In this document: in pieces, positions 1-64,000 of the stretch
Layout: the number at the start of each line of letters is the position of its first letter
Numbering within the stretch: the first letter of the stretch is position 1
DNA from: Phycisphaerales bacterium
Lineage (GTDB): Bacteria > Planctomycetota > Phycisphaerae > WQYP01
Direction: 5' to 3'
Assembly (NCBI GenBank): GCA_027451365.1
Contig: DAIDJN010000041.1
Coordinates: forward strand, 89,679 to 153,678
DNA length: 64,000 nt
Made by a program: the position numbers and the translations under genes
The notes under the pieces: generated by a model
The model's database searches: none
Told to the model about the DNA's origin: nothing
The model's input: the letters and a program-made list of their open reading frames with translations, nothing else

Positions 1-2
1 GC

Positions 3-236
3 AAGCCGGGTGAGGTAAAGGGCACCGTTACCAATATTATTAATCCTGGAACCAAACAGGTCCGGTTCATGCCGGGCGGTGGCGGACGGGTTGCCGCCGG
101 ATTTAAGCAGAATCCCTTTAAATCCGGTCCGCTCACGGTTTGGGCTGTCGACCTGGATGACAACAAGCTTGGTATCAGCGACCACGGCAGTTATAAATTG
201 AAAGATACCGCGCTGCCCGCGGTTAAAGGTGTTTAA
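3..236 (+). CDS. C-terminal fragment of an unknown protein; the gene starts upstream of the window
   Basis: Open frame 3 runs from the window edge to TAA at 234-236, in the same orientation as downstream genes. No homology recognised. Confidence 0.3.
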   Translation, partial: KPGEVKGTVTNIINPGTKQVRFMPGGGGRVAAGFKQNPFKSGPLTVWAVDLDDNKLGISDHGSYKLKDTALPAVKGV

Positions 237-413
237 CCAGCCCGGTCAGATGGAATCGGGATATGTTGTACCGGTTTGGGCTTGGTGGTCGGGCGGCGTT
301 CCATTCTTTGGCACGTTGCCGCGAAGAATTGCCGCTGCTCTGGCCGGTTGCCCACTGACCCGCAGGGGGCGTAAAATCCGTCCAGAACGGTGTTTGACTT
401 TTGGAAGTAACTT

Positions 414-2357
414 ATGGCCGCTTCGGAACTTTCCCCCGCCATGCCGGACGGCTTTGAAGCCTGCCCGTTGAGTCCGGAAACAGATTCGAGCGTGCGCTTC
501 TGTTTGGTTGTCCGAACCAGGGCGGATACGGTCGCCGGCTGGTTTCTTCCATTAGGTGAATCATTCGATTCGCGTACCTTTCTCGGCTGCCTGACCGACC
601 AGCGCGGCGCCGTGCTTCAATGGATACAAATTTGCCTGCAAACCACAGATATCGCCCATCAGGGGCCGGAAACCGCCGGTGAACTCTGGTCCAATCATCG
701 TCTGGACCTGCGCTGGCAAAATGACTGCAATGCCGGTGCCGATTCGCTGGCCCTTCGCGGCCAATGGGAATCCGTTCATCCGCTGCCCTTATTCTTTGAT
801 ACGGCGACCCGCAGGCTCACCACCCTTGTGGATGCAGATTCCGGGCAGACCTGGCGGCTTTGCACGAATGATGCCCTTCTTGCCTCTTGCGGCCTGCCAC
901 CGTATGCAACATCCATGTTCAGATATTTATATGTCACATTCAATGATGGCCAATCCCGCTTTCTTGCGGTTCAGGACGACGCCCCGCAGAATGAATCCGT
1001 CGCGCTTTTGCGCGATATAATGACCGCTGCCGGCCGCCGGCCGTGGAACCCTGCTGGCGGTTTGATGCGCGTCAGGCGATGGAACAGCATGGTGACCGAA
1101 GCGTTTCTGGATGTGCTCGCCGGATTGCCTTACTCCGCGAAGTCAGCCGGCAAAGTTCCCGCGGATTTTGACAATCTGGGCCGCATTCTTAAGGACACGG
1201 GCGAAACGCTCTCCGCGGGCACTGTTTTTCTTGGCCGCCATGGTCAGCGCGGGCGTATTATCGAAAGCCTGCACCTGAAACTTAAATTTCTGGCCGACGC
1301 CGTCGATTGCGTCCGCCGCTTTACACGCAGCGCTCACCGGCCACTGTTGAATCTGCGGGCGGAAAGCTTTCAAACGCATCTGGCCGCGCCCTCCGTTGCG
1401 CTGCCATTTCTCTGGACGGCAAGCCTTGAACTGGTTGATTTTGGTCATGCCATTGAACTGGACATTCCCGGTTCAGGCAGCGTGTTTACCGAAGGAACTC
1501 TTGCGTTGCCGGACGTTTACAAACCCGCCTTCGATACTCGGCCGCTGGCTACAGAAAGCGCGGTGCTTCGCCTTAGGTCGGTGACCGGCGAACCTGATGG
1601 AACCTGCATCGTGGATGGCACATTGGCCAACCTTGAAGGAATCGTGCCGCAGCCGTCCGATCTGGTGTGCGTCCGCGTGGCCTTGGCCGACCAGCGTATT
1701 CTGCTGACCGGCTCAGCGGAAACGCAATCCGCCCTGGCTGCCGGCGAAGTGCGCTTTAGATCCAATCGTTTCCCGTTGTCAGGCGAACAATTAACTGCCA
1801 TGCAGGCCGCGCAGGGCACGGCGCTTCAGCCGGTGCGATTGCAATGCCTTCCGCGGAAGGACAGCGCCAGTGATCTTTACGCCCTGACGGTCCTGGCTTT
1901 GCGGGCACTCGTCGTGCATCCCGGCAATCCGCTGCCGGTTGCGGTGGATGAGCTGCGCGGCTTTGTCGCCCAGATTGCCCGTGACTTTTCCGCGGACAAG
2001 TCGCTGCCCCAGCGCATTGCCGAACTGCTTCTGGCTGATGAACGGTGGAACAAGTCTCTTGGTGCCCAGAACGTTTTTCCCGGACTGCCCGGCGACGATT
2101 CCGCCGGCGAATTGATTCCCGCCGTGCTTTGGACGCATGTCCTGGCACTTCTTGTGCGCATGGTGCCTGCGGCCGGCCCTGACAGTTTTTGCCGCGCATA
2201 CGGTATAATGCCGCCCGCCGGAATGGCCGGCGCGCTGGATCCCGTGGTCGATGTGTTATCTCGGCTCTTGATTCAGACCAGAAGCCTGATTGTAATTGAC
2301 TGGCAGGTGAACCGTGAGGTACACGCCGTGATTCGCCGATTTCAGTTGGGATTGTAG
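414..2357 (+). CDS. Hypothetical protein (647 aa), first gene of the pseudokinase/Hsp70 locus
   Basis: Long ORF with coding-like GC3 bias. No recognisable motifs. Antisense ORFs in the track (1756..2199, 1791..2138) are judged spurious. Confidence 0.55.
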   Translation: MAASELSPAMPDGFEACPLSPETDSSVRFCLVVRTRADTVAGWFLPLGESFDSRTFLGCLTDQRGAVLQWIQICLQTTDIAHQGPETAGELWSNHRLDLRWQNDCNAGADSLALRGQWESVHPLPLFFDTATRRLTTLVDADSGQTWRLCTNDALLASCGLPPYATSMFRYLYVTFNDGQSRFLAVQDDAPQNESVALLRDIMTAAGRRPWNPAGGLMRVRRWNSMVTEAFLDVLAGLPYSAKSAGKVPADFDNLGRILKDTGETLSAGTVFLGRHGQRGRIIESLHLKLKFLADAVDCVRRFTRSAHRPLLNLRAESFQTHLAAPSVALPFLWTASLELVDFGHAIELDIPGSGSVFTEGTLALPDVYKPAFDTRPLATESAVLRLRSVTGEPDGTCIVDGTLANLEGIVPQPSDLVCVRVALADQRILLTGSAETQSALAAGEVRFRSNRFPLSGEQLTAMQAAQGTALQPVRLQCLPRKDSASDLYALTVLALRALVVHPGNPLPVAVDELRGFVAQIARDFSADKSLPQRIAELLLADERWNKSLGAQNVFPGLPGDDSAGELIPAVLWTHVLALLVRMVPAAGPDSFCRAYGIMPPAGMAGALDPVVDVLSRLLIQTRSLIVIDWQVNREVHAVIRRFQLGL

Positions 2358-2415
2358 CCCGTCGCGGAAATCCCGCTTGATCCCGCGGCCATCCATAAAT
2401 TGAAAGGTCTGCACT

Positions 2416-2952
2416 ATGAAGTCACTTTTTAGCGTCAACAAACTTGTGTTCGCGCCGACGGCGGCATTTATGCTGCTGCTCGCCGGCTGTTCCCACGGCC
2501 CAATTGACCGCAACATGAGTCTTATGCTCGGAAAAAGTCTGCGGGCCAATCAGCAATCCACCAGCACCATTGCGGTGGATCTGGTCGGCGTGAATGCCAC
2601 CGATTACCAGCGCTGGTTCAACTATTCCATGACCGCCTATTTCACCGCGGGCGACCTTTTACGCGCGGGGGCTGACAAAATTACGCTTAATTTCACCCCT
2701 GGATCGGCTGCCACTATTGTGCTTTCCAAGGATAATCCGGTCTGGAAACAGTGGAGAGCTGATGGAGACACTTATATTTTTGTGCTGGCCCAGTTGCCCG
2801 GTATCCGACAGGATATGCCCGGCCCGCAGGACCCTCGCCGCCTGATTCTGCCACTGAAAAAATCCCGCTGGCCGGATTCCGCCAATCCAATCCGAATTTT
2901 GATAAAAAACAGCGGCGTGGTGTGTGAAACCCCGCCAAAATCCAAGAATTAA
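2416..2952 (+). CDS. Lipoprotein (178 aa)
   Basis: N-terminal signal peptide ending in the lipobox LLAGC|S (MKSLFSVNKLVFAPTAAFMLLLAGCSHG). Confidence 0.65.
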   Translation: MKSLFSVNKLVFAPTAAFMLLLAGCSHGPIDRNMSLMLGKSLRANQQSTSTIAVDLVGVNATDYQRWFNYSMTAYFTAGDLLRAGADKITLNFTPGSAATIVLSKDNPVWKQWRADGDTYIFVLAQLPGIRQDMPGPQDPRRLILPLKKSRWPDSANPIRILIKNSGVVCETPPKSKN

Positions 2953-3002
2953 CCCTCAAAGAACGTAACGGCGCTTCATCGCGCCGGGGCGGGAATGACC
3001 TG

Positions 3003-6000
3003 GTGCCCAACTTCGGTTCATATCAGACCGATCGCGTGACAGGCCGACGGGCCGACGGATCACTGCACACTTTGCCCGACCCTTCCCAGTGCTTGCTGGC
3101 CTTTGAACCGCCCGCTGATTTACTTTCGCCGGTCCGGCTTCACGCCGCCCAGTCAAACTTTATTGCGCGGTTTGATTTGCAGCGTACCGTCGCTGAAGGT
3201 TCGACCCGTTGGGCAAAAGTGTTCGATCTTGAGCCGCTGGAGCCTTCCGGCGCATTTTGTGTTATGGAAAGGCTTGATTGGCCGCTCGTGCGGCTGATCC
3301 GTCTGCGGGTCGCACCGTCACCGGCGGACCTTTACCGGTTGGTCACGGAAGTTCTTGAAGCGCTTCATGACGCGCAGAATCTGGTGGGCCGAAGCCACGG
3401 AAATCTGCGGGCGGAAAATATTTTTGCGTCCAGCGGCACATTGGCCGAAGCTCGCATTGTGCTGGTCGCGCCGCGTGCGTCGGTTTTCAATTCCACTAAA
3501 GCCGCATCAGATGATCTGGCCCAGCTTGGCCGCATCATCTGCGAACTTGTGGCTTCCCGCCGCTGGACTCCCACCACGCCGCTTGATCCGGGAATGGCGG
3601 AATTTCGCCAGCTTGGGGCGATCGGCCGGCGCTGGACTGAATTCTGCCGCTTTCTGCTGAATACCGATATTCACGCGGATCAGCGTTCTATCTTTTCAGC
3701 GCTGACCATGGCCGCAAAACTTAAACCACGAAAAAGTCGCGCGCCGATGGGAATCGGGATTACGGCGGCATTGATGCTTATCGCGGCGGTCGTGGCCGGT
3801 TATATTCACCACCGGCGGACACTTGAAGAAATGTCCCGTTTTAACGGGGCTTATTCCGCTTATAACACTGCCTGGCACGGCTGGTTTAAAGCCTTTACCC
3901 AAAACAAAAAACTTCTGGCCAGCGTGCCGGAATTTTCGCAGGTGAGTGCCGCACTTAAAGGTGGTATTGTCTTAAGCCCGAATAATATTCTTCACGAATT
4001 CACCGGACTTCTTTCGCCCGCCCAGATTCAAAAGGATCTGGCCAGCCATCCACATGAAGCCCAGCGACTGGGGCTGGCTGTGGTGCTGCTTATGCGCACC
4101 GAACGAATTCTCGGCAATATCCACGGAAAATTGATCCATCAGCAAAATCAGTGGAATTCCCGCGGCTGGCGGCGGGCCTCCGCGGACCTTTACGCACGCG
4201 GTGCGGCCCCGGTCCTGCCGGATCAGTCCATGGTTCCATTTTTGCGGCTGCACAGCGCGGCTTGGGCTGTCAATCCAGACCTGCGGAAGCTTCAGCTTAC
4301 GCCGGACGGCGTTTCGGCTGCGCAATGGTTCAGGCAAATTGCCGCCGCCGGCCAGGTGTCCGGAATCTGGTCACAATTATCGCCTGTTCTCAAGAGCTTT
4401 GCCGCCGACTCGCACCGATCTGTCGCTTCATTTGATCCTTACGCGAGCCGGTATCTGGCGTCTGCGTCAACCCCGGATATTCTGCTGATGCGACAGCGGC
4501 AGTTGCTGCGGGTTGCCCGGCGTCAGGCCACAGCGCTGGCCCGCTATGGCGGTTCTATACGCTGGGACCTTGTCGCTGCGCTCCCGCCGCGCAACATGCA
4601 ACTTCCGCCTGATAAGTATTTTCCGAATCTGGCCGACTATCGGGTTTTGGCCGGCAACGACAACGCCTACCTGCGACTTAAGCCGCAATTTACTGCCGAT
4701 GCGGCGCTGGTCCGCAGCGGAATTGCCCATGCCATGCGCCTGCCCAAGCCGCCCACTGTCAATTACCTAGCCGGATTGCGGGTGGCGGAAAGGAATTTCA
4801 GCCGCCTTTCCGACCATAATCTCTGGATATGGAAAAACCGTGCGATATTGGACAAACAAGCCCAATCGGCAATTCAGCGGGTGCAAAATCTGCATCAGTC
4901 CGTGACCGCATTTATCAATTCCCAGATCAATGTGCGGAAATGGGTGGCGCAATTGCTTGGATTGCATCTGGCATCGCAAAACTATCCGGTTAATCCGAAC
5001 GCACTGGTCATTTCCACGATTCCGGCAATTAACGCTGCCTACCTGGCCAAAGTGCGACGGATTCTTTTTGCGCCGGCCCCGCCTCCCGCCATGGCTTTAG
5101 AAGCGAATGTGCAAAGTTATAATCTTCTGGTCAGCTCCCTGCGGCCGCGCCGCTGGCGCATTCCGATTTTAACCGCGCGCATCACCGCTGTTCGCAATGC
5201 CCTCACACACATCCTCAGGAAGGATTTTCCAGCCGGTCTGTCAGATTCCGCCGCTCAACTTTCCCGTCCATGGAACCAGCAGTTGTTGCAGGCGGCGATT
5301 CTGCCCGCCCGTGCTTCAGCCGTCAGGCAGGCCATGCGGACGCTTCACTGGAATGACCTGACGCCCCAAATACAAAGCAGCGCCGTCCAAAGCTGGTTAT
5401 CGCGTCACAAGGCCTTCGAATCGCTGGTCATTAACTTTAACCGTATACAGGATGCGTTGAATGAATGTCGTCTGCTTAACGCATCGCTGCCTGGGGGCGG
5501 ATCCATCGCCCGACTGTATGCCCAGGCACGCGCTAATATTTGGTGGACCAATGCGGCAACCGCGCGAGCCTTGGCCCCTCAGATCGCGCTTTTGCGGCGT
5601 TTGGAACAGATTCATTCCGCCGCAATACCAGCGCTTTCCGTCGCCTGGAACCGTATCATTGCCGCCCATCCGGTCCAGCCTTTGCTGATCCGGGCAATCT
5701 GGCAGCGGCTTGGATTGGTGGCTCCCCAGCCGACCGCGAATTTGATGAACCTGGAGCATTCTCTGCCGGACCGATTGAAAGCCGCAATTGCCGCCGATTC
5801 TCAAATTTCCGCTGCGCGCAAAGCGGCCCTTCAGCACCTGCTGGCCGATCAATATCGTTTGCGCTGGCAACAGCGGATGAACGCTGCGGTGGGTGCAAGC
5901 CAGGTGAATCGAACTCTTGTCGCCGCCGCGGATTATCAGATTACTCTGTCGAAAGCTCCCGGTCTGACGGAATTCTCCACTCTGTCGGAACTTCGTCCGC

Positions 6001-7310
6001 GGGCGCAATTGAATATTCTGGTGCGGCAGTTTGCCGCAGGGGCCCAAGGCATTACCACGCCGGCCGGGGCCAGGGCTGCCGCCGCGCACATGCAGGAGGT
6101 GCTAACGGGCGCTTTTTCCAGACCCGGCTGGGCGAAACTTTCATCCAGTCCGCGATTGATCCAATTTCAGGAGGCCCTCGAAGGCATCTTAAAGGCGAAT
6201 CCGGCGCAAGCCCGCCAGCCGGCCGGGCCGGCTCTTGCCGGATGGAAACAGCAGAAACTTCCCAACCATGCCCGTCTGTTTACCAGTCCGTCCGGCCACC
6301 GGAAGTTGACCTTTGTTTTGCTGACGCCACCAGGACATAAACGATTTTATTTATGTACCACAGAACTAAGCGTGGGAATATTTCTTTCGGTGTTGAATTC
6401 CAGTTCCAGTTTAATCCATCGGCCATCCAATTCATTTTATAATCTGATCAAGCCGAACGGCAATTATTTCGGTCCGCATACCTGGGTATACCATCAAAGC
6501 GTCGGACAGGTTGAAATGGCCAAGTCCTGGTTTACGAACACCAATCAGATTTACAACGCGCCGCGCTATAGTTCGGCGCTGCAAGCCGCCGATGGCAAGC
6601 GTTTAAGCCCCGCCGCCGGTGGTCCGCCCCGGTCTGACGATCCGGTTAATTATCTGCCGCCGCAGGCGGCGGTTTATGTCGCGGCGCTGCTCGGTTGTCG
6701 ATTGCCAACGTCCGCTGAATGGCGGTATGCGTGGCGGGAAAAAGGCTCTGGCTCCCGGCCGCATCTGGCCGGCAAAACATTGGCCGGTTATGTGCAGTAT
6801 CTTAAACGTGTCAATTCATCGAAGGATGCCCGATTGCCCACTCCCCGTTACTGGGACCTTTATAATTATTCCGCCCCGGACCTGGCCGCATCGCTTCACT
6901 CATACGGTCCTTCGGCCAACCCGATTCTCTGGTTTGAACCGGTCAGCGGCGCGGCCCGGTCGCCTGCGTTTATACATTTGACCGGCAATGTGGCTGAATG
7001 GGTGTTTGACGATACCCAGGCATATTCCAAAGCGTTCAAGGGCTGGATCAAAACGCCCAAAGCCCTCAACAGCGGTGCTGTTCAGGCACTTTTCACACCT
7101 GCCGCTCTCAAAATGGTTTATGTGATTGGCGGGTCATGCCTTTCACCGCTGGGAAAAACCGCGCCGGACAAGCCGATCCCGATTAACTGGCACCTGCGGC
7201 GGACGCGAAGAGGCTTCGCGGATGTCGGCATGCGGCTGGCTTATCAACCGCGGGTGCTTACCCCGCAGGAACGCCTGGCGCAGCTGATTGGCGGCGATTG
7301 GTATTTCTAA
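3003..7310 (+). CDS. Large membrane-anchored protein: N-terminal degenerate Ser/Thr protein-kinase-like (pseudokinase) domain, one TM helix, long helical middle region, C-terminal FGE-sulfatase (SUMF1/formylglycine-generating-enzyme-like) domain
   Basis: Kinase catalytic-loop-like 'HGNLRAENIF' with the catalytic Asp replaced by Asn and no DFG motif. Subdomain IX-like 'SDDLAQLGRIICELV'. TM segment 'GIGITAALMLIAAVVAGYIHH'. C-terminal FGE motifs 'LPTSAEWRYAW' and 'HLTGNVAEWVFDD'. GTG start at 3003. Confidence 0.7.
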   Translation: MPNFGSYQTDRVTGRRADGSLHTLPDPSQCLLAFEPPADLLSPVRLHAAQSNFIARFDLQRTVAEGSTRWAKVFDLEPLEPSGAFCVMERLDWPLVRLIRLRVAPSPADLYRLVTEVLEALHDAQNLVGRSHGNLRAENIFASSGTLAEARIVLVAPRASVFNSTKAASDDLAQLGRIICELVASRRWTPTTPLDPGMAEFRQLGAIGRRWTEFCRFLLNTDIHADQRSIFSALTMAAKLKPRKSRAPMGIGITAALMLIAAVVAGYIHHRRTLEEMSRFNGAYSAYNTAWHGWFKAFTQNKKLLASVPEFSQVSAALKGGIVLSPNNILHEFTGLLSPAQIQKDLASHPHEAQRLGLAVVLLMRTERILGNIHGKLIHQQNQWNSRGWRRASADLYARGAAPVLPDQSMVPFLRLHSAAWAVNPDLRKLQLTPDGVSAAQWFRQIAAAGQVSGIWSQLSPVLKSFAADSHRSVASFDPYASRYLASASTPDILLMRQRQLLRVARRQATALARYGGSIRWDLVAALPPRNMQLPPDKYFPNLADYRVLAGNDNAYLRLKPQFTADAALVRSGIAHAMRLPKPPTVNYLAGLRVAERNFSRLSDHNLWIWKNRAILDKQAQSAIQRVQNLHQSVTAFINSQINVRKWVAQLLGLHLASQNYPVNPNALVISTIPAINAAYLAKVRRILFAPAPPPAMALEANVQSYNLLVSSLRPRRWRIPILTARITAVRNALTHILRKDFPAGLSDSAAQLSRPWNQQLLQAAILPARASAVRQAMRTLHWNDLTPQIQSSAVQSWLSRHKAFESLVINFNRIQDALNECRLLNASLPGGGSIARLYAQARANIWWTNAATARALAPQIALLRRLEQIHSAAIPALSVAWNRIIAAHPVQPLLIRAIWQRLGLVAPQPTANLMNLEHSLPDRLKAAIAADSQISAARKAALQHLLADQYRLRWQQRMNAAVGASQVNRTLVAAADYQITLSKAPGLTEFSTLSELRPRAQLNILVRQFAAGAQGITTPAGARAAAAHMQEVLTGAFSRPGWAKLSSSPRLIQFQEALEGILKANPAQARQPAGPALAGWKQQKLPNHARLFTSPSGHRKLTFVLLTPPGHKRFYLCTTELSVGIFLSVLNSSSSLIHRPSNSFYNLIKPNGNYFGPHTWVYHQSVGQVEMAKSWFTNTNQIYNAPRYSSALQAADGKRLSPAAGGPPRSDDPVNYLPPQAAVYVAALLGCRLPTSAEWRYAWREKGSGSRPHLAGKTLAGYVQYLKRVNSSKDARLPTPRYWDLYNYSAPDLAASLHSYGPSANPILWFEPVSGAARSPAFIHLTGNVAEWVFDDTQAYSKAFKGWIKTPKALNSGAVQALFTPAALKMVYVIGGSCLSPLGKTAPDKPIPINWHLRRTRRGFADVGMRLAYQPRVLTPQERLAQLIGGDWYF

Positions 7311-7461
7311 TCGGCGGCTGGCCGCTCTGGCCGACCGCCTGCCAATCTGATGCCCGACGTTCAGCGCGTCATCTTAGGCTTAATCTCGCCGCACGGTCGA
7401 ATAAATCGGTTGGAACCGGCAACCCGCTAATTTCAACGGTTAAATTCAGCTTTTCAGCAAT

Positions 7462-7535
7462 TGCGCCCGGCGGGAGTCGAACCCACAACCGTCCGCTTAG
7501 AAGGCGGATGCTCTATCCAGTTGAGCTACGAGCGC
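7462..7535 (-). tRNA. tRNA-Arg (anticodon TCT); CCA not encoded
   Basis: Reverse complement is GCGCTCGTAGCTCAACTGGATAGAGCATCCGCCTTCTAAGCGGACGGTTGTGGGTTCGACTCCCGCCGGGCGCA. It folds as a cloverleaf: 7-bp acceptor stem, D-arm GCTC..GAGC, anticodon loop CUUCUAA, T-arm GTGGG-TTCGACT-CCCGC. Confidence 0.9.
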
Positions 7536-7894
7536 TTCGGCTGCTTAAAATGTAAACGAAGCGGGGTGGCAAAGCCAATGGCGGGGTGGCGAACGCCGTG
7601 GAGCTATGCAAGCCAACCTCGCCGTTCCCTTTTTTTTGCCGCAGGCCAAAATATACGCCAACTCCGCAAAGCAGGAAAGGATGTGTGATTCGGTCCGCTG
7701 GCGGAACGATTGATCGCAGCTGCGCCGCGCTGCAAATAAAGTCGGTCCATCTGCCCGGAAACGCGATGATGCAATGGACTGGCGGCCCTGAATTTGCATG
7801 GCATTTCCGCTTCCCCACCATTCATTTTTTGTCCGCGTTGAAGTATACTTCTTAAGATTCGCTGGAGCGATATTCATGGCCAGGGAGTTGATAA

Positions 7895-9301
7895 ATGTTA
7901 TTGTCGCTGTCTGAAGATATGCTGGCGAATCCTTACCGAGTGATCGGTTTGCCCGCGGGTGCCGGACAGAATGATATCGACCTTGCCGTGCGGCGGATGC
8001 GAATATGGAAAAGCCCCGCGGACATTCCACCCACCCCATGGGATTTTCCCCAATTCGGTCCTGTTCCCCGCGAAAAGGCGGATTTGGAGCGGGCGGTCGG
8101 ATTGCTGATGAATCCGGCAACGCGGCTGGTGGCGCGAGCCTGGTGGTTTACCGCACTGCCAGGTGAGTTAAATACGGTCGCGGCTAAAACCGCCCCGGCG
8201 GCCGGCGTATCATTGCGTGCCTTGCAGGCCCATGACAAGGCGTTGACGTGTTTATTTGATCTGGCAAAAAAATCGCCGGATGTTTCCCGCAACCATTTAT
8301 CCTGGTGTGCGGCATTGGCCACTTTGGGCGTAAGCCTGCGTGCGGAAGATTATCTGCGCTGGTCGGCAGGCGTTGAGGTGACCGGAGCCGCCGAAGGTTT
8401 TGAAAAGGCCGCCAGTCCACAGGAAATAATGGATATACCCCAGTCATGGGCGTTGGCACTGTTGCCCAAACTGCGCAACTTCTGTCACAACGCGTACGAT
8501 GCCAGCGCGTTTGATCAGTCGGTTGCATTTATCCGTCTGGCCCAACAGACGAGTCGCGACCATCCGGAAGCCATGCATTTGCGGAGCACCATGCTGGAAC
8601 TTATGGAGCGCAATTTGCTAATCAATTGCCCGCGCGTACAGAATTTTATATACCACGGGATTCCATGGAAACGGTGGGAAAAAATTTTTGTTGGGCGAAA
8701 ATCCCGCCAGATATGTCGCCAGGCGGAGCAGGAGATTGAGCAGACGCTTTTACCTTTGTATCGGGCCTTCATCAAGCTTCAGGCACCGGAGTATCACGAC
8801 ACGCGAGCTGTACAAATCGCATTTAACGCGATGGTACGCAATATGGCCGTGGGCTGGTCGCACGTAGGCGCCACTGCCAATGCGCGCCGCTGGGGTGCCT
8901 TATTACAGTCGGAATCGCGACAACCTCTCACCGTGGGACGACGCTTGTTGATGAGTCTGCGGTCAAATCGAGTATCGTGGACAGTGTTAGGTGTCATCAT
9001 CCTGGGCGTTGCATCGAATCTGTTTAATCAATCGCCACGCGACACTTATTTTCCGCCCCGGCCCTATTACAATCCGGCCCTGCCCCATGCGCCGGCTCGT
9101 CAAAACATGCTCTCTGGCAATGCGCCTCAGCCTGCGGTCTCGGATGGCAATAAGGCTGCATTGCCATCTTACATCCGGCCACGCGCCTCACCACCTGACA
9201 TTTATCATCCACCGGTTTACTCTGGCGATACATCCCAATATCACCTGCCGCCAATGGGCGGCTGGGCACCGGCTGGTATATCACGACCTGGTGCCAGATA
9301 A
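7895..9301 (+). CDS. J-domain-like membrane protein with Pro-rich C-terminal tail (468 aa)
   Basis: GGAG RBS 7 nt before the ATG. N-terminus 'NPYRVIGLPAGAGQNDIDLAVRRMRIW' resembles J-domain helices II-III, but the HPD tripeptide is absent. TM segment 'VLGVIILGVASNLF' is followed by a proline-rich tail. It ends 32 nt before the Hsp70 paralogue. Confidence 0.55.
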   Translation: MLLSLSEDMLANPYRVIGLPAGAGQNDIDLAVRRMRIWKSPADIPPTPWDFPQFGPVPREKADLERAVGLLMNPATRLVARAWWFTALPGELNTVAAKTAPAAGVSLRALQAHDKALTCLFDLAKKSPDVSRNHLSWCAALATLGVSLRAEDYLRWSAGVEVTGAAEGFEKAASPQEIMDIPQSWALALLPKLRNFCHNAYDASAFDQSVAFIRLAQQTSRDHPEAMHLRSTMLELMERNLLINCPRVQNFIYHGIPWKRWEKIFVGRKSRQICRQAEQEIEQTLLPLYRAFIKLQAPEYHDTRAVQIAFNAMVRNMAVGWSHVGATANARRWGALLQSESRQPLTVGRRLLMSLRSNRVSWTVLGVIILGVASNLFNQSPRDTYFPPRPYYNPALPHAPARQNMLSGNAPQPAVSDGNKAALPSYIRPRASPPDIYHPPVYSGDTSQYHLPPMGGWAPAGISRPGAR

Positions 9302-9333
9302 TCACCATCGGATTTTTGAAAGGCTGTTCGAAG

Positions 9334-11873
9334 TGAGCGGAAGTGAATATTATTTTGGCATAGACTTAGGCACCACCAATTCCAGTATTTCGCTTTGTCT
9401 GGACGGGCAAGTGCGGGTATTGCCCAACATGGACGGTGATCAAATCACACCTTCGGTGGTCCATGTGGATGAACTTGGCGTTATTCGCATCGGACGTCAG
9501 GCGTATGAATCTTGGGCGGTGGATCCGGCCAATACCCAGGCTGAATTCAAACGTTGGATGGGCTTCTCCGATGAGCTTGCTTTTCCCGCATCCGGGCGCA
9601 GCATTTCCGCGGAGGAACTTTCCGCCGAGGTCCTTAAATCTCTTTTGGCTGATGCCCAGCGGCACACCGGAGTGCGGCCCGAGTCTTCTGTGGTAACCGT
9701 TCCCGCCGCCTTCGGACAGTTGCAATGTGAAGCCACCACCCGTGCCGCCGCCCGTGCGGGACTTAAGATTGCACCACTGCTTCAGGAACCCATTGCCACA
9801 GCGATCGCCTATGGGGCGGATCCAACCGCTGGTGATCAGCGTTGGATGGTGTTTGATCTTGGTGGCGGCACGTTGGATATTGCCATAGTCTCCACGCGCA
9901 ACGGGCGACTGGCGGTGCTGGAACACTGCGGCGATAACCGCCTTGGTGGAAAAGATATGGATCGCGCGATTGCGTCGGATATTTTTATTCCCGCACTTGC
10001 CGGCGGCTTTACACTGCCGGATCAACAAAAGCAGCCAGCGGCCTTTAATCAATTATTTCGCCGGTTGGTGCGGCACGCAGAGATAGCAAAAAAAGTGCTT
10101 TCCACAACCGATTCCGCGAATATTTCCCTGCTTGATCTGGGCGTGGACAAGCAAGGGCGCCCCATGCAGATGTCGCTTACGGTGACACGATCTCAGATGA
10201 CCGCCGCAATTCAGCCACTCCTGGATCGCTGCCTTAGCCTGGCGCAACTGGCACTCACCAAGGCGCGTATGACCGCCAGTGGCCTGACGAGTGTCATTGG
10301 TGTCGGTGGGCCTGCCCGCATGCCCTGCATTCGGGACATGCTGGAGTCCAGCATGGGCATTGCAATGCGCTGCGACCTTGATCCAATGACAGTGGTTTCC
10401 CAGGGTGCGGCCCGATTTGCCGCCGCCAGCGATTGCCTGGGCGCGACTGGATTATCCGAAACGGATCAACCAGCGACCAGTGAAAGTGCTTCCATAAAAG
10501 TTCCTATTTCAATTTCGCATGAACGGTCCAGTGCCACGGTCTTATCGCCGGTAGGTGGCACGGTCCCGTTATCCGCGGGCATTGCAACTATCCGGTTGAA
10601 AAGGCGTGGTGGAAAAGTCGAATGGAACAGCGGCTTGATTCCTATTGTCAGCGGCCAGTTTTCCACCACTTTAAAATTGGATGAAAAAGCGGCCGTCACG
10701 CGGTTTGTTATTGAGGCCTTTGGCAAACAGGGTCAGGCTATTCCCGTTGATCCTTCCGGCTTTTCAGTCGCGTTGGCCATGCCGCTGGCCGCCGCCCCGC
10801 TTCCGCATACCATCGCGGTGGAATTAACCGACGTGCATGGAAATACTGTGTATGAGCCGATTTTTCAACGTGACAGTGCGCTGCCCGCGGAAGTCACCCG
10901 CAGCTATAGGGCGGAGGCGTCGCTGCGGCCCAGTGAGCCGGAAGGTCGTTTGCCGATTAAATTCTGGGAAATAGATGTATCGGAAGATACGTCAGAGCGC
11001 TGGTGGTGCGGCTGTGTGGAAATTTCCGCCACGAATTTAAGCCGTCCTGTTTCCGAAGGTGCGGAAATACAATTGAAAATCCGTATCGATGCATCCCGCA
11101 AGATTCATGTCAATGCCCATATTCCCTCGATTCATCAGACCTTTGCGGAAGATGTCTATCTGCCGGATCCGCCATCGGCAAGTTCTCATTTGCAAACACA
11201 GCTTGATTCCTGTTTTGACCGTTTACGAAGCGCCTGGCAGCGAATCTATTCCTCCGGCAAAGATGATTTGAAACCAACGTTAACCCGGATTCAGGAGGAG
11301 CTTGACGAAATGGCTTTGCAGACCGGATCGGTCATAGGGGCATCGCGCCGCATCGACCCGGATGTATTGTTGCGTCAGGCCGGGCTGCTGCGCGGGATAC
11401 GCATAAAACTGACGCACGTGGAAGAACAGTTGGTTTCAGAAATTGATCATGTGCTGCTGGTTAGAATTCAAGGCATCATGCGATTTACAGAGCAAATATG
11501 CCATGACCACGGCGATGCCGACGAACAAAAGCAATGTGCGGACTTGCGGCGGCGCTTTAACGGCTACAAATCTACCGGAGATTCCCGTGGCGTTCGCTGG
11601 ATTGAAATAGAACTGCGCCAATTGCAAAATCCGATACTCGAACGCATGCCCGAATACTGGACAGAGTGGCTTGAGGCGCTTAATTCGCCGGGGCGGTTTA
11701 ATTTTATTTCGCGACGCGAGGCGGACCAATGGCTGGGCAAAGCCAACGCGGCGGAGAAAGCAGGAGAGCAGACGGAAATGCGCCGGTGTATTCGCGCCTT
11801 ATGGAGCCTTCTACCCGATCGCGATCAGGCGGCACGCAACCGCGATTCGCAAACGGGTTTGCGGGGCGGATAA
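9334..11873 (+). CDS. Atypical Hsp70-family ATPase (846 aa) with non-canonical C-terminal half
   Basis: Hsp70 nucleotide-binding-domain signatures 'YYFGIDLGTTNSSISL' (phosphate-1) and 'VFDLGGGTLDIAIV' (phosphate-2). GTG start at 9334 after AAAGG. The ORF-track start at 8991 is an upstream artefact that overlaps the previous gene. Confidence 0.8.
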
Positions 11874-12332
11874 ATAAATCAGTCACTTGTCTGGCTTTAG
11901 CGGATGACTTTTATGGCTGGTGGCGGACGAACGCGGATTGCCTATGAATAACACCGCGACGCTGGTCCGCGGACCTTCGCGGAATCACCTGACAAATAGA
12001 CAATACATGATTAAATCAAAGGGTTTGTGCAAGTGGAACAATATTGCCGGAATTACGAAATATTTAAATGGTTCTCGCGAAGAATCGTAATACGTGGGTG
12101 GCCTGCGGTCGAGGTATCATTGATTGACAGTGTAGGAAATGGATCGCGACCGGTGTCTGCAAATAGCCCTTTCTGCCTTTCGGCATAAGACAAAGTGGAT
12201 TTTAAGCTCGCCTCGTCGCCGCCCGCGCGTTGACCGCAACCAGAAAAAAGTCTAGTTGAATGCATTGACAGAACCAATAGAATTTGGGTACACTTATCAA
12301 CGTCTTATCTAGTTTCTAGTATATGTTTTGGC

Positions 12333-13493
12333 GTGCGGAGGTGCGGTATGGAAATGCGTTGGTGTGTATTTTCCGGTCTGACTTTGGCTGTCTGGGGCGC
12401 TCAACCGACCTTGGCGGTAACTGCAAAGGCAACAACCGCGGGGCCGAGCGATGCGGCATTTTCCAACAATTCCGGCGGAGTGGTCAATGTGGCCGCTTAT
12501 AGCGAAGCCGCGGGAATTATGAATGCCTCGGTTACGCCGTCGGAAACGCTTGGCGGTGCCACAGTTCCAGTGGCAAGTTCTTCTTACGGCGTCGGCATTA
12601 CGAGCCAGGCAATAGCAGTTCCCGGCCCGATGAAAGTAAACCAGTTCGGATATTTGCGGCAAAGCTATACATTTCAGAAGCCCGTTGCCCAGATTAAACC
12701 TGTGAACAAAAGTTTACTGAGTTTCCCCGGCGATCAGGTTTCCATCACCTCGGAAACGGAGGGTTACACCGGTTTTGCGCAGGTCGAAAATGTCACCAAC
12801 CCTTTAACCGGCCAGGTTACTCCCCGTAATGCCGTGATCGCCGAGGCCAGCGTGCCCGATGGTGAGGTTCCTCCGGGTGATGCCGGCGCGCTTGCTGGCG
12901 ATCCGATTTCCATCCCAACAGGTACCTACAATTACAACCCCACAATTAGTTGCTCAATAACCGACAACACTTCCGGCGATGAGGCTGTGGCGCAGACTTA
13001 TGCGGTTGATGCATCCACGTTCACGTCCGATTCGCTGGACAATTTCGGGCTTGACGGCATGCCCCTGTCCCAAACGCTGTGGTATGTCACGGTGGGGGAG
13101 GCGGGGCCAGTGACCAGCGCCGGTTCGCTGGCGAAACTGGAGATTGATTTCGAGCTTAATCCGCTGGCGCTTAAGGAAATTACACTTCCGCAATCGTTTC
13201 TCAATTCCCTGCCGGCCTTTACAACTACCGCCCAGGAAATCGCGGAAATAAATCAGGCCGTCGACAACGCCATCGCCAATGGGATGGCGTTCAGTGGAAA
13301 TCAGGAAACGCTCAACGGATTCGATCCGTTTCCTGTCGGCACTACCTACAGCCCGCTTTCCAATAACCAGGCTTATGGAGACGGAGCCGCCGCCGAAGTG
13401 GCCGCTCCAGTGCCAGCTTCCATCTGGCTGATGGGATTTGGAACTTTGGTTCTGCTGACGCGGAAATCGCAGACTCGTATAAAGTGTTCCTGA
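12333..13493 (+). CDS. Secreted protein with PEP-CTERM-like sorting tail (variant VPAS)
   Basis: Signal peptide. C-terminus 'APVPASIWLMGFGTLVLLTRKSQTRIK' has a PEP-like motif, a hydrophobic helix and a basic cluster. Confidence 0.55.
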   Translation: MRRCGMEMRWCVFSGLTLAVWGAQPTLAVTAKATTAGPSDAAFSNNSGGVVNVAAYSEAAGIMNASVTPSETLGGATVPVASSSYGVGITSQAIAVPGPMKVNQFGYLRQSYTFQKPVAQIKPVNKSLLSFPGDQVSITSETEGYTGFAQVENVTNPLTGQVTPRNAVIAEASVPDGEVPPGDAGALAGDPISIPTGTYNYNPTISCSITDNTSGDEAVAQTYAVDASTFTSDSLDNFGLDGMPLSQTLWYVTVGEAGPVTSAGSLAKLEIDFELNPLALKEITLPQSFLNSLPAFTTTAQEIAEINQAVDNAIANGMAFSGNQETLNGFDPFPVGTTYSPLSNNQAYGDGAAAEVAAPVPASIWLMGFGTLVLLTRKSQTRIKCS

Positions 13494-14121
13494 TATTTGT
13501 ACCGTAGCGGCAGGTCGCCTGTTCCGCGACGGGCGGCCATAAATGCTTGCCATTGCGTTAGTCATTTGTGTTCTGACGGATCGGGGATTATCGCAGGATC
13601 GCCAAGTGTATTCGCTCGCATTATTCCCTTTCGTGGCACGGTATTGGCAATCACTTCTGTTTACATTTGGTTTTCGTTCGTTGCCATAATTGGCGGCTTT
13701 TGATTATTCGCGATTATTATTCTTTGGCCAAATGTTGAAAATGGGTTGCATAAGCGGCCGGTTTTCCAATTGGCCAAAGAATTGGCGATCCCCATAGTTG
13801 AAACTACGAAGCGCCAACAACAATGGTATTTAACTGCGTTTGGCGTTATAAACAACTGCGGGCAAAGCCATCTGTGGGGCCGCAAAGGCATAATACAGGC
13901 CGCGTTTATCAGGCATTGAAGTTCGTTTTGCACTTCGTTGCCACAGGCTGCAAATACCGTAGCCGATAGGTGAAAAGCCTAATGCCAGGATGGCAATATT
14001 CGGAGTCGGCGTCAGGCAGGAATTCGTAGGGCTTTTATCGAGAAAATTCCAATGGCGTGGATCGCTCCAAACTGGAATAATAACCATCATGGAAGCCGGG
14101 AATGCGAGAAGCGGACGGTTT

Positions 14122-14137
14122 TGTGAATAGTTTCACA
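14122..14137. promoter_or_regulatory. CRP/FNR-family binding-site candidate (TGTGA-N6-TCACA) about 80 bp upstream of the cytochrome c operon
   Basis: Exact match 'TGTGAatagttTCACA' inside the extended palindrome TTGTGAAtagtTTCACAA (14121-14138). It sits in an AT-rich 700-bp intergenic region. Confidence 0.5.
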
Positions 14138-14208
14138 ATATCCGCATAAAACCCGGAACTTTCTGTTTTGTCGTTGTGTACGGCAAAGAAGCTGCTTAAG
14201 GAGAAACC

Positions 14209-14685
14209 ATGTTTGGTCGAAGCTGCGTGAAATCATGCCTTCTTGTTCTGGGCATTGCCGCGGTAACCTGTGGTATCACAGGTTCGCTGGAGGCGGCTTA
14301 TCAGATCGCCGCAACGGGGCGTGTGACGGGCATTTTTCATTTTGATTCTTGGCGAGCGCCCGCCAGGGCGAAAAAAATCACCAATCCAATCCCCCTTACT
14401 CCGGCCTCGGTACAGGCCGGCGAAGTGGTGTACACGCAAAATTGTGTCGCATGCCACGGGGCCAATGCACAGGGAGACGGGCCGACTGGGGCGTTTTTAT
14501 CGCCGCACCCGGCCAATTTGACCAAAGCCAGCTTCTGGGCGCAAGGCGAAGGTGCCATTTTCTGGAAAATCAGCCATGGACACAGCCCGATGCCGGAATT
14601 TGCCGATTCATTAAGCCGCAAACAGCGCTGGAATGTCATCAATTATCTGAAGAAAAATTTTGATCCAGCCGGGGCGGGGAAGTAA
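14209..14685 (+). CDS. Class I c-type cytochrome (mono-haem), secreted
   Basis: Signal peptide. Haem-binding motif CVACH (CxxCH). GGAG RBS. Confidence 0.75.
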   Translation: MFGRSCVKSCLLVLGIAAVTCGITGSLEAAYQIAATGRVTGIFHFDSWRAPARAKKITNPIPLTPASVQAGEVVYTQNCVACHGANAQGDGPTGAFLSPHPANLTKASFWAQGEGAIFWKISHGHSPMPEFADSLSRKQRWNVINYLKKNFDPAGAGK

Positions 14686-14728
14686 CCCGTTTTGACTGAA
14701 TGTCCATTTTCCAGGGAAAGGAACCACC

Positions 14729-16093
14729 ATGAGACGTAGTACCCGAGTCGCGATGTGCCTCGCACTGGGACTGGCGGCATTGCCAGTTGCCGGTCTGCGT
14801 GCGGACCCGACCACCCAGCAGAAGTACGATGCCCTGAAAGCTCAGATGGCCGCCATGGCCCGGCAGATGGCTTCCATGCAGAAGCAAATGGCCGCGATGA
14901 AAAAGCAGCAGGCCGCAATGGCCGCTTCCACTCAATCCACCGATCAGAAAGCCATAGATCGATCTGTTCGCAGGCTCTACAAAAAGGTCATGAAGGAAAG
15001 TCAGAAGATTAGCGCTTTGGAACCTGGAAACATTCAGGTGCTCATTGCCGGCGATGTGAATTTTCAGTTTCAGCATCAGCAGGGCCATGCCTCTACCTTT
15101 TACGCCGATTCCAGCCCGATGATTCAAGTTCGTGTGGATAAGAATATTTTTATCAACACCGCGTTCGATTTCTATACCCAGTCCGGCGGTGCCGGCGGCG
15201 TCAATTCCGACATTGGTGCCGCGAACCTGAATTATGAATTAAATGATAATATAACCCTTGGCGGTGGTCTCATCAGCAGCCCCATCGGCGGGATTGTGGG
15301 TATATATAATCCCGCACCGTGGAACAGGTGGGTTGTGGATGGCTCCTTGGAAGACAATCTGCTTCCCCCAAATGAACTCGGCGTCTGGGCTCGAGGCGGT
15401 GTTCCGGCTCCCAACAATCTCGGCTATCTGACTTATTTTCTATTTGCCAGCAACGGGCCGGCATCTACCTCGACCAACGGAACCGCCAATAGCGCCGGTT
15501 CGTACAACTCTTATACTGGACTTAATTACGGCAATTGGAATCCGGCGGCACAAAACGGCAAGGCCATTGGTGGCCGCGTCAGCTATCTGCCCATTCCCAA
15601 TATCGAAGTCGGATATTCTTTTGAATATGCCCGTCCCAGTGCCGATGGCAGTCCGGTTACCATTAACTCGCTGGTACAGGCCGTGGATTTCAACGCCTAT
15701 TATGTCAACAAAAAAATTGACGGGCTGTTCCGCGTACGGGGTGGCTGGACCTGGGATCAGGTCGGTCAAGGCCTGGTCGTGGCCAATGCTTCGGGCGGAT
15801 TCAGCAGTCTTGGCGGCGATTCCAACGGCGGCCAGATCGAATTTGCCTATCAGCCGTCCATGTGCGGTATTAAATATCTCAATCGTGTCATGGCGGCGTT
15901 CCGTTACGACAGGATTGATGGTCCTGTTTCTCAGGCGCTTAGCGGTTCAGACCACGAACAGCGTTACACCTTCGGCCTGGATTACTGGTTGCATTCCAAC
16001 GCGGTTCTCAAATGCGAGTATGAATTTGATAACCTGTCCGGTGGCCAGCACGGTGCTGACGCCGTATTTATGCAGTTTGCGGTTGGTATCTGA
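14729..16093 (+). CDS. Outer-membrane beta-barrel/porin-like protein with N-terminal coiled-coil (454 aa)
   Basis: Signal peptide. Met/Gln/Ala-rich coiled-coil stretch (QKQMAAMKKQQAAMAAS). Then Gly/Asn/Tyr/Ser-rich alternating pattern typical of beta-barrels. Located between two cytochrome c genes. Confidence 0.5.
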   Translation: MRRSTRVAMCLALGLAALPVAGLRADPTTQQKYDALKAQMAAMARQMASMQKQMAAMKKQQAAMAASTQSTDQKAIDRSVRRLYKKVMKESQKISALEPGNIQVLIAGDVNFQFQHQQGHASTFYADSSPMIQVRVDKNIFINTAFDFYTQSGGAGGVNSDIGAANLNYELNDNITLGGGLISSPIGGIVGIYNPAPWNRWVVDGSLEDNLLPPNELGVWARGGVPAPNNLGYLTYFLFASNGPASTSTNGTANSAGSYNSYTGLNYGNWNPAAQNGKAIGGRVSYLPIPNIEVGYSFEYARPSADGSPVTINSLVQAVDFNAYYVNKKIDGLFRVRGGWTWDQVGQGLVVANASGGFSSLGGDSNGGQIEFAYQPSMCGIKYLNRVMAAFRYDRIDGPVSQALSGSDHEQRYTFGLDYWLHSNAVLKCEYEFDNLSGGQHGADAVFMQFAVGI

Positions 16094-16132
16094 ATCAGTT
16101 GATTTTGACATGATCAATATTAGGAGTTCATC

Positions 16133-16483
16133 ATGAAGATGTTCCCGGCATTTCATTTCGTAAAGGCCGCCACAATCGGTCTTGCAGTCGCGACCGCGGT
16201 AAGTCTGGCGGGTTGCAGCGGATCTTCACCCAAGCAGACCACCGCCGCCAAAAAACCGTTACCGCCTCACCCTATGTTCACGTTCAAGGATCCGGCTGAC
16301 AATGAATCCGGTGCCCAGATATGGTCGCAAAACTGTATGCGATGCCATCAACTTCGCTCTCCGGCTCAATACACGCCCGCTCAATGGGGTGTCATTGTCC
16401 AGTACATGCGGCTAAAGGCTGGCCTTACCGGTGAACAGGCCAAAAAGGTGCTGGCCTTTTTGCAAAGTGCCAGTGCGCATTAA
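16133..16483 (+). CDS. Lipoprotein c-type cytochrome (116 aa)
   Basis: Lipobox 'SLAGC|SGS'. Haem motif CMRCH (CxxCH). Confidence 0.7.
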   Translation: MKMFPAFHFVKAATIGLAVATAVSLAGCSGSSPKQTTAAKKPLPPHPMFTFKDPADNESGAQIWSQNCMRCHQLRSPAQYTPAQWGVIVQYMRLKAGLTGEQAKKVLAFLQSASAH

Positions 16484-16554
16484 CGCCCGCGTGCTTAAGC
16501 CGTATCCGGTTAGTCAATCCGGAGCTTAAGCATTTGCAAACAGTCTTGCCCTCC

Positions 16555-16604
16555 CGTGGCCGGCTGCGGATTGCAGCTTCCGTGGTCGGCCACGATTTTT
16601 TATT
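16555..16604 (+). terminator. Rho-independent terminator after the cytochrome operon
   Basis: GC-rich stem CGTGGCCG...CGGCCACG followed by ATTTTTTATT. Confidence 0.5.
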
Positions 16605-16744
16605 CCGGCAGACTGGTCTGGCCGGGTGTTCTGCAGTTTTCCGGTGCCTTCGGATAAGCGGCAAAAACCGAGTGTGAAAGCTGAAGCCGCAAAATAAGGT
16701 TTTGGAGATGTTTGTTTTCGAGGGCAATCATGCGCCAGCCATTG

Positions 16745-17254
16745 TTATATTCTTTGATCTGTGTCCAGATCGGACCCGGACCACACCGCTCCGGCTGCCG
16801 ATGCGACGCCGGCTCGCAAAGCTGGATCCATTCTTCTTCCACTGATGATTTCCGGTATCAGTTTGCGGGTCGGCAAATCTGCCAGCGGCGTGCGCCGACC
16901 GTGGCCCGGCCGGTGCGAATGCCGCAGCCGGTTGTATTTAGCGTCATTGGCCGCTCGCACCAGAGCTTTTTCGCCAATGTCGGTCACAGCGACCAGCCGC
17001 CCTTCCATAAGAATGGACGCATAGTCGTCAAGTTGGTCGCTGTAGCTGTCAATTTCAAAACAGACCTGATTATTGACCGAAAGAATGTCCCCTTTACGTC
17101 CGGTCATGGGTACCCGAAGATACAGGCACCCATTTACAAAACAGAACGGAAGTGGAATGGCGTATGGCCGGCCATCGGGATGCGCCAAGGCCAGCCTGCC
17201 GATAAGGGTGTTATTCAGCATGTCGGCGATCTGGTCGTGACTCATGGGAATCAT
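16745..17254 (-). CDS. Pyridoxamine 5'-phosphate oxidase-like (PNPOx/FMN-binding split-barrel) family protein
   Basis: 169 aa. Pattern 'LIGRLALAHPDGRPYAIPLPFCFVNGCLYLRVPMTGRKGDIL...VCFEID' is typical of the PNPOx-like fold. Divergent from the radical-SAM pair. Confidence 0.65.
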   Translation of the reverse strand: MIPMSHDQIADMLNNTLIGRLALAHPDGRPYAIPLPFCFVNGCLYLRVPMTGRKGDILSVNNQVCFEIDSYSDQLDDYASILMEGRLVAVTDIGEKALVRAANDAKYNRLRHSHRPGHGRRTPLADLPTRKLIPEIISGRRMDPALRAGVASAAGAVWSGSDLDTDQRI

Positions 17255-17357
17255 AAAATTTTATCCCTTAAAAATTTTGTCTGGAAGCAGAATGCGAGTT
17301 TAGAATCCGGCGCAGCCGGTGTCAATGCCGCCACGTGGAGTCCGCAGGAGTCGCATC

Positions 17358-18485
17358 ATGGTAATGCTTAAAACGGATCGCACGACAATCAGCCCCGGCG
17401 GCCTGAATTATAGCTCCGCCGATTTTGCCCACTCACCGCTGGTGGTATTTTATGAGGTCACCCGAGCCTGCAATCTACTTTGCCGCCATTGTCGCGCCGA
17501 AGCTCAGCCACACCGGCATCCGGAGGAACTTGCGCCCGCCGCATCGTTGCGGTTGCTTGATGCGCTGGCCACGTTTTCCAAGCCGCCGCTGGTGGTGCTT
17601 ACGGGCGGTGACCCGATCAAGCGTGCTGATATATTTGATATTGTGACCCATGGTGTTTCCCTTGGCCTGAAAATGGCCATGACGCCCTCCGCCACCAAGC
17701 TGGTCACGACCGATGCGGTGGGCCGTCTGAAGGTCGCGGGACTGCACCGTCTGGCTGTAAGCCTGGATGGTGCCGATGCGGCGCGTCATGACGATTTCCG
17801 CCGTGTGCCGGGCAGCTTTGCCCGCACACTGGAGATTATGAATGATGCCCGCAGTTGCGGTCTTTCCATGCAGATCAACACTACCATCACGCGGCACAAT
17901 GTGGATCAGATTGATGAAATGGCCGATCTGTTGGACGGCTTTGGCATCGCGCTCTGGTCGGTATTTTTTTTAGTTCCCACGGGCCGGGCGGATATCAGTC
18001 AGCGCATCGCCCCTGAACAATATGAACAGGTATTTGAAAAGTTGCATAATTTTGCGGGCCGGCATCCCTACGCCGTCAAAACCACTGAAGCGCCCCATTA
18101 TCGCCGCTTTGTGCTTGAAAAGCAGCGGCTGGGCGGCACTTCCGCGCCTGGTGGTCAGGGGCTGGCGGCCAATATCGTCGGCACAAATGACGGCAAAGGT
18201 GTCATGTTCATCAGCCACCTCGGTCAAATATTCCCCACCGGCTTTCTGCCCATTGAATGCGGCCGCTTCCCGGCACATTCCCCCGTGGACGTTTACCGGA
18301 ATTCTCCCTTGTTCAAGGACCTGCGCAACCCCAATAAACTGCAGGGCAAATGCGGCTTCTGCCAATACCGCGATATTTGTGGCGGCAGCCGCGCCCGTGC
18401 CTTTGGGGTTACCGGCAATCCGCTTGCCGCCGAGCCAGACTGTGTGTACGTTTCGCCAAACGCGCCATCTCTAAGGAGTGTTTAA
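17358..18485 (+). CDS. Radical SAM enzyme with C-terminal SPASM domain (AhbC/AhbD/NirJ family)
   Basis: CxxxCxxC 'CNLLCRHC' near the N-terminus. Cys-rich SPASM 'CGFCQYRDICGG' at the C-terminus. AGGAG RBS before the ATG at 17358. Confidence 0.8.
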   Translation: MVMLKTDRTTISPGGLNYSSADFAHSPLVVFYEVTRACNLLCRHCRAEAQPHRHPEELAPAASLRLLDALATFSKPPLVVLTGGDPIKRADIFDIVTHGVSLGLKMAMTPSATKLVTTDAVGRLKVAGLHRLAVSLDGADAARHDDFRRVPGSFARTLEIMNDARSCGLSMQINTTITRHNVDQIDEMADLLDGFGIALWSVFFLVPTGRADISQRIAPEQYEQVFEKLHNFAGRHPYAVKTTEAPHYRRFVLEKQRLGGTSAPGGQGLAANIVGTNDGKGVMFISHLGQIFPTGFLPIECGRFPAHSPVDVYRNSPLFKDLRNPNKLQGKCGFCQYRDICGGSRARAFGVTGNPLAAEPDCVYVSPNAPSLRSV

Positions 18486-18486
18486 T

Positions 18487-19696
18487 TATGCTTAGTGTAA
18501 CCAACCTGCTTTGTGATTTCGATGGCGGCAATGAACGTCTGCGGTATGGTCACCGCAATTCCGTCGGCGAAAGTCAGGAGGTGCCGCGGCCTGTGGTGGT
18601 CTGGGCCCTTACCAAAGCCTGTAATCTGCGATGTGTCCATTGTTACGCCTCGGCCAATGCGCGGCCCGCGCCCAATGAACTCACCCTGACGGAAGGCTTA
18701 AACCTTCTGGATGATCTGATAAAGTTCAAGGTTCCCGCGGTGCTTTTCAGCGGTGGCGAGCCGCTGGTGCGTCCGGAGGCGCTGGAATTTATCCGCTATG
18801 CCCGTGCTGGCGGCCTGGCATGTACACTTTCCACCAATGGTCTGCTCATAGATGACTCGATGGCGGAGCGTCTGGCTGACTCGGGATTAAAATATATAGG
18901 TATAAGCATGGATGGACTTCGTGAACGGCACGACAAGCTGCGCGGGCACGCGGGTGCCTTTGACGGCGTGCTTCGCGCCATCACTCACTGTCGGGCACGC
19001 GGCATAAAAGTCGGTTTGCGCTTCACAGTGCACAGCCTGAACATGCAGGATTTGGGCGCGGTGTTTGATATATGTGTTCAGTACGACGTGCAGCGGTTGT
19101 GCATTTATCACCTGGCTTACAGTGGCCGTGGCGGCAACATGCAGAAGGTGGATCTTTCCGCTGCGCAAACCCGCCATGTGGTGGATCGAATATTTGCCCG
19201 CAGCAGGGAATTGCACAAGGCCGGCATTCCCCTTGAAGTTTTGACTGTCGACAACCATGCCGACGCCGCTTATTTGCTGCTGCAGTTGGAGCAGACCGAT
19301 CCCCACCGTGCGCAGAAAGCTCGCCAGCGGCTGGTCGGTACCGGTGGCAATCGTTCCGGCTGCAATATCGCGGCCATTGATCCGGTTGGAAATGTGCATT
19401 ACGACCAGTTCAGTTGGCATTACAATTGCGGCAACATTCGAACTGAACCATTCAGCAAAATCTGGTCCGACGCAAAGGACCCGCGTCTGGCAGTGTTGCG
19501 AAACCGCCATACCCATCTTCCAATGCGCTGTCAGGCGTGCAGATTTCTTTCGGTGTGCAATGGAAATTTGCGTACCCGCGCCGAGGCTGCCACCGGCGAT
19601 TGGCTCGGCTTTGATCCGGGCTGCTATTTAACCGATGAAGAAATTTCCCCGCGCCAGCCCCAGGAATGTGCAGCCGTGGCACTGGTGCGGGACTGA
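18487..19696 (+). CDS. Second radical SAM/SPASM enzyme (AhbC/AhbD/NirJ family), translationally coupled
   Basis: 'CNLRCVHC' radical-SAM motif. SPASM 'CQACRFLSVCNG'. GGAG RBS. Start is 1 nt after the upstream stop. Confidence 0.8.
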
Positions 19697-20017
19697 GCTA
19701 TTCTCGGCGATTGGGAAGCGAGCCGGTGCCTCCTCTATTTCGCGATGCTTTAAACCATACAGTCCACAATATTTCAACTTTGGCATCGGGGATTAATGGC
19801 AATCCTGGTGCATGACAGGCAAAGCTCTGTTTGGCTGAATGGTGCAGATTGTGGCTTTCTAGAATGCGGAGCCATGCGACTCTGTGGCATGGCCGGACGC
19901 GGCAACTGACAGCAGCAGGTCCGCATTTTCACGACTTTATCGGCCCTTCGCGAAGTGGATTGGCACGGCCGGCGAGCCGTACGACGTAATAAATGCTGCT
20001 AAAAAGGCGGCTTTTAT

Positions 20018-20046
20018 TTGACAGCAACTGATTCATGTTGTATACA
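20018..20046 (+). promoter_or_regulatory. Sigma-70-like promoter candidate (TTGACA-17 nt-TATACA)
   Basis: Near-consensus -35/-10 hexamers with 17-nt spacing, about 230 bp upstream of the 20276 gene. Confidence 0.35.
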
Positions 20047-20275
20047 ACTATTGGCTCAAAGCAGGATGGAGCTGTTCGATTGAGCAGATATTGCGCAAAA
20101 GTGGGGCCGTGATATTTGGCGACCATTTGGTCGAGATCGAATTTGTCATTTCACGGACGGATTTAGGTTAGTCGGCCGGATAAGCGGGAACATTGTCGCC
20201 CGAGCCTGTTTGCAGACCGCCATTTTCAAGCGGTCCGGGCTGGGGAACTAATTCTTGGGATGGAGTGGCAATCGT

Positions 20276-21227
20276 GAAAAAAAATCCATTTCTTCAGGTT
20301 GGGCTGTTGCTGGTTGCGGGCGGAATTGTCGGGCTTTCCGGACGGAGCGTCGCTCGGGCTAACTATTTCAATGGATTTGAGTCCTCTGGCAGCACCAGCA
20401 CGGATTTCTCCGGACCAGGTCCGGGGTTCGTGCCAGGCTCGAATAACTATACCCCCGGCGCCGACATTAGTCGCGTACAATCCGGAGGTGGATCGCTTGG
20501 CCTTACCGCCGCGTCGGGCAACTATTATGCGGAAATCACAAATGTCCCCGACACATACCAACCGGGCTATGGCCAGTCAATCGCTACCTCCTTCGGTGGA
20601 TACCAGCAGAACTACACTGGCAGCTTTACCGAGTCGGTGGATATTTATGTAAATGTTGCTGGCTGGGCTGCGAGCACTGGGGCGAGCCAAGGATTCCAGT
20701 TGGATGCATCCCCGAGCAATAATCTAACCGGAAGCGCCGCATACAACACCTATTCCTCCACCCCGAACGGCCCTAATCAGGGCGATGAGACACAATTTTA
20801 TGTAAACGCCACGGGTACAGGTGCTACCGCCCAAGTAAACGTTTCGGGTGAAATTAATGCGTCGAACGGCGGATCGATTGCGACCATCGGTCAATCCGGT
20901 TGGTACAATTTCGCGGTCGATTTTGCCAAGGGCTCGGGCGGCTACGTGCAGAATACCTTTTCTGTATCGACCCTTTCCGGTTCACAACTCGGGTCATATA
21001 CCGCGACATCTTTGTTGCCTAACAACTTGCTCGGTGGAAACAACTATGGGACTTGGTTTGAGGGCTGGATAAACGGCTTTGCTGGAAACACGATTGGCAT
21101 TGATAATGTGCAATTGACTTACGTGACGCCGCTTCCCGCCGCGTTTTGGCCTGCAGCTTTGACCCTTGCCGGGATGGGCATTGCGGCCGGACTCCGGCGG
21201 CGAGCACCGAACAAATGCTCGCAATAG
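20276..21227 (+). CDS. Secreted Gly/Ser/Thr/Asn-rich protein with PEP-CTERM-like tail (variant PLPAA)
   Basis: GTG start. Signal peptide 'VKKNPFLQVGLLLVAGGIVGLSGRSVARA'. C-terminus 'TPLPAAFWPAALTLAGMGIAAGLRRRAP'. Confidence 0.55.
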
Positions 21228-21374
21228 ATATGCTCAATATTTGGCGTCGCATGGAATCTCATGGTAAATCCGGTTTGGCCTGAATCTACCTTAGCCGAAT
21301 TGGAACTGAACAAGGCCCGTTCGTATTAAACCTTCAAGTCCGGCCCGCGCACAGACTGAAGTAGTCTCGCACCG

Positions 21375-21794
21375 TCACAACTTTTTCCGCCGACGGGATG
21401 CTGGCTTGGCGAACGTGTGCATCCATGCCGTTGCGTCCGCTTTGTTCAATTGGCCGTCCGCGACGCCAAGACCAATGGCGATGACATCGTCATCAGTGGC
21501 GATGATGTCGAACCCGTTGTTGTCCAGGAATATCATTGCCGCCAGTACTGCACAACGCTTGTTTCCATCATGAAAGGCGCGCGCCTGGCAGATATGAAAC
21601 AGATAAGCCGCAGCCATGGCCGGAATATCCGAATGCAGATACTGGCTACCGAAGGATGCCTGTGGCATCATAACGGCAGATTCAAGCAGGCCAGGATCGC
21701 GGATGCCCGCCAGTCCGCCGTGGCCGCCCAAGGCATCGTCATGGATCGCCACAACTTCATCGACCGAAAGAAATAAAGGTTCAGTCGCGCTCAT
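21375..21794 (-). CDS. doc: Doc (death-on-curing) / Fic-fold toxin
   Basis: Fic/Doc core motif 'FHDGNKRCAVLAAMIFL' (HxFx(D/N)GNKR). Overlaps the upstream antitoxin gene by 4 nt. Confidence 0.8.
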   Translation of the reverse strand: MSATEPLFLSVDEVVAIHDDALGGHGGLAGIRDPGLLESAVMMPQASFGSQYLHSDIPAMAAAYLFHICQARAFHDGNKRCAVLAAMIFLDNNGFDIIATDDDVIAIGLGVADGQLNKADATAWMHTFAKPASRRRKKL

Positions 21795-22024
21795 TTGGCC
21801 AGTTCCGCCAGGGCGCGACTATAGCGCGTACGAAACTTGGCCAGCGATTTGAGCAGCCGTTCCTTTCCGATTCCCGTCTTCGCCGGCGTGATAATCAGTC
21901 GCGATCCGTCCACCGTTATCTGCACCTGGTCGCCAACCTTCCAGCCGGTAAGGCTCAGGAGTGTGTTGTCCAGCGGAATGCAACTGCCGTTGCCGACTTT
22001 GCGGATTTTTTTGACCAGACTCAT
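21791..22024 (-). CDS. AbrB/MazE/Phd-type antitoxin (SpoVT/AbrB swapped-hairpin domain)
   Basis: 77 aa, 'KKIRKVGNGSCIPLDNTLLSLTGWKVGDQVQITVDGSRLIITP'. Immediately upstream of Doc and overlapping it. Confidence 0.65.
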   Translation of the reverse strand: MSLVKKIRKVGNGSCIPLDNTLLSLTGWKVGDQVQITVDGSRLIITPAKTGIGKERLLKSLAKFRTRYSRALAELAK

Positions 22025-22249
22025 GACTCAACTCCTTGCATAAGGCGAACATTCACCCAATGTGAGTACATTGTAATTACGGCTTTGGTTTAAATCAAGC
22101 AGCAATTTCTGTGCCCCGGCATTGCAATAATCCATCGTTGCCTGTTTAATTCTGCGGGCAGAAATAACGCGAAAAGCTGCCGATTTCTGGCGCACACGGA
22201 TACATACGATTTCAGACACTTTGGCGGCTTTGGGCGCCCAGCAACGCTT

Positions 22250-23026
22250 CTATTGCCCGCGGCGCAGCAGCCGATTCAGCAAAGGCTGCATATGGGTTGC
22301 CCAAATGGTGTAACCGGCTTCGGTCAGATGCAATTGATCCGGTCCCAGCCCCTTCCAACTGTTTCCAACACGCGGCATAAGCGCGAACAGATTGAAATAA
22401 AATATGCTCCGACCATTGGCAAAATGGCGGATGATACGATTCGTGGCGATGATGGTGGCGGTGTTGCGTGATGTCGGAGTCAGGCTTACCAGGATGATTT
22501 TTACACCATGAAAAACCTGCCTGGTTTTAATAATCACGGCCCGCACACCGGCGGCAATTTGCCGTGGCGCGTATTGTGTATCGTTGGTGCCGATCAAAAT
22601 AACCGCCACCTTCGGATGCAGATGATGGATATGAAAATGAATCAGCCGCCACAGAACATGCTCCGTGCCGTCGGCTCCTACGCCAAAGTCGATTGCATGG
22701 CGCGGCGCGTAATATTTGTCCCACACCTTGTATCCGACCGAATACCAGCCGCCACTCGGTCTGGACTCAAAATTCTGTGTGATGGAATCCCCGATAAAAA
22801 TAATATTACACTTACCATGCGCCCGCGCTACCCGCCTTGCACAAAGTGCGTACCATGATGCGAATTGCCGCGAATGCGCCGCACTTGGAATCGTCGTCGG
22901 ATCCGGTGGTCCGTCGGAAGTCGCCCCGGAAACAGTCGGGAAAATAGGGGCCAATGCCCCGGCCGATGCCACAACAAAAAGAAATAGCCACACAATAGGT
23001 CCACGATTGATCATCGCATTCTCCAT
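22250..23026 (-). CDS. Secreted SGNH/GDSL-family hydrolase (esterase)
   Basis: Signal peptide. 'IIFIGDSITQN' block I with the catalytic Ser. 'ILIGTNDT' block III. Confidence 0.65.
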   Translation of the reverse strand: MENAMINRGPIVWLFLFVVASAGALAPIFPTVSGATSDGPPDPTTIPSAAHSRQFASWYALCARRVARAHGKCNIIFIGDSITQNFESRPSGGWYSVGYKVWDKYYAPRHAIDFGVGADGTEHVLWRLIHFHIHHLHPKVAVILIGTNDTQYAPRQIAAGVRAVIIKTRQVFHGVKIILVSLTPTSRNTATIIATNRIIRHFANGRSIFYFNLFALMPRVGNSWKGLGPDQLHLTEAGYTIWATHMQPLLNRLLRRGQ

Positions 23027-23062
23027 AAAAGGTGTCGGGGCGTGTTTCGATATTAATCCGGA

Positions 23063-24046
23063 TTACCGCCGGCCGCTGAAAACTGGCCGCGTCTTGGGCA
23101 CGGGCAGCAAATGCAGGTGGCAATACATGGTATCCGCCATCAATCGTCCCAGGTCCATCTGCCCAAAAGTGCCAAAATGCAGGTGATCCGTGGGCAATGG
23201 CGTGAGCGGATCTTCCGCGCGCTGCTCCAGATCATTGGTATGTACCAGATAGGCACCGCGCACCGCCAGCGGACTGCCGGAATTCCATGCCACCTCACGC
23301 TGCCCAAGACGTACCAGATCCCGCCACCGTTCATTGTTCTTGAACATGCCGGAATCCGGTGGCGGCATGACCAGCCCATAAACAAAGGGAATATTCGGGC
23401 AGTTAAACTGTTGCCGCACGCGGTGAATAAAATGCCGCAAATTACCGGCGTATTCCTCCGCGATTTTCAGGCCTTCAAACGCATCATTTTCACCCTGTTG
23501 CCAGATAATTCCGCGAATTCGCGGCTGGTAACCCAGCTTGCGCAGCGCGGCCATGCCGCCATCCACCGTTTTGACAAACTCCCGAAACTGTTGTCCCCAA
23601 TGCGATGTATCCTGGGCATTGGCACCCGGGTTCCACTGCCGCGCAAGGTCAGTTCCCGACCAGGCATCTTTAATCAGTGCAATATGATGAGTCGGGTAAA
23701 ACATCTGCATCCGGTTGCCGAAGGTAAGCTCCGGTCCAAACCGATCTGGACTTTCTGAAGCCTGCTGCAAAGGAACCCATGTGTCCGGCGAGCAGTTGTC
23801 ATGAATATCGCCCGCCGAATGGTACAGCAGGACGCGGGTGTCAATATGGAAGTTTTTCGGCAGATTTTGCATATATCCCTGGCCGGTCATGTTGGATTGC
23901 CCCGCCACCAGATACAGATCGATCGGCGTGCCCCGAGCAACTGGGGCGATGGTTGCCGCCACTGCCGTGCCGGTGCTCACTAGAAATCCCATCAGCAGCG
24001 CCGCGGCGGCACCGAAATTAAAGCATCGCAAAAATACAGGCATCAC
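23063..24046 (-). CDS. Sialate O-acetylesterase-like (SASA/DUF303) carbohydrate esterase
   Basis: Signal peptide. 'DLYLVAGQSNMTGQG' SASA signature. Confidence 0.7.
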   Translation of the reverse strand: MMPVFLRCFNFGAAAALLMGFLVSTGTAVAATIAPVARGTPIDLYLVAGQSNMTGQGYMQNLPKNFHIDTRVLLYHSAGDIHDNCSPDTWVPLQQASESPDRFGPELTFGNRMQMFYPTHHIALIKDAWSGTDLARQWNPGANAQDTSHWGQQFREFVKTVDGGMAALRKLGYQPRIRGIIWQQGENDAFEGLKIAEEYAGNLRHFIHRVRQQFNCPNIPFVYGLVMPPPDSGMFKNNERWRDLVRLGQREVAWNSGSPLAVRGAYLVHTNDLEQRAEDPLTPLPTDHLHFGTFGQMDLGRLMADTMYCHLHLLPVPKTRPVFSGRR

Positions 24047-24095
24047 GCAATTCTCCTTTTAACGGAACCGTTTTTAGCCAGTGAAAGATTGACGC

Positions 24096-26993
24096 TCATT
24101 GTGCTCGCAGCCGCAGCATCGACCCTTTACGAGTTGTCCATTGGAGGACCTTTCCGGAAATCTGCCGCGTCGGACCGTTGTTTAATCGCACCAGTACGCT
24201 TTTTCCCGGCCACGGATTGGCCACGCGACAAATGCCGCCGCGCTGACTGACAATGTTTACAAAGTCAATTTGGCCCGCCTTTAACCGGCTGGAAACGAGA
24301 AAATCTCCGCAGGCCAGCAAATTCCGGAATGCCGCATCCTGATTCCGCGGCCAATCCGGAAAAATATGAATATCATGTTGATAACTCTGTAGAAACATCG
24401 CGCAAATGGTAGTCGGCACAATGGCAAAATTCTCTGTTCCACCTCCGCCCATCTGAAATACGAAATTGGGATATGAACAATGGTCGATCAGCGTGTGCAG
24501 GTGATGCAGAATTTTATCCGGGTTGTAGCCCACGCAGGCCGCCGCCGGATAATAGCTCGAATCGTTGTTGTAGTCATACCATATCTGAAAAATCTGAACT
24601 GTATTAAGCCCGGCTTTCAAAAGCCGGGGGGAACTTTCCAGGCCAATGGCCCAGCCCGGAAAAATGGCCTGCGACGGATTCATGCCGGCACTGGATCCAT
24701 GAATGCCATGCCAGCCGGGATGTCCCCAATGGCTGCGAATAACCGGCCCACTCCAGGCGGTGCCCTTCTGTGTGTAACGAATCACCAGCTTGTTGTGCAT
24801 GCCCGCCGGGCCGAAAACCTTCGCCGCCGGAAATATCGGAAGCGGTGCCAGATGCCGCAATATTCGCCGCCAGGTGGTGGCCGCCGGGTCGCGCAATTGA
24901 AGTGTCCGATTCATATCCAGCAGGCCCGCATACAGCATCCGCAGAAACGCGATGCTTGTCGCGGGGTTTTCGTCATGGGCGCGGCTTAATTCATCCGCCG
25001 CGTCGTTTTCATCGACATAGACGCCATTCTTAAGCACCAGATAATGATCCCAGAATGCCGCAGTGCCGCGTAAGAATGGATAGATCATCCGTGCGTATTG
25101 GGGGCTGCGCGTGTAACGCCATCGCATCAGGCAATCCACAGCGCCGAACAGCGCATCAGATTTCTGCTGCAATGCCCTGGCGCCGTCGGCCGACCACCCC
25201 GGTGGCGGACTTAGGTGGCAATGGTAATAAAGCCCTTTAAAGCCGCGCAGCTTCGCCAGTCCGCGGCCGCGCGCCATCCAGGCCAGAAGCGGCAGGTCAT
25301 AATTGTCGGCCAGTCCAATGTGATTGGTGGGATAGGCCGCCCAGCAGGGGGCTTCATAATTGTAGTCCAAAGTATAATCGCCGTTCCAGGCCATCCACGG
25401 ACTGGTAATAAAATTGCCCCATAACCCCGGCGCAATGTGTCCCGGCGCACTGCAGCACGCAAATAGATATAAAGATCCATAATAAAACGCCTCAATCCGT
25501 TTGTCCGGAATTTCAACGGTGGATTTATTCCAGAAATGCTTCCACCACATGAGTTCTTTGTGCCTTAGAACAGAAAGCGATTCAAGCCGCATTTGGCCCA
25601 GCAGGCGCAGCGTGGCGGCGCGGTAGTGAAGTGTATCGTGATCATCCAGGGCCGAAATCAGCACTGTGGCGGATTCCCCGGCACCCAGGGAAATGGTTCC
25701 CACCCCTTTGTTCACACGGGCAATCTGTCCGATAATCCGTACCGCCAGCAACCCCTTTGGGCCGCACCCGTCGAATGCCAGTTGTGAATCTCCGGGGTGA
25801 ATGGCGTTCCAGTCCCACACAGGCCCGGCCACCTGCGCCGTTGTGGGAAACGCGCGGCTTGTCGCCACCAACTTTCCCCCCACGTATAAGCCAAGAGATC
25901 GGCCGTTGTAACGCACCGCAAGTTGCGACCAGGCGTTCAGCGGCAATGGTTGCGGGTCGATAATACGCACACGATTGAGCATGGCCGTGACCTTGCCATT
26001 TGCCAGTGACAGAGAAAAGCCGTACGGAATTCGCGGCTGGCCCCCGCCGGGCCAGTGGGTCCATCGCTTGGTGGTCATGGCGCTGAAAATAGCTTGGGTG
26101 CCTGCCGCGGATTTTGGATTGACCGAGGTCTGAATGTCAAAGGCCCTTTGCGGCAGCCGCAAAAAGCCGCAGTCAAATGAAGTTGGGCCAGCTGCGGCAG
26201 ATTTCGAATCGCTCCGCTGGATCAGGAACGAAAACCGTGGCTTGGCCGCGTGCCGCGGCGCGGCGGAGGCGTAAATCCGCATATTCTTTATGGGACCCGA
26301 AAAATGTTTGGAATTTTCGCGTCCCGTCGGCTGCCCAATGCGCGCCTGCACCGTATCCGGTGATACCTTCAGCCACGAAATGCCGCCAGTATTGCCTCCC
26401 ATGCCTTTTGAACCCGGCGTGCCCCAGCCGTCCAGAAGTGCTGAACTTATCGTCAGAGTTCCTTGCCCGGCGTTCCGCAGCTTCACCACCAGCAGATTTT
26501 GCGGTTTGGCTACCCACGCTGTAAACCGCAGCGCGTGGCCATCATGCGACGTAAAATGTCCCGTGACTTCAGCGCGGCCAATACGTTCAACTGTTTTATA
26601 ACTCCCATCATGTAAAGCGGGAATGGAAAGCACGACTCGGCCGAAAGGCATTATGCGGCCGCGAAACAGACTCCAGAAATCTTCTCGCCCAAGAAACAGT
26701 GAAATATGATCAGTATTGCGCCCCTGAATCGCGACGCCCAGGCTGCCATTGCCCAGCAGCGCGCCGTCGGGAAAATTGTTCGCCGGCGCATGCGTGGGAA
26801 CTTGCGTGCGCACGCCGGAAATGTGCTGAACAATATTCCATGTTGACGGAGGTGGATTTCCCGTTATCGCCGCTGCAACAAATGCCGGGCCTCCTGCCAG
26901 CAGATTCACCGCCAGACTGACGGAAGGCAGCGCTATAACGCAAAAAGAACGGACCATCAGACTTTTGGCGGTCAGATTATTTCCATACAGCAT
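24096..26993 (-). CDS. Large secreted glycoside-hydrolase-like protein (GH95-like (alpha/alpha)6 core) with inserted concanavalin/LamG-like domain
   Basis: Signal peptide. 'WMAWNGDYTLDYNYEAPCWAAYPTNH' resembles the GH95 'W.G.YT.N.N.EMNYW' block. LamG-like segment 'LAVRYNGRSLGLYVGGKLVATS'. Family assignment is tentative. Confidence 0.45.
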   Translation of the reverse strand: MLYGNNLTAKSLMVRSFCVIALPSVSLAVNLLAGGPAFVAAAITGNPPPSTWNIVQHISGVRTQVPTHAPANNFPDGALLGNGSLGVAIQGRNTDHISLFLGREDFWSLFRGRIMPFGRVVLSIPALHDGSYKTVERIGRAEVTGHFTSHDGHALRFTAWVAKPQNLLVVKLRNAGQGTLTISSALLDGWGTPGSKGMGGNTGGISWLKVSPDTVQARIGQPTGRENSKHFSGPIKNMRIYASAAPRHAAKPRFSFLIQRSDSKSAAAGPTSFDCGFLRLPQRAFDIQTSVNPKSAAGTQAIFSAMTTKRWTHWPGGGQPRIPYGFSLSLANGKVTAMLNRVRIIDPQPLPLNAWSQLAVRYNGRSLGLYVGGKLVATSRAFPTTAQVAGPVWDWNAIHPGDSQLAFDGCGPKGLLAVRIIGQIARVNKGVGTISLGAGESATVLISALDDHDTLHYRAATLRLLGQMRLESLSVLRHKELMWWKHFWNKSTVEIPDKRIEAFYYGSLYLFACCSAPGHIAPGLWGNFITSPWMAWNGDYTLDYNYEAPCWAAYPTNHIGLADNYDLPLLAWMARGRGLAKLRGFKGLYYHCHLSPPPGWSADGARALQQKSDALFGAVDCLMRWRYTRSPQYARMIYPFLRGTAAFWDHYLVLKNGVYVDENDAADELSRAHDENPATSIAFLRMLYAGLLDMNRTLQLRDPAATTWRRILRHLAPLPIFPAAKVFGPAGMHNKLVIRYTQKGTAWSGPVIRSHWGHPGWHGIHGSSAGMNPSQAIFPGWAIGLESSPRLLKAGLNTVQIFQIWYDYNNDSSYYPAAACVGYNPDKILHHLHTLIDHCSYPNFVFQMGGGGTENFAIVPTTICAMFLQSYQHDIHIFPDWPRNQDAAFRNLLACGDFLVSSRLKAGQIDFVNIVSQRGGICRVANPWPGKSVLVRLNNGPTRQISGKVLQWTTRKGSMLRLRAQ

Positions 26994-27681
26994 TATTCAT
27001 TTTCTCCTTTGGCACCTGCCGCAAATCTGGGTGGACGCCGCTGTCGGTTGTTTCCCTGACCGTTTCCGGTTGGGCAGGCTTGGCGGAATAACCCTTTGGC
27101 GTAACAATCCGATTGATATAACCGGACCACGCCGGATATTGCAATGTATGGAAAGTCGTCCGATTGTTTTCACCTTATCTGTCCCGTCACAAAAGTAGCG
27201 AGAAAGCGTAAATAATGTGGCTGGCAATATAACCAAAGACAGGAATATAGGACGTCATTAATTCGCTCTTTTAACACGATCGCGATCTGATGTCGGGATT
27301 AGGTACCAAATAGACGCAAATTGCTACCGCGAACCGACTTGCAAATGAACGATTCGCCAACCCGTCCGCCAAATTTTTCCACAAGGCTTCCGGTTAAGTT
27401 TGGGTTCGGGGGCCTGGCCAGGCAAATAGTCCGGGTCGGCGGGCGAGTTGGTCCCCGCTCCCCAAATCACCGGCCACGCACCGATCGGCCCAATCCGCCG
27501 TGCATTGCACTATTTCCACGCGGAGCAGCCTCATTGGCGGACACCCGGCAACTGGACCTGCGATTTTGCGTTTACAATAGGTGACCATGGCGACAATGTG
27601 ACCTTCCCGACTGGCTTTTCCCATCACATTGGCCAATAATTCAGCTTGTCGAGCCGCCAATGAAATTGTTAAGGAGCTGCC

Positions 27682-28713
27682 ATGTTGTGTAAATCGCCTG
27701 TACTGTTTCTGCCACGTTGGATTCTGCTTCTTCTTTTTCTGGCTACCTCCCAGGCTGGTTCTTTGCTCTGGCCGGCTCATGCCAGTGCCAAAATGAAAAT
27801 AGCGCTTGTTTGTTCCGGTTCCATTACCGATGGCGGCTGGAACCAGGAGGGCCGCGATGCGATTCTGCGGGTCGGCAAAAAGCTCCATGCCCATGTTTCC
27901 GTGGTGGAACATGTTTCACCTGTGCGGGCTGTTAATGTGATGCGCGATTATGCCATGCGCGGTTATCAGTTGGTCATCGGCCACGGTTATGAATTTCTCG
28001 TGCCCGCCACCCAGGTGGCCGCACAAGGTGTCAAAACCCATTTTGCCATAAGCGGTGCGGACCTGGCGAAGCCGCACATCGCCACTCTGAATTTCGACCT
28101 TTCCGAACCCTCTTACCAACTCGGCGTGCTGGCCGCTATGCTGTCCAAATCAGGAAAAATCGGCTTTATAGGCGGCGAAAAAATTCCCTCCGTGGTAGCC
28201 TGTTACAAGGGCTTTCGTGCCGGTGCCCGCAGTATCCGGCCGCATATTAAAGTTGCCCAGGCCTATACAAGTTGGGACCAGCCCGCACTTTCCAAAAGTC
28301 AGGCGGAGGCATTTATCCAGCAGGGAATCGATGTGATTTATCAGAATGTGGATGCCGCCAGTCGCGGCGTATTTGAAGCCGTTGCCCAGGCCGACCGGCA
28401 CGTGAAAGCCGGTGGCCCTGCGGTTTACGTGTTTGGTGCCAATCGGAATCAGAACAACAATTCCACCTGTGGCATGTACACGCCGGCCAGTGCCGTGATC
28501 CGCCTGGACCGGGCGTTTATGCGGGTGGCACTGGCGGTTAAAAAAGGACATTTCAAGGCCGGCGTTAAACTGGAAAACCTGGACAACGGTGTTTGTGTCG
28601 TGGTTCTGAATTCTAAATTGTTCGGCCGGGTCATAACTCCGAAAATGCGGGCCGCCGTGGCCCGCGCAGGTCGGCGGCTGATCGCCGGAAAGATCGTCGT
28701 GTCACCTCGTTGA
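27682..28713 (+). CDS. BMP-family (BmpA/PnrA/Med-like) ABC substrate-binding protein, probably nucleoside-binding
   Basis: Signal peptide. 'KIALVCSGSITDGGWNQEG' and 'YQLVIGHGYEF' are typical of basic membrane protein / purine nucleoside receptors. Confidence 0.8.
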   Translation: MLCKSPVLFLPRWILLLLFLATSQAGSLLWPAHASAKMKIALVCSGSITDGGWNQEGRDAILRVGKKLHAHVSVVEHVSPVRAVNVMRDYAMRGYQLVIGHGYEFLVPATQVAAQGVKTHFAISGADLAKPHIATLNFDLSEPSYQLGVLAAMLSKSGKIGFIGGEKIPSVVACYKGFRAGARSIRPHIKVAQAYTSWDQPALSKSQAEAFIQQGIDVIYQNVDAASRGVFEAVAQADRHVKAGGPAVYVFGANRNQNNNSTCGMYTPASAVIRLDRAFMRVALAVKKGHFKAGVKLENLDNGVCVVVLNSKLFGRVITPKMRAAVARAGRRLIAGKIVVSPR

Positions 28714-28806
28714 ACAATCGGATGCCGTACGCGCGGCCAAGGATGCGGTCCGCATGTATCTGGGCGGCCTGGTTGGCCGCAGTTCCTTTCAGGGATATTG
28801 TCCGGC

Positions 28807-30318
28807 ATGATTGACATTCAAAATATCAGCAAACACTTTGGTGCGTTCCAGGCATTGAAAAATGTCTCCATGCGCGTCGGTCCGGGCGAAATTCATGCTG
28901 TCCTGGGGGAAAATGGGGCGGGCAAAACCACCCTGATGAATATCTTATTCGGACTCCAGCAGCCCGATTCCGGCACGATCCGCATTCATGAACGCGCTGT
29001 GCGCATTGCCTCGCCAAGAATCGCGCGGCAGTTGGGCATCGGCATGGTGCATCAGCATTTTAAGCTTACGCCGACGTTGACCGTTCTGGAAAATATTGTT
29101 CTGGCGATCGGTTCCGGATATCTTGCCGGCCAGCGTACCGGACTGATTCATCAGGTAGACCAGTGGCTGCGCACACTTCACTGGGAAATTCCACTTTCCG
29201 CGACCATTTCGGATCTAAGCGTGGGCCAGCGCCAGCGGGTGGAAATCATTAAGGCGTTGTGCGCGGGGGGCAAGGTCCTGATTCTGGATGAACCAACCGC
29301 GTCGCTGGCTCCCGCTGAAGTAGAGGACCTTTTTTCCGCGGTCCGTGCCTTGGCTGGCAGAGGAATGACCGTTGTGTTTATAAGTCACAAATTGGCCCAA
29401 GTCGCCGCGCTATGCAGCCGCGTGACCATCCTGCGCCTCGGTGAAGTGGTCTATTCGGATTCGCTTGTCGGCACAACGCTGCCGATGCTGGCGGATAAAA
29501 TGATGGGCGGCGGAATCGTGGCGCGGCAGCCCGAGGTTGGCAAATCATCGCCCGGTCCGGTGCGACTGGAAATTTCCAACTTGAACATTGTGCGCAACGG
29601 CGTCGCGGTTCTTTCCAATGTTTCACTTCGGGTGCACGCTGGGGAAATCCTGGGAATTGCCGGCCTGGAAGGGAATGGCCAGTCCGCACTGGTCGAATGT
29701 ATTTCCAGCGCGCGGTCCGTGAAATCCGCGGCCGGTGGTTTGCGTCTTTCCGTCGATCCGATCGCCGGAAAAAAATGGAATCAGCGGACTTGGCGCCGCC
29801 CCGCGACACAATTTGCCTGCATTCCTGAAGACCGTCGCACCGAAGGGCTCGTCATGTCGCTTTCAGTGGAGGCGAATATCATGCTTAAAGCCCATCGGCA
29901 TTCGCCGTTTGTGCGCTGGGGTCTGCTGCGTTTTGCCCGCTGGCGGAAATGGACGCTCGACCGCGTACACGAGTTTGACATCCGCTGCCCGGATATTCAA
30001 ACCCCCGTGGGCGCGCTGTCGGGCGGCAATCAGCAAAAAGTTGTTCTGGCGCGGGAACTTACCGGATCTCCGGAATTTATTCTCGCGGTTAATCCAACCC
30101 GTGGTCTGGATATTGGCGCGACGGCATTTGTGATGAATCAGTTGCTGCGGGCGCGGGCCGGAGGATCGGCCATCTTGCTGGTGCACGCCGACCTGGATGA
30201 ACTTCTTGCCGTCAGCGACCGCGTGTCCGTTATTTATGCCGGCGGCCTTACGCCCACCGCCTGGCCCGCGACTTCGCGCGAACAAATCGGCCGTCTTATG
30301 CTGGGGGTGCGCTCATGA
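28807..30318 (+). CDS. ABC transporter ATP-binding protein with two fused NBDs (sugar/nucleoside type)
   Basis: Walker A 'GENGAGKTTL' and a second 'GLEGNGQSAL'. ABC signature 'LSVGQRQRVEI' and 'LSGGNQQKV'. Confidence 0.85.
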   Translation: MIDIQNISKHFGAFQALKNVSMRVGPGEIHAVLGENGAGKTTLMNILFGLQQPDSGTIRIHERAVRIASPRIARQLGIGMVHQHFKLTPTLTVLENIVLAIGSGYLAGQRTGLIHQVDQWLRTLHWEIPLSATISDLSVGQRQRVEIIKALCAGGKVLILDEPTASLAPAEVEDLFSAVRALAGRGMTVVFISHKLAQVAALCSRVTILRLGEVVYSDSLVGTTLPMLADKMMGGGIVARQPEVGKSSPGPVRLEISNLNIVRNGVAVLSNVSLRVHAGEILGIAGLEGNGQSALVECISSARSVKSAAGGLRLSVDPIAGKKWNQRTWRRPATQFACIPEDRRTEGLVMSLSVEANIMLKAHRHSPFVRWGLLRFARWRKWTLDRVHEFDIRCPDIQTPVGALSGGNQQKVVLARELTGSPEFILAVNPTRGLDIGATAFVMNQLLRARAGGSAILLVHADLDELLAVSDRVSVIYAGGLTPTAWPATSREQIGRLMLGVRS

Positions 30319-31499
30319 ATCCGATATTGATAAGGCAAATTAAAAATGCAATAGTGTCGATAACTACAACTGTTATGGCGTGCGCCGCGGCATTGGGGCT
30401 GGTGCTGCTGGCGCTCCGGCTGGCCGGGTACCCGCCCCTGGGCATTTTGCATCGCTGGATCATCGGGTCGGTTGGACGCATGTACTATATCAGCAATTCC
30501 CTGGCGGAAACCTGCCCGCTGCTGCTGACCGGTCTGGCCGCGGGCATCGCGTTCCGCTGCGGTGTGCTGAACATTGGTGCTCAGGGGCAGTTTCTGGTTG
30601 GCGCTATGGTCGCCACCGGTCTGGCGACGCGTTGGCGCATTGTCAGCGCGCCGTGGGCCGTCATGATGCTTGCGGTGTTCGGCGGAATCCTGGCGGGGGG
30701 GCTTTGGGCGGCGTTGGCAAGCCTGATGGACCGTCGGCGCGGTGTGCCAATTGTTCTGTCCACCATTCTGCTGAATTTCATCGCGTTATATGCGGTTCAG
30801 ACCATCCTTGACGGACCGTTGCAGGCTCATGGCACTTCCGCGCCGCAAAGTCCGGAAGTTCAGGGGGCGTTCTGGCTGCCGGTGCTGATTAAATTTTCCA
30901 GCCTGCACATTGGAATTATTTTTGCCTTTGCCCTGGCCATCCTCATGTATGTTGTCAATCGACAGACGCCTTTCGGATTCCAGACACTGGTCAGCGGCTT
31001 AAACCCACGGGCCGCCAAACGCGCCGGTATACCCGTGGAATCACGGCAGTTTATGACCATGTTTCTCAGCGGCTGTTTCGCCGGTCTGGGCGGGGCATTT
31101 CAAGTGTTGGGGGTTACGCATTTCATGACCGCCGATTTCGGCAATTACGGTTACGCCGGAATCGCCGTGGCTTTGTTGGGCCGGCTGAACCCGATCGGTA
31201 TCGCCTTTTCCGCCCTGTTTTTCGGACTGCTGGATACCGGCGCTTTGCGCGTGGAAGAAAGCTCCCTTGGCCTGCCGCACAACATCGCCAATGTGGTCAA
31301 GGGCGTGGTGGTGCTGGTAATGCTGCTGCTGATTGCATTTATGCAGCGCCGGCGGCTGGCCTCAATTGTGTCGGACAGCGGTGGCACATCGCGCGGGGCG
31401 GGAAACCTTCCGGAATCGGCGGCAGTTTCCAATGAAACCGCCACTACCTTGCCAGCCCCATTGGATTCGCCGGGGCCGTCCGCGAAAGGGGCTGACTGA
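30315..31499 (+). CDS. ABC transporter permease (Bmp-associated NupB-like)
   Basis: Multi-TM protein. 4-nt overlap with the ATPase gene. Confidence 0.75.
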   Translation: MNPILIRQIKNAIVSITTTVMACAAALGLVLLALRLAGYPPLGILHRWIIGSVGRMYYISNSLAETCPLLLTGLAAGIAFRCGVLNIGAQGQFLVGAMVATGLATRWRIVSAPWAVMMLAVFGGILAGGLWAALASLMDRRRGVPIVLSTILLNFIALYAVQTILDGPLQAHGTSAPQSPEVQGAFWLPVLIKFSSLHIGIIFAFALAILMYVVNRQTPFGFQTLVSGLNPRAAKRAGIPVESRQFMTMFLSGCFAGLGGAFQVLGVTHFMTADFGNYGYAGIAVALLGRLNPIGIAFSALFFGLLDTGALRVEESSLGLPHNIANVVKGVVVLVMLLLIAFMQRRRLASIVSDSGGTSRGAGNLPESAAVSNETATTLPAPLDSPGPSAKGAD

Positions 31500-31502
31500 C
31501 AC

Positions 31503-32495
31503 ATGAACGGATCAGCCGAAAATATCGTGACATTTCTTGCCCAGCAGATGGTGGCCGCCGCCGTGCCGCTGGTCATTGCCGGAATGGGCGAACTTATAGC
31601 CGAACTTGCGGGTGTCATTAATATTGGCATAGAAGGGTTGATGCTGATTGGCTGTATTGCCGCGTATGTGGGTGCCGGCGGCGGCAACGGAAGCGTCGGG
31701 TTGGCGGCCGGTGTGCTCGCTGGCATGGGCATGGCGGCGATATTCGCATTTGTTTCCATTTCCGGCCGGGCGGATCAGATTGTCTGCGGGGCGGCAATTA
31801 ATATTTTTGCCCTGGGTGCCAGCGGCACCGTCTGGACTGTTTACCGGCACTGGCGCGGCAGCCATGATATGTCTGTTTCACTGCCGCACGGCGCGGGCTT
31901 TGATAAATGGCCGTTGCCGTATCTGGCGCATCTGCCGTTTTTCGGCAGAGTTATTTTCGACCAGTATTCCCTTTTTTACGGCGGTGTGCTGCTGGGGTTT
32001 GCAGTCTGGTTCATGTTGCGTTTTACCCGCATGGGATTGATTATCCGTTCACTTGGTGAATCGCCGGAAGCGTGCCAGGCCGCCGGCATCCGGGTGCGTA
32101 CCTGGCGGTGGGGGGCGGTTCTGTTCGCTGGCGGCTGTGCCGGTGCCGCAGGTGCCTATTTAAGTATCATGCGAACCCATGCTTTCGCCTCAGATATGAC
32201 CGGAGGTCAGGGCTTCGTGGTGCTGGCGCTGGTCATTTTCGGCAGATGGAGCCTTGCCGGTCTGACCGTCGGATGCCTTTTCTTCGGTCTGATAAACGCC
32301 ATTCAACAAGTGCTGCAAACCGCTCGCTATACAGCCCACAACCCGCTGATTGAGTCGCTGCGGCATATTCCATTTCAACTATTTCAAATGCTGCCTTATC
32401 TGGCGGCTCTGGTGGCGCTTGCGGTTTTATCCCGCAATCGCCCGGGCCCGCAGGCTTTAGGTCAACCGTGGCCGCCAGTATCGCCGGGGGAGTAA
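31503..32495 (+). CDS. ABC transporter permease (NupC-like)
   Basis: Multi-TM protein. 3-nt gap after the previous permease. Completes the BmpA-type four-gene transporter. Confidence 0.75.
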   Translation: MNGSAENIVTFLAQQMVAAAVPLVIAGMGELIAELAGVINIGIEGLMLIGCIAAYVGAGGGNGSVGLAAGVLAGMGMAAIFAFVSISGRADQIVCGAAINIFALGASGTVWTVYRHWRGSHDMSVSLPHGAGFDKWPLPYLAHLPFFGRVIFDQYSLFYGGVLLGFAVWFMLRFTRMGLIIRSLGESPEACQAAGIRVRTWRWGAVLFAGGCAGAAGAYLSIMRTHAFASDMTGGQGFVVLALVIFGRWSLAGLTVGCLFFGLINAIQQVLQTARYTAHNPLIESLRHIPFQLFQMLPYLAALVALAVLSRNRPGPQALGQPWPPVSPGE

Positions 32496-32558
32496 TCAGC
32501 CTTCAGATTCTGAGCCTCCGCCTGGCGGCGCGGCGGCAAACGATCGGCCCTGCTGGCG

Positions 32559-33683
32559 TTAGCGTACTTTCCTGCGATTGGCGGTCAGCAGTGCGAGTGC
32601 CAGACCGGCCGTTCCGGTAAACAAAAGCGGCAGCGATCCGGGCAGCGGTGCCGCGTCCCCGGCTGGAATCGGTGTCAGCAGAAATCCAAACCCCGATGAA
32701 TCCGGACCTGAATTGCCGAATCCCACAATATCCCCATTGTTGTTGATCGCGTTGGCTTGCACCAGCGAGTCGCCTGAAGGCAGACCCGATACCAGCGAAT
32801 TTAAATTGGAAAGTACGCCATTTGAGTAAACAAAAGCAATCGGCAATGTACCGCTGATTGGTCCCGCACCGGCGTAGCCCACAATCGTGCCGCTGTTGTT
32901 AATGGCCGTGGCGACGCTCATCGCATAGGCCTGGGAACTGTCCAGGGAGGTTATGGTTCCGTTGGCGTCACTTATGGCATGCGCGTATCCATTTGAATCG
33001 GTGTAATCCCCTACAATAACACCGGAATCGTTGATGGCGTTGGCATAGCCGCTGACGCCGCCAAACGTTCCCAGGTCTATCAGGCCACCAGAAGATGTAT
33101 AACTGAATGCATGGGTTGCGTTTGAATTTGAAACGGAGGTATAACCCACAATCGTCCCGCCAATGTTAATTGCCCTGGCCGAGCTGTTTGCAGTGTCAAT
33201 AATGATAGGACTCGTTCCCGGCGTGGCGGAAAAAATCGCCGCGTTATAGCCGCCGGTGGAATTTCCCGTGGTGCCGACGATTTCCCCGCCGGAATTAATG
33301 GCTGCCGCTTCGCTGTTGTATGTACCGGTGCCCAAAAATGTGGTCGTGGATGGAGTAAAAATAGCTGCCTGCGCCAAGGTTCCATTCGAGGCCTGACCCA
33401 CCACTGTGCCACCGCTGTTAATGCCGTCGGCCGAGCTGAAGCCAACCGAATTATTCGCCCCGATATTTATTGTGGTGCCGCCGTTGTAACTGAACGCAGC
33501 ATCATTTGAACCCACCACTGTGCCGGAATCGTTAATGCCATTTGCGCTGGAGGAATTGGGAATAATAGTAAGGCTGTATTGCGCGGCATGGGCGGTTGAA
33601 GACATGTTAAGGCCAATGGTCATCGCGCCAAGAAAGGCCGCCGAGGCGGTAATATGTGCAAGCCGACGGGAATGAATTTTCAT
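32559..33683 (-). CDS. HAF-repeat extracellular protein with PEP-CTERM tail
   Basis: Signal peptide. At least 8 HAF-type repeats (INDSGTVVGS / INSGGTVVGQ / INIGGTIVGY / INNSGTIVGY ...). C-terminus 'PLPGSLPLLFTGTAGLALALLTANRRKVR'. Confidence 0.75.
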   Translation of the reverse strand: MKIHSRRLAHITASAAFLGAMTIGLNMSSTAHAAQYSLTIIPNSSSANGINDSGTVVGSNDAAFSYNGGTTINIGANNSVGFSSADGINSGGTVVGQASNGTLAQAAIFTPSTTTFLGTGTYNSEAAAINSGGEIVGTTGNSTGGYNAAIFSATPGTSPIIIDTANSSARAINIGGTIVGYTSVSNSNATHAFSYTSSGGLIDLGTFGGVSGYANAINDSGVIVGDYTDSNGYAHAISDANGTITSLDSSQAYAMSVATAINNSGTIVGYAGAGPISGTLPIAFVYSNGVLSNLNSLVSGLPSGDSLVQANAINNNGDIVGFGNSGPDSSGFGFLLTPIPAGDAAPLPGSLPLLFTGTAGLALALLTANRRKVR

Positions 33684-34065
33684 GAGGTGCTCTCCATAAG
33701 GGCGCGGCTCAGGCCGGAAAGTTATCCGCCGCGCAATTGCCGTAATAAATGGGAGAGCTACTCACTCAAAATCTCTCCCGATCCGCAGTGAACGGATCAT
33801 AATGGAAAAAAAATGATTTACAAGAAAAATATCAGGATATGCAGCGTCTGATAATCCATCGCGCTATTTGTTGCCAGCCGGGCTTCGTCGACATGGCGAA
33901 TGGCGATGGTTGCTTTTCGCATATCCAGTTTTTACTTTTTGTCGGCGACAGTTGTTCAGGATTCAGGCCCTGATCGCGTCTGATATATAAGGATCGGATA
34001 TTTGAAAAAGCCACGTTCCAATGCGGAATATAGGTATAATATATATATATATGGTTATGTGAATG

Positions 34066-35004
34066 TTAACCTGGCGGACGCCAGCCGTCGGTTTTAAGTC
34101 GATCCACCACATCACGGGCGACCCAGCTCATGGCGTCCATGGCACCTTGCGTGCGCGCGGCCAGATGGGGGGCCAGAATCAGGTTCTTGACACCCCAAAG
34201 CGGATATTCCGCCGGTGGGGGTTCGGGCTCGTGCACATCCAAAGCCGCGCCGGCCAGACGACCGCCTTGCAGGGCGACTGCCAGTGCCGCCGCGTCAATG
34301 ACTTCCCCACGGGAAGTGTTAATTAAATATGCGGTCTGACGCATGCGCTCAAGGGCGGCGGCGGAAATTAAATTCCGGTTGCCTTCCACATGGCTGACGT
34401 GCACCGTCAGGATATCCGATTCCGCGTAAAGCTCGGGTTTGGTTACGCTTCGGGCGGGAAAATCCACATGTGCCGCCACGTCCAGAAGGTCGTTGTAAAT
34501 GACCCTCATGCCGAACGCGTAGGCCACCCGCCCCACCGCCCGGCCGATTCGCCCCATGCCCAGAATGCCCATGGTTTTGCCGTGCAGTTCCAGCCCGCGT
34601 ATGGTTTTCCGGTAGGCGTGAAACGCCTCGGCGGAAATCGAATCCGGAACGTGCACCAGCGGCCGCCCCAAATGAAATATCATATTAAATACATATTCAC
34701 ATACTGCGTGCATGTTGGCGCCCGGAGTGGAAATAACCGCGACGCCCCGGCGGGCGCAGGCGGCTTGATCAATATTTTCCAGGCCCACGCCGGCCCGTCC
34801 GACCACGCGGAGTTTGGGGGCCGCGGAAAGCAGCTCATCGTTTACCTGGGTGTAGGTACGCACAATCAGGCCATCGGCCAACGCCAGGTCCTTGCGCAAC
34901 TGTTGTGGATTTTTCCAGCTTGATTCAATGACGTCCACCTGGCCTTTCAGCCAGGCGAAGGGAATTGCTTCGAGTCCTTCCGTTACAACCACACAGAATG
35001 CCAT
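34066..35004 (-). CDS. D-isomer-specific 2-hydroxyacid dehydrogenase (phosphoglycerate dehydrogenase-like), NAD-binding
   Basis: 'GKTMGILGMGRIGRAVGRVAYAFGMRVIYND' Rossmann GxGxxG. 'VGRAGVGLENID' catalytic-domain block. Confidence 0.8.
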   Translation of the reverse strand: MAFCVVVTEGLEAIPFAWLKGQVDVIESSWKNPQQLRKDLALADGLIVRTYTQVNDELLSAAPKLRVVGRAGVGLENIDQAACARRGVAVISTPGANMHAVCEYVFNMIFHLGRPLVHVPDSISAEAFHAYRKTIRGLELHGKTMGILGMGRIGRAVGRVAYAFGMRVIYNDLLDVAAHVDFPARSVTKPELYAESDILTVHVSHVEGNRNLISAAALERMRQTAYLINTSRGEVIDAAALAVALQGGRLAGAALDVHEPEPPPAEYPLWGVKNLILAPHLAARTQGAMDAMSWVARDVVDRLKTDGWRPPG

Positions 35005-35070
35005 AAGAATAATGCCTTCATGCTTATCGGTTACAAATGTTAGATTCCGAATATTGCGGACAAAAGCCAG

Positions 35071-36246
35071 TTATGGAGAGGCGTTGTCCGGGGCACGCAT
35101 GTCATCCGGGTTCAGACCCACGCCGCGGCACCATTCCTGGTAGGCCGCGGGGGCAATTTCGCTGGGTTTTATTTCGCTTCGCCCGCCCCAGAACACATTG
35201 GTGTATGCGATTGGAATGCCCGTGGATTCAAGGTGCCGGTCAATGGCCGCCTTGTGGGCCAGGATAAGGTTTTTGTCTTTGCCATGGGCGACTCCCATGA
35301 CGTTGACATTTCCGAATTCCGGTCCGCCTTCACGCCAGTAGGCATGTGTCATTATATGGAAACGTCCCACTTCGCATCCAGCTTCAATTTCCCGTCCGGC
35401 GGGAACCGCCCAGTGAAACAGAGCGTTGTATTGCGTGACCTTGTCGCCGGTGGGAAGCGTTTTGACATGTTCCAGAAATGTGGAAAAGCGGCCAATCACG
35501 CCGAGCGTATGGAGGTCGGCCGCGACTTGAAAAAAATGATCCAATGACATGCCGATTTCAGCGGCGCGCGGCAGCCAGATATTTTGACAAATTTCAGCCG
35601 GCGCAAATTCACGCTTCAATGCCACCAGCACCTGCCATTGTTCATCGGTCAATGTGACCACCGTCGTGGGGATGGCTTCGGCCGGAACGTCCGCTTTGCT
35701 GCCGGGTTCAAGCCCGCGCCGGCGGACATGGCCCACGCCCAGCGCGAACAGCCGTTTGGCCGGCATTAACTTGAAGGAAACCGCGCCGATTCGCTGCTGC
35801 AGGTAACGGCAATGCTTTTCCAGTGAATATCCCTGCGGAACCTTCAGTGTTGTCCAGAGCCGGTATTTTGATCCTGTGGTCTGGCCATCGGTACTGCGAA
35901 TGACCACATGACCGGAAAACGGGTCCTGTTGAAAAAGGTAATCAAAAGCCGCGTTGAGTTTTTCCGCCGGCACTTCCCACGCCACCAGGCAGCCTTCCGC
36001 AAGGCTGGTGGCCAGCAGCGTCTGTCGCACGCGGCGCACCACGCCGCCGCGCAGCATGGCGGTAATGCGCTCGATAACCGTATTGGTTTCCAACCCAGCC
36101 ATGTTGGCGATTGCGCTGATCGGGTCGGTTTGAAAGCCCTGGATTTTGTCCTCTGAAACGGCAAGGATTCGGGCATTGATCGCATCGTGAATGTCGATGG
36201 GAATCTGCGCCTCAGAGGCCGGCGATGGAATGGTTGAACTGGTCAT
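35071..36246 (-). CDS. Candidate siroheme decarboxylase (fused AhbA/AhbB or NirD/NirL-like; tandem Lrp/AsnC-like halves), tentative
   Basis: Two AsnC-type HTH-like halves ('DAINARILAVSEDKIQ...VIERITAMLRGGVVRRV' and 'LTDEQWQVLVALKREF...'). 'YRLWTTL' resembles the NirD/AhbA 'NLWF(V/T)L' block. Start trimmed to the ATG at 36246 to avoid overlap with the next gene. Confidence 0.35.
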   Translation of the reverse strand: MTSSTIPSPASEAQIPIDIHDAINARILAVSEDKIQGFQTDPISAIANMAGLETNTVIERITAMLRGGVVRRVRQTLLATSLAEGCLVAWEVPAEKLNAAFDYLFQQDPFSGHVVIRSTDGQTTGSKYRLWTTLKVPQGYSLEKHCRYLQQRIGAVSFKLMPAKRLFALGVGHVRRRGLEPGSKADVPAEAIPTTVVTLTDEQWQVLVALKREFAPAEICQNIWLPRAAEIGMSLDHFFQVAADLHTLGVIGRFSTFLEHVKTLPTGDKVTQYNALFHWAVPAGREIEAGCEVGRFHIMTHAYWREGGPEFGNVNVMGVAHGKDKNLILAHKAAIDRHLESTGIPIAYTNVFWGGRSEIKPSEIAPAAYQEWCRGVGLNPDDMRAPDNASP

Positions 36247-36292
36247 GGAAGCACCCAAAAAATACCGGCGGCGCGATTGCCGCCATTCTACC

Positions 36293-36835
36293 TTAATAAT
36301 TGGAACCATCATGACGAATATGCACCACGGGGCGGGCGTTGTCGTCATCACACAGGCCGCCCTGTATGGCGGTGCCGATTATCAGCTCATGGTCGGTTTT
36401 GAAATTCACACGCTGGTGCATGTCGCACCATATCCAGGCGCAGGCTTCGGTCAAAATCATTCCGCCGTTGTCCAGTCGGCGCGTTTTAACACCTTCAAAC
36501 GCGGAATCACCGGTCAGGCGCTGTCGGGCATATTTTCGCATCAGGCTTTTATCCCCGGCATGACAGACGTTTAACGCGAATCCACCTGTGTGTTGAATAA
36601 CATCCGCAATTTCGCGATCGCGGTGAATGGCGACCCCAATACAGATCGGCTCGCGGCTGAGCTGCTGAACGAATGAAACCAGCATGGCCGAGGCGTCGGG
36701 TCCGTGGCCGGTGGTGAGAATAAAAATACCACTGGGAATTTTACCAACCGCTCGGAAAAGCGGCAAAATAGGTTCAACGGTGCTGTCAATAATCACTGAA
36801 TACTCCAAAACAGTTCCGCCGCAACAGGCTTCCAA
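36293..36835 (-). CDS. Flavin reductase-like (FMN-binding split-barrel, HpaC/NtaB family) protein
   Basis: 'IFILTTGHGPDASAMLVSFVQQLSREPICIGVAIH' matches the flavin reductase domain pattern. Confidence 0.55.
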   Translation of the reverse strand: MEACCGGTVLEYSVIIDSTVEPILPLFRAVGKIPSGIFILTTGHGPDASAMLVSFVQQLSREPICIGVAIHRDREIADVIQHTGGFALNVCHAGDKSLMRKYARQRLTGDSAFEGVKTRRLDNGGMILTEACAWIWCDMHQRVNFKTDHELIIGTAIQGGLCDDDNARPVVHIRHDGSNY

Positions 36836-36942
36836 TCCTTATTATAGGGAAATGGGGAATACAGGCCAGCGAAAGCCTGCGGCGCTGTCACGTCCTGATA
36901 TAGGTTGTCACTGTTGGCAATGGAAATATCAGGAATTATGGT

Positions 36943-37245
36943 ATGCGTGGACGGGTAATAAAGCGGTTTAGTGAGTATTTCAAACTGGGTGTGGTGGAGG
37001 AGTTTGAGCAGGGAAGATCCGGGTCGATTACGGAGGCGCGACTGCACCACGGGATTACGGGCGGAACGACGATTCAGACCTGGTTAAAAAAATATGGAAG
37101 GAATCATTAGATGGCGAAGGTGGTACGAGTGGAAAAGCCAGGCGAACAAGATCGGATACAGGAGTACAAAAAGCGTATAGCGCAGTTGGAGCGGGCGTTG
37201 GGGACACCGCCGGCGGAGAATGTGTTGAAGCCGCGGCGTTTTTAG
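36943..37245 (+). mobile_element. IS3-family transposase OrfA remnant (HTH plus leucine-zipper part) interrupted by an in-frame TAG; no OrfB/DDE, no inverted repeats. Pseudogene.
   Basis: Translation 'MRGRVIKRFSEYFKLGVVEEFEQGRSGSITEARLHHGITGGTTIQTWLKKYGRNH*MAKVVRVEKPGEQDRIQEYKKRIAQLERALG...' resembles IS3/IS150 OrfA (..FKLQVV..Y..G.S..EVA...GI....I..W.KKY ...). Both parts are in the same frame, split by TAG at 37108-37110. Confidence 0.5.
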
Positions 37246-37910
37246 ATGATGTTAATCGCCCGACTGGCCACCAGCGCCACAAGTCCCAATGAAATCATTG
37301 ATTGGAGCATAATTAGTACTTTTGCCCAGCGCGAAAGTATGGCGGTGTCGGTGGGTGAAAATGCCGTGCTGGTGTTGAACGCCAGAAATAAATAATCTAA
37401 AAACCGCGGCGACCAGGCCTGTCTTTTGGCGGTAGGCAGCAGCATTTGCGGAAACAGAAAGCAGCCTTCATCATGACTGCCGCGGAGGGACCGCGCGTGC
37501 GGACCCCCGGCATCCAGCCGCCAGTACCAGAGTGCGAAAACCACGATATTCGTCGCCCAGAGTATCGCCGCCGACGCCAGCATAACGCCCGCGGATTGCG
37601 AATGTTTGGGAATTGAATACACCAATACCGCCAGTGCGGATGCCACAAACGCCGTTAAGACGCCGGTTACAAAATGACCGACGATATGTGTGGGTCCGTA
37701 CAACTGGCGGTAGTATAAAACGATCCATAACACCAGAAGCGGCATTAAAATAGTCGGCAACAGCCATTTGGCACCCAGCAGGAGGTTCGGCGGCAGCAGC
37801 ATGTAAATGCCACATGCAAAAAGTGTCGCACTTACCGGCACCCATAACGGTTCAGGACGCGGAAAAGTCGCACCGGATCGGTTCGAGGAATTGGTTGTGG
37901 CATCTACCAT
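37242..37910 (-). CDS. Integral membrane protein (about 5 TM), function unknown
   Basis: Hydrophobic helices (LFACGIYMLLPPNLLLG, LMPLLVLWIVLYY, VTGVLTAFVASALAVLVY, AAILWATNIVVFALWYW, ISLGLVALVASRAINII). Confidence 0.5.
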   Translation of the reverse strand: MVDATTNSSNRSGATFPRPEPLWVPVSATLFACGIYMLLPPNLLLGAKWLLPTILMPLLVLWIVLYYRQLYGPTHIVGHFVTGVLTAFVASALAVLVYSIPKHSQSAGVMLASAAILWATNIVVFALWYWRLDAGGPHARSLRGSHDEGCFLFPQMLLPTAKRQAWSPRFLDYLFLAFNTSTAFSPTDTAILSRWAKVLIMLQSMISLGLVALVASRAINII

Positions 37911-37985
37911 GTCTGTTTCCCGTTTTCCTATGACACGCGGTCCGGTCTGTCCGGCGAAGATATTTTGCCCACTCCATACGCGCGT

Positions 37986-39707
37986 TCATCGCCGGGCAAA
38001 CCGGCCAATGACAGGAGCCTGCCGCAGTTCTTCCATATTCAGCATACGGGCAGTTACGGCGAACACAAGTACTGCGGCCAGCAGCACCAGCGGCAGCCGC
38101 ACGGCGACCGCCGGCAGGCTGTAAACCGGTCCAAGCAGGGTGATACCGCCAACGGCAAAATTCATGAGCAGCGCCGCGGCGGCCATGGCGGCTGTTACCA
38201 CCAGCGTTTTGAAAATATGGGTCGACAACTGTTTTAGTCCAAGCAGGCCGACGCGCCGGCGCAGCAACTGTAAAAGAATGAGGCATTGAATCGCCGCCGA
38301 TATGCTGGTGCTTGCGGCAATTCCCCCTTCCTGCATCGGCCAGATCAAAATAAGATTCAGGGTCACGTTCAACGCGACCATGGCGGCGGCAATTTTCATG
38401 GGGGTTATCGCGTCGTCCAGGGCGTAAAAAACCCGCACCAGAATCATCTGAAGTTCAAAGGCCCATATCCCGGCACAAAACCAGCGTGCCGCCCAGACGG
38501 CACGGACCACATCGGCCGCGTTCACACGGCCGCCAAGGTAAATGGCGCAGATCAGCATATGGCAGATGATAATCATGCCGACTGCCGCGGGCAGGCTCAA
38601 AAAAAGGCTTTTGGCGATGGCCGCGCGGGTCAGGCGTTTAATTTCCGGCATATCGTTGGCCACCGCGGCCCGCGAAAGCTGCGGAAAAACCGCAGTGGCC
38701 GTGGCCACGCCGAAAATGCCCACCGGCAATAAATAAATGCGCTGCGCTACTGAAAGCTTGCCCAGCGCTCCGGCCAGCATGGGAGTTGCTATCAAATGAC
38801 CGAGTAGATGAAAATGCGGCACACCACCATGACCATCCGGCGAAAGCCACCAAGCTATCTGAGAATCCAGAAAAGTGTTTAGCTGCACTGCGGAAAGGCC
38901 CAGCACCATCGGCATCATGCGGCGGGTAATCAGCCGCACCGCCGGGCCGACAATTTCCGCGTGGACCGCATGTGTGGCATTTCGCATGCCGTTCAGATGC
39001 ACGCCCGCGCGCCGCACATTCAACAGCATAATCGCCAATTGCACGATGCCGGACGCCAGAACCGCCCCAGCAACCCATACAATTCGGCAGTCCAGCGGAT
39101 AATGGCGCGTCCAGATCGCGACCGGAATTGCCGCCGCCAGAATCATGGCACCATTGGCCACAATTGGCATCAGTGACTGTGCGGCGAATCGTTCATGGGC
39201 CGCTGCCATCGCGCTAAGCAACGCCACCAGGCAGATCGCAATGCAATAGGGGAGCATAATGGCCACCATAGCCGCCGCCAGGCGATTGTTTGCCAGCACT
39301 GCATGGGACAGGGCAATGGGGATGGCCACGGCCTCACCAGCGACGACAAGCACCAGCAGCACCAGCGAAAGAATTGCCAGCACCCGACTGGCCAGCGCAT
39401 TGGCCGCATCGGGGCCGGATTCGGCACGTACCCGCGTGTAAACGGGTAGAAATATGGCGGTCAGCGCGCCTTCGCCAAAAATTCGGCGGAACAGATTGGG
39501 AAACTGAAAACCTATCCAGAACGCGGACCAGGTGGTTCCGACGCCCAGGAAATAGCTGCAGGCTTTGTCGCGGGCCAGGCCCGACAACCGTGACAAAAAT
39601 GTCAACTTGGACATTAGATTGGCATGGCGCACGAACCGTTCGGCACCCTGCCGGGGAGGCGTGGGTGCTGGATTCTCGGGCATATTTTCAATCTGCTTGT
39701 CCGCCAT
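37986..39707 (-). CDS. murJ: Lipid II flippase MurJ (MviN)
   Basis: 'FLSRLSGLARDKACSYFLGVGTTWSAFWIGFQFPNLFRRIFGEGALTAIFLPVY' matches the conserved MurJ N-terminal block. About 14 TM segments. The true start may be the internal Met at about 39614. Confidence 0.8.
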   Translation of the reverse strand: MADKQIENMPENPAPTPPRQGAERFVRHANLMSKLTFLSRLSGLARDKACSYFLGVGTTWSAFWIGFQFPNLFRRIFGEGALTAIFLPVYTRVRAESGPDAANALASRVLAILSLVLLVLVVAGEAVAIPIALSHAVLANNRLAAAMVAIMLPYCIAICLVALLSAMAAAHERFAAQSLMPIVANGAMILAAAIPVAIWTRHYPLDCRIVWVAGAVLASGIVQLAIMLLNVRRAGVHLNGMRNATHAVHAEIVGPAVRLITRRMMPMVLGLSAVQLNTFLDSQIAWWLSPDGHGGVPHFHLLGHLIATPMLAGALGKLSVAQRIYLLPVGIFGVATATAVFPQLSRAAVANDMPEIKRLTRAAIAKSLFLSLPAAVGMIIICHMLICAIYLGGRVNAADVVRAVWAARWFCAGIWAFELQMILVRVFYALDDAITPMKIAAAMVALNVTLNLILIWPMQEGGIAASTSISAAIQCLILLQLLRRRVGLLGLKQLSTHIFKTLVVTAAMAAAALLMNFAVGGITLLGPVYSLPAVAVRLPLVLLAAVLVFAVTARMLNMEELRQAPVIGRFARR

Positions 39708-40131
39708 GGGCCGGATATCCTTAACCCAAATCAGGGGAAATCCAATTCGTTAATGGGAATCATAATTGCAGGCCGGCTGCAGGCCAAACCGGGTCAAATG
39801 TGCCAGCGCCTTCTGGCGCCCGCAAATGGGGATTGATTGGCCTGCTTGCGGGTCGGCCTTACCGGCGGGGGGGCATGCAGGCTTTGGCGATCGTCGTCAA
39901 TGCAGGCTCTCCAGCTGTGCTTGCCACAGCCGTTGGCTGGTAGGGTACTGTCCGCCAAGGCGGGCTGCCGTCTGTTGCACCGTTTGGTGGGGGCCTGTGG
40001 CATGATTGACGCATTCATGGACGGCAACTAGCATACGTTGACGGAAAAAGGGAGGGGCCTGGGCCGGATTTACAGGCCCGCTCCGTCGCGGATTTTGGCG
40101 ATTTTTAAACTGGTATTTAACTGGAATCAGC

Positions 40132-41043
40132 ATGGCAGATACGCATAACCCCACACCACACGACGACGCGGACGGTATTGTTCCTTTGTCCAGTGTGCGC
40201 AACGCCCATCAGGCGGCAACTGTGGCTGCGGCCGAGCCGACGGACCCCGTTGCCCAGGAATCGCAGTCGGAGGAATCAAATCCCCAGGACGTGCCCTTGG
40301 CAATTATTTCCGATATTCACGCCAATTACGAAGCGCTGCAGGCGGTCATGGCGGAAATTCGGTCCAGGAATATTGAACACATCTGCTGCCTGGGGGATGT
40401 GATCGGCTATGGCCCCAATCCACTGGAATGCCTGGATGCCGTCATTGAAAATTGTGAATTCACGATTATGGGCAACCATGATTTCGCCATTTTTTACGAG
40501 CCATTCAATTTCAATACGGCGGCGGAAAACGCCGCGTATTGGACCCGCGGCCAGTTTGAAGCCGACGCCGACCGTGCCCGTCGCAACCGTCGTTGGCGTT
40601 ATCTCGGAAATATGCAGACGCGCATGAACCACAAGCGATTCCTTGCGGTGCACGGTTCGCCGCGGCGCCCGATAAATGAATACATTTTCCCTGACGATAT
40701 TTATTCGGCCACGGTCAAAATTCAAAGCATTTTTGACCGTATTACGCACCTTTGCTTTGTCGGCCATACGCACGTGCCGGGCGTTTTTGTGCAGCAGCCG
40801 GATTTCTATTCGCCGGAAGACTTAAACAATGAATATCGCATAAGCGATGAAAAGGCGATCATCAATGTCGGGTCGGTGGGTCAGCCGCGCGACCACGATC
40901 CGCGCGCCAGTTTTGCGATTCTGCATTCTGATCGCGTGGAATTTCTGCGGGTCGCTTACGATATCAATACAACAGTGGATAAAGTACGGTCTATCGACGC
41001 ATTGGATAATTTTCTCGGGCAGCGCCTGCTGGAGGGAACGTAA
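40132..41043 (+). CDS. Calcineurin-like metallophosphoesterase (PP2B/ApaH/PrpE-like phosphatase)
   Basis: Motifs 'ISDIHAN', 'GDVIGYGP', 'GNHD', 'VGHTH'. Confidence 0.8.
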   Translation: MADTHNPTPHDDADGIVPLSSVRNAHQAATVAAAEPTDPVAQESQSEESNPQDVPLAIISDIHANYEALQAVMAEIRSRNIEHICCLGDVIGYGPNPLECLDAVIENCEFTIMGNHDFAIFYEPFNFNTAAENAAYWTRGQFEADADRARRNRRWRYLGNMQTRMNHKRFLAVHGSPRRPINEYIFPDDIYSATVKIQSIFDRITHLCFVGHTHVPGVFVQQPDFYSPEDLNNEYRISDEKAIINVGSVGQPRDHDPRASFAILHSDRVEFLRVAYDINTTVDKVRSIDALDNFLGQRLLEGT

Positions 41044-41241
41044 CAATTCGGTGTCACACTGATGAAGCCGGATTACAACGACGAATTTCTGATGCGGACC
41101 TTGTTCGGCGGACGGCCAGCGGGGTGTTGGGCTGGCGGAAAATCGGTTTCCACCCAGCTGCCGCAGATGCCCGTGTGGTTCCAGAAAAATATTCCAGATG
41201 AGGTTTGCGCCAGCCGCCAGCCCGCTTAAAACAGGAAAATC

Positions 41242-43170
41242 ATGGACTTAAAAAAATTATTTCGACTGATGCTCATTGTGCTTATTGCGGTGCTGGGCAC
41301 GAATCTGGTCATGAAAGAGTTCTTTGCGCCCAAAGCGAAGCCCGCGGTTGGTAGCACCGCCGCCCCGAAGGCATCGGCCGGTCATTTGCCGATGGTCGTG
41401 ATTAACCCATCGGCGGTGAAGCATGTGACGCTTGGAGACAGCAAAGCCGGTTCTCCGTTTCATCTGGAGGTGGTGCTTAGCAACGTCGGGGCGGGCGTGG
41501 CGAAGGTGGAAATTAATTCGTCGCTGTATCGGGCCGCGCTGGATTCATCCAAACCGCTGGTGCTGCTGAAGCATCGCAAGGGATTTCCGCTGGCGTTTGC
41601 TTCGCGTTCGGCCATTATTCCCGGCCAAGGCATGTTTAATCTCAAAACCCCGTGGACGGTGACCCGGGTAATAGATCACACCACAGCCATTCTGAAGTGG
41701 CAATTGCTGGATACCAAAGAAAAGCCGCTGGCGCTGCTGGAAAAAATTTACCAGTTGAATCCAAACACGTGGAATTTGCATGTCACGCAGCGCATCATCA
41801 ATGAGACTGCTCATCCATTGCGGATTGCCTTGAACCTTTTTGGCAGCACCAGCTTGCCACTGGGCCACGAAGAAACGGACCTTCGCACGGTTCAAAGTGC
41901 GACCTACCACAGTGCCAGCAAATATCTGGACATCAGCGGATCGCCCGAAGCCTATCAGGCCAAAATGCTGGGGGCCGATACCGCTCCGGTGATTCTGGGA
42001 AGTTTTGCCGGCAAAAACAGACTTCTCTGGATTGCCTCCTCCAATCGGTTTTTCGTTACCATTTTCCGACCGCTGCCGGCGGGTCCGCCCGAATATGAAA
42101 TGCTGGACAGCGGCGTGAAAATTCCCCGGATCAATTATCTGGGCAATGCCACAGTTAAAAGGGTCGGGGAAAAAGCCGCCCAAGCCGACCCGCGCGGCGT
42201 TCTGGCGGTGGAGCTTGCCGGCCAGACGTTGGATATTCCCGCCCATGGTCAGGCGGATATGCCTTTTACCGTCTATTGCGGCCCGAAAAAGAGAGCCATC
42301 CTGGCCGGTTCCAGCCACGCCAAGCCTGGCTCTGCCGCCTGGGATTACCGCGTCTATAACTATCTGTCCGTCATTCAGTTTAACCAGGGAAGCTGGTGTT
42401 CGTTTATCACGTTCTCCTGGCTTTCGCTGGCAATTCTAAAACTGTTGGACTGGATCCACGCGGTGGTCGGAAATTATGGCGTGGCCATCATGATTCTTGT
42501 TCTGTTTGTGCGCCTGCTGCTTCACCCGCTTACGCGCTGGGGACAGGTGAATATGAGCACGATGCAGCGTAAAATGGCCAAACTTCAGCCTGATATTGAG
42601 CGCATTAAAACCAAATATGCCAAAGACAAACAGCGCCAGCAGCAGGAAACCATGCAGCTTTATAAGGAAAAAAATGTCAATCCGGCCGCCGGCATTCTCG
42701 GTTGTCTCCCCATGCTGCTGCAAATGCCCATCTGGATCGCTCTGTATTCCGGACTGCAGGTGGATATTGATCTGCGGCAGGCGAGTTTCATTCCCGGCTG
42801 GATTACGGATCTTTCCAGTCCGGATACCCTGGCGCGGTTTCATACATCGTTTCAGGTTCCGATAATCGGCTATTCCCATCATGGGCAAGATTTTATCGCC
42901 TTTAATCTTCTGCCCCTGCTGCTGGGGGTTGTGTTCTATCTGCAAATGCAGTTTCAAATGCGGCTTTCGCCAACGCCGACAGATCCGCAGCAGAAACAGA
43001 TGCAGAAAATGTCGCAATTCATGGTGCTGGTGTTCCCTCTGTTTCTGTATAACGCTCCGTCAGGCCTTAACCTGTATATTTGTGCCAGTACCCTTGGCGG
43101 CCTGATTGACATGACCTTCATCCGGCGTCATCTGAAAAAACTTGAGGCCCGTGAGGCCGCCACTGCCTGA
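41242..43170 (+). CDS. yidC: Membrane protein insertase YidC (Gram-negative type with large periplasmic domain)
   Basis: N-terminal TM. About 330-aa periplasmic domain. Conserved C-terminal core 'LYKEKNVNPAAGILGCLPMLLQMPIWIALY'. Confidence 0.8.
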   Translation: MDLKKLFRLMLIVLIAVLGTNLVMKEFFAPKAKPAVGSTAAPKASAGHLPMVVINPSAVKHVTLGDSKAGSPFHLEVVLSNVGAGVAKVEINSSLYRAALDSSKPLVLLKHRKGFPLAFASRSAIIPGQGMFNLKTPWTVTRVIDHTTAILKWQLLDTKEKPLALLEKIYQLNPNTWNLHVTQRIINETAHPLRIALNLFGSTSLPLGHEETDLRTVQSATYHSASKYLDISGSPEAYQAKMLGADTAPVILGSFAGKNRLLWIASSNRFFVTIFRPLPAGPPEYEMLDSGVKIPRINYLGNATVKRVGEKAAQADPRGVLAVELAGQTLDIPAHGQADMPFTVYCGPKKRAILAGSSHAKPGSAAWDYRVYNYLSVIQFNQGSWCSFITFSWLSLAILKLLDWIHAVVGNYGVAIMILVLFVRLLLHPLTRWGQVNMSTMQRKMAKLQPDIERIKTKYAKDKQRQQQETMQLYKEKNVNPAAGILGCLPMLLQMPIWIALYSGLQVDIDLRQASFIPGWITDLSSPDTLARFHTSFQVPIIGYSHHGQDFIAFNLLPLLLGVVFYLQMQFQMRLSPTPTDPQQKQMQKMSQFMVLVFPLFLYNAPSGLNLYICASTLGGLIDMTFIRRHLKKLEAREAATA

Positions 43171-43194
43171 GGCCCGACGCCCATAGGCACCTGC

Positions 43195-43800
43195 GTGCGG
43201 CGTCCGGCAAGGATCATTTGCGTGCCCAAACTATTTGCCAAAAAGCATTTACGCCGGCATCCTGGCCGGTCCGCTGTTCCGCGTGGGGGTAATCCCCGGC
43301 CGCCAAAGCCGCGTTCCATGGTGTCGGTCAATCCGCGACCTGTGGCCATCAATATGCCTGGCGGGAAACGCCTTGTTACAACTTTGGTGCGCCCAAAGGG
43401 CGAGTCGCGATCGGTGCCGGCCCATTCGGTTATTGTGCTGGTGGGGAAATCCGGTCGGCGGATTCCTTGGAAGCCCGGCACGCAATATACCGGCGGCGCA
43501 ATGTGGCATTCAGATGTCCGCGGTAATCTGTTTGGCTATGATTTCCGCCACCCCGGGCAGGTTTATATCTGCCGGCTGAACGGCGAACATGTGGCCAAAT
43601 TGTACCTGAGCCTGTTGCGCAAGAATATACTTAAGCCCGTGTTTTTCCGCACCAGTTCGCGCGGCATCCGGTACATTGCCGCCAATGGTCTGCGCAAGAC
43701 GCTGACCTGGAGCGCTGTGGAAAGAAACCTGCGGCGGCGGCGTGGGACGCCCTACGCCCGCAATGCCATGCGCTGGCTGACGGGCGGCCAAAGCCGTTAA
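43195..43800 (+). CDS. Hypothetical Arg-rich ORF; coding status doubtful
   Basis: ORF of 201 aa between yidC and recN. No motif found. An overlapping antisense ORF of similar size exists. Confidence 0.2.
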   Translation: MRRPARIICVPKLFAKKHLRRHPGRSAVPRGGNPRPPKPRSMVSVNPRPVAINMPGGKRLVTTLVRPKGESRSVPAHSVIVLVGKSGRRIPWKPGTQYTGGAMWHSDVRGNLFGYDFRHPGQVYICRLNGEHVAKLYLSLLRKNILKPVFFRTSSRGIRYIAANGLRKTLTWSAVERNLRRRRGTPYARNAMRWLTGGQSR

Positions 43801-43923
43801 TTTTTCTTCAGTTCCAATGTTCCCGGCTAAGCGGCCCTATGCGTTTGGTCAAACCCCGGTAGAATACCCTTCCCGGGCAAGGGGCGGCTTTGTCCGGCTG
43901 TGAAACGTGTTCCATGGTGCGCC

Positions 43924-45750
43924 ATGCTGCGTGAACTCCATATTTCCAATCTGGCCGTTATTGCCGATGCCAATGTGGAATTAAGTCCCGGATTGAATTG
44001 TTTCACCGGCCAGACCGGCGCGGGAAAATCCCTGGTTCTGGGCGCATTGGAATTGCTGCTGGCCTTGCGTTCGCCACAGAATATGCTGCGCAGCGGCAGC
44101 CAGGAGGCTCGCGTGACCGGCGTGTTCCATCTGGCCAGCCCGAAATTACGTCAGACCGTGGCCGATCTTACTGATCTTCCTCTGGCCGATGAACCGGACA
44201 TGATTCTCGCACGCCGAATTCATGACAGCGGCCGCACCAGCGCATCGGTCAATGGGCATCCATTAAACGGGGCGATGCTTAAAAGCATTGGCGAAACACT
44301 CGCGGACATCCACGGCCAGCACGATGCGCAGTATCTGTTGAAGCCGGGCAATCAGTTGGCCATGCTCGATGATTTTGCCGGCTGCTCTGATTTGGCGGAT
44401 AACTTCCGCGCGCTTCACCGCCAGCGCCGGGAAATTCAGGACCGGTTGCATCAATTGGCCGCTTCGGAATCTCTGCGTCGTCAGCAGTTGGATCTTTTTG
44501 AATTTCAGGCGGCCGAAATTGATGAAGCCGCATTCACCATTGGCGAACAGGAGAATCTGGAGAATCGACACCGGCTTTTGTCCAACATGGAAAAAATAAA
44601 GCGACAGGCCGCTGCCGCCTATGAAGCCCTGTACGATCAGGAAGGCGCTGTGGTGGGGCGGTTAAAGGCAATAACCGGCATTCTGCTGGACGCTGCCGAG
44701 CTAGCCGGCGAAATTTCTCCCATCGCCGCGCAGGTGCGTGATGCCGCCGTAAGCCTGGACGACGCCGCCTTCGCCCTTCGGCACATGATGGACCGTCTGG
44801 AACTGGATCCTGATGAACTGGCACGGGTGGCTGAGCGGTTGAATCTGCTGAATCGGCTTCTGAATAAATACTGCGGTTCCGGCGGGTCCCTGACCGACCT
44901 GATGCAGTATCGTGTCGCGATCGGCGAAGATATTTCCCGCCTGCAGGCCGCCGATCAGGATTCGACCCAGAATCGCCAGCAGGTGGTCGAACTGGAACAC
45001 CAACTAAGCGCAGTGGGGGCGCGGCTTGCCGCCAAAAGGCGTGCCGGTGCGGACAAGCTTGTCGGGCTGGTGCAGGGCCACCTGACCGAATTGGGTATGA
45101 AGGAAGCCCGCCTGCAACTGCATTTCCAGCCTGCGGCAAACGATGCCGCGCGGCTCGCGGCGAGCGATGGCGTTCTGGACAGTTTTCCCCTGCCCACCGG
45201 CTTGGAAATTGTGGATATTCTTATTGCTCCCAACCCTGGCCAGGAGCCAAGGCCGCTGCGTAAAATAGCCAGCGGCGGTGAGCTTTCCCGCGTCATGCTT
45301 GCCATTAAATCCATTATGGCCCAGCCCGACCGCGTCAGTGTGCTGGTCTTTGACGAAATTGACGCCAATGTCGGCGGCCGCATGGGCACCGTGCTTGGTG
45401 AGAAACTGCGGGCCTTGGCCCGGCATCATCAGGTATTGTGCATCACCCATTTACCGCAAATTGCTGCATTTGCCGACCGACATATCCGTATTCGTAAAAT
45501 TGTTGAAAATGGAGAAAGCTTCACCACTGTTGAACCCTTGGAGGGAGAAGACCGCATTCATGAACTCGCGGAAATGATTTCCGGCAAGCAGATCACGGAA
45601 ACATCGCTGGCCCAGGCCCGTGAACTGCTGGCCGTGGCGGGCAACGTTCCAGCCGGGGTCGCCAGCAGGCCGGCGAGCGCAGTAAAGACCGCGACTTCTC
45701 CCAATATCGGGCACCGCAAAAAGGCCGCCAGCCGCCGCGGCTCGCATTAA
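43924..45750 (+). CDS. recN: DNA repair protein RecN (SMC-like ATPase)
   Basis: 'MLRELHISNLAVIADANVELSPGLNCFTGQTGAGKSLVLGAL' N-terminal Walker A. Coiled-coil middle. C-terminal 'SGGELSRVMLA' signature and 'VLVFDEIDANVGG' Walker B. Confidence 0.85.
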   Translation: MLRELHISNLAVIADANVELSPGLNCFTGQTGAGKSLVLGALELLLALRSPQNMLRSGSQEARVTGVFHLASPKLRQTVADLTDLPLADEPDMILARRIHDSGRTSASVNGHPLNGAMLKSIGETLADIHGQHDAQYLLKPGNQLAMLDDFAGCSDLADNFRALHRQRREIQDRLHQLAASESLRRQQLDLFEFQAAEIDEAAFTIGEQENLENRHRLLSNMEKIKRQAAAAYEALYDQEGAVVGRLKAITGILLDAAELAGEISPIAAQVRDAAVSLDDAAFALRHMMDRLELDPDELARVAERLNLLNRLLNKYCGSGGSLTDLMQYRVAIGEDISRLQAADQDSTQNRQQVVELEHQLSAVGARLAAKRRAGADKLVGLVQGHLTELGMKEARLQLHFQPAANDAARLAASDGVLDSFPLPTGLEIVDILIAPNPGQEPRPLRKIASGGELSRVMLAIKSIMAQPDRVSVLVFDEIDANVGGRMGTVLGEKLRALARHHQVLCITHLPQIAAFADRHIRIRKIVENGESFTTVEPLEGEDRIHELAEMISGKQITETSLAQARELLAVAGNVPAGVASRPASAVKTATSPNIGHRKKAASRRGSH

Positions 45751-45875
45751 ATGTGGCTGGCGCGGTCTTGAATTCGTGAGCAATTGGCGCTTGGCATTTT
45801 ACCTGCCATAAGCCGCCCAATTCGGGCGGTAGGGCATCTCCAAAGGAACACTGGCCTCTGTCTGAGTTGTGCGGC

Positions 45876-46586
45876 TTATGGGCGCGGTGGATTGGATTTA
45901 ATCTTATTCGTATCAAGTGTGACCGCGCCATGCCGGGCCAGGGCGCCGCCATCCTGAATTGACGCACTGTTCATTATGATAATATCCGTGGTGGCAAGAA
46001 TGGTGCCTTCAAATGCGCTGTCCGCCCCAAGGGTGGCCGAACTTCCCACCTGCCAGAACACAAAATTCCTTGGCTCAGATCCATTGCCACGGTTAATGGA
46101 AATAACGGCTGATTTGGTGCCGGTGGTCAGAGTTGTCCCGATCTGAAATACAAACTGGGCTTTTTTATTGCCTTGGCAGTCAAGTGTGAGTATCCCGTTG
46201 AGAGTTGCCAACGACGAAAAATAATATACCCCGGGCAGCAGCGTTAACCCGCCCAGGTCCTGGCCGCTTAAATCGTGGGTCGGTTTCATCCCCTGAACCG
46301 CTTTGTAAGCGGCGGTAAGATCAATATGCGCTTTGCGGGCGACATCATCGGCCATTCGCTTGGCATGGGGCGATAAGACAATACCCGGCGGGAAGCCGGT
46401 GATATCCTCGCTGTGACTGGTTCCCACATGGCCTCCATGCACCGCGGTATCGCCGGTATTCGTGACCGCGGTACCGCCCAACACCGCAAAATTGGCGGCG
46501 GAATCTAAAATAAATTGAACCGGCGCGTGCAGCGGAAGCGTGCCCAACGGTGCAACCACCAGCATAACAAGTGTTTTATTTACCAT
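45876..46586 (-). CDS. DUF3494 (ice-binding-protein-like beta-helix) secreted protein
   Basis: AAGGAG RBS. Signal peptide. 'AANFAVLGGTAVTNTGDTAVHGGHVGTS...ITGFPPG' matches the DUF3494/IBP family start. Confidence 0.7.
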   Translation of the reverse strand: MVNKTLVMLVVAPLGTLPLHAPVQFILDSAANFAVLGGTAVTNTGDTAVHGGHVGTSHSEDITGFPPGIVLSPHAKRMADDVARKAHIDLTAAYKAVQGMKPTHDLSGQDLGGLTLLPGVYYFSSLATLNGILTLDCQGNKKAQFVFQIGTTLTTGTKSAVISINRGNGSEPRNFVFWQVGSSATLGADSAFEGTILATTDIIIMNSASIQDGGALARHGAVTLDTNKIKSNPPRP

Positions 46587-46978
46587 GGCCAATTCTCCTT
46601 TTTCACACACCGCCGCGTGGGGATGTGCGAATATGGCGCGACTGATCTTCGGTTGGGCATCGTGGAGAACGAGCTAAAGGAAAGCTGGATTCCGGGTGGG
46701 CGTCGGGGCGACTCATGCCAAGGTTTCTAAACCAACCCGCGCGAGCCGTGCGACTTCAAGCGGCCATGCTCTAGCACACTTGAATTATCAGTATAGCAGC
46801 AATTGGCGTACCGTGGTGGATTTGGTTAATTATTTTTAAAGATAGGCGGGCGGCTATCACACAGCCGGACACATAAACCGGTCAATATCAGGAAAGTCCG
46901 GATATACCTGACTTTAGTTTCTGCAAAGCCGGGGTGCTTATTGTCCGGGAATCGTCAATTTTGCCCAATTCATTCGAA

Positions 46979-47797
46979 TTATGTCCGGCGGCTGCGCCAG
47001 CGTGTCGTAAGTGTGTAAATTCCCACCAGGCCCGCCCCGGCCAACACAAGTGTTGCTGTGGCTGGCTGGCCAACTGCCGCCGGCCCGGTATTGATATTGC
47101 TGCTGGCGCAGTTACTGATGGTGTTGGCATCCAGTGTTACCGCGCCATTGCGTGCCAGAGCGCTGCCGTCGGTAATTGTGGCACCAGTATTCAACGTAAT
47201 GCTGGTTAGCGCAAGAATATGTCCTTCAAATGCGGTTCCTGTGCCCAGCGTGGCGGAACTACCCACCTGCCAGAACACATTGCAATCTGGTGTTGAACCG
47301 GAATTCAGAACCACAACCGAAGCGTTGCTGGCCGTGGTCAGCGTGCTGCCTATCTGAAAAACAAACTGCGCGGCCGAATTGCCCTGGTCATTAAGCGTCA
47401 GTGTTCCAGTAAGGCCCGCAGACGAAGAGAAAAAGTAGGTGCCCGCCGTTAGTGTTAATCCGCCCAGGTTCGTTCCTGTCAGATTCTGCGTGGGGGCTAA
47501 ACCTGCGCATGCATTGTAGGCCGTTGTTAAATCACTCTGAGCCTGACTGGCGACTGCATTGGCGGAGTCCAGTGTGTATGGAGATGTCACACTTCCCGGC
47601 GGAAAGCCGGTAATCGCCGTGCCCGGACTTACTCCCACATTTCCCCCATCTATAACCGTGTTACCTGTATTGGTCACGGTTGATCCGGCCAATACCGCGA
47701 AATTTCCCGCCGTGCCCAGCACCACGGCGGCTGGTACCGCCGCCGGGGAAACTGTTAATATCACCAACGCGGAAAAAATGATAGTCTTGGTAAACAT
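46979..47797 (-). CDS. DUF3494 (ice-binding-like) paralogue with C-terminal PEP-CTERM-like anchor
   Basis: GGAGG RBS. 'AGNFAVLAGSTVTNTGNTVIDGGNVGVSPGTAITGFPPGS' is collinear with the upstream paralogue. Tail 'GQPATATLVLAGAGLVGIYTLTTRWRSRR'. Confidence 0.7.
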   Translation of the reverse strand: MFTKTIIFSALVILTVSPAAVPAAVVLGTAGNFAVLAGSTVTNTGNTVIDGGNVGVSPGTAITGFPPGSVTSPYTLDSANAVASQAQSDLTTAYNACAGLAPTQNLTGTNLGGLTLTAGTYFFSSSAGLTGTLTLNDQGNSAAQFVFQIGSTLTTASNASVVVLNSGSTPDCNVFWQVGSSATLGTGTAFEGHILALTSITLNTGATITDGSALARNGAVTLDANTISNCASSNINTGPAAVGQPATATLVLAGAGLVGIYTLTTRWRSRRT

Positions 47798-48342
47798 TGG
47801 TCGCCTCCATTTACTTTTGTCGCCGGGTGGCGATACCAAAAGGTCGCATTTAAATAAAAAGCTGGAAGCCCTATAATTAGCCCGCCCCGCTTTTATATGT
47901 CCCAGCCATCCCGTTGAGATTGCCGAAATGATGACTAATCTCGATTACTATGTGTATGCAAACCATGTGCCGTGTTGGGTAAATCATTAAGTTGACTGAA
48001 TTCATAAAAGTTCTTGCGATCTTGGGGCTGCTTGCCGAGATTCAGTTACAGATGCGACGCAGAGGGGGCGGCAATAACGCCGCCGCCGGACATAATGTCG
48101 CGGACATTTTGTCCCAGTCGGTTGGCGAATTGCGTAAACAGGCAGAAAATTGCTGGCCAAATAATATTATTGCCAAAGGTATGGATATTGCATGGTAGTA
48201 CGTGGGGTTGTTCACGATTTTATTAATTGCGTCCCATTTTTTACCTGCGCAGAGCGTTCGGGTTGGGCGTCAGCCGCGTTCGCCAAGTCTCATTGGCTTG
48301 CTTGTAGGTGCAAAAAGACAAGATTGACCGCGGCTCGGTTGG

Positions 48343-48388
48343 CCAAAAAAGGGACAGGGACGTTCCGCCCTTTCGGTCGGAACGTCCC
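48343..48388 (-). terminator. Rho-independent terminator for the 48453..48875 gene
   Basis: Minus-strand stem GGGACGTTCCG / CGGAACGTCCC (11 bp, 10-nt loop) followed by UGUCCCUUUUUU. Confidence 0.5.
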
Positions 48389-48452
48389 CGTTTACACCTG
48401 TGCCCCACTCGTGCTGCCCCACTGGCATTTGCCGCCCCACACCACGGACACT

Positions 48453-48875
48453 TTACCACTTTTTTAACAGGTATCTACGATCTATGCGATTCCAGGAATC
48501 GCGCACGGCCTGTCTGGCCGTATCCCAGTTTAATGTGGATTTACCCCTATGTGCCGCCCAGTCCCGTATCAAAATCAGTTCAACTTCCGCGAATAGGCGG
48601 GGATCATAAAACACCCGCGCTTCCCAGCCATATTGGTAGGCCGGGGCGTATTCTTCGTACGACACACCGGCCCTGACGTATGGACGTGAGTAATATGTCG
48701 ACCGCCAGAACCCATGTTCTACGACCGGGTCAAGTTCATTTATCGGGTCTTCGTTCATCTGGTCACCGCCTCGGTTTGGATGTTGCGCCTCGTCGGTTGT
48801 CTTAGGTACTGATAGCGGATCGGCTGAACTGAATTTCGGAATGGCTCTCTCAAAATTGACATCATGCAGCGTCAT
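48453..48875 (-). CDS. Hypothetical protein (140 aa)
   Basis: ORF with a downstream terminator. Tyr/Trp/Arg-rich. No family recognised. Confidence 0.4.
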   Translation of the reverse strand: MTLHDVNFERAIPKFSSADPLSVPKTTDEAQHPNRGGDQMNEDPINELDPVVEHGFWRSTYYSRPYVRAGVSYEEYAPAYQYGWEARVFYDPRLFAEVELILIRDWAAHRGKSTLNWDTARQAVRDSWNRIDRRYLLKKW

Positions 48876-49251
48876 GGTTCGACTTCTCCAATCATTCCTG
48901 CGGCATATCCATTGGCTGCCCGCCTAGTGCAGCAACACAGAATTCACTGAAGAAATTTCGGGAAACTTCCTCATGCCGGTTGTTGTATGCAATTGGTGTG
49001 CCGCTTTTCAAATCAAGTGCGTACCAAGGCCAATTTTCATGGCATGCTGGCGGCGCGAAATGGCTCATGTGGTGCATAAATCTGGCCGCAAACGATCGCA
49101 TGGCATATTTATGCCCGATTGTGCCGTTGGGCAGTTCGCCTGTAGCAGATCACATGCTGCCGTTGCCTGTCAGCCCGTTCTGACCGAACAACTCGCCAAA
49201 ATGTCGCGGACATTTTGGCATTGCCGGCGCGTTTTGGATTAAGAAAGCCGA

Positions 49252-49286
49252 AAAATGGCCTGTTTGGCTGATAAACAGGCCATTTT
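49252..49286. promoter_or_regulatory. Perfect 14-bp-arm palindrome (AAAATGGCCTGTTT-N7-AAACAGGCCATTTT) in a divergent promoter region; operator candidate
   Basis: Seen directly in the sequence. Lies between the divergently transcribed 48453..48875 (minus) and GGDEF (plus) genes, so it is unlikely to be a terminator. Confidence 0.4.
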
Positions 49287-49410
49287 CCCGTCGGCATTGC
49301 AATTGCAATAACAATAGTGCGCCTGCAGGTGGCAGGTATGTTGCCTTGCTTTGCGCTGGGGCGCGGAAGGCCATGCTGGCATTTGTCGAATGACTTATCG
49401 GGGATTCAAT

Positions 49411-50316
49411 ATGCCTGAACCAATGCGGCAATCGGAAAGCGGGTCGGCCGTCCCGGCTATTTTATCTCCGACTGGTGATCACGCCGTGAAAACGCTTGAA
49501 TCGCTGCACCGGTATATGTTGCTTGTCGCACAACATCTGGAGGAAAATGTGCACCGCATATCCATGCCGGCCCGCGGCCGGGAAGGGCCGCCTTTCGGCG
49601 AGACGCTGGACCGCATTATCCGCAAATGTGTTCATGACCTGCAATCCCTGACGCATTCCATGGCGGGAGAACTCGCGCAACGCGCGGCTCTTGAACAGCA
49701 GTTGCTGGCCACCCAGACCGTTGCCGAGCAATATCGGCAGATGGCCTTTCATGATCCGGTGACCGCGTTGCCCAACCGCATTCTGCTGCACGACCGGCTG
49801 GATATCGCCCTGGCCCAGGCCAGGCGACATAAACGTTCGTTTGCGGTTCTATTTATAGACATTGATAAATTCAAATATATAAATGATACGTTCGGACATG
49901 CCGCCGGCGATACCATTCTGCGGCTGATTGCCGACAAGCTGCGGGGCTGTATGCGAACCGAGGACACCGTAAGCCGCGCCGGCGGGGATGAATTTCTCTG
50001 CCTCCTGATGGAAGTCAAAAACCAAGACGCGGTAAAATCTGTCGCCGAGTGCATGTTCGCCCAAATCGCCCAGGCTGCGGGTACCGTTGGCTTTAATATC
50101 GCGGTGAAACTCAGTGTTGGCTGTGCCATGTGCCCGCTGGATGGCGTAACCCCCGAAATCCTTTTGCGAAACGCCGACAAGGCCATGTACCGCGCTAAGA
50201 GGGCCGGGACAGGCCTGGCCTTTTGTGATGACCATGCCGCGGATATTGATAACACATGGAAGGACAACTCCATCTCTTCGTCAGCCATGAGAATGCCCAC
50301 AAGTTATCGCTGTTGA
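49411..50316 (+). CDS. GGDEF-domain diguanylate cyclase with N-terminal coiled-coil
   Basis: 'FHDPVTALPNRILLHDRL', 'FIDIDKFKYINDTFGHAAGD', 'SRAGGDEFLCLL' (intact GGDEF). Confidence 0.8.
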   Translation: MPEPMRQSESGSAVPAILSPTGDHAVKTLESLHRYMLLVAQHLEENVHRISMPARGREGPPFGETLDRIIRKCVHDLQSLTHSMAGELAQRAALEQQLLATQTVAEQYRQMAFHDPVTALPNRILLHDRLDIALAQARRHKRSFAVLFIDIDKFKYINDTFGHAAGDTILRLIADKLRGCMRTEDTVSRAGGDEFLCLLMEVKNQDAVKSVAECMFAQIAQAAGTVGFNIAVKLSVGCAMCPLDGVTPEILLRNADKAMYRAKRAGTGLAFCDDHAADIDNTWKDNSISSSAMRMPTSYRC

Positions 50317-50339
50317 AAAGCCGGGGCGCCCAAACTGCG

Positions 50340-51490
50340 GTCCTTAAACTGATGTGCGTAAGCTGACGTGCATAAACTGGGGGTCGGGCGTCTCGCCCGA
50401 TATCGCAATTGAATAAGGAGACCTTAATTTGAGGTCCTTAAACTGATATGTTTAAACTGATATGTTTAAACTGATGTGTTGAAGCTGATGTGCTTAAGCT
50501 GGGGGTCGGGCGTCTCGCCCGACATGTCATCCCCACCGGCGGCCAGGATGGCCGCCCCCCACGAAGACTGTTTACAATCCGCAAGCAAATGGCGACAAGG
50601 CGCGCCACCAGATCGCCCTCACCCACGCCAAGATTTACCTCTCGCCCGATATCGCAATTGAATAATGAGACGTTAATTTGAGGACCTTAAACTGATGTGC
50701 CTAAGCGGATGTGTTTAAGCTGATGTTCTTAAGCTGATGTGTTTAAGCGGATGTGTTTAAATTGGGGGTCGTGCGTCTCGCCCGACACGTCATCCTCACC
50801 GGCGGCCAGGATGGCCGCCCCCCACGAAGACTGTTTACAATCCGCAAGCAAATGGCGACAAGTCGCGCCACCAGATCGCCCTCACCCACGCCAAGATGAA
50901 GTCTCGCCCGATATCGCAATTGAATAAGGAGACGTTAATTTGAGGTCCTTAAACTGATATGTCTAAACTGATGTGCGTAAACTGATATGCTTAAACTGAT
51001 GTGTTTAATCTGGGGGTCGGGCGTCTCGCCCGACACGTCATCCCCACCGGCGGCCAGGATGGCCGCCCCCCAGGAAGACTGTTTACAATCCGCAAGCAAA
51101 TGGCGACAAGTCGCGCCACCAGATCGACCTCACCCACGCCAAGATGTACATCTCGTCCGATATCGCAATTGAATAATGAGACGTTAATTTGAGGTCCTTA
51201 AACTGATGTGCCTAAGCGGATGTGTTTAAGCTGATGTTCTTAAGCTGATGTGTTTAAGCTGATGTGCTTAAGCTGGGGGTCGGGCGTCTCGCCCGACATG
51301 TCATCCCCACCGGCGGCCAGGATGGCCGCCCCCCAGGAAGACTGTTTACAATCCGCAAGCAAATGGCGACAAGTCGCGCCACCAGATCGCCCTCACCCAC
51401 GCCAAGATGGACACCTCGCCCGACATGTCATCCCCACCGGCGGCCAGGATGGCCGCCCCCCACGAAGACTGTTTACAATCCGCAAGCAAA
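50340..51490. repeat. Modular nested tandem-repeat array (about 4.5 units of roughly 250 bp). Each unit has four modules: M3 (37 bp, 'tatcgcaattgaataaggagacgttaatttgaggtcc'); M4 (4-5 tandem 14-bp direct repeats 'TTAARCTGATGTGY'); M1 (palindromic hairpin 'gggggTCGGGCGtctCGCCCGA'); M2 (about 127 bp, containing the hairpin 'GGCGGCCaggatGGCCGCC' and ending with a second 'tctcgcccga').
   Basis: Direct inspection. Units at about 50401-50649, 50650-50912, 50913-51160, 51161-51423, plus an extra M2 copy to 51490. Copies are more than 95% identical. The first unit (50380-50401) lacks M2 ('empty site'). No ORF is conserved across units in a fixed frame, because the 14-bp period shifts frame. Confidence 0.9.
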
Positions 51491-51606
51491 GCGCGATAAA
51501 AAGCGTCATCGCGTCGCAAGTCGCCACTTTGACCCGGCCATTATGGCCCGGCCGTCAGGCGCGGCCCGCCGCTTAACAAAAAACGCCGCTTTGGCCCAAA
51601 AAATAT

Positions 51607-51623
51607 GTGGCACATGAATTGCT
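51607..51623 (+). promoter_or_regulatory. Sigma-54 (-24/-12) promoter: TGGCAC-N5-TTGCT
   Basis: 'gTGGCACatgaaTTGCTt' has the GG and GC dinucleotides separated by exactly 10 nt, as in the RpoN consensus (TGGCACG-N4-TTGCW). It is 64 bp upstream of the DUF3309 start. Confidence 0.6.
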
Positions 51624-51686
51624 TAATATACTGGCGTGGTTTTAAATTGACCACGGGTGGGGAACAAAACTGAAAGGCGTGTACTC

Positions 51687-51851
51687 ATGGGTTTGATTTT
51701 GCTTGTTGTATTGGTCCTGATCATGCTTAGTGTGCTTCCCACGTGGGGTTACAGTCGTCAATGGGGTTATGGCCCGACTGGTGGTCTGGGTGTCATTCTT
51801 CTAATCGTCATTGTGCTGGTATTAATGGGTGTTATTCCCGGTAGATTTTAA
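51687..51851 (+). CDS. DUF3309-family small membrane protein (about 54 aa)
   Basis: 'MGLILLVVLVLIMLSVLPTWGYSRQWGYGPTGGLGVILLIVIVLVLMGVI' has two TM helices and the conserved 'PTWPYSR.WGY.P.GGLG' core of DUF3309. The ORF-track start at 51657 is probably too long. Confidence 0.6.
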   Translation: MGLILLVVLVLIMLSVLPTWGYSRQWGYGPTGGLGVILLIVIVLVLMGVIPGRF

Positions 51852-52124
51852 ATATCATCGCGCGTCGCCTTCAAGAAATAGCCGTATTTAGTGTCGGAAC
51901 GCATTAAAAAGCGCGGAGTGTGGAACAAAATATTCCCGAGGTTTCTCTCATGCGGGCGGGCGGTGCACCCCGCGCACATGGGCTGGATGTCGGCGAATTT
52001 CCCGGAAAATTGCCCGGTTTCAATTGGTCTGTCCAATAACGGGCGAATTTTCCAAAGTGGTTTGATGTGCGTGGCCTTCAGATTAATCTGACCTGCCGCG
52101 ATATCAAATAGTATTTAAGGAGAC

Positions 52125-52919
52125 ATGAAAATGTTTCGTAAAAACATCACAACGTGGTTGTCCGCCGGAGCTGTCGCTTCGCTGGCCTTATCCGGCGCCG
52201 TTTCCGCGGTGCAGGCTCAGCCGGTTATTGAGTACAGCCTGAACAATGGCGCCACCTTCACCAGTCTGGCTAATCCCAGCGCCATCAACACCATCGTGGA
52301 TGGTTCGATCGGCGCATTTACCGTCACCAGTCTTTCGGCCCTGGCGGTGAACAACAGCAGTCTTGCTAATTTGAATCTCGGAATGGCCAGCATCAGTTTT
52401 GCCGCCACTCCTGGTTCAACCGTCAGCAATGTCAATATTCTGTTCCAGGCCAGCGCTACCGGATTCACTTATGATCCCGTCGGCGTGAATTTCCTGGAAT
52501 CAGCGGGTTCGGCCACCCTGCTTCATGTGGCGTCATCCACTGGCGATTCCCTTTCACTTAAGGGTGGGTCGGACACGGGTAATAATCTCTTTACCTTCAC
52601 CACCACATCCAACCCGGTCGGGAGTCCGTTTGTATTCGCTGGTTCCACCTCTTCAGGAACCGAAAGTTCCAGTTTTGGAATTGACCCTGTGCCGAATCCA
52701 AGCATTAATTCCACGGGCTATTCGCTGACCACCACATTGGATTTTACCAGCTTTTACGTGGGTGATATTTATAACAATCCGTCATCCACAGTCACCGTCT
52801 CCAATACCGAGCCGCTTTCGGCAGGCGCCGCGCCACTGCCCGCGACCGGTCTTCTGACCCTGGTGGGGGGAATCGCCATGATTGGCGGAGTGGCGATCCG
52901 TCGCCGCCTGAAGGTCTAA
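52125..52919 (+). CDS. Secreted Ser/Thr/Asn-rich protein with PEP-CTERM-like tail (variant PLPAT)
   Basis: GGAG RBS. Signal peptide 'AVASLALSGAVSAVQA'. C-terminus 'AAPLPATGLLTLVGGIAMIGGVAIRRRLKV'. Confidence 0.6.
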   Translation: MKMFRKNITTWLSAGAVASLALSGAVSAVQAQPVIEYSLNNGATFTSLANPSAINTIVDGSIGAFTVTSLSALAVNNSSLANLNLGMASISFAATPGSTVSNVNILFQASATGFTYDPVGVNFLESAGSATLLHVASSTGDSLSLKGGSDTGNNLFTFTTTSNPVGSPFVFAGSTSSGTESSSFGIDPVPNPSINSTGYSLTTTLDFTSFYVGDIYNNPSSTVTVSNTEPLSAGAAPLPATGLLTLVGGIAMIGGVAIRRRLKV

Positions 52920-52956
52920 GCCTCTTAGGCCCTGTTAAACAAACTGTCTCTTCCCC

Positions 52957-52996
52957 AAGGCGGGGTGGCCACTGTGGGGCTCCCCGCCTTTTTTTC
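52957..52996 (+). terminator. Rho-independent terminator
   Basis: Stem AAGGCGGGG...CCCCGCCTT followed by TTTTTTT. Confidence 0.6.
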
Positions 52997-53165
52997 GCGC
53001 CGATAAAGCACTGCGCACTCTTGGTTCAGGAATCCCGGCTGAACGTCCGCAAAAATTGCGCCCCGCCAATAGCCGCCCGCAAACCGCCAACCCCATTCCA
53101 GGCTCAATTATGCAGACTGGCGTAAATTAAGGGTGGCCCGCGCGAAAAACGGCTCATGCGCAAAC

Positions 53166-53282
53166 CGGGTGTCGGGCGTCTGGCCCGACGAATTGTTCCC
53201 ACCGGCGGCCAGGATGGCCGCTCCCGTCAAGACTGTTTACAACCCGCAAGCAAATAATGACAAGACGCGCCACCAGCTCAAC
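53166..53282. repeat. Diverged solo copy (about 80% identity) of the M1 hairpin plus M2 module from the 50.3-51.5 kb array
   Basis: 'ggtgTCGGGCGtctGGCCCGAcgaattgttcccaccGGCGGCCaggatGGCCGCtcccgtcaagactgtttacaacccgcaagcaaataatgacaagacgcgccaccagctca' aligns collinearly with the M1-M2 consensus. Confidence 0.7.
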
Positions 53283-53468
53283 AGCGTTCACACATTAACC
53301 TACGCCTTCCCCGACGGTTGCAATTCAATTGGCCAGGCATCAACTCCGGCGGCTACGAATGGCCGCCCGTCAAGAATATTTGCCGTCAGCAAGTGGTTTG
53401 TGATATGACACGTCTGGTGATCAAACCCAGTGCGCTTTGCCATGAAATTGTTCAGTCAATAAGTCCGG

Positions 53469-54980
53469 TTATGCGGGGGAATGCGGCGTTCGGGAATCTG
53501 CGGCGGTGGCACGGTTTATATCCGTGCGAAGCAGCACCAACGAAGGTGTTTCCTGGCGTCCCAGCTTGCGCTGCAACGTTCGCACGCTGATGCCAATTGC
53601 GTGGGCCGCGCGCGTTTTATTATTGTGGTGCCGCTGCATGGCCGCTTGTATGGCCAATTGTTCAAGTTGCGCCAGTGTCAGAAGTGGCTCATCTTCGTTC
53701 GTGGAAATATAACTGGAAATTATCGTCGGCGGGACAACCGGTGCAAGGCCCCGCTGTGTCGGGGCTATCGCCAGCGCCCCGGATGCGTCTTGTATGGCCG
53801 GCGGCAGGTCCTTCAGACTGATGACCGTATTGTCGCGGTCTGACAGCACCATTGCGCGCTCTATCACGTTCAGCAGTTCTCTTACGTTTCCGGGCCAGTG
53901 ATAGCGTTGCAGGGCCTCCATCGCCGGGATGGAGATGGAATCAATCGGTGTGGCGATATTCCGCAGATTCACATGCTCAATAAAATAGCGCACCAGCAGT
54001 GGTATATCATCAAGGCGAGCCCGCAGGGGCGGTACACGGATGGTGATGATGTTCAGGCGATAATATAAATCTTCACGAAATAAGCCTTCCCGTACCATAT
54101 TTGGCAAATCTCGGCTCGTGGCCGCAATCACGCGCGTATTTACCTTGATCTCGCGATGGCCGCCCAGCGGGGTGACAATTCTATTTTCCAGAATTCGCAG
54201 AAGCTTCGCCTGAAGAGACAATGCGCAATCGCCAATCTCATCAATAAAAAGTGTGCCGCCGCTGGCCGCCTCAAACCGCCCGATTCGCGAACCGACCGAT
54301 CCGGAAAAGGCCCCCTTGTCGTATCCGAATAATTCACTTTCCACCAGCGTTTCCGGCATGGCCGCACAGTTTAAAGCAATAAACGGTCCCGTTTTTCTCT
54401 GCGAATTCCGGTGAATGGCCTGCGCCACCAGGTCCTTACCTGTGCCCGATTCGCCAAGAATAAGGACTGTGCTGAACGCCCGTGAAGACCGGGCAATCAA
54501 ATCAAAAACATCCCGCATGAGCTGGGATTGACCAATGATATGGTCATTGACACCATCGCCAATTTCCGGCGTGGGGGGCTTCTGTTCGTTCTGGCACGCA
54601 TGAATCAGGTCCATCAGGCGGGACAGCATCAGCTTTGCATCGGTTACATTTTGCAGATCATCAAATGTGCCCGTGTTAATGGTTTCAATCAGGGATTTCA
54701 CGGATTCGGTTTCATGAATAACCGGCAAAGGTGTGTTCGGAAAATAATTTCGCCAGTGCTTAATCAGGTCCAGACGCGATATGTCTCCGGATATAACCCC
54801 AGCCACAACGCAATCAATGCCCTCGCCCACAAAACTCAGCGCCTTTTCCGCGGAATCCGTGGTTTTGACAACATAACCCGCGTTGGTCAGCAACTGTTCC
54901 AGCGCGGCACGCTGGCTCGGATTGTCTTCAATCACCAGTATTTCATATTGATCAGTTTGATCACTTTTTTGAGAAGTCAT
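53469..54980 (-). CDS. Sigma-54-dependent transcriptional activator (NtrC-family bEBP): receiver-like domain, AAA+ domain, Fis-type HTH
   Basis: Walker A 'GESGTGKDLVAQAIH'. GAFTGA-equivalent 'YDKGAFSGS'. 'ESELFGY'. C-terminal 'RAAHAIGISVRTLQRKL' HTH. The N-terminal receiver-like domain appears to lack the canonical phospho-acceptor Asp. Confidence 0.85.
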   Translation of the reverse strand: MTSQKSDQTDQYEILVIEDNPSQRAALEQLLTNAGYVVKTTDSAEKALSFVGEGIDCVVAGVISGDISRLDLIKHWRNYFPNTPLPVIHETESVKSLIETINTGTFDDLQNVTDAKLMLSRLMDLIHACQNEQKPPTPEIGDGVNDHIIGQSQLMRDVFDLIARSSRAFSTVLILGESGTGKDLVAQAIHRNSQRKTGPFIALNCAAMPETLVESELFGYDKGAFSGSVGSRIGRFEAASGGTLFIDEIGDCALSLQAKLLRILENRIVTPLGGHREIKVNTRVIAATSRDLPNMVREGLFREDLYYRLNIITIRVPPLRARLDDIPLLVRYFIEHVNLRNIATPIDSISIPAMEALQRYHWPGNVRELLNVIERAMVLSDRDNTVISLKDLPPAIQDASGALAIAPTQRGLAPVVPPTIISSYISTNEDEPLLTLAQLEQLAIQAAMQRHHNNKTRAAHAIGISVRTLQRKLGRQETPSLVLLRTDINRATAADSRTPHSPA

Positions 54981-55506
54981 TCCAATGGCTCCAAATCCGG
55001 ACGCCAGCGCCCACTTATTTCCTGGGAGTCGGCCAACTGTGCCCCCCCATCGCAGAATTTGCCACCTGCCAGCCTGTTCTTAACCACAACTAAGGATAGC
55101 GGTATGCGCCTGGTAAAGCAAACCAAAATCGGGCCAGTCCCATGCCGCTGCCGCGCGACCGCGGCCGCCAATGCGCATGACCTTGCGAGCCAAGCCAATC
55201 CCGTCCGCTCTGTCGTGCCCGATTCCCCTTCGTTGCTGACCGGGTCTGGTAAAGAAATTGTCGCCGTCCTGGCCGCCGGGCAGAAGGCACGCGCATATGC
55301 AACTCACGCCGATGCGCTGGGCATGTTATTTGGCGAGGGGGCTTGAATCCGGCCTGGGGGAGGGTGGAGCGGAATCTGTGGTGCAGGATTGACAGGATTG
55401 CCACGATAGCGTGAAGGCGGCCCATGTCCGACGGAAAAGGAATGCCCATGTTTAGGAACGCTTCAGCAAATGCGACCCCTGTTTTCGGCCCCTGGCCCGA
55501 CCACCT

Positions 55507-56118
55507 TTAAATGCCTATGCCGACGACCACCATCGGTACCGCCGGACTGCTTCTCCCCTGACGAATAAGATCGTAAAGGCCGCCTTCGTAATATCCGACG
55601 CCCGAGGACATCTGTGATTGAAAGTGTTTTATTGGAAGTATTTCGATGCCTACATCAATGACGTCGCCCACGAAAAAAGCCATATGCTTTACAAACATGT
55701 CGTAAGCCACAAAAGAATATTTGCCAAATTGTATTTCCAGGGCGATGCGATCCTTCACGAAATCGGTCTGATTGTAGGATTTAATAGGTGTTTTGCTGGC
55801 CTTCTCGATCTCGTGTTTTTGCTGATCCGGCTGTAAAGTCAACGTCCGGCGAATAAGCTGATGATCAGATGTGACCCAATAATAAGTGCGGGATTCCTTC
55901 CAGCCAAGCGGGCCGAGTGCTCTTGTAAAAGCGCTGTTCATGGCGACGGGGCTGTAAAGCGTTCGCCCTCTCATGGTTTTCTCACGGGAGATTTTCGTAC
56001 GGCATTTCTCGGCGTCAATACCTTCGATGACCTCTTCAACTTCTTTCCACAATTCCGGTTTGTGAACCAAGATATGTTCATGACCGTTAAGATGCGAATA
56101 AAGCGCGTGAATCTTCAC
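55507..56118 (-). CDS. Type II restriction endonuclease, BglII/BstYI-like
   Basis: 'HILVHKPELWKEVEEVI' and 'FVKDRIALEIQFGKYSF' parallel BglII ('EILNPQLWKEILETL', 'DFGKRDTLVEVQFSNYPF'). Overlaps the methyltransferase stop by 4 nt. Local GC is lower than in flanking DNA. Confidence 0.55.
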   Translation of the reverse strand: MKIHALYSHLNGHEHILVHKPELWKEVEEVIEGIDAEKCRTKISREKTMRGRTLYSPVAMNSAFTRALGPLGWKESRTYYWVTSDHQLIRRTLTLQPDQQKHEIEKASKTPIKSYNQTDFVKDRIALEIQFGKYSFVAYDMFVKHMAFFVGDVIDVGIEILPIKHFQSQMSSGVGYYEGGLYDLIRQGRSSPAVPMVVVGIGI

Positions 56119-57098
56119 GATTGGCCCCCGCTGGGCAAGGTGGGGTCGTAAATCGGCCTGTCCATCGGACGAGTTTTAAGCAGACCGGCACGCAGAGACT
56201 CAACGCGGTTCTGGGCAATTTGAACATAACGCGGATCAATATCGCACCCCACGCCATCGCGGCCGTTTTTAATTGCCGCTATTACGCTGGTTCCCGCGCC
56301 CATATAAGGGTCGAAGACCGTTTGGCCCGCCCTGGTCATGGAAAGCACCAATCGTTCCACCAGTTCAACCGGAAATTGGCACGGGTGTGCGGTTTTTTCC
56401 ACATGGTTTGCCTTTACATTTGGTATCAACCACACATCTCCCGGATTTTTACCCAACGGATTGCAGGAGAACTGCCCGGCCCGCGGACCTTTGAAATATT
56501 TCTTTCCCGGATATTTCGACGGTACCCGAATCGGATCCAGATCGAATACATAATCATCCGATTTGGTGAACCACAGGATCACTTCGTAGCGTCCGGAAAA
56601 TCGCTTGGTGCAATGCAATCCGTGCGCAAAATGCCAGACAATGCGATTTCGCAGCATCAGGCCATGTTTTTTGAAAATTGGGTATAGCACAACGTCCAGC
56701 GGAACAACTTCGCGTTCCAGACTGATGTGATTGCCGACCTGCCAGCAAATTGAGCCATTCGGACGCAGGAGGCGAACGCATTCCGCGATAACTTGTTCCT
56801 GCGATTGAATATAGCCGCCCAGACTGTTGCGCCGCTCATATTCTTTGCCAATATTATACGGTGGTGAGGTAATGATTAACTGTGCCAGGGCATCGGGCAG
56901 AGTCGCCATAAATTTAAGGTTATCCTGACAGGCGATGGTTGCGTCGCCTAATTTCAGGGAATCGGCGGAGGGGTTATGGTCGTACGAAGAGAAGAGTGTA
57001 GGCGTCATAATACGAACCGCTCCATTGTATGACTTGATTGAAATATACCATAGAGGACCAATTTTCGCACCAGTCGCTGATTTTCCGCGGACCGGCAA
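56115..57098 (-). CDS. DNA methyltransferase (beta-class N4-cytosine/N6-adenine, 'SPPY' type); cognate of the BglII-like REase
   Basis: Catalytic motif IV 'ITSPPYNIG'. AdoMet motif I 'VFDPYMGAGTSVIAA'. ParB-less small MTase architecture typical of Type II systems. Confidence 0.8.
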   Translation of the reverse strand: MPVRGKSATGAKIGPLWYISIKSYNGAVRIMTPTLFSSYDHNPSADSLKLGDATIACQDNLKFMATLPDALAQLIITSPPYNIGKEYERRNSLGGYIQSQEQVIAECVRLLRPNGSICWQVGNHISLEREVVPLDVVLYPIFKKHGLMLRNRIVWHFAHGLHCTKRFSGRYEVILWFTKSDDYVFDLDPIRVPSKYPGKKYFKGPRAGQFSCNPLGKNPGDVWLIPNVKANHVEKTAHPCQFPVELVERLVLSMTRAGQTVFDPYMGAGTSVIAAIKNGRDGVGCDIDPRYVQIAQNRVESLRAGLLKTRPMDRPIYDPTLPSGGQS

Positions 57099-57281
57099 GA
57101 AATTATATGCAAACGTCAGGCGACGCGCTGCGAAAAGAGAAGCAATGCCCGATACATCAAAGGGCAGGCTGATTTATAAGTCCGCCGCCAGTGGCCGCTC
57201 CAGAAATTGCACAAGCCGGGTCGTATGGCAAATAAGAGGCTGCCGCGCAAAACGGCTGATCAAATCGCCGCAGGCGTCAAA

Positions 57282-57974
57282 TTATTTTTTTCCTATTCCG
57301 TCCACTAGCGTTTGCACGATGTCGCGGGCAATTTCCAGTGGATCGCGCTCCCCGGCGCAGGGCCGGCCGTGCGAAAAGTTCAGCACCTTGTTGGCATAAC
57401 CATTCACCAGGCACCACCAGGCCAGCACCAGCATATCGGAGTCTCCCGCACGGATTTCGCCGGCCTTCTGGCCCTGCCGGACGGTTTCCAGAAGCAGCAT
57501 ACGGCCATTGGCGGATGCCGCCTCCACCGGGGACGTCGGCGTTCCGCCACAGCAGCCATCGCGGGATTTCCGCAATTCCGGCCGGTGCATCAGACGGAAT
57601 TCCGCCGGGTGTTCAATCGCAAAGCGAACAAATTCCACCCCCATGGCAATTAATTTATCCAGAGAATTGCCGCGCGTTTTATGCTGCTGAAGGCGCATTG
57701 CGTCTATCATCGCGGTGATGCAGGAAACAGTGGCGGCTTCCAGAATCGCGCCTTTGTCGCGGAAATGGTGGTATGGCGCGTTGTGGCTTACTCCCGCCTG
57801 CTGGGCCACACGGCGAATGGTCAGGCCATCCGGACCGCGTTTGTCCACGATTTTAATCGCGGCTGAAACCAGCTCGGCGCGCAGGTTTCCATGGTGATAG
57901 CCGCGGGCAATTTCCGGCGATTTGCGGGCCTTGGATCGCCGGGAGTGCTTAGGCATAACTGTTAATCTTGACAT
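57282..57974 (-). CDS. TetR/AcrR-family transcriptional repressor
   Basis: N-terminal HTH 'GLTIRRVAQQAGVSHNAPYHHFRDKGAIL'. Divergent from the RND efflux operon. Confidence 0.8.
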   Translation of the reverse strand: MSRLTVMPKHSRRSKARKSPEIARGYHHGNLRAELVSAAIKIVDKRGPDGLTIRRVAQQAGVSHNAPYHHFRDKGAILEAATVSCITAMIDAMRLQQHKTRGNSLDKLIAMGVEFVRFAIEHPAEFRLMHRPELRKSRDGCCGGTPTSPVEAASANGRMLLLETVRQGQKAGEIRAGDSDMLVLAWWCLVNGYANKVLNFSHGRPCAGERDPLEIARDIVQTLVDGIGKK

Positions 57975-57994
57975 AGTCTAAATTGTAGCCTATC

Positions 57995-58007
57995 TTGACA
58001 GTGTCAA
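57995..58007. promoter_or_regulatory. Operator candidate: palindrome TTGACA-G-TGTCAA overlapping a -35-like hexamer
   Basis: Perfect 6-1-6 inverted repeat. The preceding direct repeat 'ATCTTGACA' occurs twice (57965-57973 and 57992-58000). Lies in the TetR / efflux divergent region. Confidence 0.45.
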
Positions 58008-58146
58008 CAAGGATGGTCGTCGCGGAAAGCCGTGAAATGTGTTTGCCGGCTGCGTCGATCAATCCGGTTACGGCGATGCCCAACCGGATTGCCTGGCGGG
58101 GTGTTGAACCCGACCCCGACATGTTGTCCCCGAGATCAGGACAGTT

Positions 58147-59757
58147 ATGGAAAATGTTTCCCTATCGCCCCAATGCCGACCAGAAAATCCGGATCGTCAA
58201 CCGGGCCGCGCCTTTTGGCGGGGCTTGGTTCCCTGCGCCCTGCTGATTGGTCTGGGGATGGCCGGTTGTTCCTTTGAACCGCCATTGCATGTCCCCCCCG
58301 CGCCGCAAGTGCATGCCTATACCGCCGGCAAACCCGTCCGCGGAACTGTCGCGGTCAAGGGCGTGGGCCAGGCCGGTGCGGGGCAGCGGTTCGCCTATGG
58401 AAAAAAAATCCGGCGCACCTGGTGGAGACTTCTGAAATCAAAACAGATAAACGCATTAATCAAACGGGCGGTCGCCCACAGCCCCACCATCACTCAGGCA
58501 CTGGCCACCCTGCAAGAGGCGCACCAGAACACGAAAGCCATTGATGGTGAAGGCTGGCCGCAGGTGTCGCTGACCGGAGGCGGCGACCGTCAGCGATTCA
58601 GCGGCGCGCAATTCGGTGGTCCGACCCGCAGCTTCAGTCTGTACACCGGGCAGGTGAATGTCAGTTACACGCCGGACCTGTTCGGTTTGAACAAACTTGC
58701 CCGTCATCAGACCCGCGCCCTGGAGGATGCCCAGCGGTTTAATCTGCAGGAGGCATATCTAACGCTGGAGGGAAACACTGTTTCCGATGCCATATTAATG
58801 GCCTCGTATGAAGCGCAAATACGGACCACCCGCAAGCTTGTTACGATTCAGCGGAATATTCTCAAGTTGATTGCGCAACAGTACAAGCTTGGCGCAGTAA
58901 CATATTTAGACGTGTTAAATCAACGGACATTGCTGGAAACCACAAAAGCCAGGTTGCCCCCGTTGAAACAATCGCTTGCCGCAGTGCGCCATGCTCTGGC
59001 GGTTCTGGTGGGAACGATCCCTTCCCAGGCCGGATTGCCCTCCATTCGCCTGAAATCATTGAAACTGCCGATGATGATCCCCGTCTCGCTGCCGTCGGTT
59101 CTGACGCGCAATCGGCCGGATATTAAACTTGCCGAGGCCGAGCTTCGCGCTGACAACGCCTCCATCGGCGTGGCCATTGCCAAAATGTACCCCACCGTTC
59201 AACTCACCGGCGACCTGGGGTTTGAAAATGGACGCATTCCCGACTTTTTCAATGCCTCAAGCCTGATCTGGGATGTTGCCGCCAATGCCAGCGTGACGCT
59301 GTTTGACGGCGGCACACTTATTGCCAACAAGCGGGCGGCCCAGGCGGCCCTTCGGGCGCAGATTGCCGCCTATCAATCCACTGTCCTGGCCGCTTTTCAA
59401 CAGGTTGCCGATGCGCTGCGGGCGATACAGAATGATGCAACGTCGCTGAAGTTCAATCAGTCCGCATATATCAGCGCGGGCCAGGCATTCGTTCTGGCCC
59501 GCAGACAATACCGCGCCGGTGCCATTGATTATCTTTCCCTGCTTAACACCCAGACGCAATTCCAACAGTCCGAACTTGGCGTTGTAACCGCCGAAGCTCA
59601 GCGCTATCGGGATACCGCCGCGCTGTTTGTGGCGTTGGGCGGTGGCTGGTGGCCGAAGCAATATTCCCGCCAAAAGCAGGCCGTTGCGCCGGCGCGGACC
59701 CGCCCCGCAGCGGCAAAGCCGACGAATAAGTCCAATCAAGTGAATGCGATTCCATAA
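58147..59757 (+). CDS. RND efflux outer-membrane factor lipoprotein (NodT/OprM/TolC family)
   Basis: Lipobox 'LIGLGMAGC|SF'. Two repeated halves with 'LLD...T' patterns typical of OMF. The exact start is uncertain. Confidence 0.75.
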   Translation: MENVSLSPQCRPENPDRQPGRAFWRGLVPCALLIGLGMAGCSFEPPLHVPPAPQVHAYTAGKPVRGTVAVKGVGQAGAGQRFAYGKKIRRTWWRLLKSKQINALIKRAVAHSPTITQALATLQEAHQNTKAIDGEGWPQVSLTGGGDRQRFSGAQFGGPTRSFSLYTGQVNVSYTPDLFGLNKLARHQTRALEDAQRFNLQEAYLTLEGNTVSDAILMASYEAQIRTTRKLVTIQRNILKLIAQQYKLGAVTYLDVLNQRTLLETTKARLPPLKQSLAAVRHALAVLVGTIPSQAGLPSIRLKSLKLPMMIPVSLPSVLTRNRPDIKLAEAELRADNASIGVAIAKMYPTVQLTGDLGFENGRIPDFFNASSLIWDVAANASVTLFDGGTLIANKRAAQAALRAQIAAYQSTVLAAFQQVADALRAIQNDATSLKFNQSAYISAGQAFVLARRQYRAGAIDYLSLLNTQTQFQQSELGVVTAEAQRYRDTAALFVALGGGWWPKQYSRQKQAVAPARTRPAAAKPTNKSNQVNAIP

Positions 59758-59785
59758 AGCCTCACCCATTTAAGGATTTGTCATC

Positions 59786-60886
59786 ATGTTCAAACGTCTG
59801 TTTCTTGCCATATTTCTGCTGGTTATAATTGGCGGATTGCTGGTGGCTATTTTTGGTTTTAAGGCATTTATAAACCGGAAAATAGCCAACGTCATGGCGC
59901 ATCTGCCGGTGCCCCCCGTGACGGTTTCCACCGCCAAGGCCGGTAATGCTTCCTGGCCGGTGAATCTGTCTGCGGTAGGTTCACTAACCGCGGTGCAAAG
60001 TGTGGATTTAACCGCACAAATATCGGGCAATGTGACGGGAATCTATTTTCATTCCGGCAAGGAAGTCAAGCCGGGGCAATTGCTTCTGCAAATTGATAAT
60101 TCAACCCAATTGGCTCAACTTCGTGTGGACCAGGCGAATCTGGCCCTGGCAAGAACCAATTTGGCCAGAACGATTAAGCTGATCAAGGTTCGCGCCGCTG
60201 CGCAATCACAACTTGATACCTATCGGGCCAATGTGGCTACAGCGTTGGCGCAGGTTCAATCGGACAATGCCACTCTGGCCAAACTGGCCATTCGCGCCCC
60301 GTTTGCCGGCTATCTGGGGCTGCGGCAAGTCAGTCTGGGGCAGTTTGTCGCACCGGGAACATCCATTGTGACGCTGAATTCGTGGCAGCCGATTTACGCG
60401 GTGTTTTCTATTCCGCAGAATAATATTGCCGCTCTGGCAATGGGCCGTAAAGTGACGTTGCGCGTCAACAGTTTTCCCGGACGCGTATTCACGGGAACCA
60501 TATCAGCGATTTCTTCACAGGTGGATGTGAATTCGCGGAATGTTCAGGTGCAGGCGACGTTTCCCAATAAAATGGAATTGCTTAAACCCGGCATGTTCGG
60601 TGATATTTCCGTGGCGACGGGCAAGGTGCTGCACGTGACTGTTGTCCCGGCGCTTGCCGTCGCCTACAGCACATTTGGGGATTATGTCTATGTGGTAAAA
60701 AAGACCGGCAAGGGAAAAAAGGTTGTCCTGACCGCCAAACAGATTCTCGTGCATCCTGGATTGCAACGTGGAGATATGGTGGCCATTACTTCCGGCATTA
60801 AGGCCGGCCAGACCGTTATAACCGTCGGGCAGATCAAACTTCATCCTGGCGCTGTCATTTTAATTAATAATTCAGTCAAGCCCTGA
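59786..60886 (+). CDS. RND efflux periplasmic adaptor (membrane fusion protein, AcrA/HlyD family)
   Basis: N-terminal TM anchor. Coiled-coil hairpin. Lipoyl/beta-barrel motifs ('AIRAPFAGYLG'). Confidence 0.8.
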   Translation: MFKRLFLAIFLLVIIGGLLVAIFGFKAFINRKIANVMAHLPVPPVTVSTAKAGNASWPVNLSAVGSLTAVQSVDLTAQISGNVTGIYFHSGKEVKPGQLLLQIDNSTQLAQLRVDQANLALARTNLARTIKLIKVRAAAQSQLDTYRANVATALAQVQSDNATLAKLAIRAPFAGYLGLRQVSLGQFVAPGTSIVTLNSWQPIYAVFSIPQNNIAALAMGRKVTLRVNSFPGRVFTGTISAISSQVDVNSRNVQVQATFPNKMELLKPGMFGDISVATGKVLHVTVVPALAVAYSTFGDYVYVVKKTGKGKKVVLTAKQILVHPGLQRGDMVAITSGIKAGQTVITVGQIKLHPGAVILINNSVKP

Positions 60887-60901
60887 GCAGGAACAGTTTT
60901 C

Positions 60902-63900
60902 ATGAAATTTACCGATATATTTGTCAAACGCTGGGTACTGGCCAGTGCCATTAATCTGATTATTCTCATCATGGGGGTGCGGTCGTGGCTGGGCATGACC
61001 GTGCGGGAATACCCGAATATCGTCAATGCGGTCGTCACCGTCACGACGTCTTATCCTGGAGCCAGTCCGGAAATTGTGCAGGGGTTTATTACCGCCCGTC
61101 TGGAACAGGCCATCGCGCAGGCGCCGGACATTGACTACATGACCGCGACCAGCGCTGAAAGCACCTCCGCGATAAGCGTGTACATGAAGCTCAATACCAA
61201 TCCAAGTTCCGCCGTGGCGCAGATTCTGGCCAAGGTTAAACAGGTGGCCAGTCAGTTGCCACCGGAAAGTCAGTCACCGGTCATAAACGAAACCGTGGGA
61301 GATTCCCGCGCTCTGATGTATCTGGCGTTTTACAGCAAAACCATGAACCAGCAGCAGATTGTGGATTATCTTCTGCGTGTGGTTCAGCCACAGGTTCAGG
61401 CGATTCCGGGCGTAAGCCAGGCGCAAATTCTGCCTCCCGGCACCGGCTCCAGCGGCAACAGCTATGCGGTACGCGTCTGGCTGCATCCAAATAAAATGGC
61501 GGCGCTGGGCATTACGGCCGCCGATGTTTCAACCGCCCTGGCCGAAAACAACTATATTTCCGCGGTAGGCCGCATCAAAGGCAAAAACATCGCCAAGGTT
61601 ATTACCGCGACAACATCGCTGAATAACATAGACCAGTTCCAGAAACTGATTGTCAGCTATGTGAATGGCGCGCCGATTTACCTCAAAGATGTCGCCCGTG
61701 TGGAACTTGGTGCCCAAAGCTATAATTCCGCGGTTTATCTTAACGGCATTCCGGCAACCTTCATCGGCATAACTCCCACGCCCGATGCCAACGACTTGAC
61801 CGTGGCCCACCTGGCCCATGTGCTGTTCCGCCATATTCAAAAATCCGTTCCCAGCGGCATGCACGCAACGATTGGTTACGATGGCAGCATTTACATTACC
61901 AAGGCAATTCAGGAAGTGTACCATACCGTGGGCATTACGCTGGGCATTGTGGTGCTGGTGGTGTTCCTGTTTTTAGGCTCGTTGCGCTCCCTGTTGATTC
62001 CGATGGTGGCCATACCCCTGTCGGTGTTGGGGGGCGGCATATTCATGGTGGCCGCCGGGTTTTCCGTCAACCTGCTGACCATGCTGGCCGTTATTCTGGC
62101 GATCGGTCTGGTGGTGGATGACGCGATTATCATGGTGGAAAACATTCACAGGCATATAGATGAAGGACTGACTCCATTTAATGCGGCCATCAAGGGCGCT
62201 CGTGAACTGGCCGGTCCTATTGTGGTTATGTCCACCACTTTGGCGGCGGTGTTTGCGCCCATTGGCTTTATGGGCGGTTTGACCGGCAGTCTGTTTACGG
62301 AATTTGCCTTCACGCTGGTTTTCACCGTGCTGGTTTCCATGGTCGTGGCGCTGACGCTTTCTCCCATGATGGGCAGCAAACTGCTTAGACCCAGCAAGGA
62401 CCACGGGCTGGTGCACACCTTGGACATGCTGTTCGCCGGGCTGCGCCGCATGTACGACGCCTCGCTTGAACTTGTTCTGGAAATTCGCCCCGTGGTTCTG
62501 CTTATCGCCGTCGCGATTTTCGTCAGCATTCCGTTCCTGGTGATGGGCGCAAAAAGCGAACTGGCACCCACGGAAGACCAGGGCATTCTCTTCTTCACCG
62601 CCACCGGCCCACCCACGGCGACACTGCATTATATGAACGCGTATGCCAAACAGATTCGAAATATCTGCCGCAGCTTTCCGCAGTCGGATAACATATTTCA
62701 GGTCAACGGCTTTTCGCCCATCGGGCCGGGGCAAAATGCCCTGATCGGCGGCATGTTGCTCAAACCCTGGGACCAGCGCACAATGACTCAGATGCAGCTT
62801 CAGCCCGAACTGCAGAAGAAACTCGCCGGTGTGGCCGGATTGCAGGTCACCTCTTTTGCGCTGCCTTCACTGCCGGGGACGCCTTTGGGATTGCCGATTC
62901 AGTTTGTGCTTACTTCCACCAAAGGCTACAAAGACCTCGATCTGGCGGCCAATCATTTAATAGCGAGCGCTTATAAAAGTGGTCAGTTCCTTTTTGTGAC
63001 CAAAGATCTGCGTTACGATAATCCGCAGATTAAACTGATTATCCATCGCAATATCGCCGCCGCCCTGGGCTTAAACATGACGCAAATCGGCCTGAACCTG
63101 GAACCGCTGCTGGGGGGAAACTTTGTCAACCGTTTTGACCTTCAGGGCCGAAGTTACAAGGTCATTCCACAACTTGCCGATCCGCGACGGGCCACATCTC
63201 AAATGCTGAACAACTATTACGCCCGCACCGCGTCCGGTGCCATGGTGCCATTTTCGACATTCATTACCATTGACCATGTGGTGCGCCCCGAATTTCTGCC
63301 ACAGTTTCAACAGCAGAATGCCGTCACGATTCAGGCTTTGCCCAAGCCTGGTGTAAGCATGGGACAGGCGCTGACCTTTCTGAAAAATGAAAAGCAGAAA
63401 CTTTACCCCACCGGCTACGGAATTGATTACGGTGCGGCTTCCCGGCAATTCATTCAGGAAGGCAGCGGTATTTATATTACCTTCCTGCTGGCTGTGGTGC
63501 TGGTATTTCTGCTGATGGCTGCACAGTTTGAAAGCTTCCGTGATCCTCTGATCGTTCTGTTTACGGTTCCCATGTCCATTTTCGGAGCCATTACATTCCT
63601 GTTTCTGGGTATCAGCACGCTCAATATTTATACAGAAGTCGGTCTGATTACCCTGATCGGCCTTATTACCAAGCAGGGAATCCTGATTGTTGAATTTGCC
63701 AATCGCGTGCAGGAAGAAGAAGGTCTGGACCGTAAGGCGGCGGTTATTAAAGCCTCCAGTGTGCGACTGCGGCCGATTCTGATGACCACCGGGGCCATGG
63801 TTTTTGGCGTAGTGCCTCTGCTTATTGCCAGCGGTGCCGGCGCGGTCAGCCGTTTCGACATGGGCCTGATGATTGCCTCGGGGCTTTCCATTGGTTGTCT

Positions 63901-63982
63901 GTTTTCACTTTATATTATTCCCGTGGCCTACACCTACATTGCCAGTGTCAAGCCGCGCATAACGACGGCCGTAAAGGAATAG
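60902..63982 (+). CDS. RND multidrug efflux permease (HAE1, AcrB/AcrD family), 1026 aa
   Basis: 12-TM architecture with two large periplasmic loops. Conserved 'AIGLVVDDAIIMVENI' TM4 motif. Confidence 0.85.
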   Translation: MKFTDIFVKRWVLASAINLIILIMGVRSWLGMTVREYPNIVNAVVTVTTSYPGASPEIVQGFITARLEQAIAQAPDIDYMTATSAESTSAISVYMKLNTNPSSAVAQILAKVKQVASQLPPESQSPVINETVGDSRALMYLAFYSKTMNQQQIVDYLLRVVQPQVQAIPGVSQAQILPPGTGSSGNSYAVRVWLHPNKMAALGITAADVSTALAENNYISAVGRIKGKNIAKVITATTSLNNIDQFQKLIVSYVNGAPIYLKDVARVELGAQSYNSAVYLNGIPATFIGITPTPDANDLTVAHLAHVLFRHIQKSVPSGMHATIGYDGSIYITKAIQEVYHTVGITLGIVVLVVFLFLGSLRSLLIPMVAIPLSVLGGGIFMVAAGFSVNLLTMLAVILAIGLVVDDAIIMVENIHRHIDEGLTPFNAAIKGARELAGPIVVMSTTLAAVFAPIGFMGGLTGSLFTEFAFTLVFTVLVSMVVALTLSPMMGSKLLRPSKDHGLVHTLDMLFAGLRRMYDASLELVLEIRPVVLLIAVAIFVSIPFLVMGAKSELAPTEDQGILFFTATGPPTATLHYMNAYAKQIRNICRSFPQSDNIFQVNGFSPIGPGQNALIGGMLLKPWDQRTMTQMQLQPELQKKLAGVAGLQVTSFALPSLPGTPLGLPIQFVLTSTKGYKDLDLAANHLIASAYKSGQFLFVTKDLRYDNPQIKLIIHRNIAAALGLNMTQIGLNLEPLLGGNFVNRFDLQGRSYKVIPQLADPRRATSQMLNNYYARTASGAMVPFSTFITIDHVVRPEFLPQFQQQNAVTIQALPKPGVSMGQALTFLKNEKQKLYPTGYGIDYGAASRQFIQEGSGIYITFLLAVVLVFLLMAAQFESFRDPLIVLFTVPMSIFGAITFLFLGISTLNIYTEVGLITLIGLITKQGILIVEFANRVQEEEGLDRKAAVIKASSVRLRPILMTTGAMVFGVVPLLIASGAGAVSRFDMGLMIASGLSIGCLFSLYIIPVAYTYIASVKPRITTAVKE

Positions 63983-64000
63983 TTCGGAGAAAATCGGGCT

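Follow-up and report, generated by a model that had tools for sequence, protein, structure and literature searches.

The 64-kb window (i.e. the whole stretch of DNA that was analysed) carries a compound tandem repeat at positions 50344-51490. Immediately upstream lies a gene for a GGDEF-domain protein (diguanylate cyclase) on the plus strand at 49411-50316 (Pfam PF00990, E = 2.8e-45), with a gene call in the same-species contig L001. Downstream, also on the plus strand, is an operon at 51687-52919, which encodes a DUF3309 small membrane protein (51687-51851; Pfam PF11752, E = 7.8e-20) and, from gene calls, a 262-aa protein of no known family (52131-52919). The 3′ boundary of the repeat is marked by a native conserved upstream region at 51491-51623, which lies outside the repeat and includes a plus-strand sigma-54 promoter (TGGCACatgaaTTGCT, 51608-51623), the sole perfect match to TGGCAC-N5-TTGCW in the window. 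A terminator scan found no terminator-like site from the GGDEF stop codon to the array. Further along the window are a sigma-54 activator (53469-54980) and a TetR-family protein (57282-57974).

At the sister-species loci L024 and L025, the order is the GGDEF gene, ∼370 bp and the DUF3309 gene, and the array is absent. The downstream protein there is 87-88% identical to that of the window, and the 200 bp before the gene are conserved, sigma-54 promoter included; the native region 51491-51623 aligns with both loci at a score that none of 2000 shuffles reached. The array is lineage-specific: both loci keep the gene order and the promoter without it.

Organisation of the array

The initial annotation described modular units, each built of 14-mers, a palindrome, an insert of about 127 bp and a linker, and this structural description holds. 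Self-comparison of the region recovered nested periodicities, with Tandem Repeats Finder reporting a period of 263 over 50420-51423 (3.9 copies, score 1574) and period-14 arrays of 4.6-5.6 copies each nested within it. There are four nested levels, i.e. 14 bp, 127 bp (the module defined here as M2), 249-263 bp and 511 bp, and the array is the sole substantial tandem repeat of the window.

The shortest level consists of direct copies of the 14-mer TTAARCTGATGTGY. Allowing up to two mismatches, there are 20 matches in the window against 0.88 expected by chance; all lie within the array, with four to five good copies per block in units 1-4. The middle copies of the blocks are homogeneous (12-14/14) and the in-phase edge copies on both sides are degenerate (9-10/14), the pattern expected of slippage-driven arrays. 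The conserved core is TAA.C.GAT.T, and the repeat also has a core, GCTTAAGC / GTTTAAAC, that is palindromic in part. As a separate observation, the 14-mer differs from a DnaA box at a single position, and there is a YidC gene at a distance of 8 kb.

Each unit has two strong GC-rich hairpins. The first is the palindrome TCGGGCGTCTCGCCCGA (PAL), which occurs five times in the array (0 expected), with a stem of 7-8 bp, a 3-nt loop and a DNA fold of -10.4 kcal/mol (z = -4.6). The second, GGCGGCCaggatGGCCGCC (HP2), lies inside M2 and also occurs five times (0 expected); its stem is 7-8 bp and its fold -10.6 kcal/mol (z = -3.4). PAL, on the plus strand, and HP2, on the minus strand, face each other 15 nt apart in a head-to-head-dimer-like arrangement. 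M2 is 126-127 bp long and is bounded on both sides by (G)TCTCGCCCGA, the direct duplication noted at the outset. Along with HP2 it has two weaker hairpins, HP3 being without any fold in the major variant, and each unit includes a non-palindromic stretch of ∼90 bp. The 37-bp linker occurs four times. The variable patch in M2, first given as 5 nt, is 4-5 nt long and supplies 5 of the 18 variable columns. It is unusually variable and yet stable between strains, which simple slippage does not explain.

All of these units are given on the plus strand. Unit 0 (50330-50400) is an empty form without M2: a degenerate 14-mer at 50330-50343 is followed by two good copies (50344-50371), a degenerate one running into PAL, and PAL itself (50384-50400), which is intact and joins the next linker directly, as had been claimed for the first unit. 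Unit 1 (50401-50649, A type, 249 bp) comprises the linker (50401-50437), four 14-mers (50438-50493) and one degenerate copy, PAL (50506-50522) and an M2 at 50523-50649 with HP2 at 50538-50556 and the patch TTACC. In unit 2 (50650-50911, B type, 262 bp), the linker (50650-50686) is followed by five 14-mers (50687-50756), one degenerate copy, a PAL with one mismatch (50769-50785) and an M2 at 50786-50911, which has HP2 at 50801-50819 and the patch GAAG with a 1-nt deletion. Unit 3 (50912-51160, A type, 249 bp) again has four 14-mers (50949-51004) and one degenerate copy after its linker (50912-50948), then PAL (51017-51033) and an M2 (51034-51160) with HP2 at 51049-51067, the patch GTACA and the right-hand repeat CTCGTCCGA. 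Unit 4 (51161-51423, B type, 263 bp) has its linker at 51161-51197, five 14-mers at 51198-51267 plus one degenerate copy, PAL at 51280-51296 and an M2 at 51297-51423 (HP2 51312-51330, patch GGACA). The last unit does carry two insert copies, since this full M2 is followed by a terminal partial M2 (51424-51490; HP2 51439-51457, then the HP3 region) that matches the first 67 nt of the full copies at 97-100% identity. This partial copy ends at ...GCAAGCAAA (51490), and conserved native sequence begins at 51491.

Weak similarities were seen at both edges of the array. The M2 nhmmer alignment at the array end reaches model position 99, i.e. it extends ∼20 nt into the native tail, and the 3′ half of M2 has weak similarity to the native promoter-upstream sequence (p ∼0.008-0.016). 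At the other edge, the linker and the 3′ end of the GGDEF gene share a colinear 14/17 match (TATCGCTGTTGAA-AAG versus TATCGCAATTGAATAAG) with p ∼0.01-0.02 in a narrow test, a similarity that is not significant in a wider test or with nhmmer; this gives no more than a hint that the linker may derive from the end of the gene.

The units alternate A-B-A-B. Identity is 92.8% between u1 and u3, 95.1% between u2 and u4 and 87-89% between adjacent units, and the higher values for the alternate pairs define an A-B super-unit of 511 bp (93.9% identity).

The array is non-coding, as first proposed: its units of 249, 262, 249 and 263 bp have open frames that differ from unit to unit, and no array open reading frame has a Pfam match. 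Protein-coding repeats were rejected, as the two frames that are open across M2 vary by unit. Nor is the array a CRISPR, since every part of the unit is repeated and the sole variable stretch is the 4-5 nt patch, with no unique spacers.

Strain variation and the empty and filled palindrome

Among the same-species contigs the module order is constant and the number of units ranges from 1 to 4, as counted in short-read assemblies, which can collapse repeats; intergenic lengths are 485, 748, 972 and 1371 bp. The number of 14-mers also differs between assemblies, and most of the contigs break inside the array. Such breaks and differing unit numbers are what a collapsed or mis-joined repeat would give, but three assemblies (L003, L004 and L010) are identical across two units, distinct and ordered unit markers are common to strains, and at least one independent assembly shows each junction type, that of the M2 of unit 1 excepted. 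Since independent assemblies recover the same junctions, we consider an artefact of assembly unlikely, indeed barely credible.

The array differs between strains far more than its surroundings. In the alignment of the window with L001, identity is 98.5-99.5% in the flanks and 96.0% in the orthologous part of the array, where the indels measure exactly 14 and 28 bp; the divergence of the array is ∼5 times that of the flanks (96.0% versus ∼99% identity). Together with the A-B-A-B pattern of unit identities, this alignment shows recent expansion and concerted evolution, one or the other of which had been proposed from the near-identity of the units. L001 also has a three-base variant (TTTGC...GCAAACAAAGGG) common to non-adjacent units, which points to gene conversion.

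The state of unit 0 is polymorphic, being empty in the window, L002, L003 and L028 and filled with M2 in L001. The patches of the three M2 copies of L001 (GAAG, GTACG and GGACG) and the markers linked to them follow the order found in window units 2-4. L001 thus amounts to the array of the window with about two units fewer and the junction at the palindrome. An M2-M2 doublet is common to L001 and L008.

A second locus lies ∼1.7 kb downstream of the array. The element solo-a (53168-53316, plus strand) consists of an old PAL (53172-53188) and an M2 (nhmmer E = 1.6e-21) that is full length and 72-73% identical to the array copies; CCCGAC and a sequence resembling the start of the linker (TTGCAATTCAAT) come next. 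Directly after solo-a lies solo-b (53336-53421, plus strand), which resembles M2 but has decayed further (nhmmer E = 1.3e-4, model positions 15-102); it has the hairpin GGCGGCtacgaatGGCCGCC and then TTTGCcgtcaGCAAG. The two look like an old, decayed two-unit array. All same-species contigs have solo-a, which is absent from the sister-species loci L024, L025 and L026; neither solo copy is present in L026.

The initial annotation took the filled and empty palindromes for the trace of a small, non-autonomous, MITE-like element, M2, whose insertion would have split the palindrome and duplicated 9-10 bp of the target site, the filled unit then being amplified in tandem. M2 is small and non-coding, like MITEs, and is flanked by short direct repeats; both the empty and the filled state exist; there is a second, diverged copy in solo-a; and insertion sequences that target REP hairpins, such as IS1397 and ISPpu9/10, are known. 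However, M2 is without terminal inverted repeats: a scan of 50200-51700 gave no inverted repeat of at least 14 nt, and the two ends of the module (CATGTCATCC... and ...CCAAGATGNNNN), when read directly, are mutually unrelated. The M2 of solo-a has the same palindrome, flanking CCCGAC and linker start, so that the ‘duplication’ is part of the repeated unit, which travels along with M2, and not a copied target. The filled unit 0 of L001, in turn, has the marker order of window u2-u4 (GAAG, GTAC, GGAC), which means that unequal crossing-over explains the unit 0 polymorphism.

Dispersed copies with site-specific duplications, as found for MITEs, were not seen either. Beyond the array and 53168-53421, M2 was found nowhere in the other 61 kb of the window, the sister-species loci, plasmids or phages. 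Its core pattern had 0 matches in the genome collection (which does not include this species) and 0 in the metagenome collection, no copy was found in the viral collections, and blastn searches with a whole unit found no similar sequence among 72,556 plasmids or 50,697 phages. The 14-mer dimer pattern had 0 matches in viral contigs and a single metagenome match, in an unrelated AT-rich contig. The 64-kb window has no transposase, integrase or replication gene; the transposase scan covered 50 of the 52 ORFs of at least 90 aa and found no Y1_Tnp or other transposase, and the remaining two are RND efflux genes (58147-60886) identified from gene calls. We regard the insertion of a MITE-like element as very unlikely, contradicted as it is by the M2 ends, solo-a and L001. 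These comparisons favour unequal recombination at the palindrome over transposition as the explanation of the filled/empty signature.

Resemblance to REP and BIME elements

REP elements are imperfect palindromes of 20-40 nt that usually have more than 100 dispersed extragenic copies per genome, with an unpaired GTAG (GTRG/GTGG) tag at one end of the stem-loop. A ‘BIME/REP-like mosaic element’ was among the candidates first listed for the array, and it proves to be the closest known kind, given a pair of GC-rich hairpins in opposite orientation that is reiterated in tandem. Both PAL and HP2 are short, GC-rich imperfect palindromes whose stems fall within the 6-13 bp of REP hairpins (92.5% of cells are paired in the hairpin alignment, versus 33-47% in slid controls), and their plus/minus pair, 15 nt apart, is repeated 4-5 times at 249-263 bp, as in a BIME. 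The likeness extends to the extragenic location directly after a gene, to the reiteration of the two different hairpins together with flanking DNA, to the strain-variable copy number and to a possible GTGG-type tag. REPs have been reported in the Planctomycetes/Verrucomicrobia group (PMC3733652; PMC2817692). On its minus strand, HP2 reads GTGG-GG-GGCGGCC-ATCCT-GGCCGCC in three of five copies; the putative tag reads CGTGG-GG-GGCGGCC in these three window copies and CCTGG-GG in the other two, and PAL has CTGG/TTGG.

There are also differences. The array units are much longer than those of REP and BIME clusters, with a 14-bp minisatellite and the ∼90-bp non-palindromic stretch, the tag is degenerate, and the spacing in E. 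coli BIMEs is much smaller. In addition, the hairpins occur at only two neighbouring loci in 64 kb, which is not the density expected of a high-copy REP, and no RAYT (REP-associated tyrosine transposase) was found in the window.

The HP2 22-mer was found at 13 loci in the genome collection. Nine of these are chance matches in coding regions of GC-rich genomes, and the other four are in one Methylococcaceae MAG, where the identical stem-loop is a dispersed intergenic repeat with a clear GTAG or GTGG tag and, in ORF listings, ordinary flanking genes. A methanotroph origin of the window and homology between the MAG repeat and the array were considered and withdrawn: the nhmmer similarity stops at the hairpin (∼29 nt), and the MAG belongs to a different phylum, its UvrD matching Methylococcus and Methylocaldum and the MurJ of the window matching Phycisphaerae/Planctomycetota. 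The C-rich and G-rich heptamers that flank HP2 and the MAG hairpin gave no statistically detected similarity. Because of the difference in phylum and the end of the similarity at ∼29 nt, the identity of the two hairpins may be due to convergence or chance.

An active REPIN/BIME-type element was also considered, in which a RAYT gene in another part of the genome would mobilise PAL and HP2 as a REP pair. The array would then be a hot spot of RAYT-driven insertion or rolling-circle-like reiteration and not a product of passive recombination. A single-copy RAYT usually lies elsewhere in the genome than a given REP cluster. Inverted hairpins 15 nt apart with G-rich tags on the outside (GTGG on the minus strand of HP2), two loci within 3 kb that fit local hopping, and the identical GTAG-tagged hairpin dispersed in the Methylococcaceae MAG all suit such an element; because of this last match, PAL and HP2 could even be substrates of an unseen HUH transposase common to several phyla. 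REP amplification has been linked with clustering in the literature (PMC3733652; PMC2817692), which would also favour mobilisation. However, no RAYT was found in the window, its 64 kb with ∼50 intergenic regions have no other copies, the PAL and HP2 stems are unrelated and so form no REPIN-type long hairpin, and homologous exchange and slippage explain all of the strain differences. We consider RAYT-driven mobilisation unlikely.

The array most resembles known REP/BIME clusters and is not a new kind of genetic system; nothing that was found points to a new biochemical system. Our preferred reading, which we hold to be probable, is that of a lineage-specific, non-coding, hypervariable compound tandem repeat, i.e. 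a REP/BIME-type hairpin cluster reiterated together with flanking DNA and a 14-bp minisatellite. From the comparison of loci, a block of PAL and M2 would have settled in the space that separates the GGDEF gene from the conserved region of the sigma-54 promoter, and once more at the downstream locus. The block would then have multiplied by unequal recombination or replication slippage in steps of 14 bp, 127 bp, ∼256 bp and 511 bp, the 127-bp step presumably by exchange between the 9-11 bp CTCGCCCGA repeats, with gene conversion keeping the copies alike. On this reading, the empty first unit and the doubled last M2 are products of such exchanges, not of transposition.

Other strain-variable repeats offer partial parallels. 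VNTRs, minisatellites and higher-order repeats are likewise intergenic, vary in unit number between strains via slippage or unequal crossing-over, and share with the array degenerate edge copies and A-B-A-B order. Mycobacterial MIRUs differ in being single-level repeats of 40-100 bp with small reading frames, whereas the array has four nested levels and strong hairpins. Neisserial NIMEs (modules of 50-150 bp bounded by short repeats) and pneumococcal BOX elements (a variable number of internal modules, BOX A-Bn-C) are intergenic and strain-variable like the array but are dispersed at many loci per genome, in contrast to the two adjacent loci known for the array, with which they presumably share no sequence similarity.

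Possible roles and significance

Because the array lies directly after the GGDEF gene with no terminator in between, its stable hairpins would be transcribed in the 3′ UTR of that gene. In that position they could hold up 3′ exonucleases and reduce transcriptional read-through to the sigma-54 operon, which is under separate control, a role proposed purely by analogy with E. coli REP clusters. One of these, REP325, a tandem cluster in a 3′ UTR, is both a partial terminator and a stabiliser of the upstream mRNA (bioRxiv 10.64898/2026.03.23.713779). Like the array, REP325 (yjdM-yjdN) is a tandem hairpin cluster between two same-strand genes; its function has been shown, whereas that of the array is a surmise, the operon downstream of the array has its own sigma-54 promoter, and the two sequences are unrelated. 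The array most likely has no sequence-specific function, and is probably either neutral or a 3′-UTR hairpin insulator.

Alternatively, the array might be a functional, rapidly tunable regulatory device, with 14-mers that bind a regulator or a hairpin-rich small RNA in each unit. We think this quite unlikely. In the first version, the number of 14-mers, changed by slippage, would govern how strongly the c-di-GMP (GGDEF) gene and the sigma-54 DUF3309 operon are expressed, or how well they are insulated, in the manner of a contingency locus.

The 14-mers could be iterons for a regulator such as the neighbouring NtrC-type sigma-54 activator and act as a distant enhancer, decoy or insulator. There are 20 near-identical copies with the core TAA.C.GAT.T and the partly palindromic GCTTAAGC/GTTTAAAC junction, lying 120-1270 bp upstream of the window's sole perfect sigma-54 promoter and with the activator gene 1.8 kb away, but in sister species the promoter and the operon (and, in L026, the activator gene as well) are retained without any 14-mers. 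The number of 14-mers drifts from strain to strain in steps of 14 or 28 bp, the edge copies decay as in neutral minisatellites, the 14-bp spacing is out of phase with the DNA helix, and the 14-mer occurs nowhere else in the window or in the metagenome and viral collections. Moreover, sigma-54 activators usually bind inverted repeats rather than direct ones. A set of regulator-binding iterons is, in our view, very improbable.

The array might instead specify one small structured RNA gene per unit, or a protein-sponge RNA with repeated 14-nt motifs, which we find extremely doubtful. There are several stable hairpins per unit; the minus strand of every M2 has a terminator-like hairpin followed by TTTGCTTGC; some 14-mers have the form AAGCGGAUGU, which is near the CsrA SELEX motif; and solo-a and solo-b have G-U-compatible changes on the plus strand. 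Yet no promoter-like site was found in any unit of the array, and Rfam gave no match for the array at gathering score or at E up to 5. Whole units fold no more stably than their shuffles (z = +0.15 and -0.16), none of 27 base pairs covaries (397 of 500 shuffles reach the observed score), and HP3 is unfolded in the major variant. GGA, the motif on which the CsrA-sponge idea depends, is present only in the minority of 14-mers with CGGAT, and sister species lack the array altogether.

Several other candidates were rejected. For a plasmid or phage replication origin with iterons, there was no plasmid or phage match, no replication gene and no GC-skew switch. A replication origin or DnaA-box cluster was discarded, with no GC-skew switch, no dnaA or rnpA context and an array that sister species do without. 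Integron attC sites or cassettes were dismissed for want of an extended imperfect palindrome, a GTTRRRY core site and an integrase.

The array does not open a long-standing question. It is chiefly a worked example, from an uncultured planctomycete-like lineage, of the way in which a compound repeat grows and is rearranged at the time-scale of strains (i.e. below 1% sequence difference), and in which an apparent filled/empty-site signature is better read as a product of recombination than as a scar of transposition. In practical terms, it breaks the short-read assemblies of the species, and strains could be typed by it as a VNTR locus. If it does belong to the REPs, the array would add a REP/BIME-type family to the little-studied Phycisphaerae, and one would have to ask how an identical hairpin came to be dispersed in the genome of a gammaproteobacterial methanotroph.

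Architecture and setting of the repeat array

The array (approximately 50330–51490) lies between a GGDEF diguanylate-cyclase gene (49411–50316, + strand) and a two-gene operon encoding a small DUF3309 membrane protein (51687–51851) and a 262-aa protein of unknown family (52131–52919), beyond which is a convergent gene for an NtrC-type sigma-54 activator (53469–54980, − strand). Tandem Repeats Finder reported a period of 263 bp present in 3.9 copies (score 1574 across 50420–51423), with period-14 arrays nested within every unit, and no second substantial tandem repeat was found elsewhere in the 64-kb window. The modules all occur in the array at counts far above chance expectation: the 14-mer has 20 matches, all of them within the array (0.88 expected by chance), the GC-rich palindrome PAL (TCGGGCGTCTCGCCCGA) and the second hairpin HP2 (GGCGGCCaggatGGCCGCC) have five copies each, and the 37-bp linker has four. 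The nested repeat described in the initial annotation is real and occupies the position given for it.

Unit 0 (50330–50400) has 14-mers and PAL and is ‘empty’ (i.e. without the 126–127 bp module, M2). Units 1 (50401–50649), 2 (50650–50911), 3 (50912–51160) and 4 (51161–51423) are ‘filled’, each having the linker, four or five 14-mers, PAL and M2, and a terminal partial M2 occupies 51424–51490. The sequence (G)TCTCGCCCGA borders M2 at both its left and right ends.

Several features add to the original description. The units follow an A-B-A-B order, with identities of 92.8% between units 1 and 3 and 95.1% between units 2 and 4, compared to 87–89% between neighbours; the 511-bp two-unit blocks are 93.9% identical. 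The array was therefore last enlarged by duplication of a 511-bp pair of units. Within the 14-mer blocks the central copies are near-perfect, and in-phase copies at both edges are degenerate. Downstream of the operon, on the same strand as the array (+), there is a diverged PAL plus M2 (solo-a, 53168–53316) followed directly by a more decayed M2 (solo-b, 53336–53421).

Within M2, a patch of 4–5 nt immediately left of the right-hand repeat is hypervariable, while the rest of the module is 94–96% identical. The patches at 50634–50640, 50897–50902, 51145–51151 and 51408–51414 are TTACC, GAAG, GTACA and GGACA, respectively, and that of unit 3 completes a perfect 12-bp palindrome, AGATGTACATCT. Five of the 18 variable M2 columns fall in the patch, which is multi-allelic yet stable between strains.

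Variation between strains and sister species

An exact look-up of the DUF3309 protein gave 16 same-species contigs, whose flanks are 98.5–99.7% identical to the window. The GGDEF and DUF3309 genes are 1371 bp apart in the window and 972, 748 and 485 bp apart in contigs L001, L003 and L002, respectively; seven further contigs end inside the array. Module order is constant; contigs vary in how many units and 14-mers they have and in the presence or doubling of M2. Three independent assemblies (L003, L004 and L010) are identical across two units, and a terminal M2-M2 doublet is common to L001 and L008. This is evidence against an assembly artefact, a possibility that the initial annotation had raised.

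Between L001 and the window, identity is 98.5–99.5% in the flanking genes and intergenic DNA and only 96.0% in the orthologous part of the array, where the indels are exactly 14 and 28 bp long. In L001, the three complete M2 copies have the patches GAAG, GTACG and GGACG, against GAAG, GTACA and GGACA in units 2–4 of the window, and the linked markers (CACGTC with GATCGACC; CATGTC with CCAGG) have the same order as in these units. L001 therefore corresponds to the window arrangement minus about two units, following an exchange at PAL that left its first unit filled where that of the window is empty. The filled and empty sites, which had been interpreted as the signature of an insertion, are thus explained by exchange. 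Since the same patches recur in the same order in another strain, the patch is a marker of long-standing unit identity, not of continuing hypermutation. A three-base variant in the region of the third hairpin, HP3 (TTTGC...GCAAACAAAGGG), is common to two non-adjacent units of L001, pointing to gene conversion. Taken with the degenerate edges of the 14-mer blocks, the turnover shows standard minisatellite or higher-order repeat dynamics, in which the 14-bp level would change by slippage, the 127-bp level by recombination between the 9–11 bp CTCGCCCGA repeats, and the unit level by unequal crossing-over.

In two sister species (L024 and L025), where the downstream protein is 87–88% identical and gene order is as in the window, the array is absent. 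The window aligns strongly with both over the ∼200 bp preceding the DUF3309 gene (0 of 2000 shuffles reached the score), and the ∼180-bp spacer upstream has no resemblance to the repeat unit. The aligned region contains a sigma-54 promoter, TGGCACatgaaTTGCT (51608–51623, 64 nt before the DUF3309 start), which is the only perfect match in the window and is kept in the two sister species (TGGCACaagaaTTGC and TGGCACaaggaTTGC). The promoter and ∼120 bp upstream (51491–51623) are conserved in both species, including GCGCGATAAAAAGCG...ATCGCG and the near-palindrome CCGGCCATTATGGCCCGG, and this is probably a binding region for the sigma-54 activator. L026, which is more distantly related (71% identity), has only 130 bp from the 262-aa gene to the activator gene and hence lacks the solo copies. 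The array and solo copies are thus recent and belong to one lineage, and the conserved control of the neighbouring operon does not require them. From these comparisons we infer a compound repeat of recent origin that is lineage-specific, non-coding and driven by recombination, with the filled/empty signature a product of recombination.

Candidate identities

A protein-coding array was rejected, in agreement with the initial annotation, as the units are 249, 262, 249 and 263 bp long, the open frames of M2 differ by unit, one patch has a 1-nt deletion and the array ORFs had no Pfam match even at E = 1. There was no Rfam match to a known RNA at gathering scores or at E values up to 5. Whole units were no more stably folded than shuffles on either strand (z = +0.15 and −0.16). 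In an alignment of 11 distinct copies, the four proposed helices were 92.5% paired, compared to 33–47% in slid controls. None of 27 pairs changed on both sides, and the observed covariation score was reached by 397 of 500 shuffles. PAL and HP2 are strong hairpins and the fourth, HP4, is weak. HP3 (TGTTTACaatccGCAAGCA; 50566–50589 and copies) does not fold in its common variant and folds only as the L001 variant, where A>G and G>A changes in two copies (L001 9150–9175 and 9647–9672) produce a perfect 7-bp hairpin (−6.2 kcal/mol). A T>C change in one L003 copy converts a G-T pair to G-C, so that all three variable positions turn a mismatch or wobble into a Watson–Crick pair. Quasi-palindrome template switching is a known mutation process, and the HP3 changes look like quasi-palindrome correction; they fit either this or weak selection for the hairpin.

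The initial annotation had also proposed a MITE inserted with a target-site duplication. Terminal inverted repeats are absent, and at the solo locus the supposed duplication is found again in unaltered form, alongside PAL and the beginning of the linker. Apart from the solo copies, no further M2 was found in the window, the sister loci or any collection searched. No transposase, integrase or replication protein was found in the window (Pfam, 50 of 52 ORFs of at least 90 aa; the other two are RND efflux genes at 58147–60886, identified from gene calls). A replication origin was rejected, as the array resembles no plasmid or phage searched; the window also has no GC-skew switch.

The initial interpretation is thus partly supported: the BIME/REP-like mosaic stands, and the MITE with a target-site duplication does not. 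GTAG-/CGTC-tagged repeats are stem-loops with 6–13 bp stems and a tag at one end, GTAG or a degenerate form including GTGG; they are often paired as inverted dimers 20–100 bp or less apart, and Planctomycetes and Verrucomicrobia carry such palindromic repeats (PMC3733652). In BIMEs, REPs are regularly spaced in alternating orientation and are thought to be mobilized by REP-associated tyrosine transposases (RAYTs) (PMC2817692). Similarly, PAL (+) faces HP2 (−) (CGTGG-GG-GGCGGCC-ATCCT-GGCCGCC) at a distance of 15 nt, the pair is reiterated along with the surrounding DNA, and the array lies just after a gene and differs from strain to strain. REPs are further defined by a high copy number across the genome and by a cognate RAYT. 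As the view is limited to 64 kb, in which the hairpins occur at two adjacent loci only, we describe the array as resembling REPs/BIMEs in structure and behaviour; membership is unproven.

A Methylococcaceae MAG carries an identical HP2 stem-loop, clearly tagged by GTAG or GTGG, as a dispersed repeat of its intergenic DNA. The common hairpin is 24 nt long; since the MAG is from another phylum and the similarity ends at the hairpin, we regard this as a resemblance and not as evidence of common descent. In this MAG (LaPlata-a_bin-1612) the GCGGCC-AGGAT-GGCCGC hairpin is found at L013 359–444, L016 7307–7457, L021 884–998 and 6869–6895, and L014 287–311. Heptamer microsatellites come before it at three of the five sites (GGGATCA x3.4; GGGGTCA x4.6; GGGGTTA x3.6 then CCATTCG x8), and some of the microsatellites could form G-quadruplexes.

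Wider window and proposed role

The window is probably from a poorly sampled, Phycisphaerae-like lineage of Planctomycetota. Every named homolog of its MurJ (37986–39707, −) is from Phycisphaerae, Planctomycetia or a Planctomycetota MAG, at only 50–59% identity. Other gene content is consistent with this origin: a GH95 glycosidase, a sialate-esterase-like enzyme and numerous large proteins that have no Pfam family (including ORFs of 647, 468, 454, 386 and 344 aa). A 1,267-bp stretch (55784–57050), spanning most of a BglII-like restriction endonuclease gene (55507–56118) and an N6/N4 DNA methylase gene (56115–57098), is absent from the same-species contigs L001, L003, L004 and L005, and only an 83-aa endonuclease fragment remains in L001; the restriction-modification system is therefore strain-variable, with some strains having it and others not. 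Two adjacent genes for ice-binding-like proteins (45876–47839, −; PF11999, E = 1.8e-50 and 6.6e-58) suggest a cold habitat. Two adjacent, slightly overlapping radical-SAM genes (17319–19696, +), the second with a weak SPASM-type match (20.5 bits; Pfam cut-off 21.5), lie after small ORFs bearing cytochrome-c motifs and are a possible peptide- or cofactor-maturation cluster. A small Fic/DOC-family gene (21375–21794, −; PF02661, E = 1.3e-13) is possibly the toxin half of a toxin–antitoxin pair.

No terminator-like site was found between the GGDEF stop codon and the array, and no sigma-70-like promoter within it. Given this position, the hairpins are probably transcribed in the GGDEF 3′ UTR, where they may shield the mRNA from 3′ exonucleases and may reduce read-through into the sigma-54 operon. 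In E. coli, the REP325 cluster has been shown to have such a dual role (bioRxiv 10.64898/2026.03.23.713779). On the plus strand, M2 is strongly C-rich and G-poor in its 3′ half (GC skew down to −0.49), a composition compatible with a Rho-loading region but only a hint of one. The array could just as well be neutral. Lack of the array in the sister species, together with its rapid turnover, argues against an essential sequence-specific role.

Follow-up and report, generated by a model that had tools for sequence, protein, structure and literature searches.

A predicted sigma-54 promoter with a conserved, putative upstream activator site precedes a DUF3309 gene in Phycisphaerae, and the adjoining repeat array is probably dispensable

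Introduction

Several described systems share features with the locus analysed here. The PspF-psp system is a sigma-54 regulon with very small inner-membrane proteins, which responds to envelope stress; PspF itself has no N-terminal domain at all. Activators of the FleQ type possess a receiver-like domain without a functional phosphorylation site and are controlled by partner proteins or ligands. NtrC and NtrC1 consist of a receiver, an AAA+ domain and a Fis-type helix-turn-helix, and NtrC sites, for example at glnAp2, are paired palindromes that precede a GG-N10-GC promoter by about 100 nt. In the PrsR or 'PEP-CTERM box' system of Proteobacteria, single-gene units encode secreted, C-terminally anchored proteins, the long intergenic regions harbor an upstream motif together with a -24/-12 sigma-54 motif, and an NtrC-like activator is encoded nearby (Haft et al. 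2006, PMC1569441).

Here, we analysed a stretch of 64,000 nucleotides from an uncultured Phycisphaerales bacterium (hereafter the window), focusing on a gene of the DUF3309 family, which is almost without literature and is mentioned in just two full-text papers, each time in passing. The regulon predicted around this gene resembles the PrsR system in that it holds ice-binding-like and other C-terminally anchored proteins, but it also has DUF3309, DUF892 and a diguanylate cyclase. Its candidate activator differs from PrsR as well, since it comes from another phylum, carries a pseudo-receiver and reaches only 299.7 bits with TIGR02915 (PrsR; residues 70-384 covered), which is below the cut-off of 502.6; in the neighbourhoods that were fetched, gene calling gave no PrsK-type kinase. 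The activator shares its domain order with NtrC and NtrC1, and its putative sites are likewise paired palindromes, whereas the spacing of the units (14 bp centre to centre), the GAFSGS loop and the losses in the receiver (see below) set it apart. Like FleQ-type proteins, it is a sigma-54 activator whose receiver has no phosphorylation site, but we saw no sign of c-di-GMP binding or of a FleN-like partner, and a tie to the diguanylate cyclase gene nearby is no more than suggestive. As in psp, the regulon includes a very small membrane protein, but DUF3309 is unrelated to Psp proteins and no PspA homologue was seen here. Finally, a repeat array next to the DUF3309 gene is reminiscent of plasmid iterons and centromere-like arrays, with short direct repeats in tandem clusters; in contrast to those, a 263-bp higher-order repeat encloses its 14-mers, the locus has a chromosomal character, relatives lack the array, and neither a replication nor a partition gene was seen in the ORFs and called genes on its flanks. 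The features of the locus are compiled in Table 1.

Table 1 Features of the DUF3309 locus and the neighbouring predicted sigma-54 units (positions in the window; a dot means no strand assigned).
Feature	Position	Strand	Sequence or remark
Sigma-54-like site	46797..46813	-	CGGTACGCCAATTGCTG; upstream of ice-binding-like gene 45876..46610(-)
Sigma-54-like site	47956..47972	-	CGGCACATGGTTTGCAT; upstream of ice-binding-like gene 46979..47839(-)
Activator-site pair	48087..48115	.	CGGACATAATGTCGC + CGGACATTTTGTCCC; 20.8 + 20.1 bits; about 125 nt upstream of the 47972(-) site
Sigma-54-like site	48987..49003	-	CGGCACACCAATTGCAT; upstream of 140-aa gene 48453..48875(-)
Activator-site pair	49193..49221	.	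TCGCCAAAATGTCGC + CGGACATTTTGGCAT; between divergent sigma-54 sites 49003(-) and 49330(+)
Sigma-54-like site	49330..49346	+	TGGCAGGTATGTTGCCT; 65 nt before diguanylate cyclase (GGDEF) gene start 49411
Composite tandem repeat (array)	50332..51490	+	about 4-4.5 units of 263 bp; adjoins the module, not a conserved part of it
Unique-sequence block	51491..51549	+	GCGCGATAAAAAGCG.CATC.CGTCGCAAG..GCCACTTTG.CCCGGCCATT; kept in array-less sister locus L095
Predicted activator site	51521..51549	.	two 15-nt units 14 bp apart: TCGCCACTTTGACCC (weak) + CGGCCATTATGGCCC (strong)
Two A6 tracts	51578-83, 51598-603	+	20 bp apart, between activator site and -24; putative bending role
Sigma-54 (-24/-12) element	51608..51622	+	TGGCAC-ATGAA-TTGC = TGGCACATGAATTGC; GG 51609-10, GC 51621-22
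DUF3309 gene	51687..51851	+	54-aa product, two hydrophobic segments; Pfam PF11752, E = 7.8e-20
264-aa secreted protein gene	52125..52919	+	C-terminal hydrophobic segment + RRR anchor (PEP-CTERM-like)
Solo repeat core	53157..53282	+	two hairpins + tail, no 14-mers; between convergent 264-aa and activator gene ends
Sigma-54 enhancer-binding protein gene	53469..54980	-	pseudo-receiver, AAA+ (GAFSGS loop), Fis-type helix-turn-helix

Results

A conserved -24/-12 element upstream of the DUF3309 gene

The original prediction, which was made from the sequence of the window, described a canonical sigma-54 promoter driving a 54-aa DUF3309 gene. Indeed, the product matches PF11752 over its full length (71.2 bits with a gathering score of 22.3; profile positions 1-50 of 50), and orthologues are 74-96% identical. 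The TGGCAC-N5-TTGC element is present with the correct spacing, is intergenic and points at the DUF3309 gene, with 64 nt between the GC of its -12 element and the ATG at 51687. The 64-kb window contains no second exact match; taken alone, this is not significant, as 0.34 matches are expected by chance and at least one occurred in 28 of 100 shuffles.

GG-N10-GC was found upstream of DUF3309 at eight orthologous loci (the window, L095, L092, L104, L098, L094, L175 and L179), among which GG, AC and TTGC are invariant and the spacer and the flanks vary. For six of these seven relatives, identity to the window over the 150 nt preceding the -24 element is 55-61%, compared with 57% for shuffled DNA, and only L095 exceeds this level (69%). 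Since the element is kept at the orthologous position in seven relatives while most flanks are no more similar than shuffled DNA, the promoter reading is well supported, and we conclude that the sigma-54 promoter at 51608-51622 is very probably real for the DUF3309 gene; transcription is predicted to start at about 51633-51635. The suggestion to look for -24/-12 promoters at DUF3309 genes of relatives was thereby borne out in seven Phycisphaerae loci, whereas in other phyla the DUF3309 genes mostly lack such a site. This latter distribution and the frequency of exact matches in shuffled windows would fit a fortuitous match, with DUF3309 being transcribed by a sigma-70-family polymerase. We consider this very improbable, in view of the retention of the element in eight loci amid mostly unalignable DNA, of the upstream motif that goes with it at a fixed distance (see below), and of the plus strand, on which no sigma-70-like hexamer pair was found between 50300 and 53500. 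An ORF with an RpoN box was not found within the 64-kb window; the presence of rpoN in the genome is an assumption drawn from the activator genes, and the actual use of the promoter by sigma-54 is a prediction.

The gene order DUF3309 followed by the 264-aa gene recurs in L092 and L095. Neither a plus-strand terminator nor a sigma-70-like site was seen between the two genes, no sigma-54 site scoring at least 10 of 12 precedes the 264-aa gene itself, and this gene is followed by a hairpin plus T-run resembling a terminator (52974-52997), so that the two genes may be co-transcribed. The 264-aa protein has no match in Pfam or NCBIfam. A conserved GGAAC...TTCC stretch was considered as the promoter of its gene and was rejected by eye, being without the GC dinucleotide and differing in spacing among the loci.

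A short putative activator site at a fixed distance from the promoter

Upstream of the sigma-54 sites of the clade we identified paired near-palindromic units with the consensus CGGACA-WWW-TGTCC, which are located 14 bp apart, and the k-mer CCGGACA/GGACAAA is enriched there (14 of 31 sites compared with 25 of 615 background pieces, p ~1e-10). The matrix derived from this motif was hand-curated from sequences of the same clade, and some of its foreground sequences overlap, as they come from regions common to divergent promoters; in six loci left out of training, the best upstream score had a P of 0.008-0.03. In the window, the near-palindrome at 51535-51549, which begins 73 nt before the T of TGGCAC, reached 16.0 bits with a matrix from which it had been left out (about 5e-5 per position), and the unit upstream of it (51521-51535) is weak. 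Units start at -73 to -76 and/or -87 to -91 in all eight DUF3309 loci. From this we conclude that the likely enhancer is this short, conserved site, some 75-90 bases ahead of the promoter, and not the 14-mer array.

The three A-tracts that had been pointed out as potential bends were recovered at 51497-51501, 51578-51583 and 51598-51603. DNA just upstream of the -24 element is A/T-rich in most relatives too, and the A6 tracts within 51578-51603 may bend the DNA.

The repeat array was found in only one species

An array of about 20 copies of a 14-mer had been noted upstream and proposed as the enhancer. Its copy number was confirmed, with 20 copies at up to 3 mismatches, all of them in five clusters within 50344-51266. 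Each 263-bp unit of the composite repeat contains four to five of these 14-mers (TTAAGCTGATGTGY), a hairpin (GTCGGGCG-TCT-CGCCCGAC), a palindrome (GGCGGCCA-GGA-TGGCCGCC) and a tail. The array is not the only upstream sequence, as had been stated, since 51491-51607 is unique and 51491-51549 is shared with L095. We found the array only in contigs of the same species, which carry 7-12 of the 14-mers compared with 20 in the window (about 1.5 to 4.5 units) and in which gene callers called no ORFs within it; it is missing at L095, L092, L104, L098, L094, L175 and L179, all of which keep the promoter. The region gave no blastn match in a plasmid collection, and Rfam returned no family for the array and promoter region at gathering and permissive thresholds, with a chance-level match to Ysr35 (E = 1.5). 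In viral contigs the palindrome had one isolated match, which we took as chance, and the 14-mer dimer had none. One repeat unit folds modestly better than shuffles (z = -2.0 and -2.5 for the two strands), and the minus-strand hairpins of the array have only weak T-runs. The array thus appears to be a recent species-specific insertion with an apparently variable copy number, which the module would not need.

These observations bear on whether the 14-mers could be iteron-like sites for the neighbouring activator and thereby form the DUF3309 enhancer. The array does share the intergenic region with the promoter and lies upstream of it, its period of 14 bp coincides with the distance between the two conserved enhancer units, and enhancers are able to act from kilobase distance. 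However, it is missing in all seven promoter-keeping relatives, including L095 with its identical GGDEF-DUF3309 order, and its copy number apparently varies even among contigs of the same species. In addition, the 14-mers are direct, non-palindromic repeats that score at most -2.9 bits with the enhancer matrix of the clade, and the nearest of them ends 342 nt before the promoter, in contrast to the conserved site at -73. We therefore regard an enhancer role of the 14-mers as highly unlikely. Of the three-part module in the original prediction, the promoter with its small-protein gene is supported and the nearby activator is plausible, while the iteron enhancer is not supported.

A role of the palindromes, which occur once per 263-bp unit, would be of a different kind: they could be low-affinity or decoy sites for the activator, so that their copy number tunes expression. 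Like the enhancer unit (CGGACA-AAA-TGTCCG), they follow a 6-3-6 architecture (CGGCCA-GGA-TGGCCG), and they are closely similar to the proximal unit of the window, CGGCCA-TTA-TGGCCC. Moreover, a 27-nt version (CCACCGGCGGCCAAGATGGCCACCCCC) is kept in L175, a distant relative with a 66% identical activator, where it is located about 115 nt upstream of an Ice_binding sigma-54 site that is without a canonical unit. On the other hand, the score of the palindrome is only 9.7 bits, which window DNA reaches about once in every 1.5 kb; its centre is G-rich and not A/T-rich as in all trusted units; the solo copy between convergent gene ends has no promoter to serve; and the five copies do not represent independent evidence, since they are identical by descent. 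Weighing these points, we consider the decoy reading unlikely. Slightly more doubtful still is an extension of it, according to which the entire 263-bp repeat would serve as a bank, variable in copy number, of GGCCA-GGA-TGGCC activator sites that arose from a site conserved across genera, with the 14-mers serving a second protein. If this were true, expansion and contraction of the repeat (about 1.5 to 4.5 units) would tune or titrate the sigma-54 regulon, and repeat length would work as a rheostat on an enhancer.

The neighbouring activator has a degenerate receiver

The activator gene with a degenerate receiver that had been placed 1.6 kb away encodes a protein with matches to Response_reg (34 bits only), Sigma54_activat (PF00158, E = 1e-66), AAA_lid_14 and HTH_8 (PF02954, E = 5.5e-11), and its best matches among solved structures are those of Aquifex NtrC1 (4L4U and 1NY5, E ~1e-79), with FleQ structures also matched. 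The receiver is indeed degenerate, since an alignment to Aquifex NtrC1 revealed that the phospho-acceptor Asp is replaced by Gly, the conserved Thr by His and the Lys by Asn. These losses are common to the orthologue group (P0001-P0027), while paralogues are canonical. In the absence of the phospho-acceptor Asp, the protein must be controlled by something other than Asp phosphorylation. The sigma-54-contacting loop reads GAFSGS, compared with GAFTGA in most orthologues; a Thr-to-Ser change in this loop is tolerated in PspF. When genome contigs were scanned with the activator protein, the only matches were paralogues of other phyla at 35-41%, with patterns dominated by generic AAA+ peptides.

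A DUF3309 gene is located within 2.5 kb of an activator orthologue in five of the eight activator contexts (the window, L092, L094, L175 and L179), with order and strand rearranged; in the remaining three (L093, L177 and L180) none was called within the fetched flanks. No activator-sized ORF was seen on the short contig of L098, and the flanks of L104 and L112, which were examined over only about 3 kb each, are too short to judge the linkage. We regard the 53469..54980 protein as a plausible partner of the DUF3309 promoter. Its helix-turn-helix, A(I)GISVRTLQRKL, is invariant within the orthologue group, but paralogues with canonical receivers at about 50% identity (P0033 onward) have nearly the same recognition helix, ALGISVRTLQRKL, and a different activator could therefore use the sites. 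The promoter and the enhancer would then be real and activated by such a protein encoded elsewhere, and the pseudo-receiver protein would have other targets, which would also agree with the three contexts without a called DUF3309 gene and with L098. Against this, the linkage of DUF3309 and activator is kept in the five contexts despite the rearrangements, and the cluster of motifs and promoters accompanies the orthologue in seven of the eight. An activator encoded elsewhere is, in our assessment, a minority reading, although it is the least improbable of the alternatives considered here, and the neighbouring protein remains our preferred candidate for binding to 51521-51549.

The DUF3309 gene belongs to a cluster of predicted sigma-54 units

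Five consecutive transcription units of the window are preceded by sigma-54 sites (Table 1). Equivalent sites are located before the GGDEF orthologues in L093, L094 and L175, and in relatives sigma-54 sites occur before GGDEF, 180-aa, Ice_binding and DUF892 genes. The cluster usually lies beside orthologues of the pseudo-receiver activator. Judging from its gene content, the set resembles a regulon of envelope or stress functions, a physiological role that we infer from the predicted products.

Discussion

Taken together, we favour, as a fairly probable overall model, a sigma-54 promoter with its enhancer at 51521-51549, likely served by the neighbouring activator and independent of the array. 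The DUF3309 gene, possibly together with the gene of the 264-aa surface protein, would be transcribed from 51608-51622 after activation by an AAA+ enhancer-binding protein on the paired 15-nt units, and the A-tract-rich DNA between site and promoter may help loop formation. The most likely activator would be the 53469..54980 protein, presumably under a control other than Asp phosphorylation. The DUF3309 unit would be one of at least five adjacent sigma-54 units, the others being those of the two ice-binding-like genes, the 140-aa gene and the diguanylate cyclase gene, and the arrangement of promoter plus motif would be repeated around activator orthologues in other Phycisphaerae.

The analysis corrects the view of the locus in one respect, as the conspicuous repeat array is not supported as an enhancer. 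For the Phycisphaerae, a group with little genetics, it provides a testable sigma-54 regulon consisting of a promoter, an enhancer motif at fixed spacing and a candidate activator with a non-phosphorylatable receiver, and the DUF3309 family gains its first regulatory context. In Proteobacteria, comparable genes are often under the control of general-stress sigma factors. Here, the diguanylate cyclase, the ice-binding-like anchored proteins, DUF892, the ferritin-like neighbours and the small membrane proteins suggest an envelope or stress programme that would depend on sigma-54.

Results

The features from which the original prediction started, i.e. the promoter motif, the DUF3309 gene, the activator gene and the 14-mers, are all present as described (see table). 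The exact TGGCAC-N5-TTGC motif occurs only once in the whole window, 64 nt upstream of the start of the DUF3309 ORF, and no sigma-70-like hexamer pair was found on the + strand of 50300-53500. Taken alone, this single match is weak evidence; 28 of 100 shuffled windows contained at least one exact match.

Features of the DUF3309 neighbourhood in the window, with promoter elements and a motif pair from related loci.
Feature	Position	Strand	Description
Sigma-54-like site	46813	-	before ice-binding-like gene
Sigma-54-like site	47972	-	before ice-binding-like gene
Strong CGGACA-WWW-TGTCC pair	48087-48115		CGGACATAATGTCGCGGACATTTTGTCCC
Sigma-54-like site	49003	-	before 140-aa gene
Strong CGGACA-WWW-TGTCC pair	49193-49221		
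Sigma-54-like site	49330	+	before GGDEF (diguanylate cyclase) gene
Predicted enhancer unit	51535-51549		CGGCCATTATGGCCC; 16.0 bits against matrix
Sigma-54-like site	51608	+	before DUF3309 gene; same site as in the next row
Predicted sigma-54 -24/-12 element	51608-51622	+	TGGCACATGAATTGC; exact TGGCAC-N5-TTGC
DUF3309 gene	51687-51851	+	54-aa ORF; full-length Pfam match, E = 7.8e-20
Solo repeat core	53157-53282		between convergent ends of 264-aa gene and activator gene
NtrC-family enhancer-binding protein (activator)	53469..54980	-	Sigma54_activat E = 1e-66, AAA_lid_14, HTH_8, weak Response_reg (34 bits)
Repeat unit, part 1			14-mer, 4-5 copies
Repeat unit, part 2			hairpin GTCGGGCG-TCT-CGCCCGAC
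Repeat unit, part 3			palindrome GGCGGCCA-GGA-TGGCCGCC
Repeat unit, part 4			tail
Element upstream of DUF3309, window			TGGCACATGAATTGCT
Same, L095			TGGCACAAGAATTGCT
Same, L092 and L104			TGGTACGGCAATTGCA
Same, L098			CGGCACGGATTTTGCT
Same, L094			CGGCACGTAAATTGCA
Same, L175			TGGCACGGGAATTGCA
Same, L179			TGGCACGACGATTGCA
Motif pair, L175			ACCGGACAAAATGCCGCGGACAAATTGTCCGG

Orthologous loci were collected from the genomic contexts of activator orthologues and by scanning metagenomes with an alignment of DUF3309; ten contigs of the same species, two of them NCBI MAGs, encode the identical DUF3309 protein. Across eight DUF3309 loci the element shows invariant GG, AC and TTGC and a variable spacer. 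Over the 150 nt upstream of it, six relatives are 55-61% identical to the window (shuffled controls: 57%), and L095, an array-less sister locus, alone exceeds this level (69%). An invariant element amid diverged flanks is the footprint that would be expected of a functional -24/-12 element. With the element kept in seven relatives and flanks mostly at shuffled-level identity, the predicted sigma-54 promoter of the DUF3309 gene is strongly supported. Downstream of the DUF3309 gene, two palindromes in the spacer to the 264-aa gene, GGTGCACC and ATTGG-N5-CCAAT (window 51962-51969 and 52023-52037), are kept in the window, L095 and L092, and may be sites for another regulator.

Unexpectedly, a scan with a 12-position sigma-54 score revealed four more sigma-54-like sites at 46797-49346, a stretch that also holds strong motif pairs, which makes the DUF3309 promoter one of a cluster. 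Each of the five sites is correctly positioned ahead of one of five consecutive transcription units, and relatives carry equivalent sites ahead of GGDEF, a 180-aa gene, Ice_binding, DUF892 and DUF3309. The 140-aa protein (48453-48875), for which no Pfam or NCBIfam match was found, shares with its relatives the C-terminal segment VEHGFWRSTY..RPY...G..YEEYAPAYQYGWE, and in the related locus L092 (3405-3776) this segment is joined to a hydrophobic region rich in glycine; these proteins look like an undescribed family within the putative regulon.

Clade loci were scanned with the same 12-position score, and the 240 nt upstream of 31 sigma-54-like sites were compared with 615 background pieces by k-mer enrichment. 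The top 7-mers, GGACAAA, CGGACAA and CCGGACA (13-14 of 31 versus 25-38 of 615, p 1e-10 to 1e-8), belong to a motif of two 15-nt near-palindromic units, CGGACA-WWW-TGTCC, 14 bp apart. Against a matrix of 20 units, from which the DUF3309 region of the window was left out, about 5e-5 of window positions reach the score of the unit at 51535-51549 or more, and the best upstream scores of six DUF3309 loci outside the training set have empirical P values of 0.008-0.03. The strongest argument is the fixed geometry, since in all eight DUF3309 loci units start at -73..-76 and/or -87..-91 from the first base of the promoter motif; 51521-51549 is thus the most likely position of the predicted enhancer. 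Further high scores (13-17 bits) occur at 25717, 14510, 4331, 58116 and 60276-60337, and the matches near 59958-60337 stand upstream of a weak sigma-54-like site, 59672(-).

The enhancer had originally been placed in the 14-mer array, which is not supported: seven relatives that keep the promoter lack 14-mers, and no 14-mer scores above -2.9 bits against the enhancer-unit matrix. The 20 copies of TTAAGCTGATGTGY (up to 3 mismatches, all within 50344-51266) do not form a simple array, being grouped in five clusters within a 263-bp higher-order repeat of about four units. L095 has the same GGDEF-DUF3309 gene order and a DUF3309 protein 96% identical to that of the window; neither 14-mer nor repeat core was found in its intergenic region of about 375 bp, and 14-mers are also absent from L092, L104, L098, L094, L175 and L179. 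L095 and window 51491-51549 have in common the block GCGCGATAAAAAGCG.CATC.CGTCGCAAG..GCCACTTTG.CCCGGCCATT. From the absence of the array in relatives and the retention of this block we infer that the array was recently inserted or expanded, between the GGDEF stop codon (50316) and regulatory DNA that was already in place. The apparent repeat-unit number varies between window 50332-51490 and the same-species contigs L001-L004 and L010, and 14-mer counts range from 7 (L002), 9 (L001) and 12 (L003) to 20 in the window, a difference that may be genuine or may in part reflect collapsed assembly, since several contigs break off inside the repeat and many short-read contigs end there. The solo core, which is 81-87% identical to the repeat core and devoid of 14-mers, lies between two genes that are just about 130 bp apart in L092, leaving no room for a copy; the core has thus spread beyond the tandem array, by moving or by being copied. 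Every repeat unit also contains a terminator-like hairpin on the - strand (50590-51384; TGGTGGCGCGACTTGTCGCCA then TTTGCTTGCG) with a weak T-run, for which no RNA family match was found.

The array palindromes might alternatively act as auxiliary or decoy sites. The repeat palindrome, CGGCCA-GGA-TGGCCG, has the 6-3-6 form of the enhancer unit and resembles the proximal unit of the window, but its centre is G-rich and its 9.7 bits are an ordinary value. We retain this role, improbable as it is, because a nearly identical 27-nt version including flanks, CCACCGGCGGCCAAGATGGCCACCCCC, lies in L175 (3835-3865, -), about 115 nt upstream of the Ice_binding sigma-54 site; L175 is a distant relative, yet the segment is conserved there, and homology to the window stops at its edges. 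The unit pair at 51521-51549 remains the preferred enhancer candidate.

The activator has a degenerate receiver, as originally noted: in an alignment with Aquifex NtrC1, Gly (VVAGV) takes the place of the phospho-acceptor Asp, His that of the conserved Thr and Asn that of the Lys. The same losses occur throughout its orthologue group (P0001-P0027, at least 61% identical), and paralogues at about 50% identity retain D, T and K, so that the degeneracy is a lasting feature of a separate clade and not decay. 'Phycisphaerae bacterium' is the annotation of homologues that share 62-75% identity with the activator, and the window therefore comes from an uncultured member of the Phycisphaerae (Planctomycetota). 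The sigma-54-contacting loop reads GAFSGS in the subclade of the window and GAFTGA in most orthologues. The helix-turn-helix does not vary across the orthologue group, which would fit a shared site; since the helix is nearly the same in the paralogues, it is mainly linkage that assigns the site to the activator. In five of eight contexts DUF3309 and an activator orthologue are no more than about 2.5 kb apart, although gene order and strand have changed, and a motif-plus-promoter cluster adjoins the orthologue in seven of eight. The proposed partnership of the activator with the DUF3309 promoter is moderately supported by this linkage.

In the neighbouring region, the window encodes a complete BglII-like endonuclease and N6/N4 methylase (55507-57098, -), and same-species L001 has an 83-aa endonuclease fragment alone (9821-10072), followed by a TetR gene; the arrangement suggests a restriction-modification system that varies between strains.

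Among 52 non-redundant DUF3309 loci, the 200 nt upstream contained a site (at least 9/12) on the sense strand in 12 and on the antisense strand in one. Four of the 12 belong to the Phycisphaerae clade and four to one other closely related group (L141-L154, high-GC, TGGTCCGTGGATTGCC at -73). Sigma-54 control is thus no general property of the DUF3309 family, though it may recur. In the high-GC lineage (L141, L144-L148, L150, L151, L154), TGGTCCGTGGATTGCC or TGGAACATCGATTGCC stands at a fixed distance, about 73 nt before the start, in an intergenic region of just about 180 bp, and may represent an independent sigma-54 link.

Discussion

FleQ structures are among the matches of the activator, and we take FleQ-type activators to be the closest analogue of its non-phosphorylated receiver-like domain. 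The closest precedent for the locus is the proteobacterial PEP-CTERM box, in which PrsR controls single-gene units for anchored secreted proteins, each preceded by an activator motif and a -24/-12 motif (PMC1569441). The window locus likewise has both motifs before its genes; however, it is not a member of that system. The activator scores 299.7 against PrsR (TIGR02915, cut-off 502.6) and reaches no NCBIfam equivalog cut-off, its receiver is a pseudo-receiver, the gene set is broader, and the fetched neighbourhoods contain no called PrsK-type kinase gene.

The module of sigma-54 promoter, upstream site and activator is, as predicted here, of a known type; specific to it are the pseudo-receiver clade, a defined motif with its spacing, and the first regulatory context for DUF3309.
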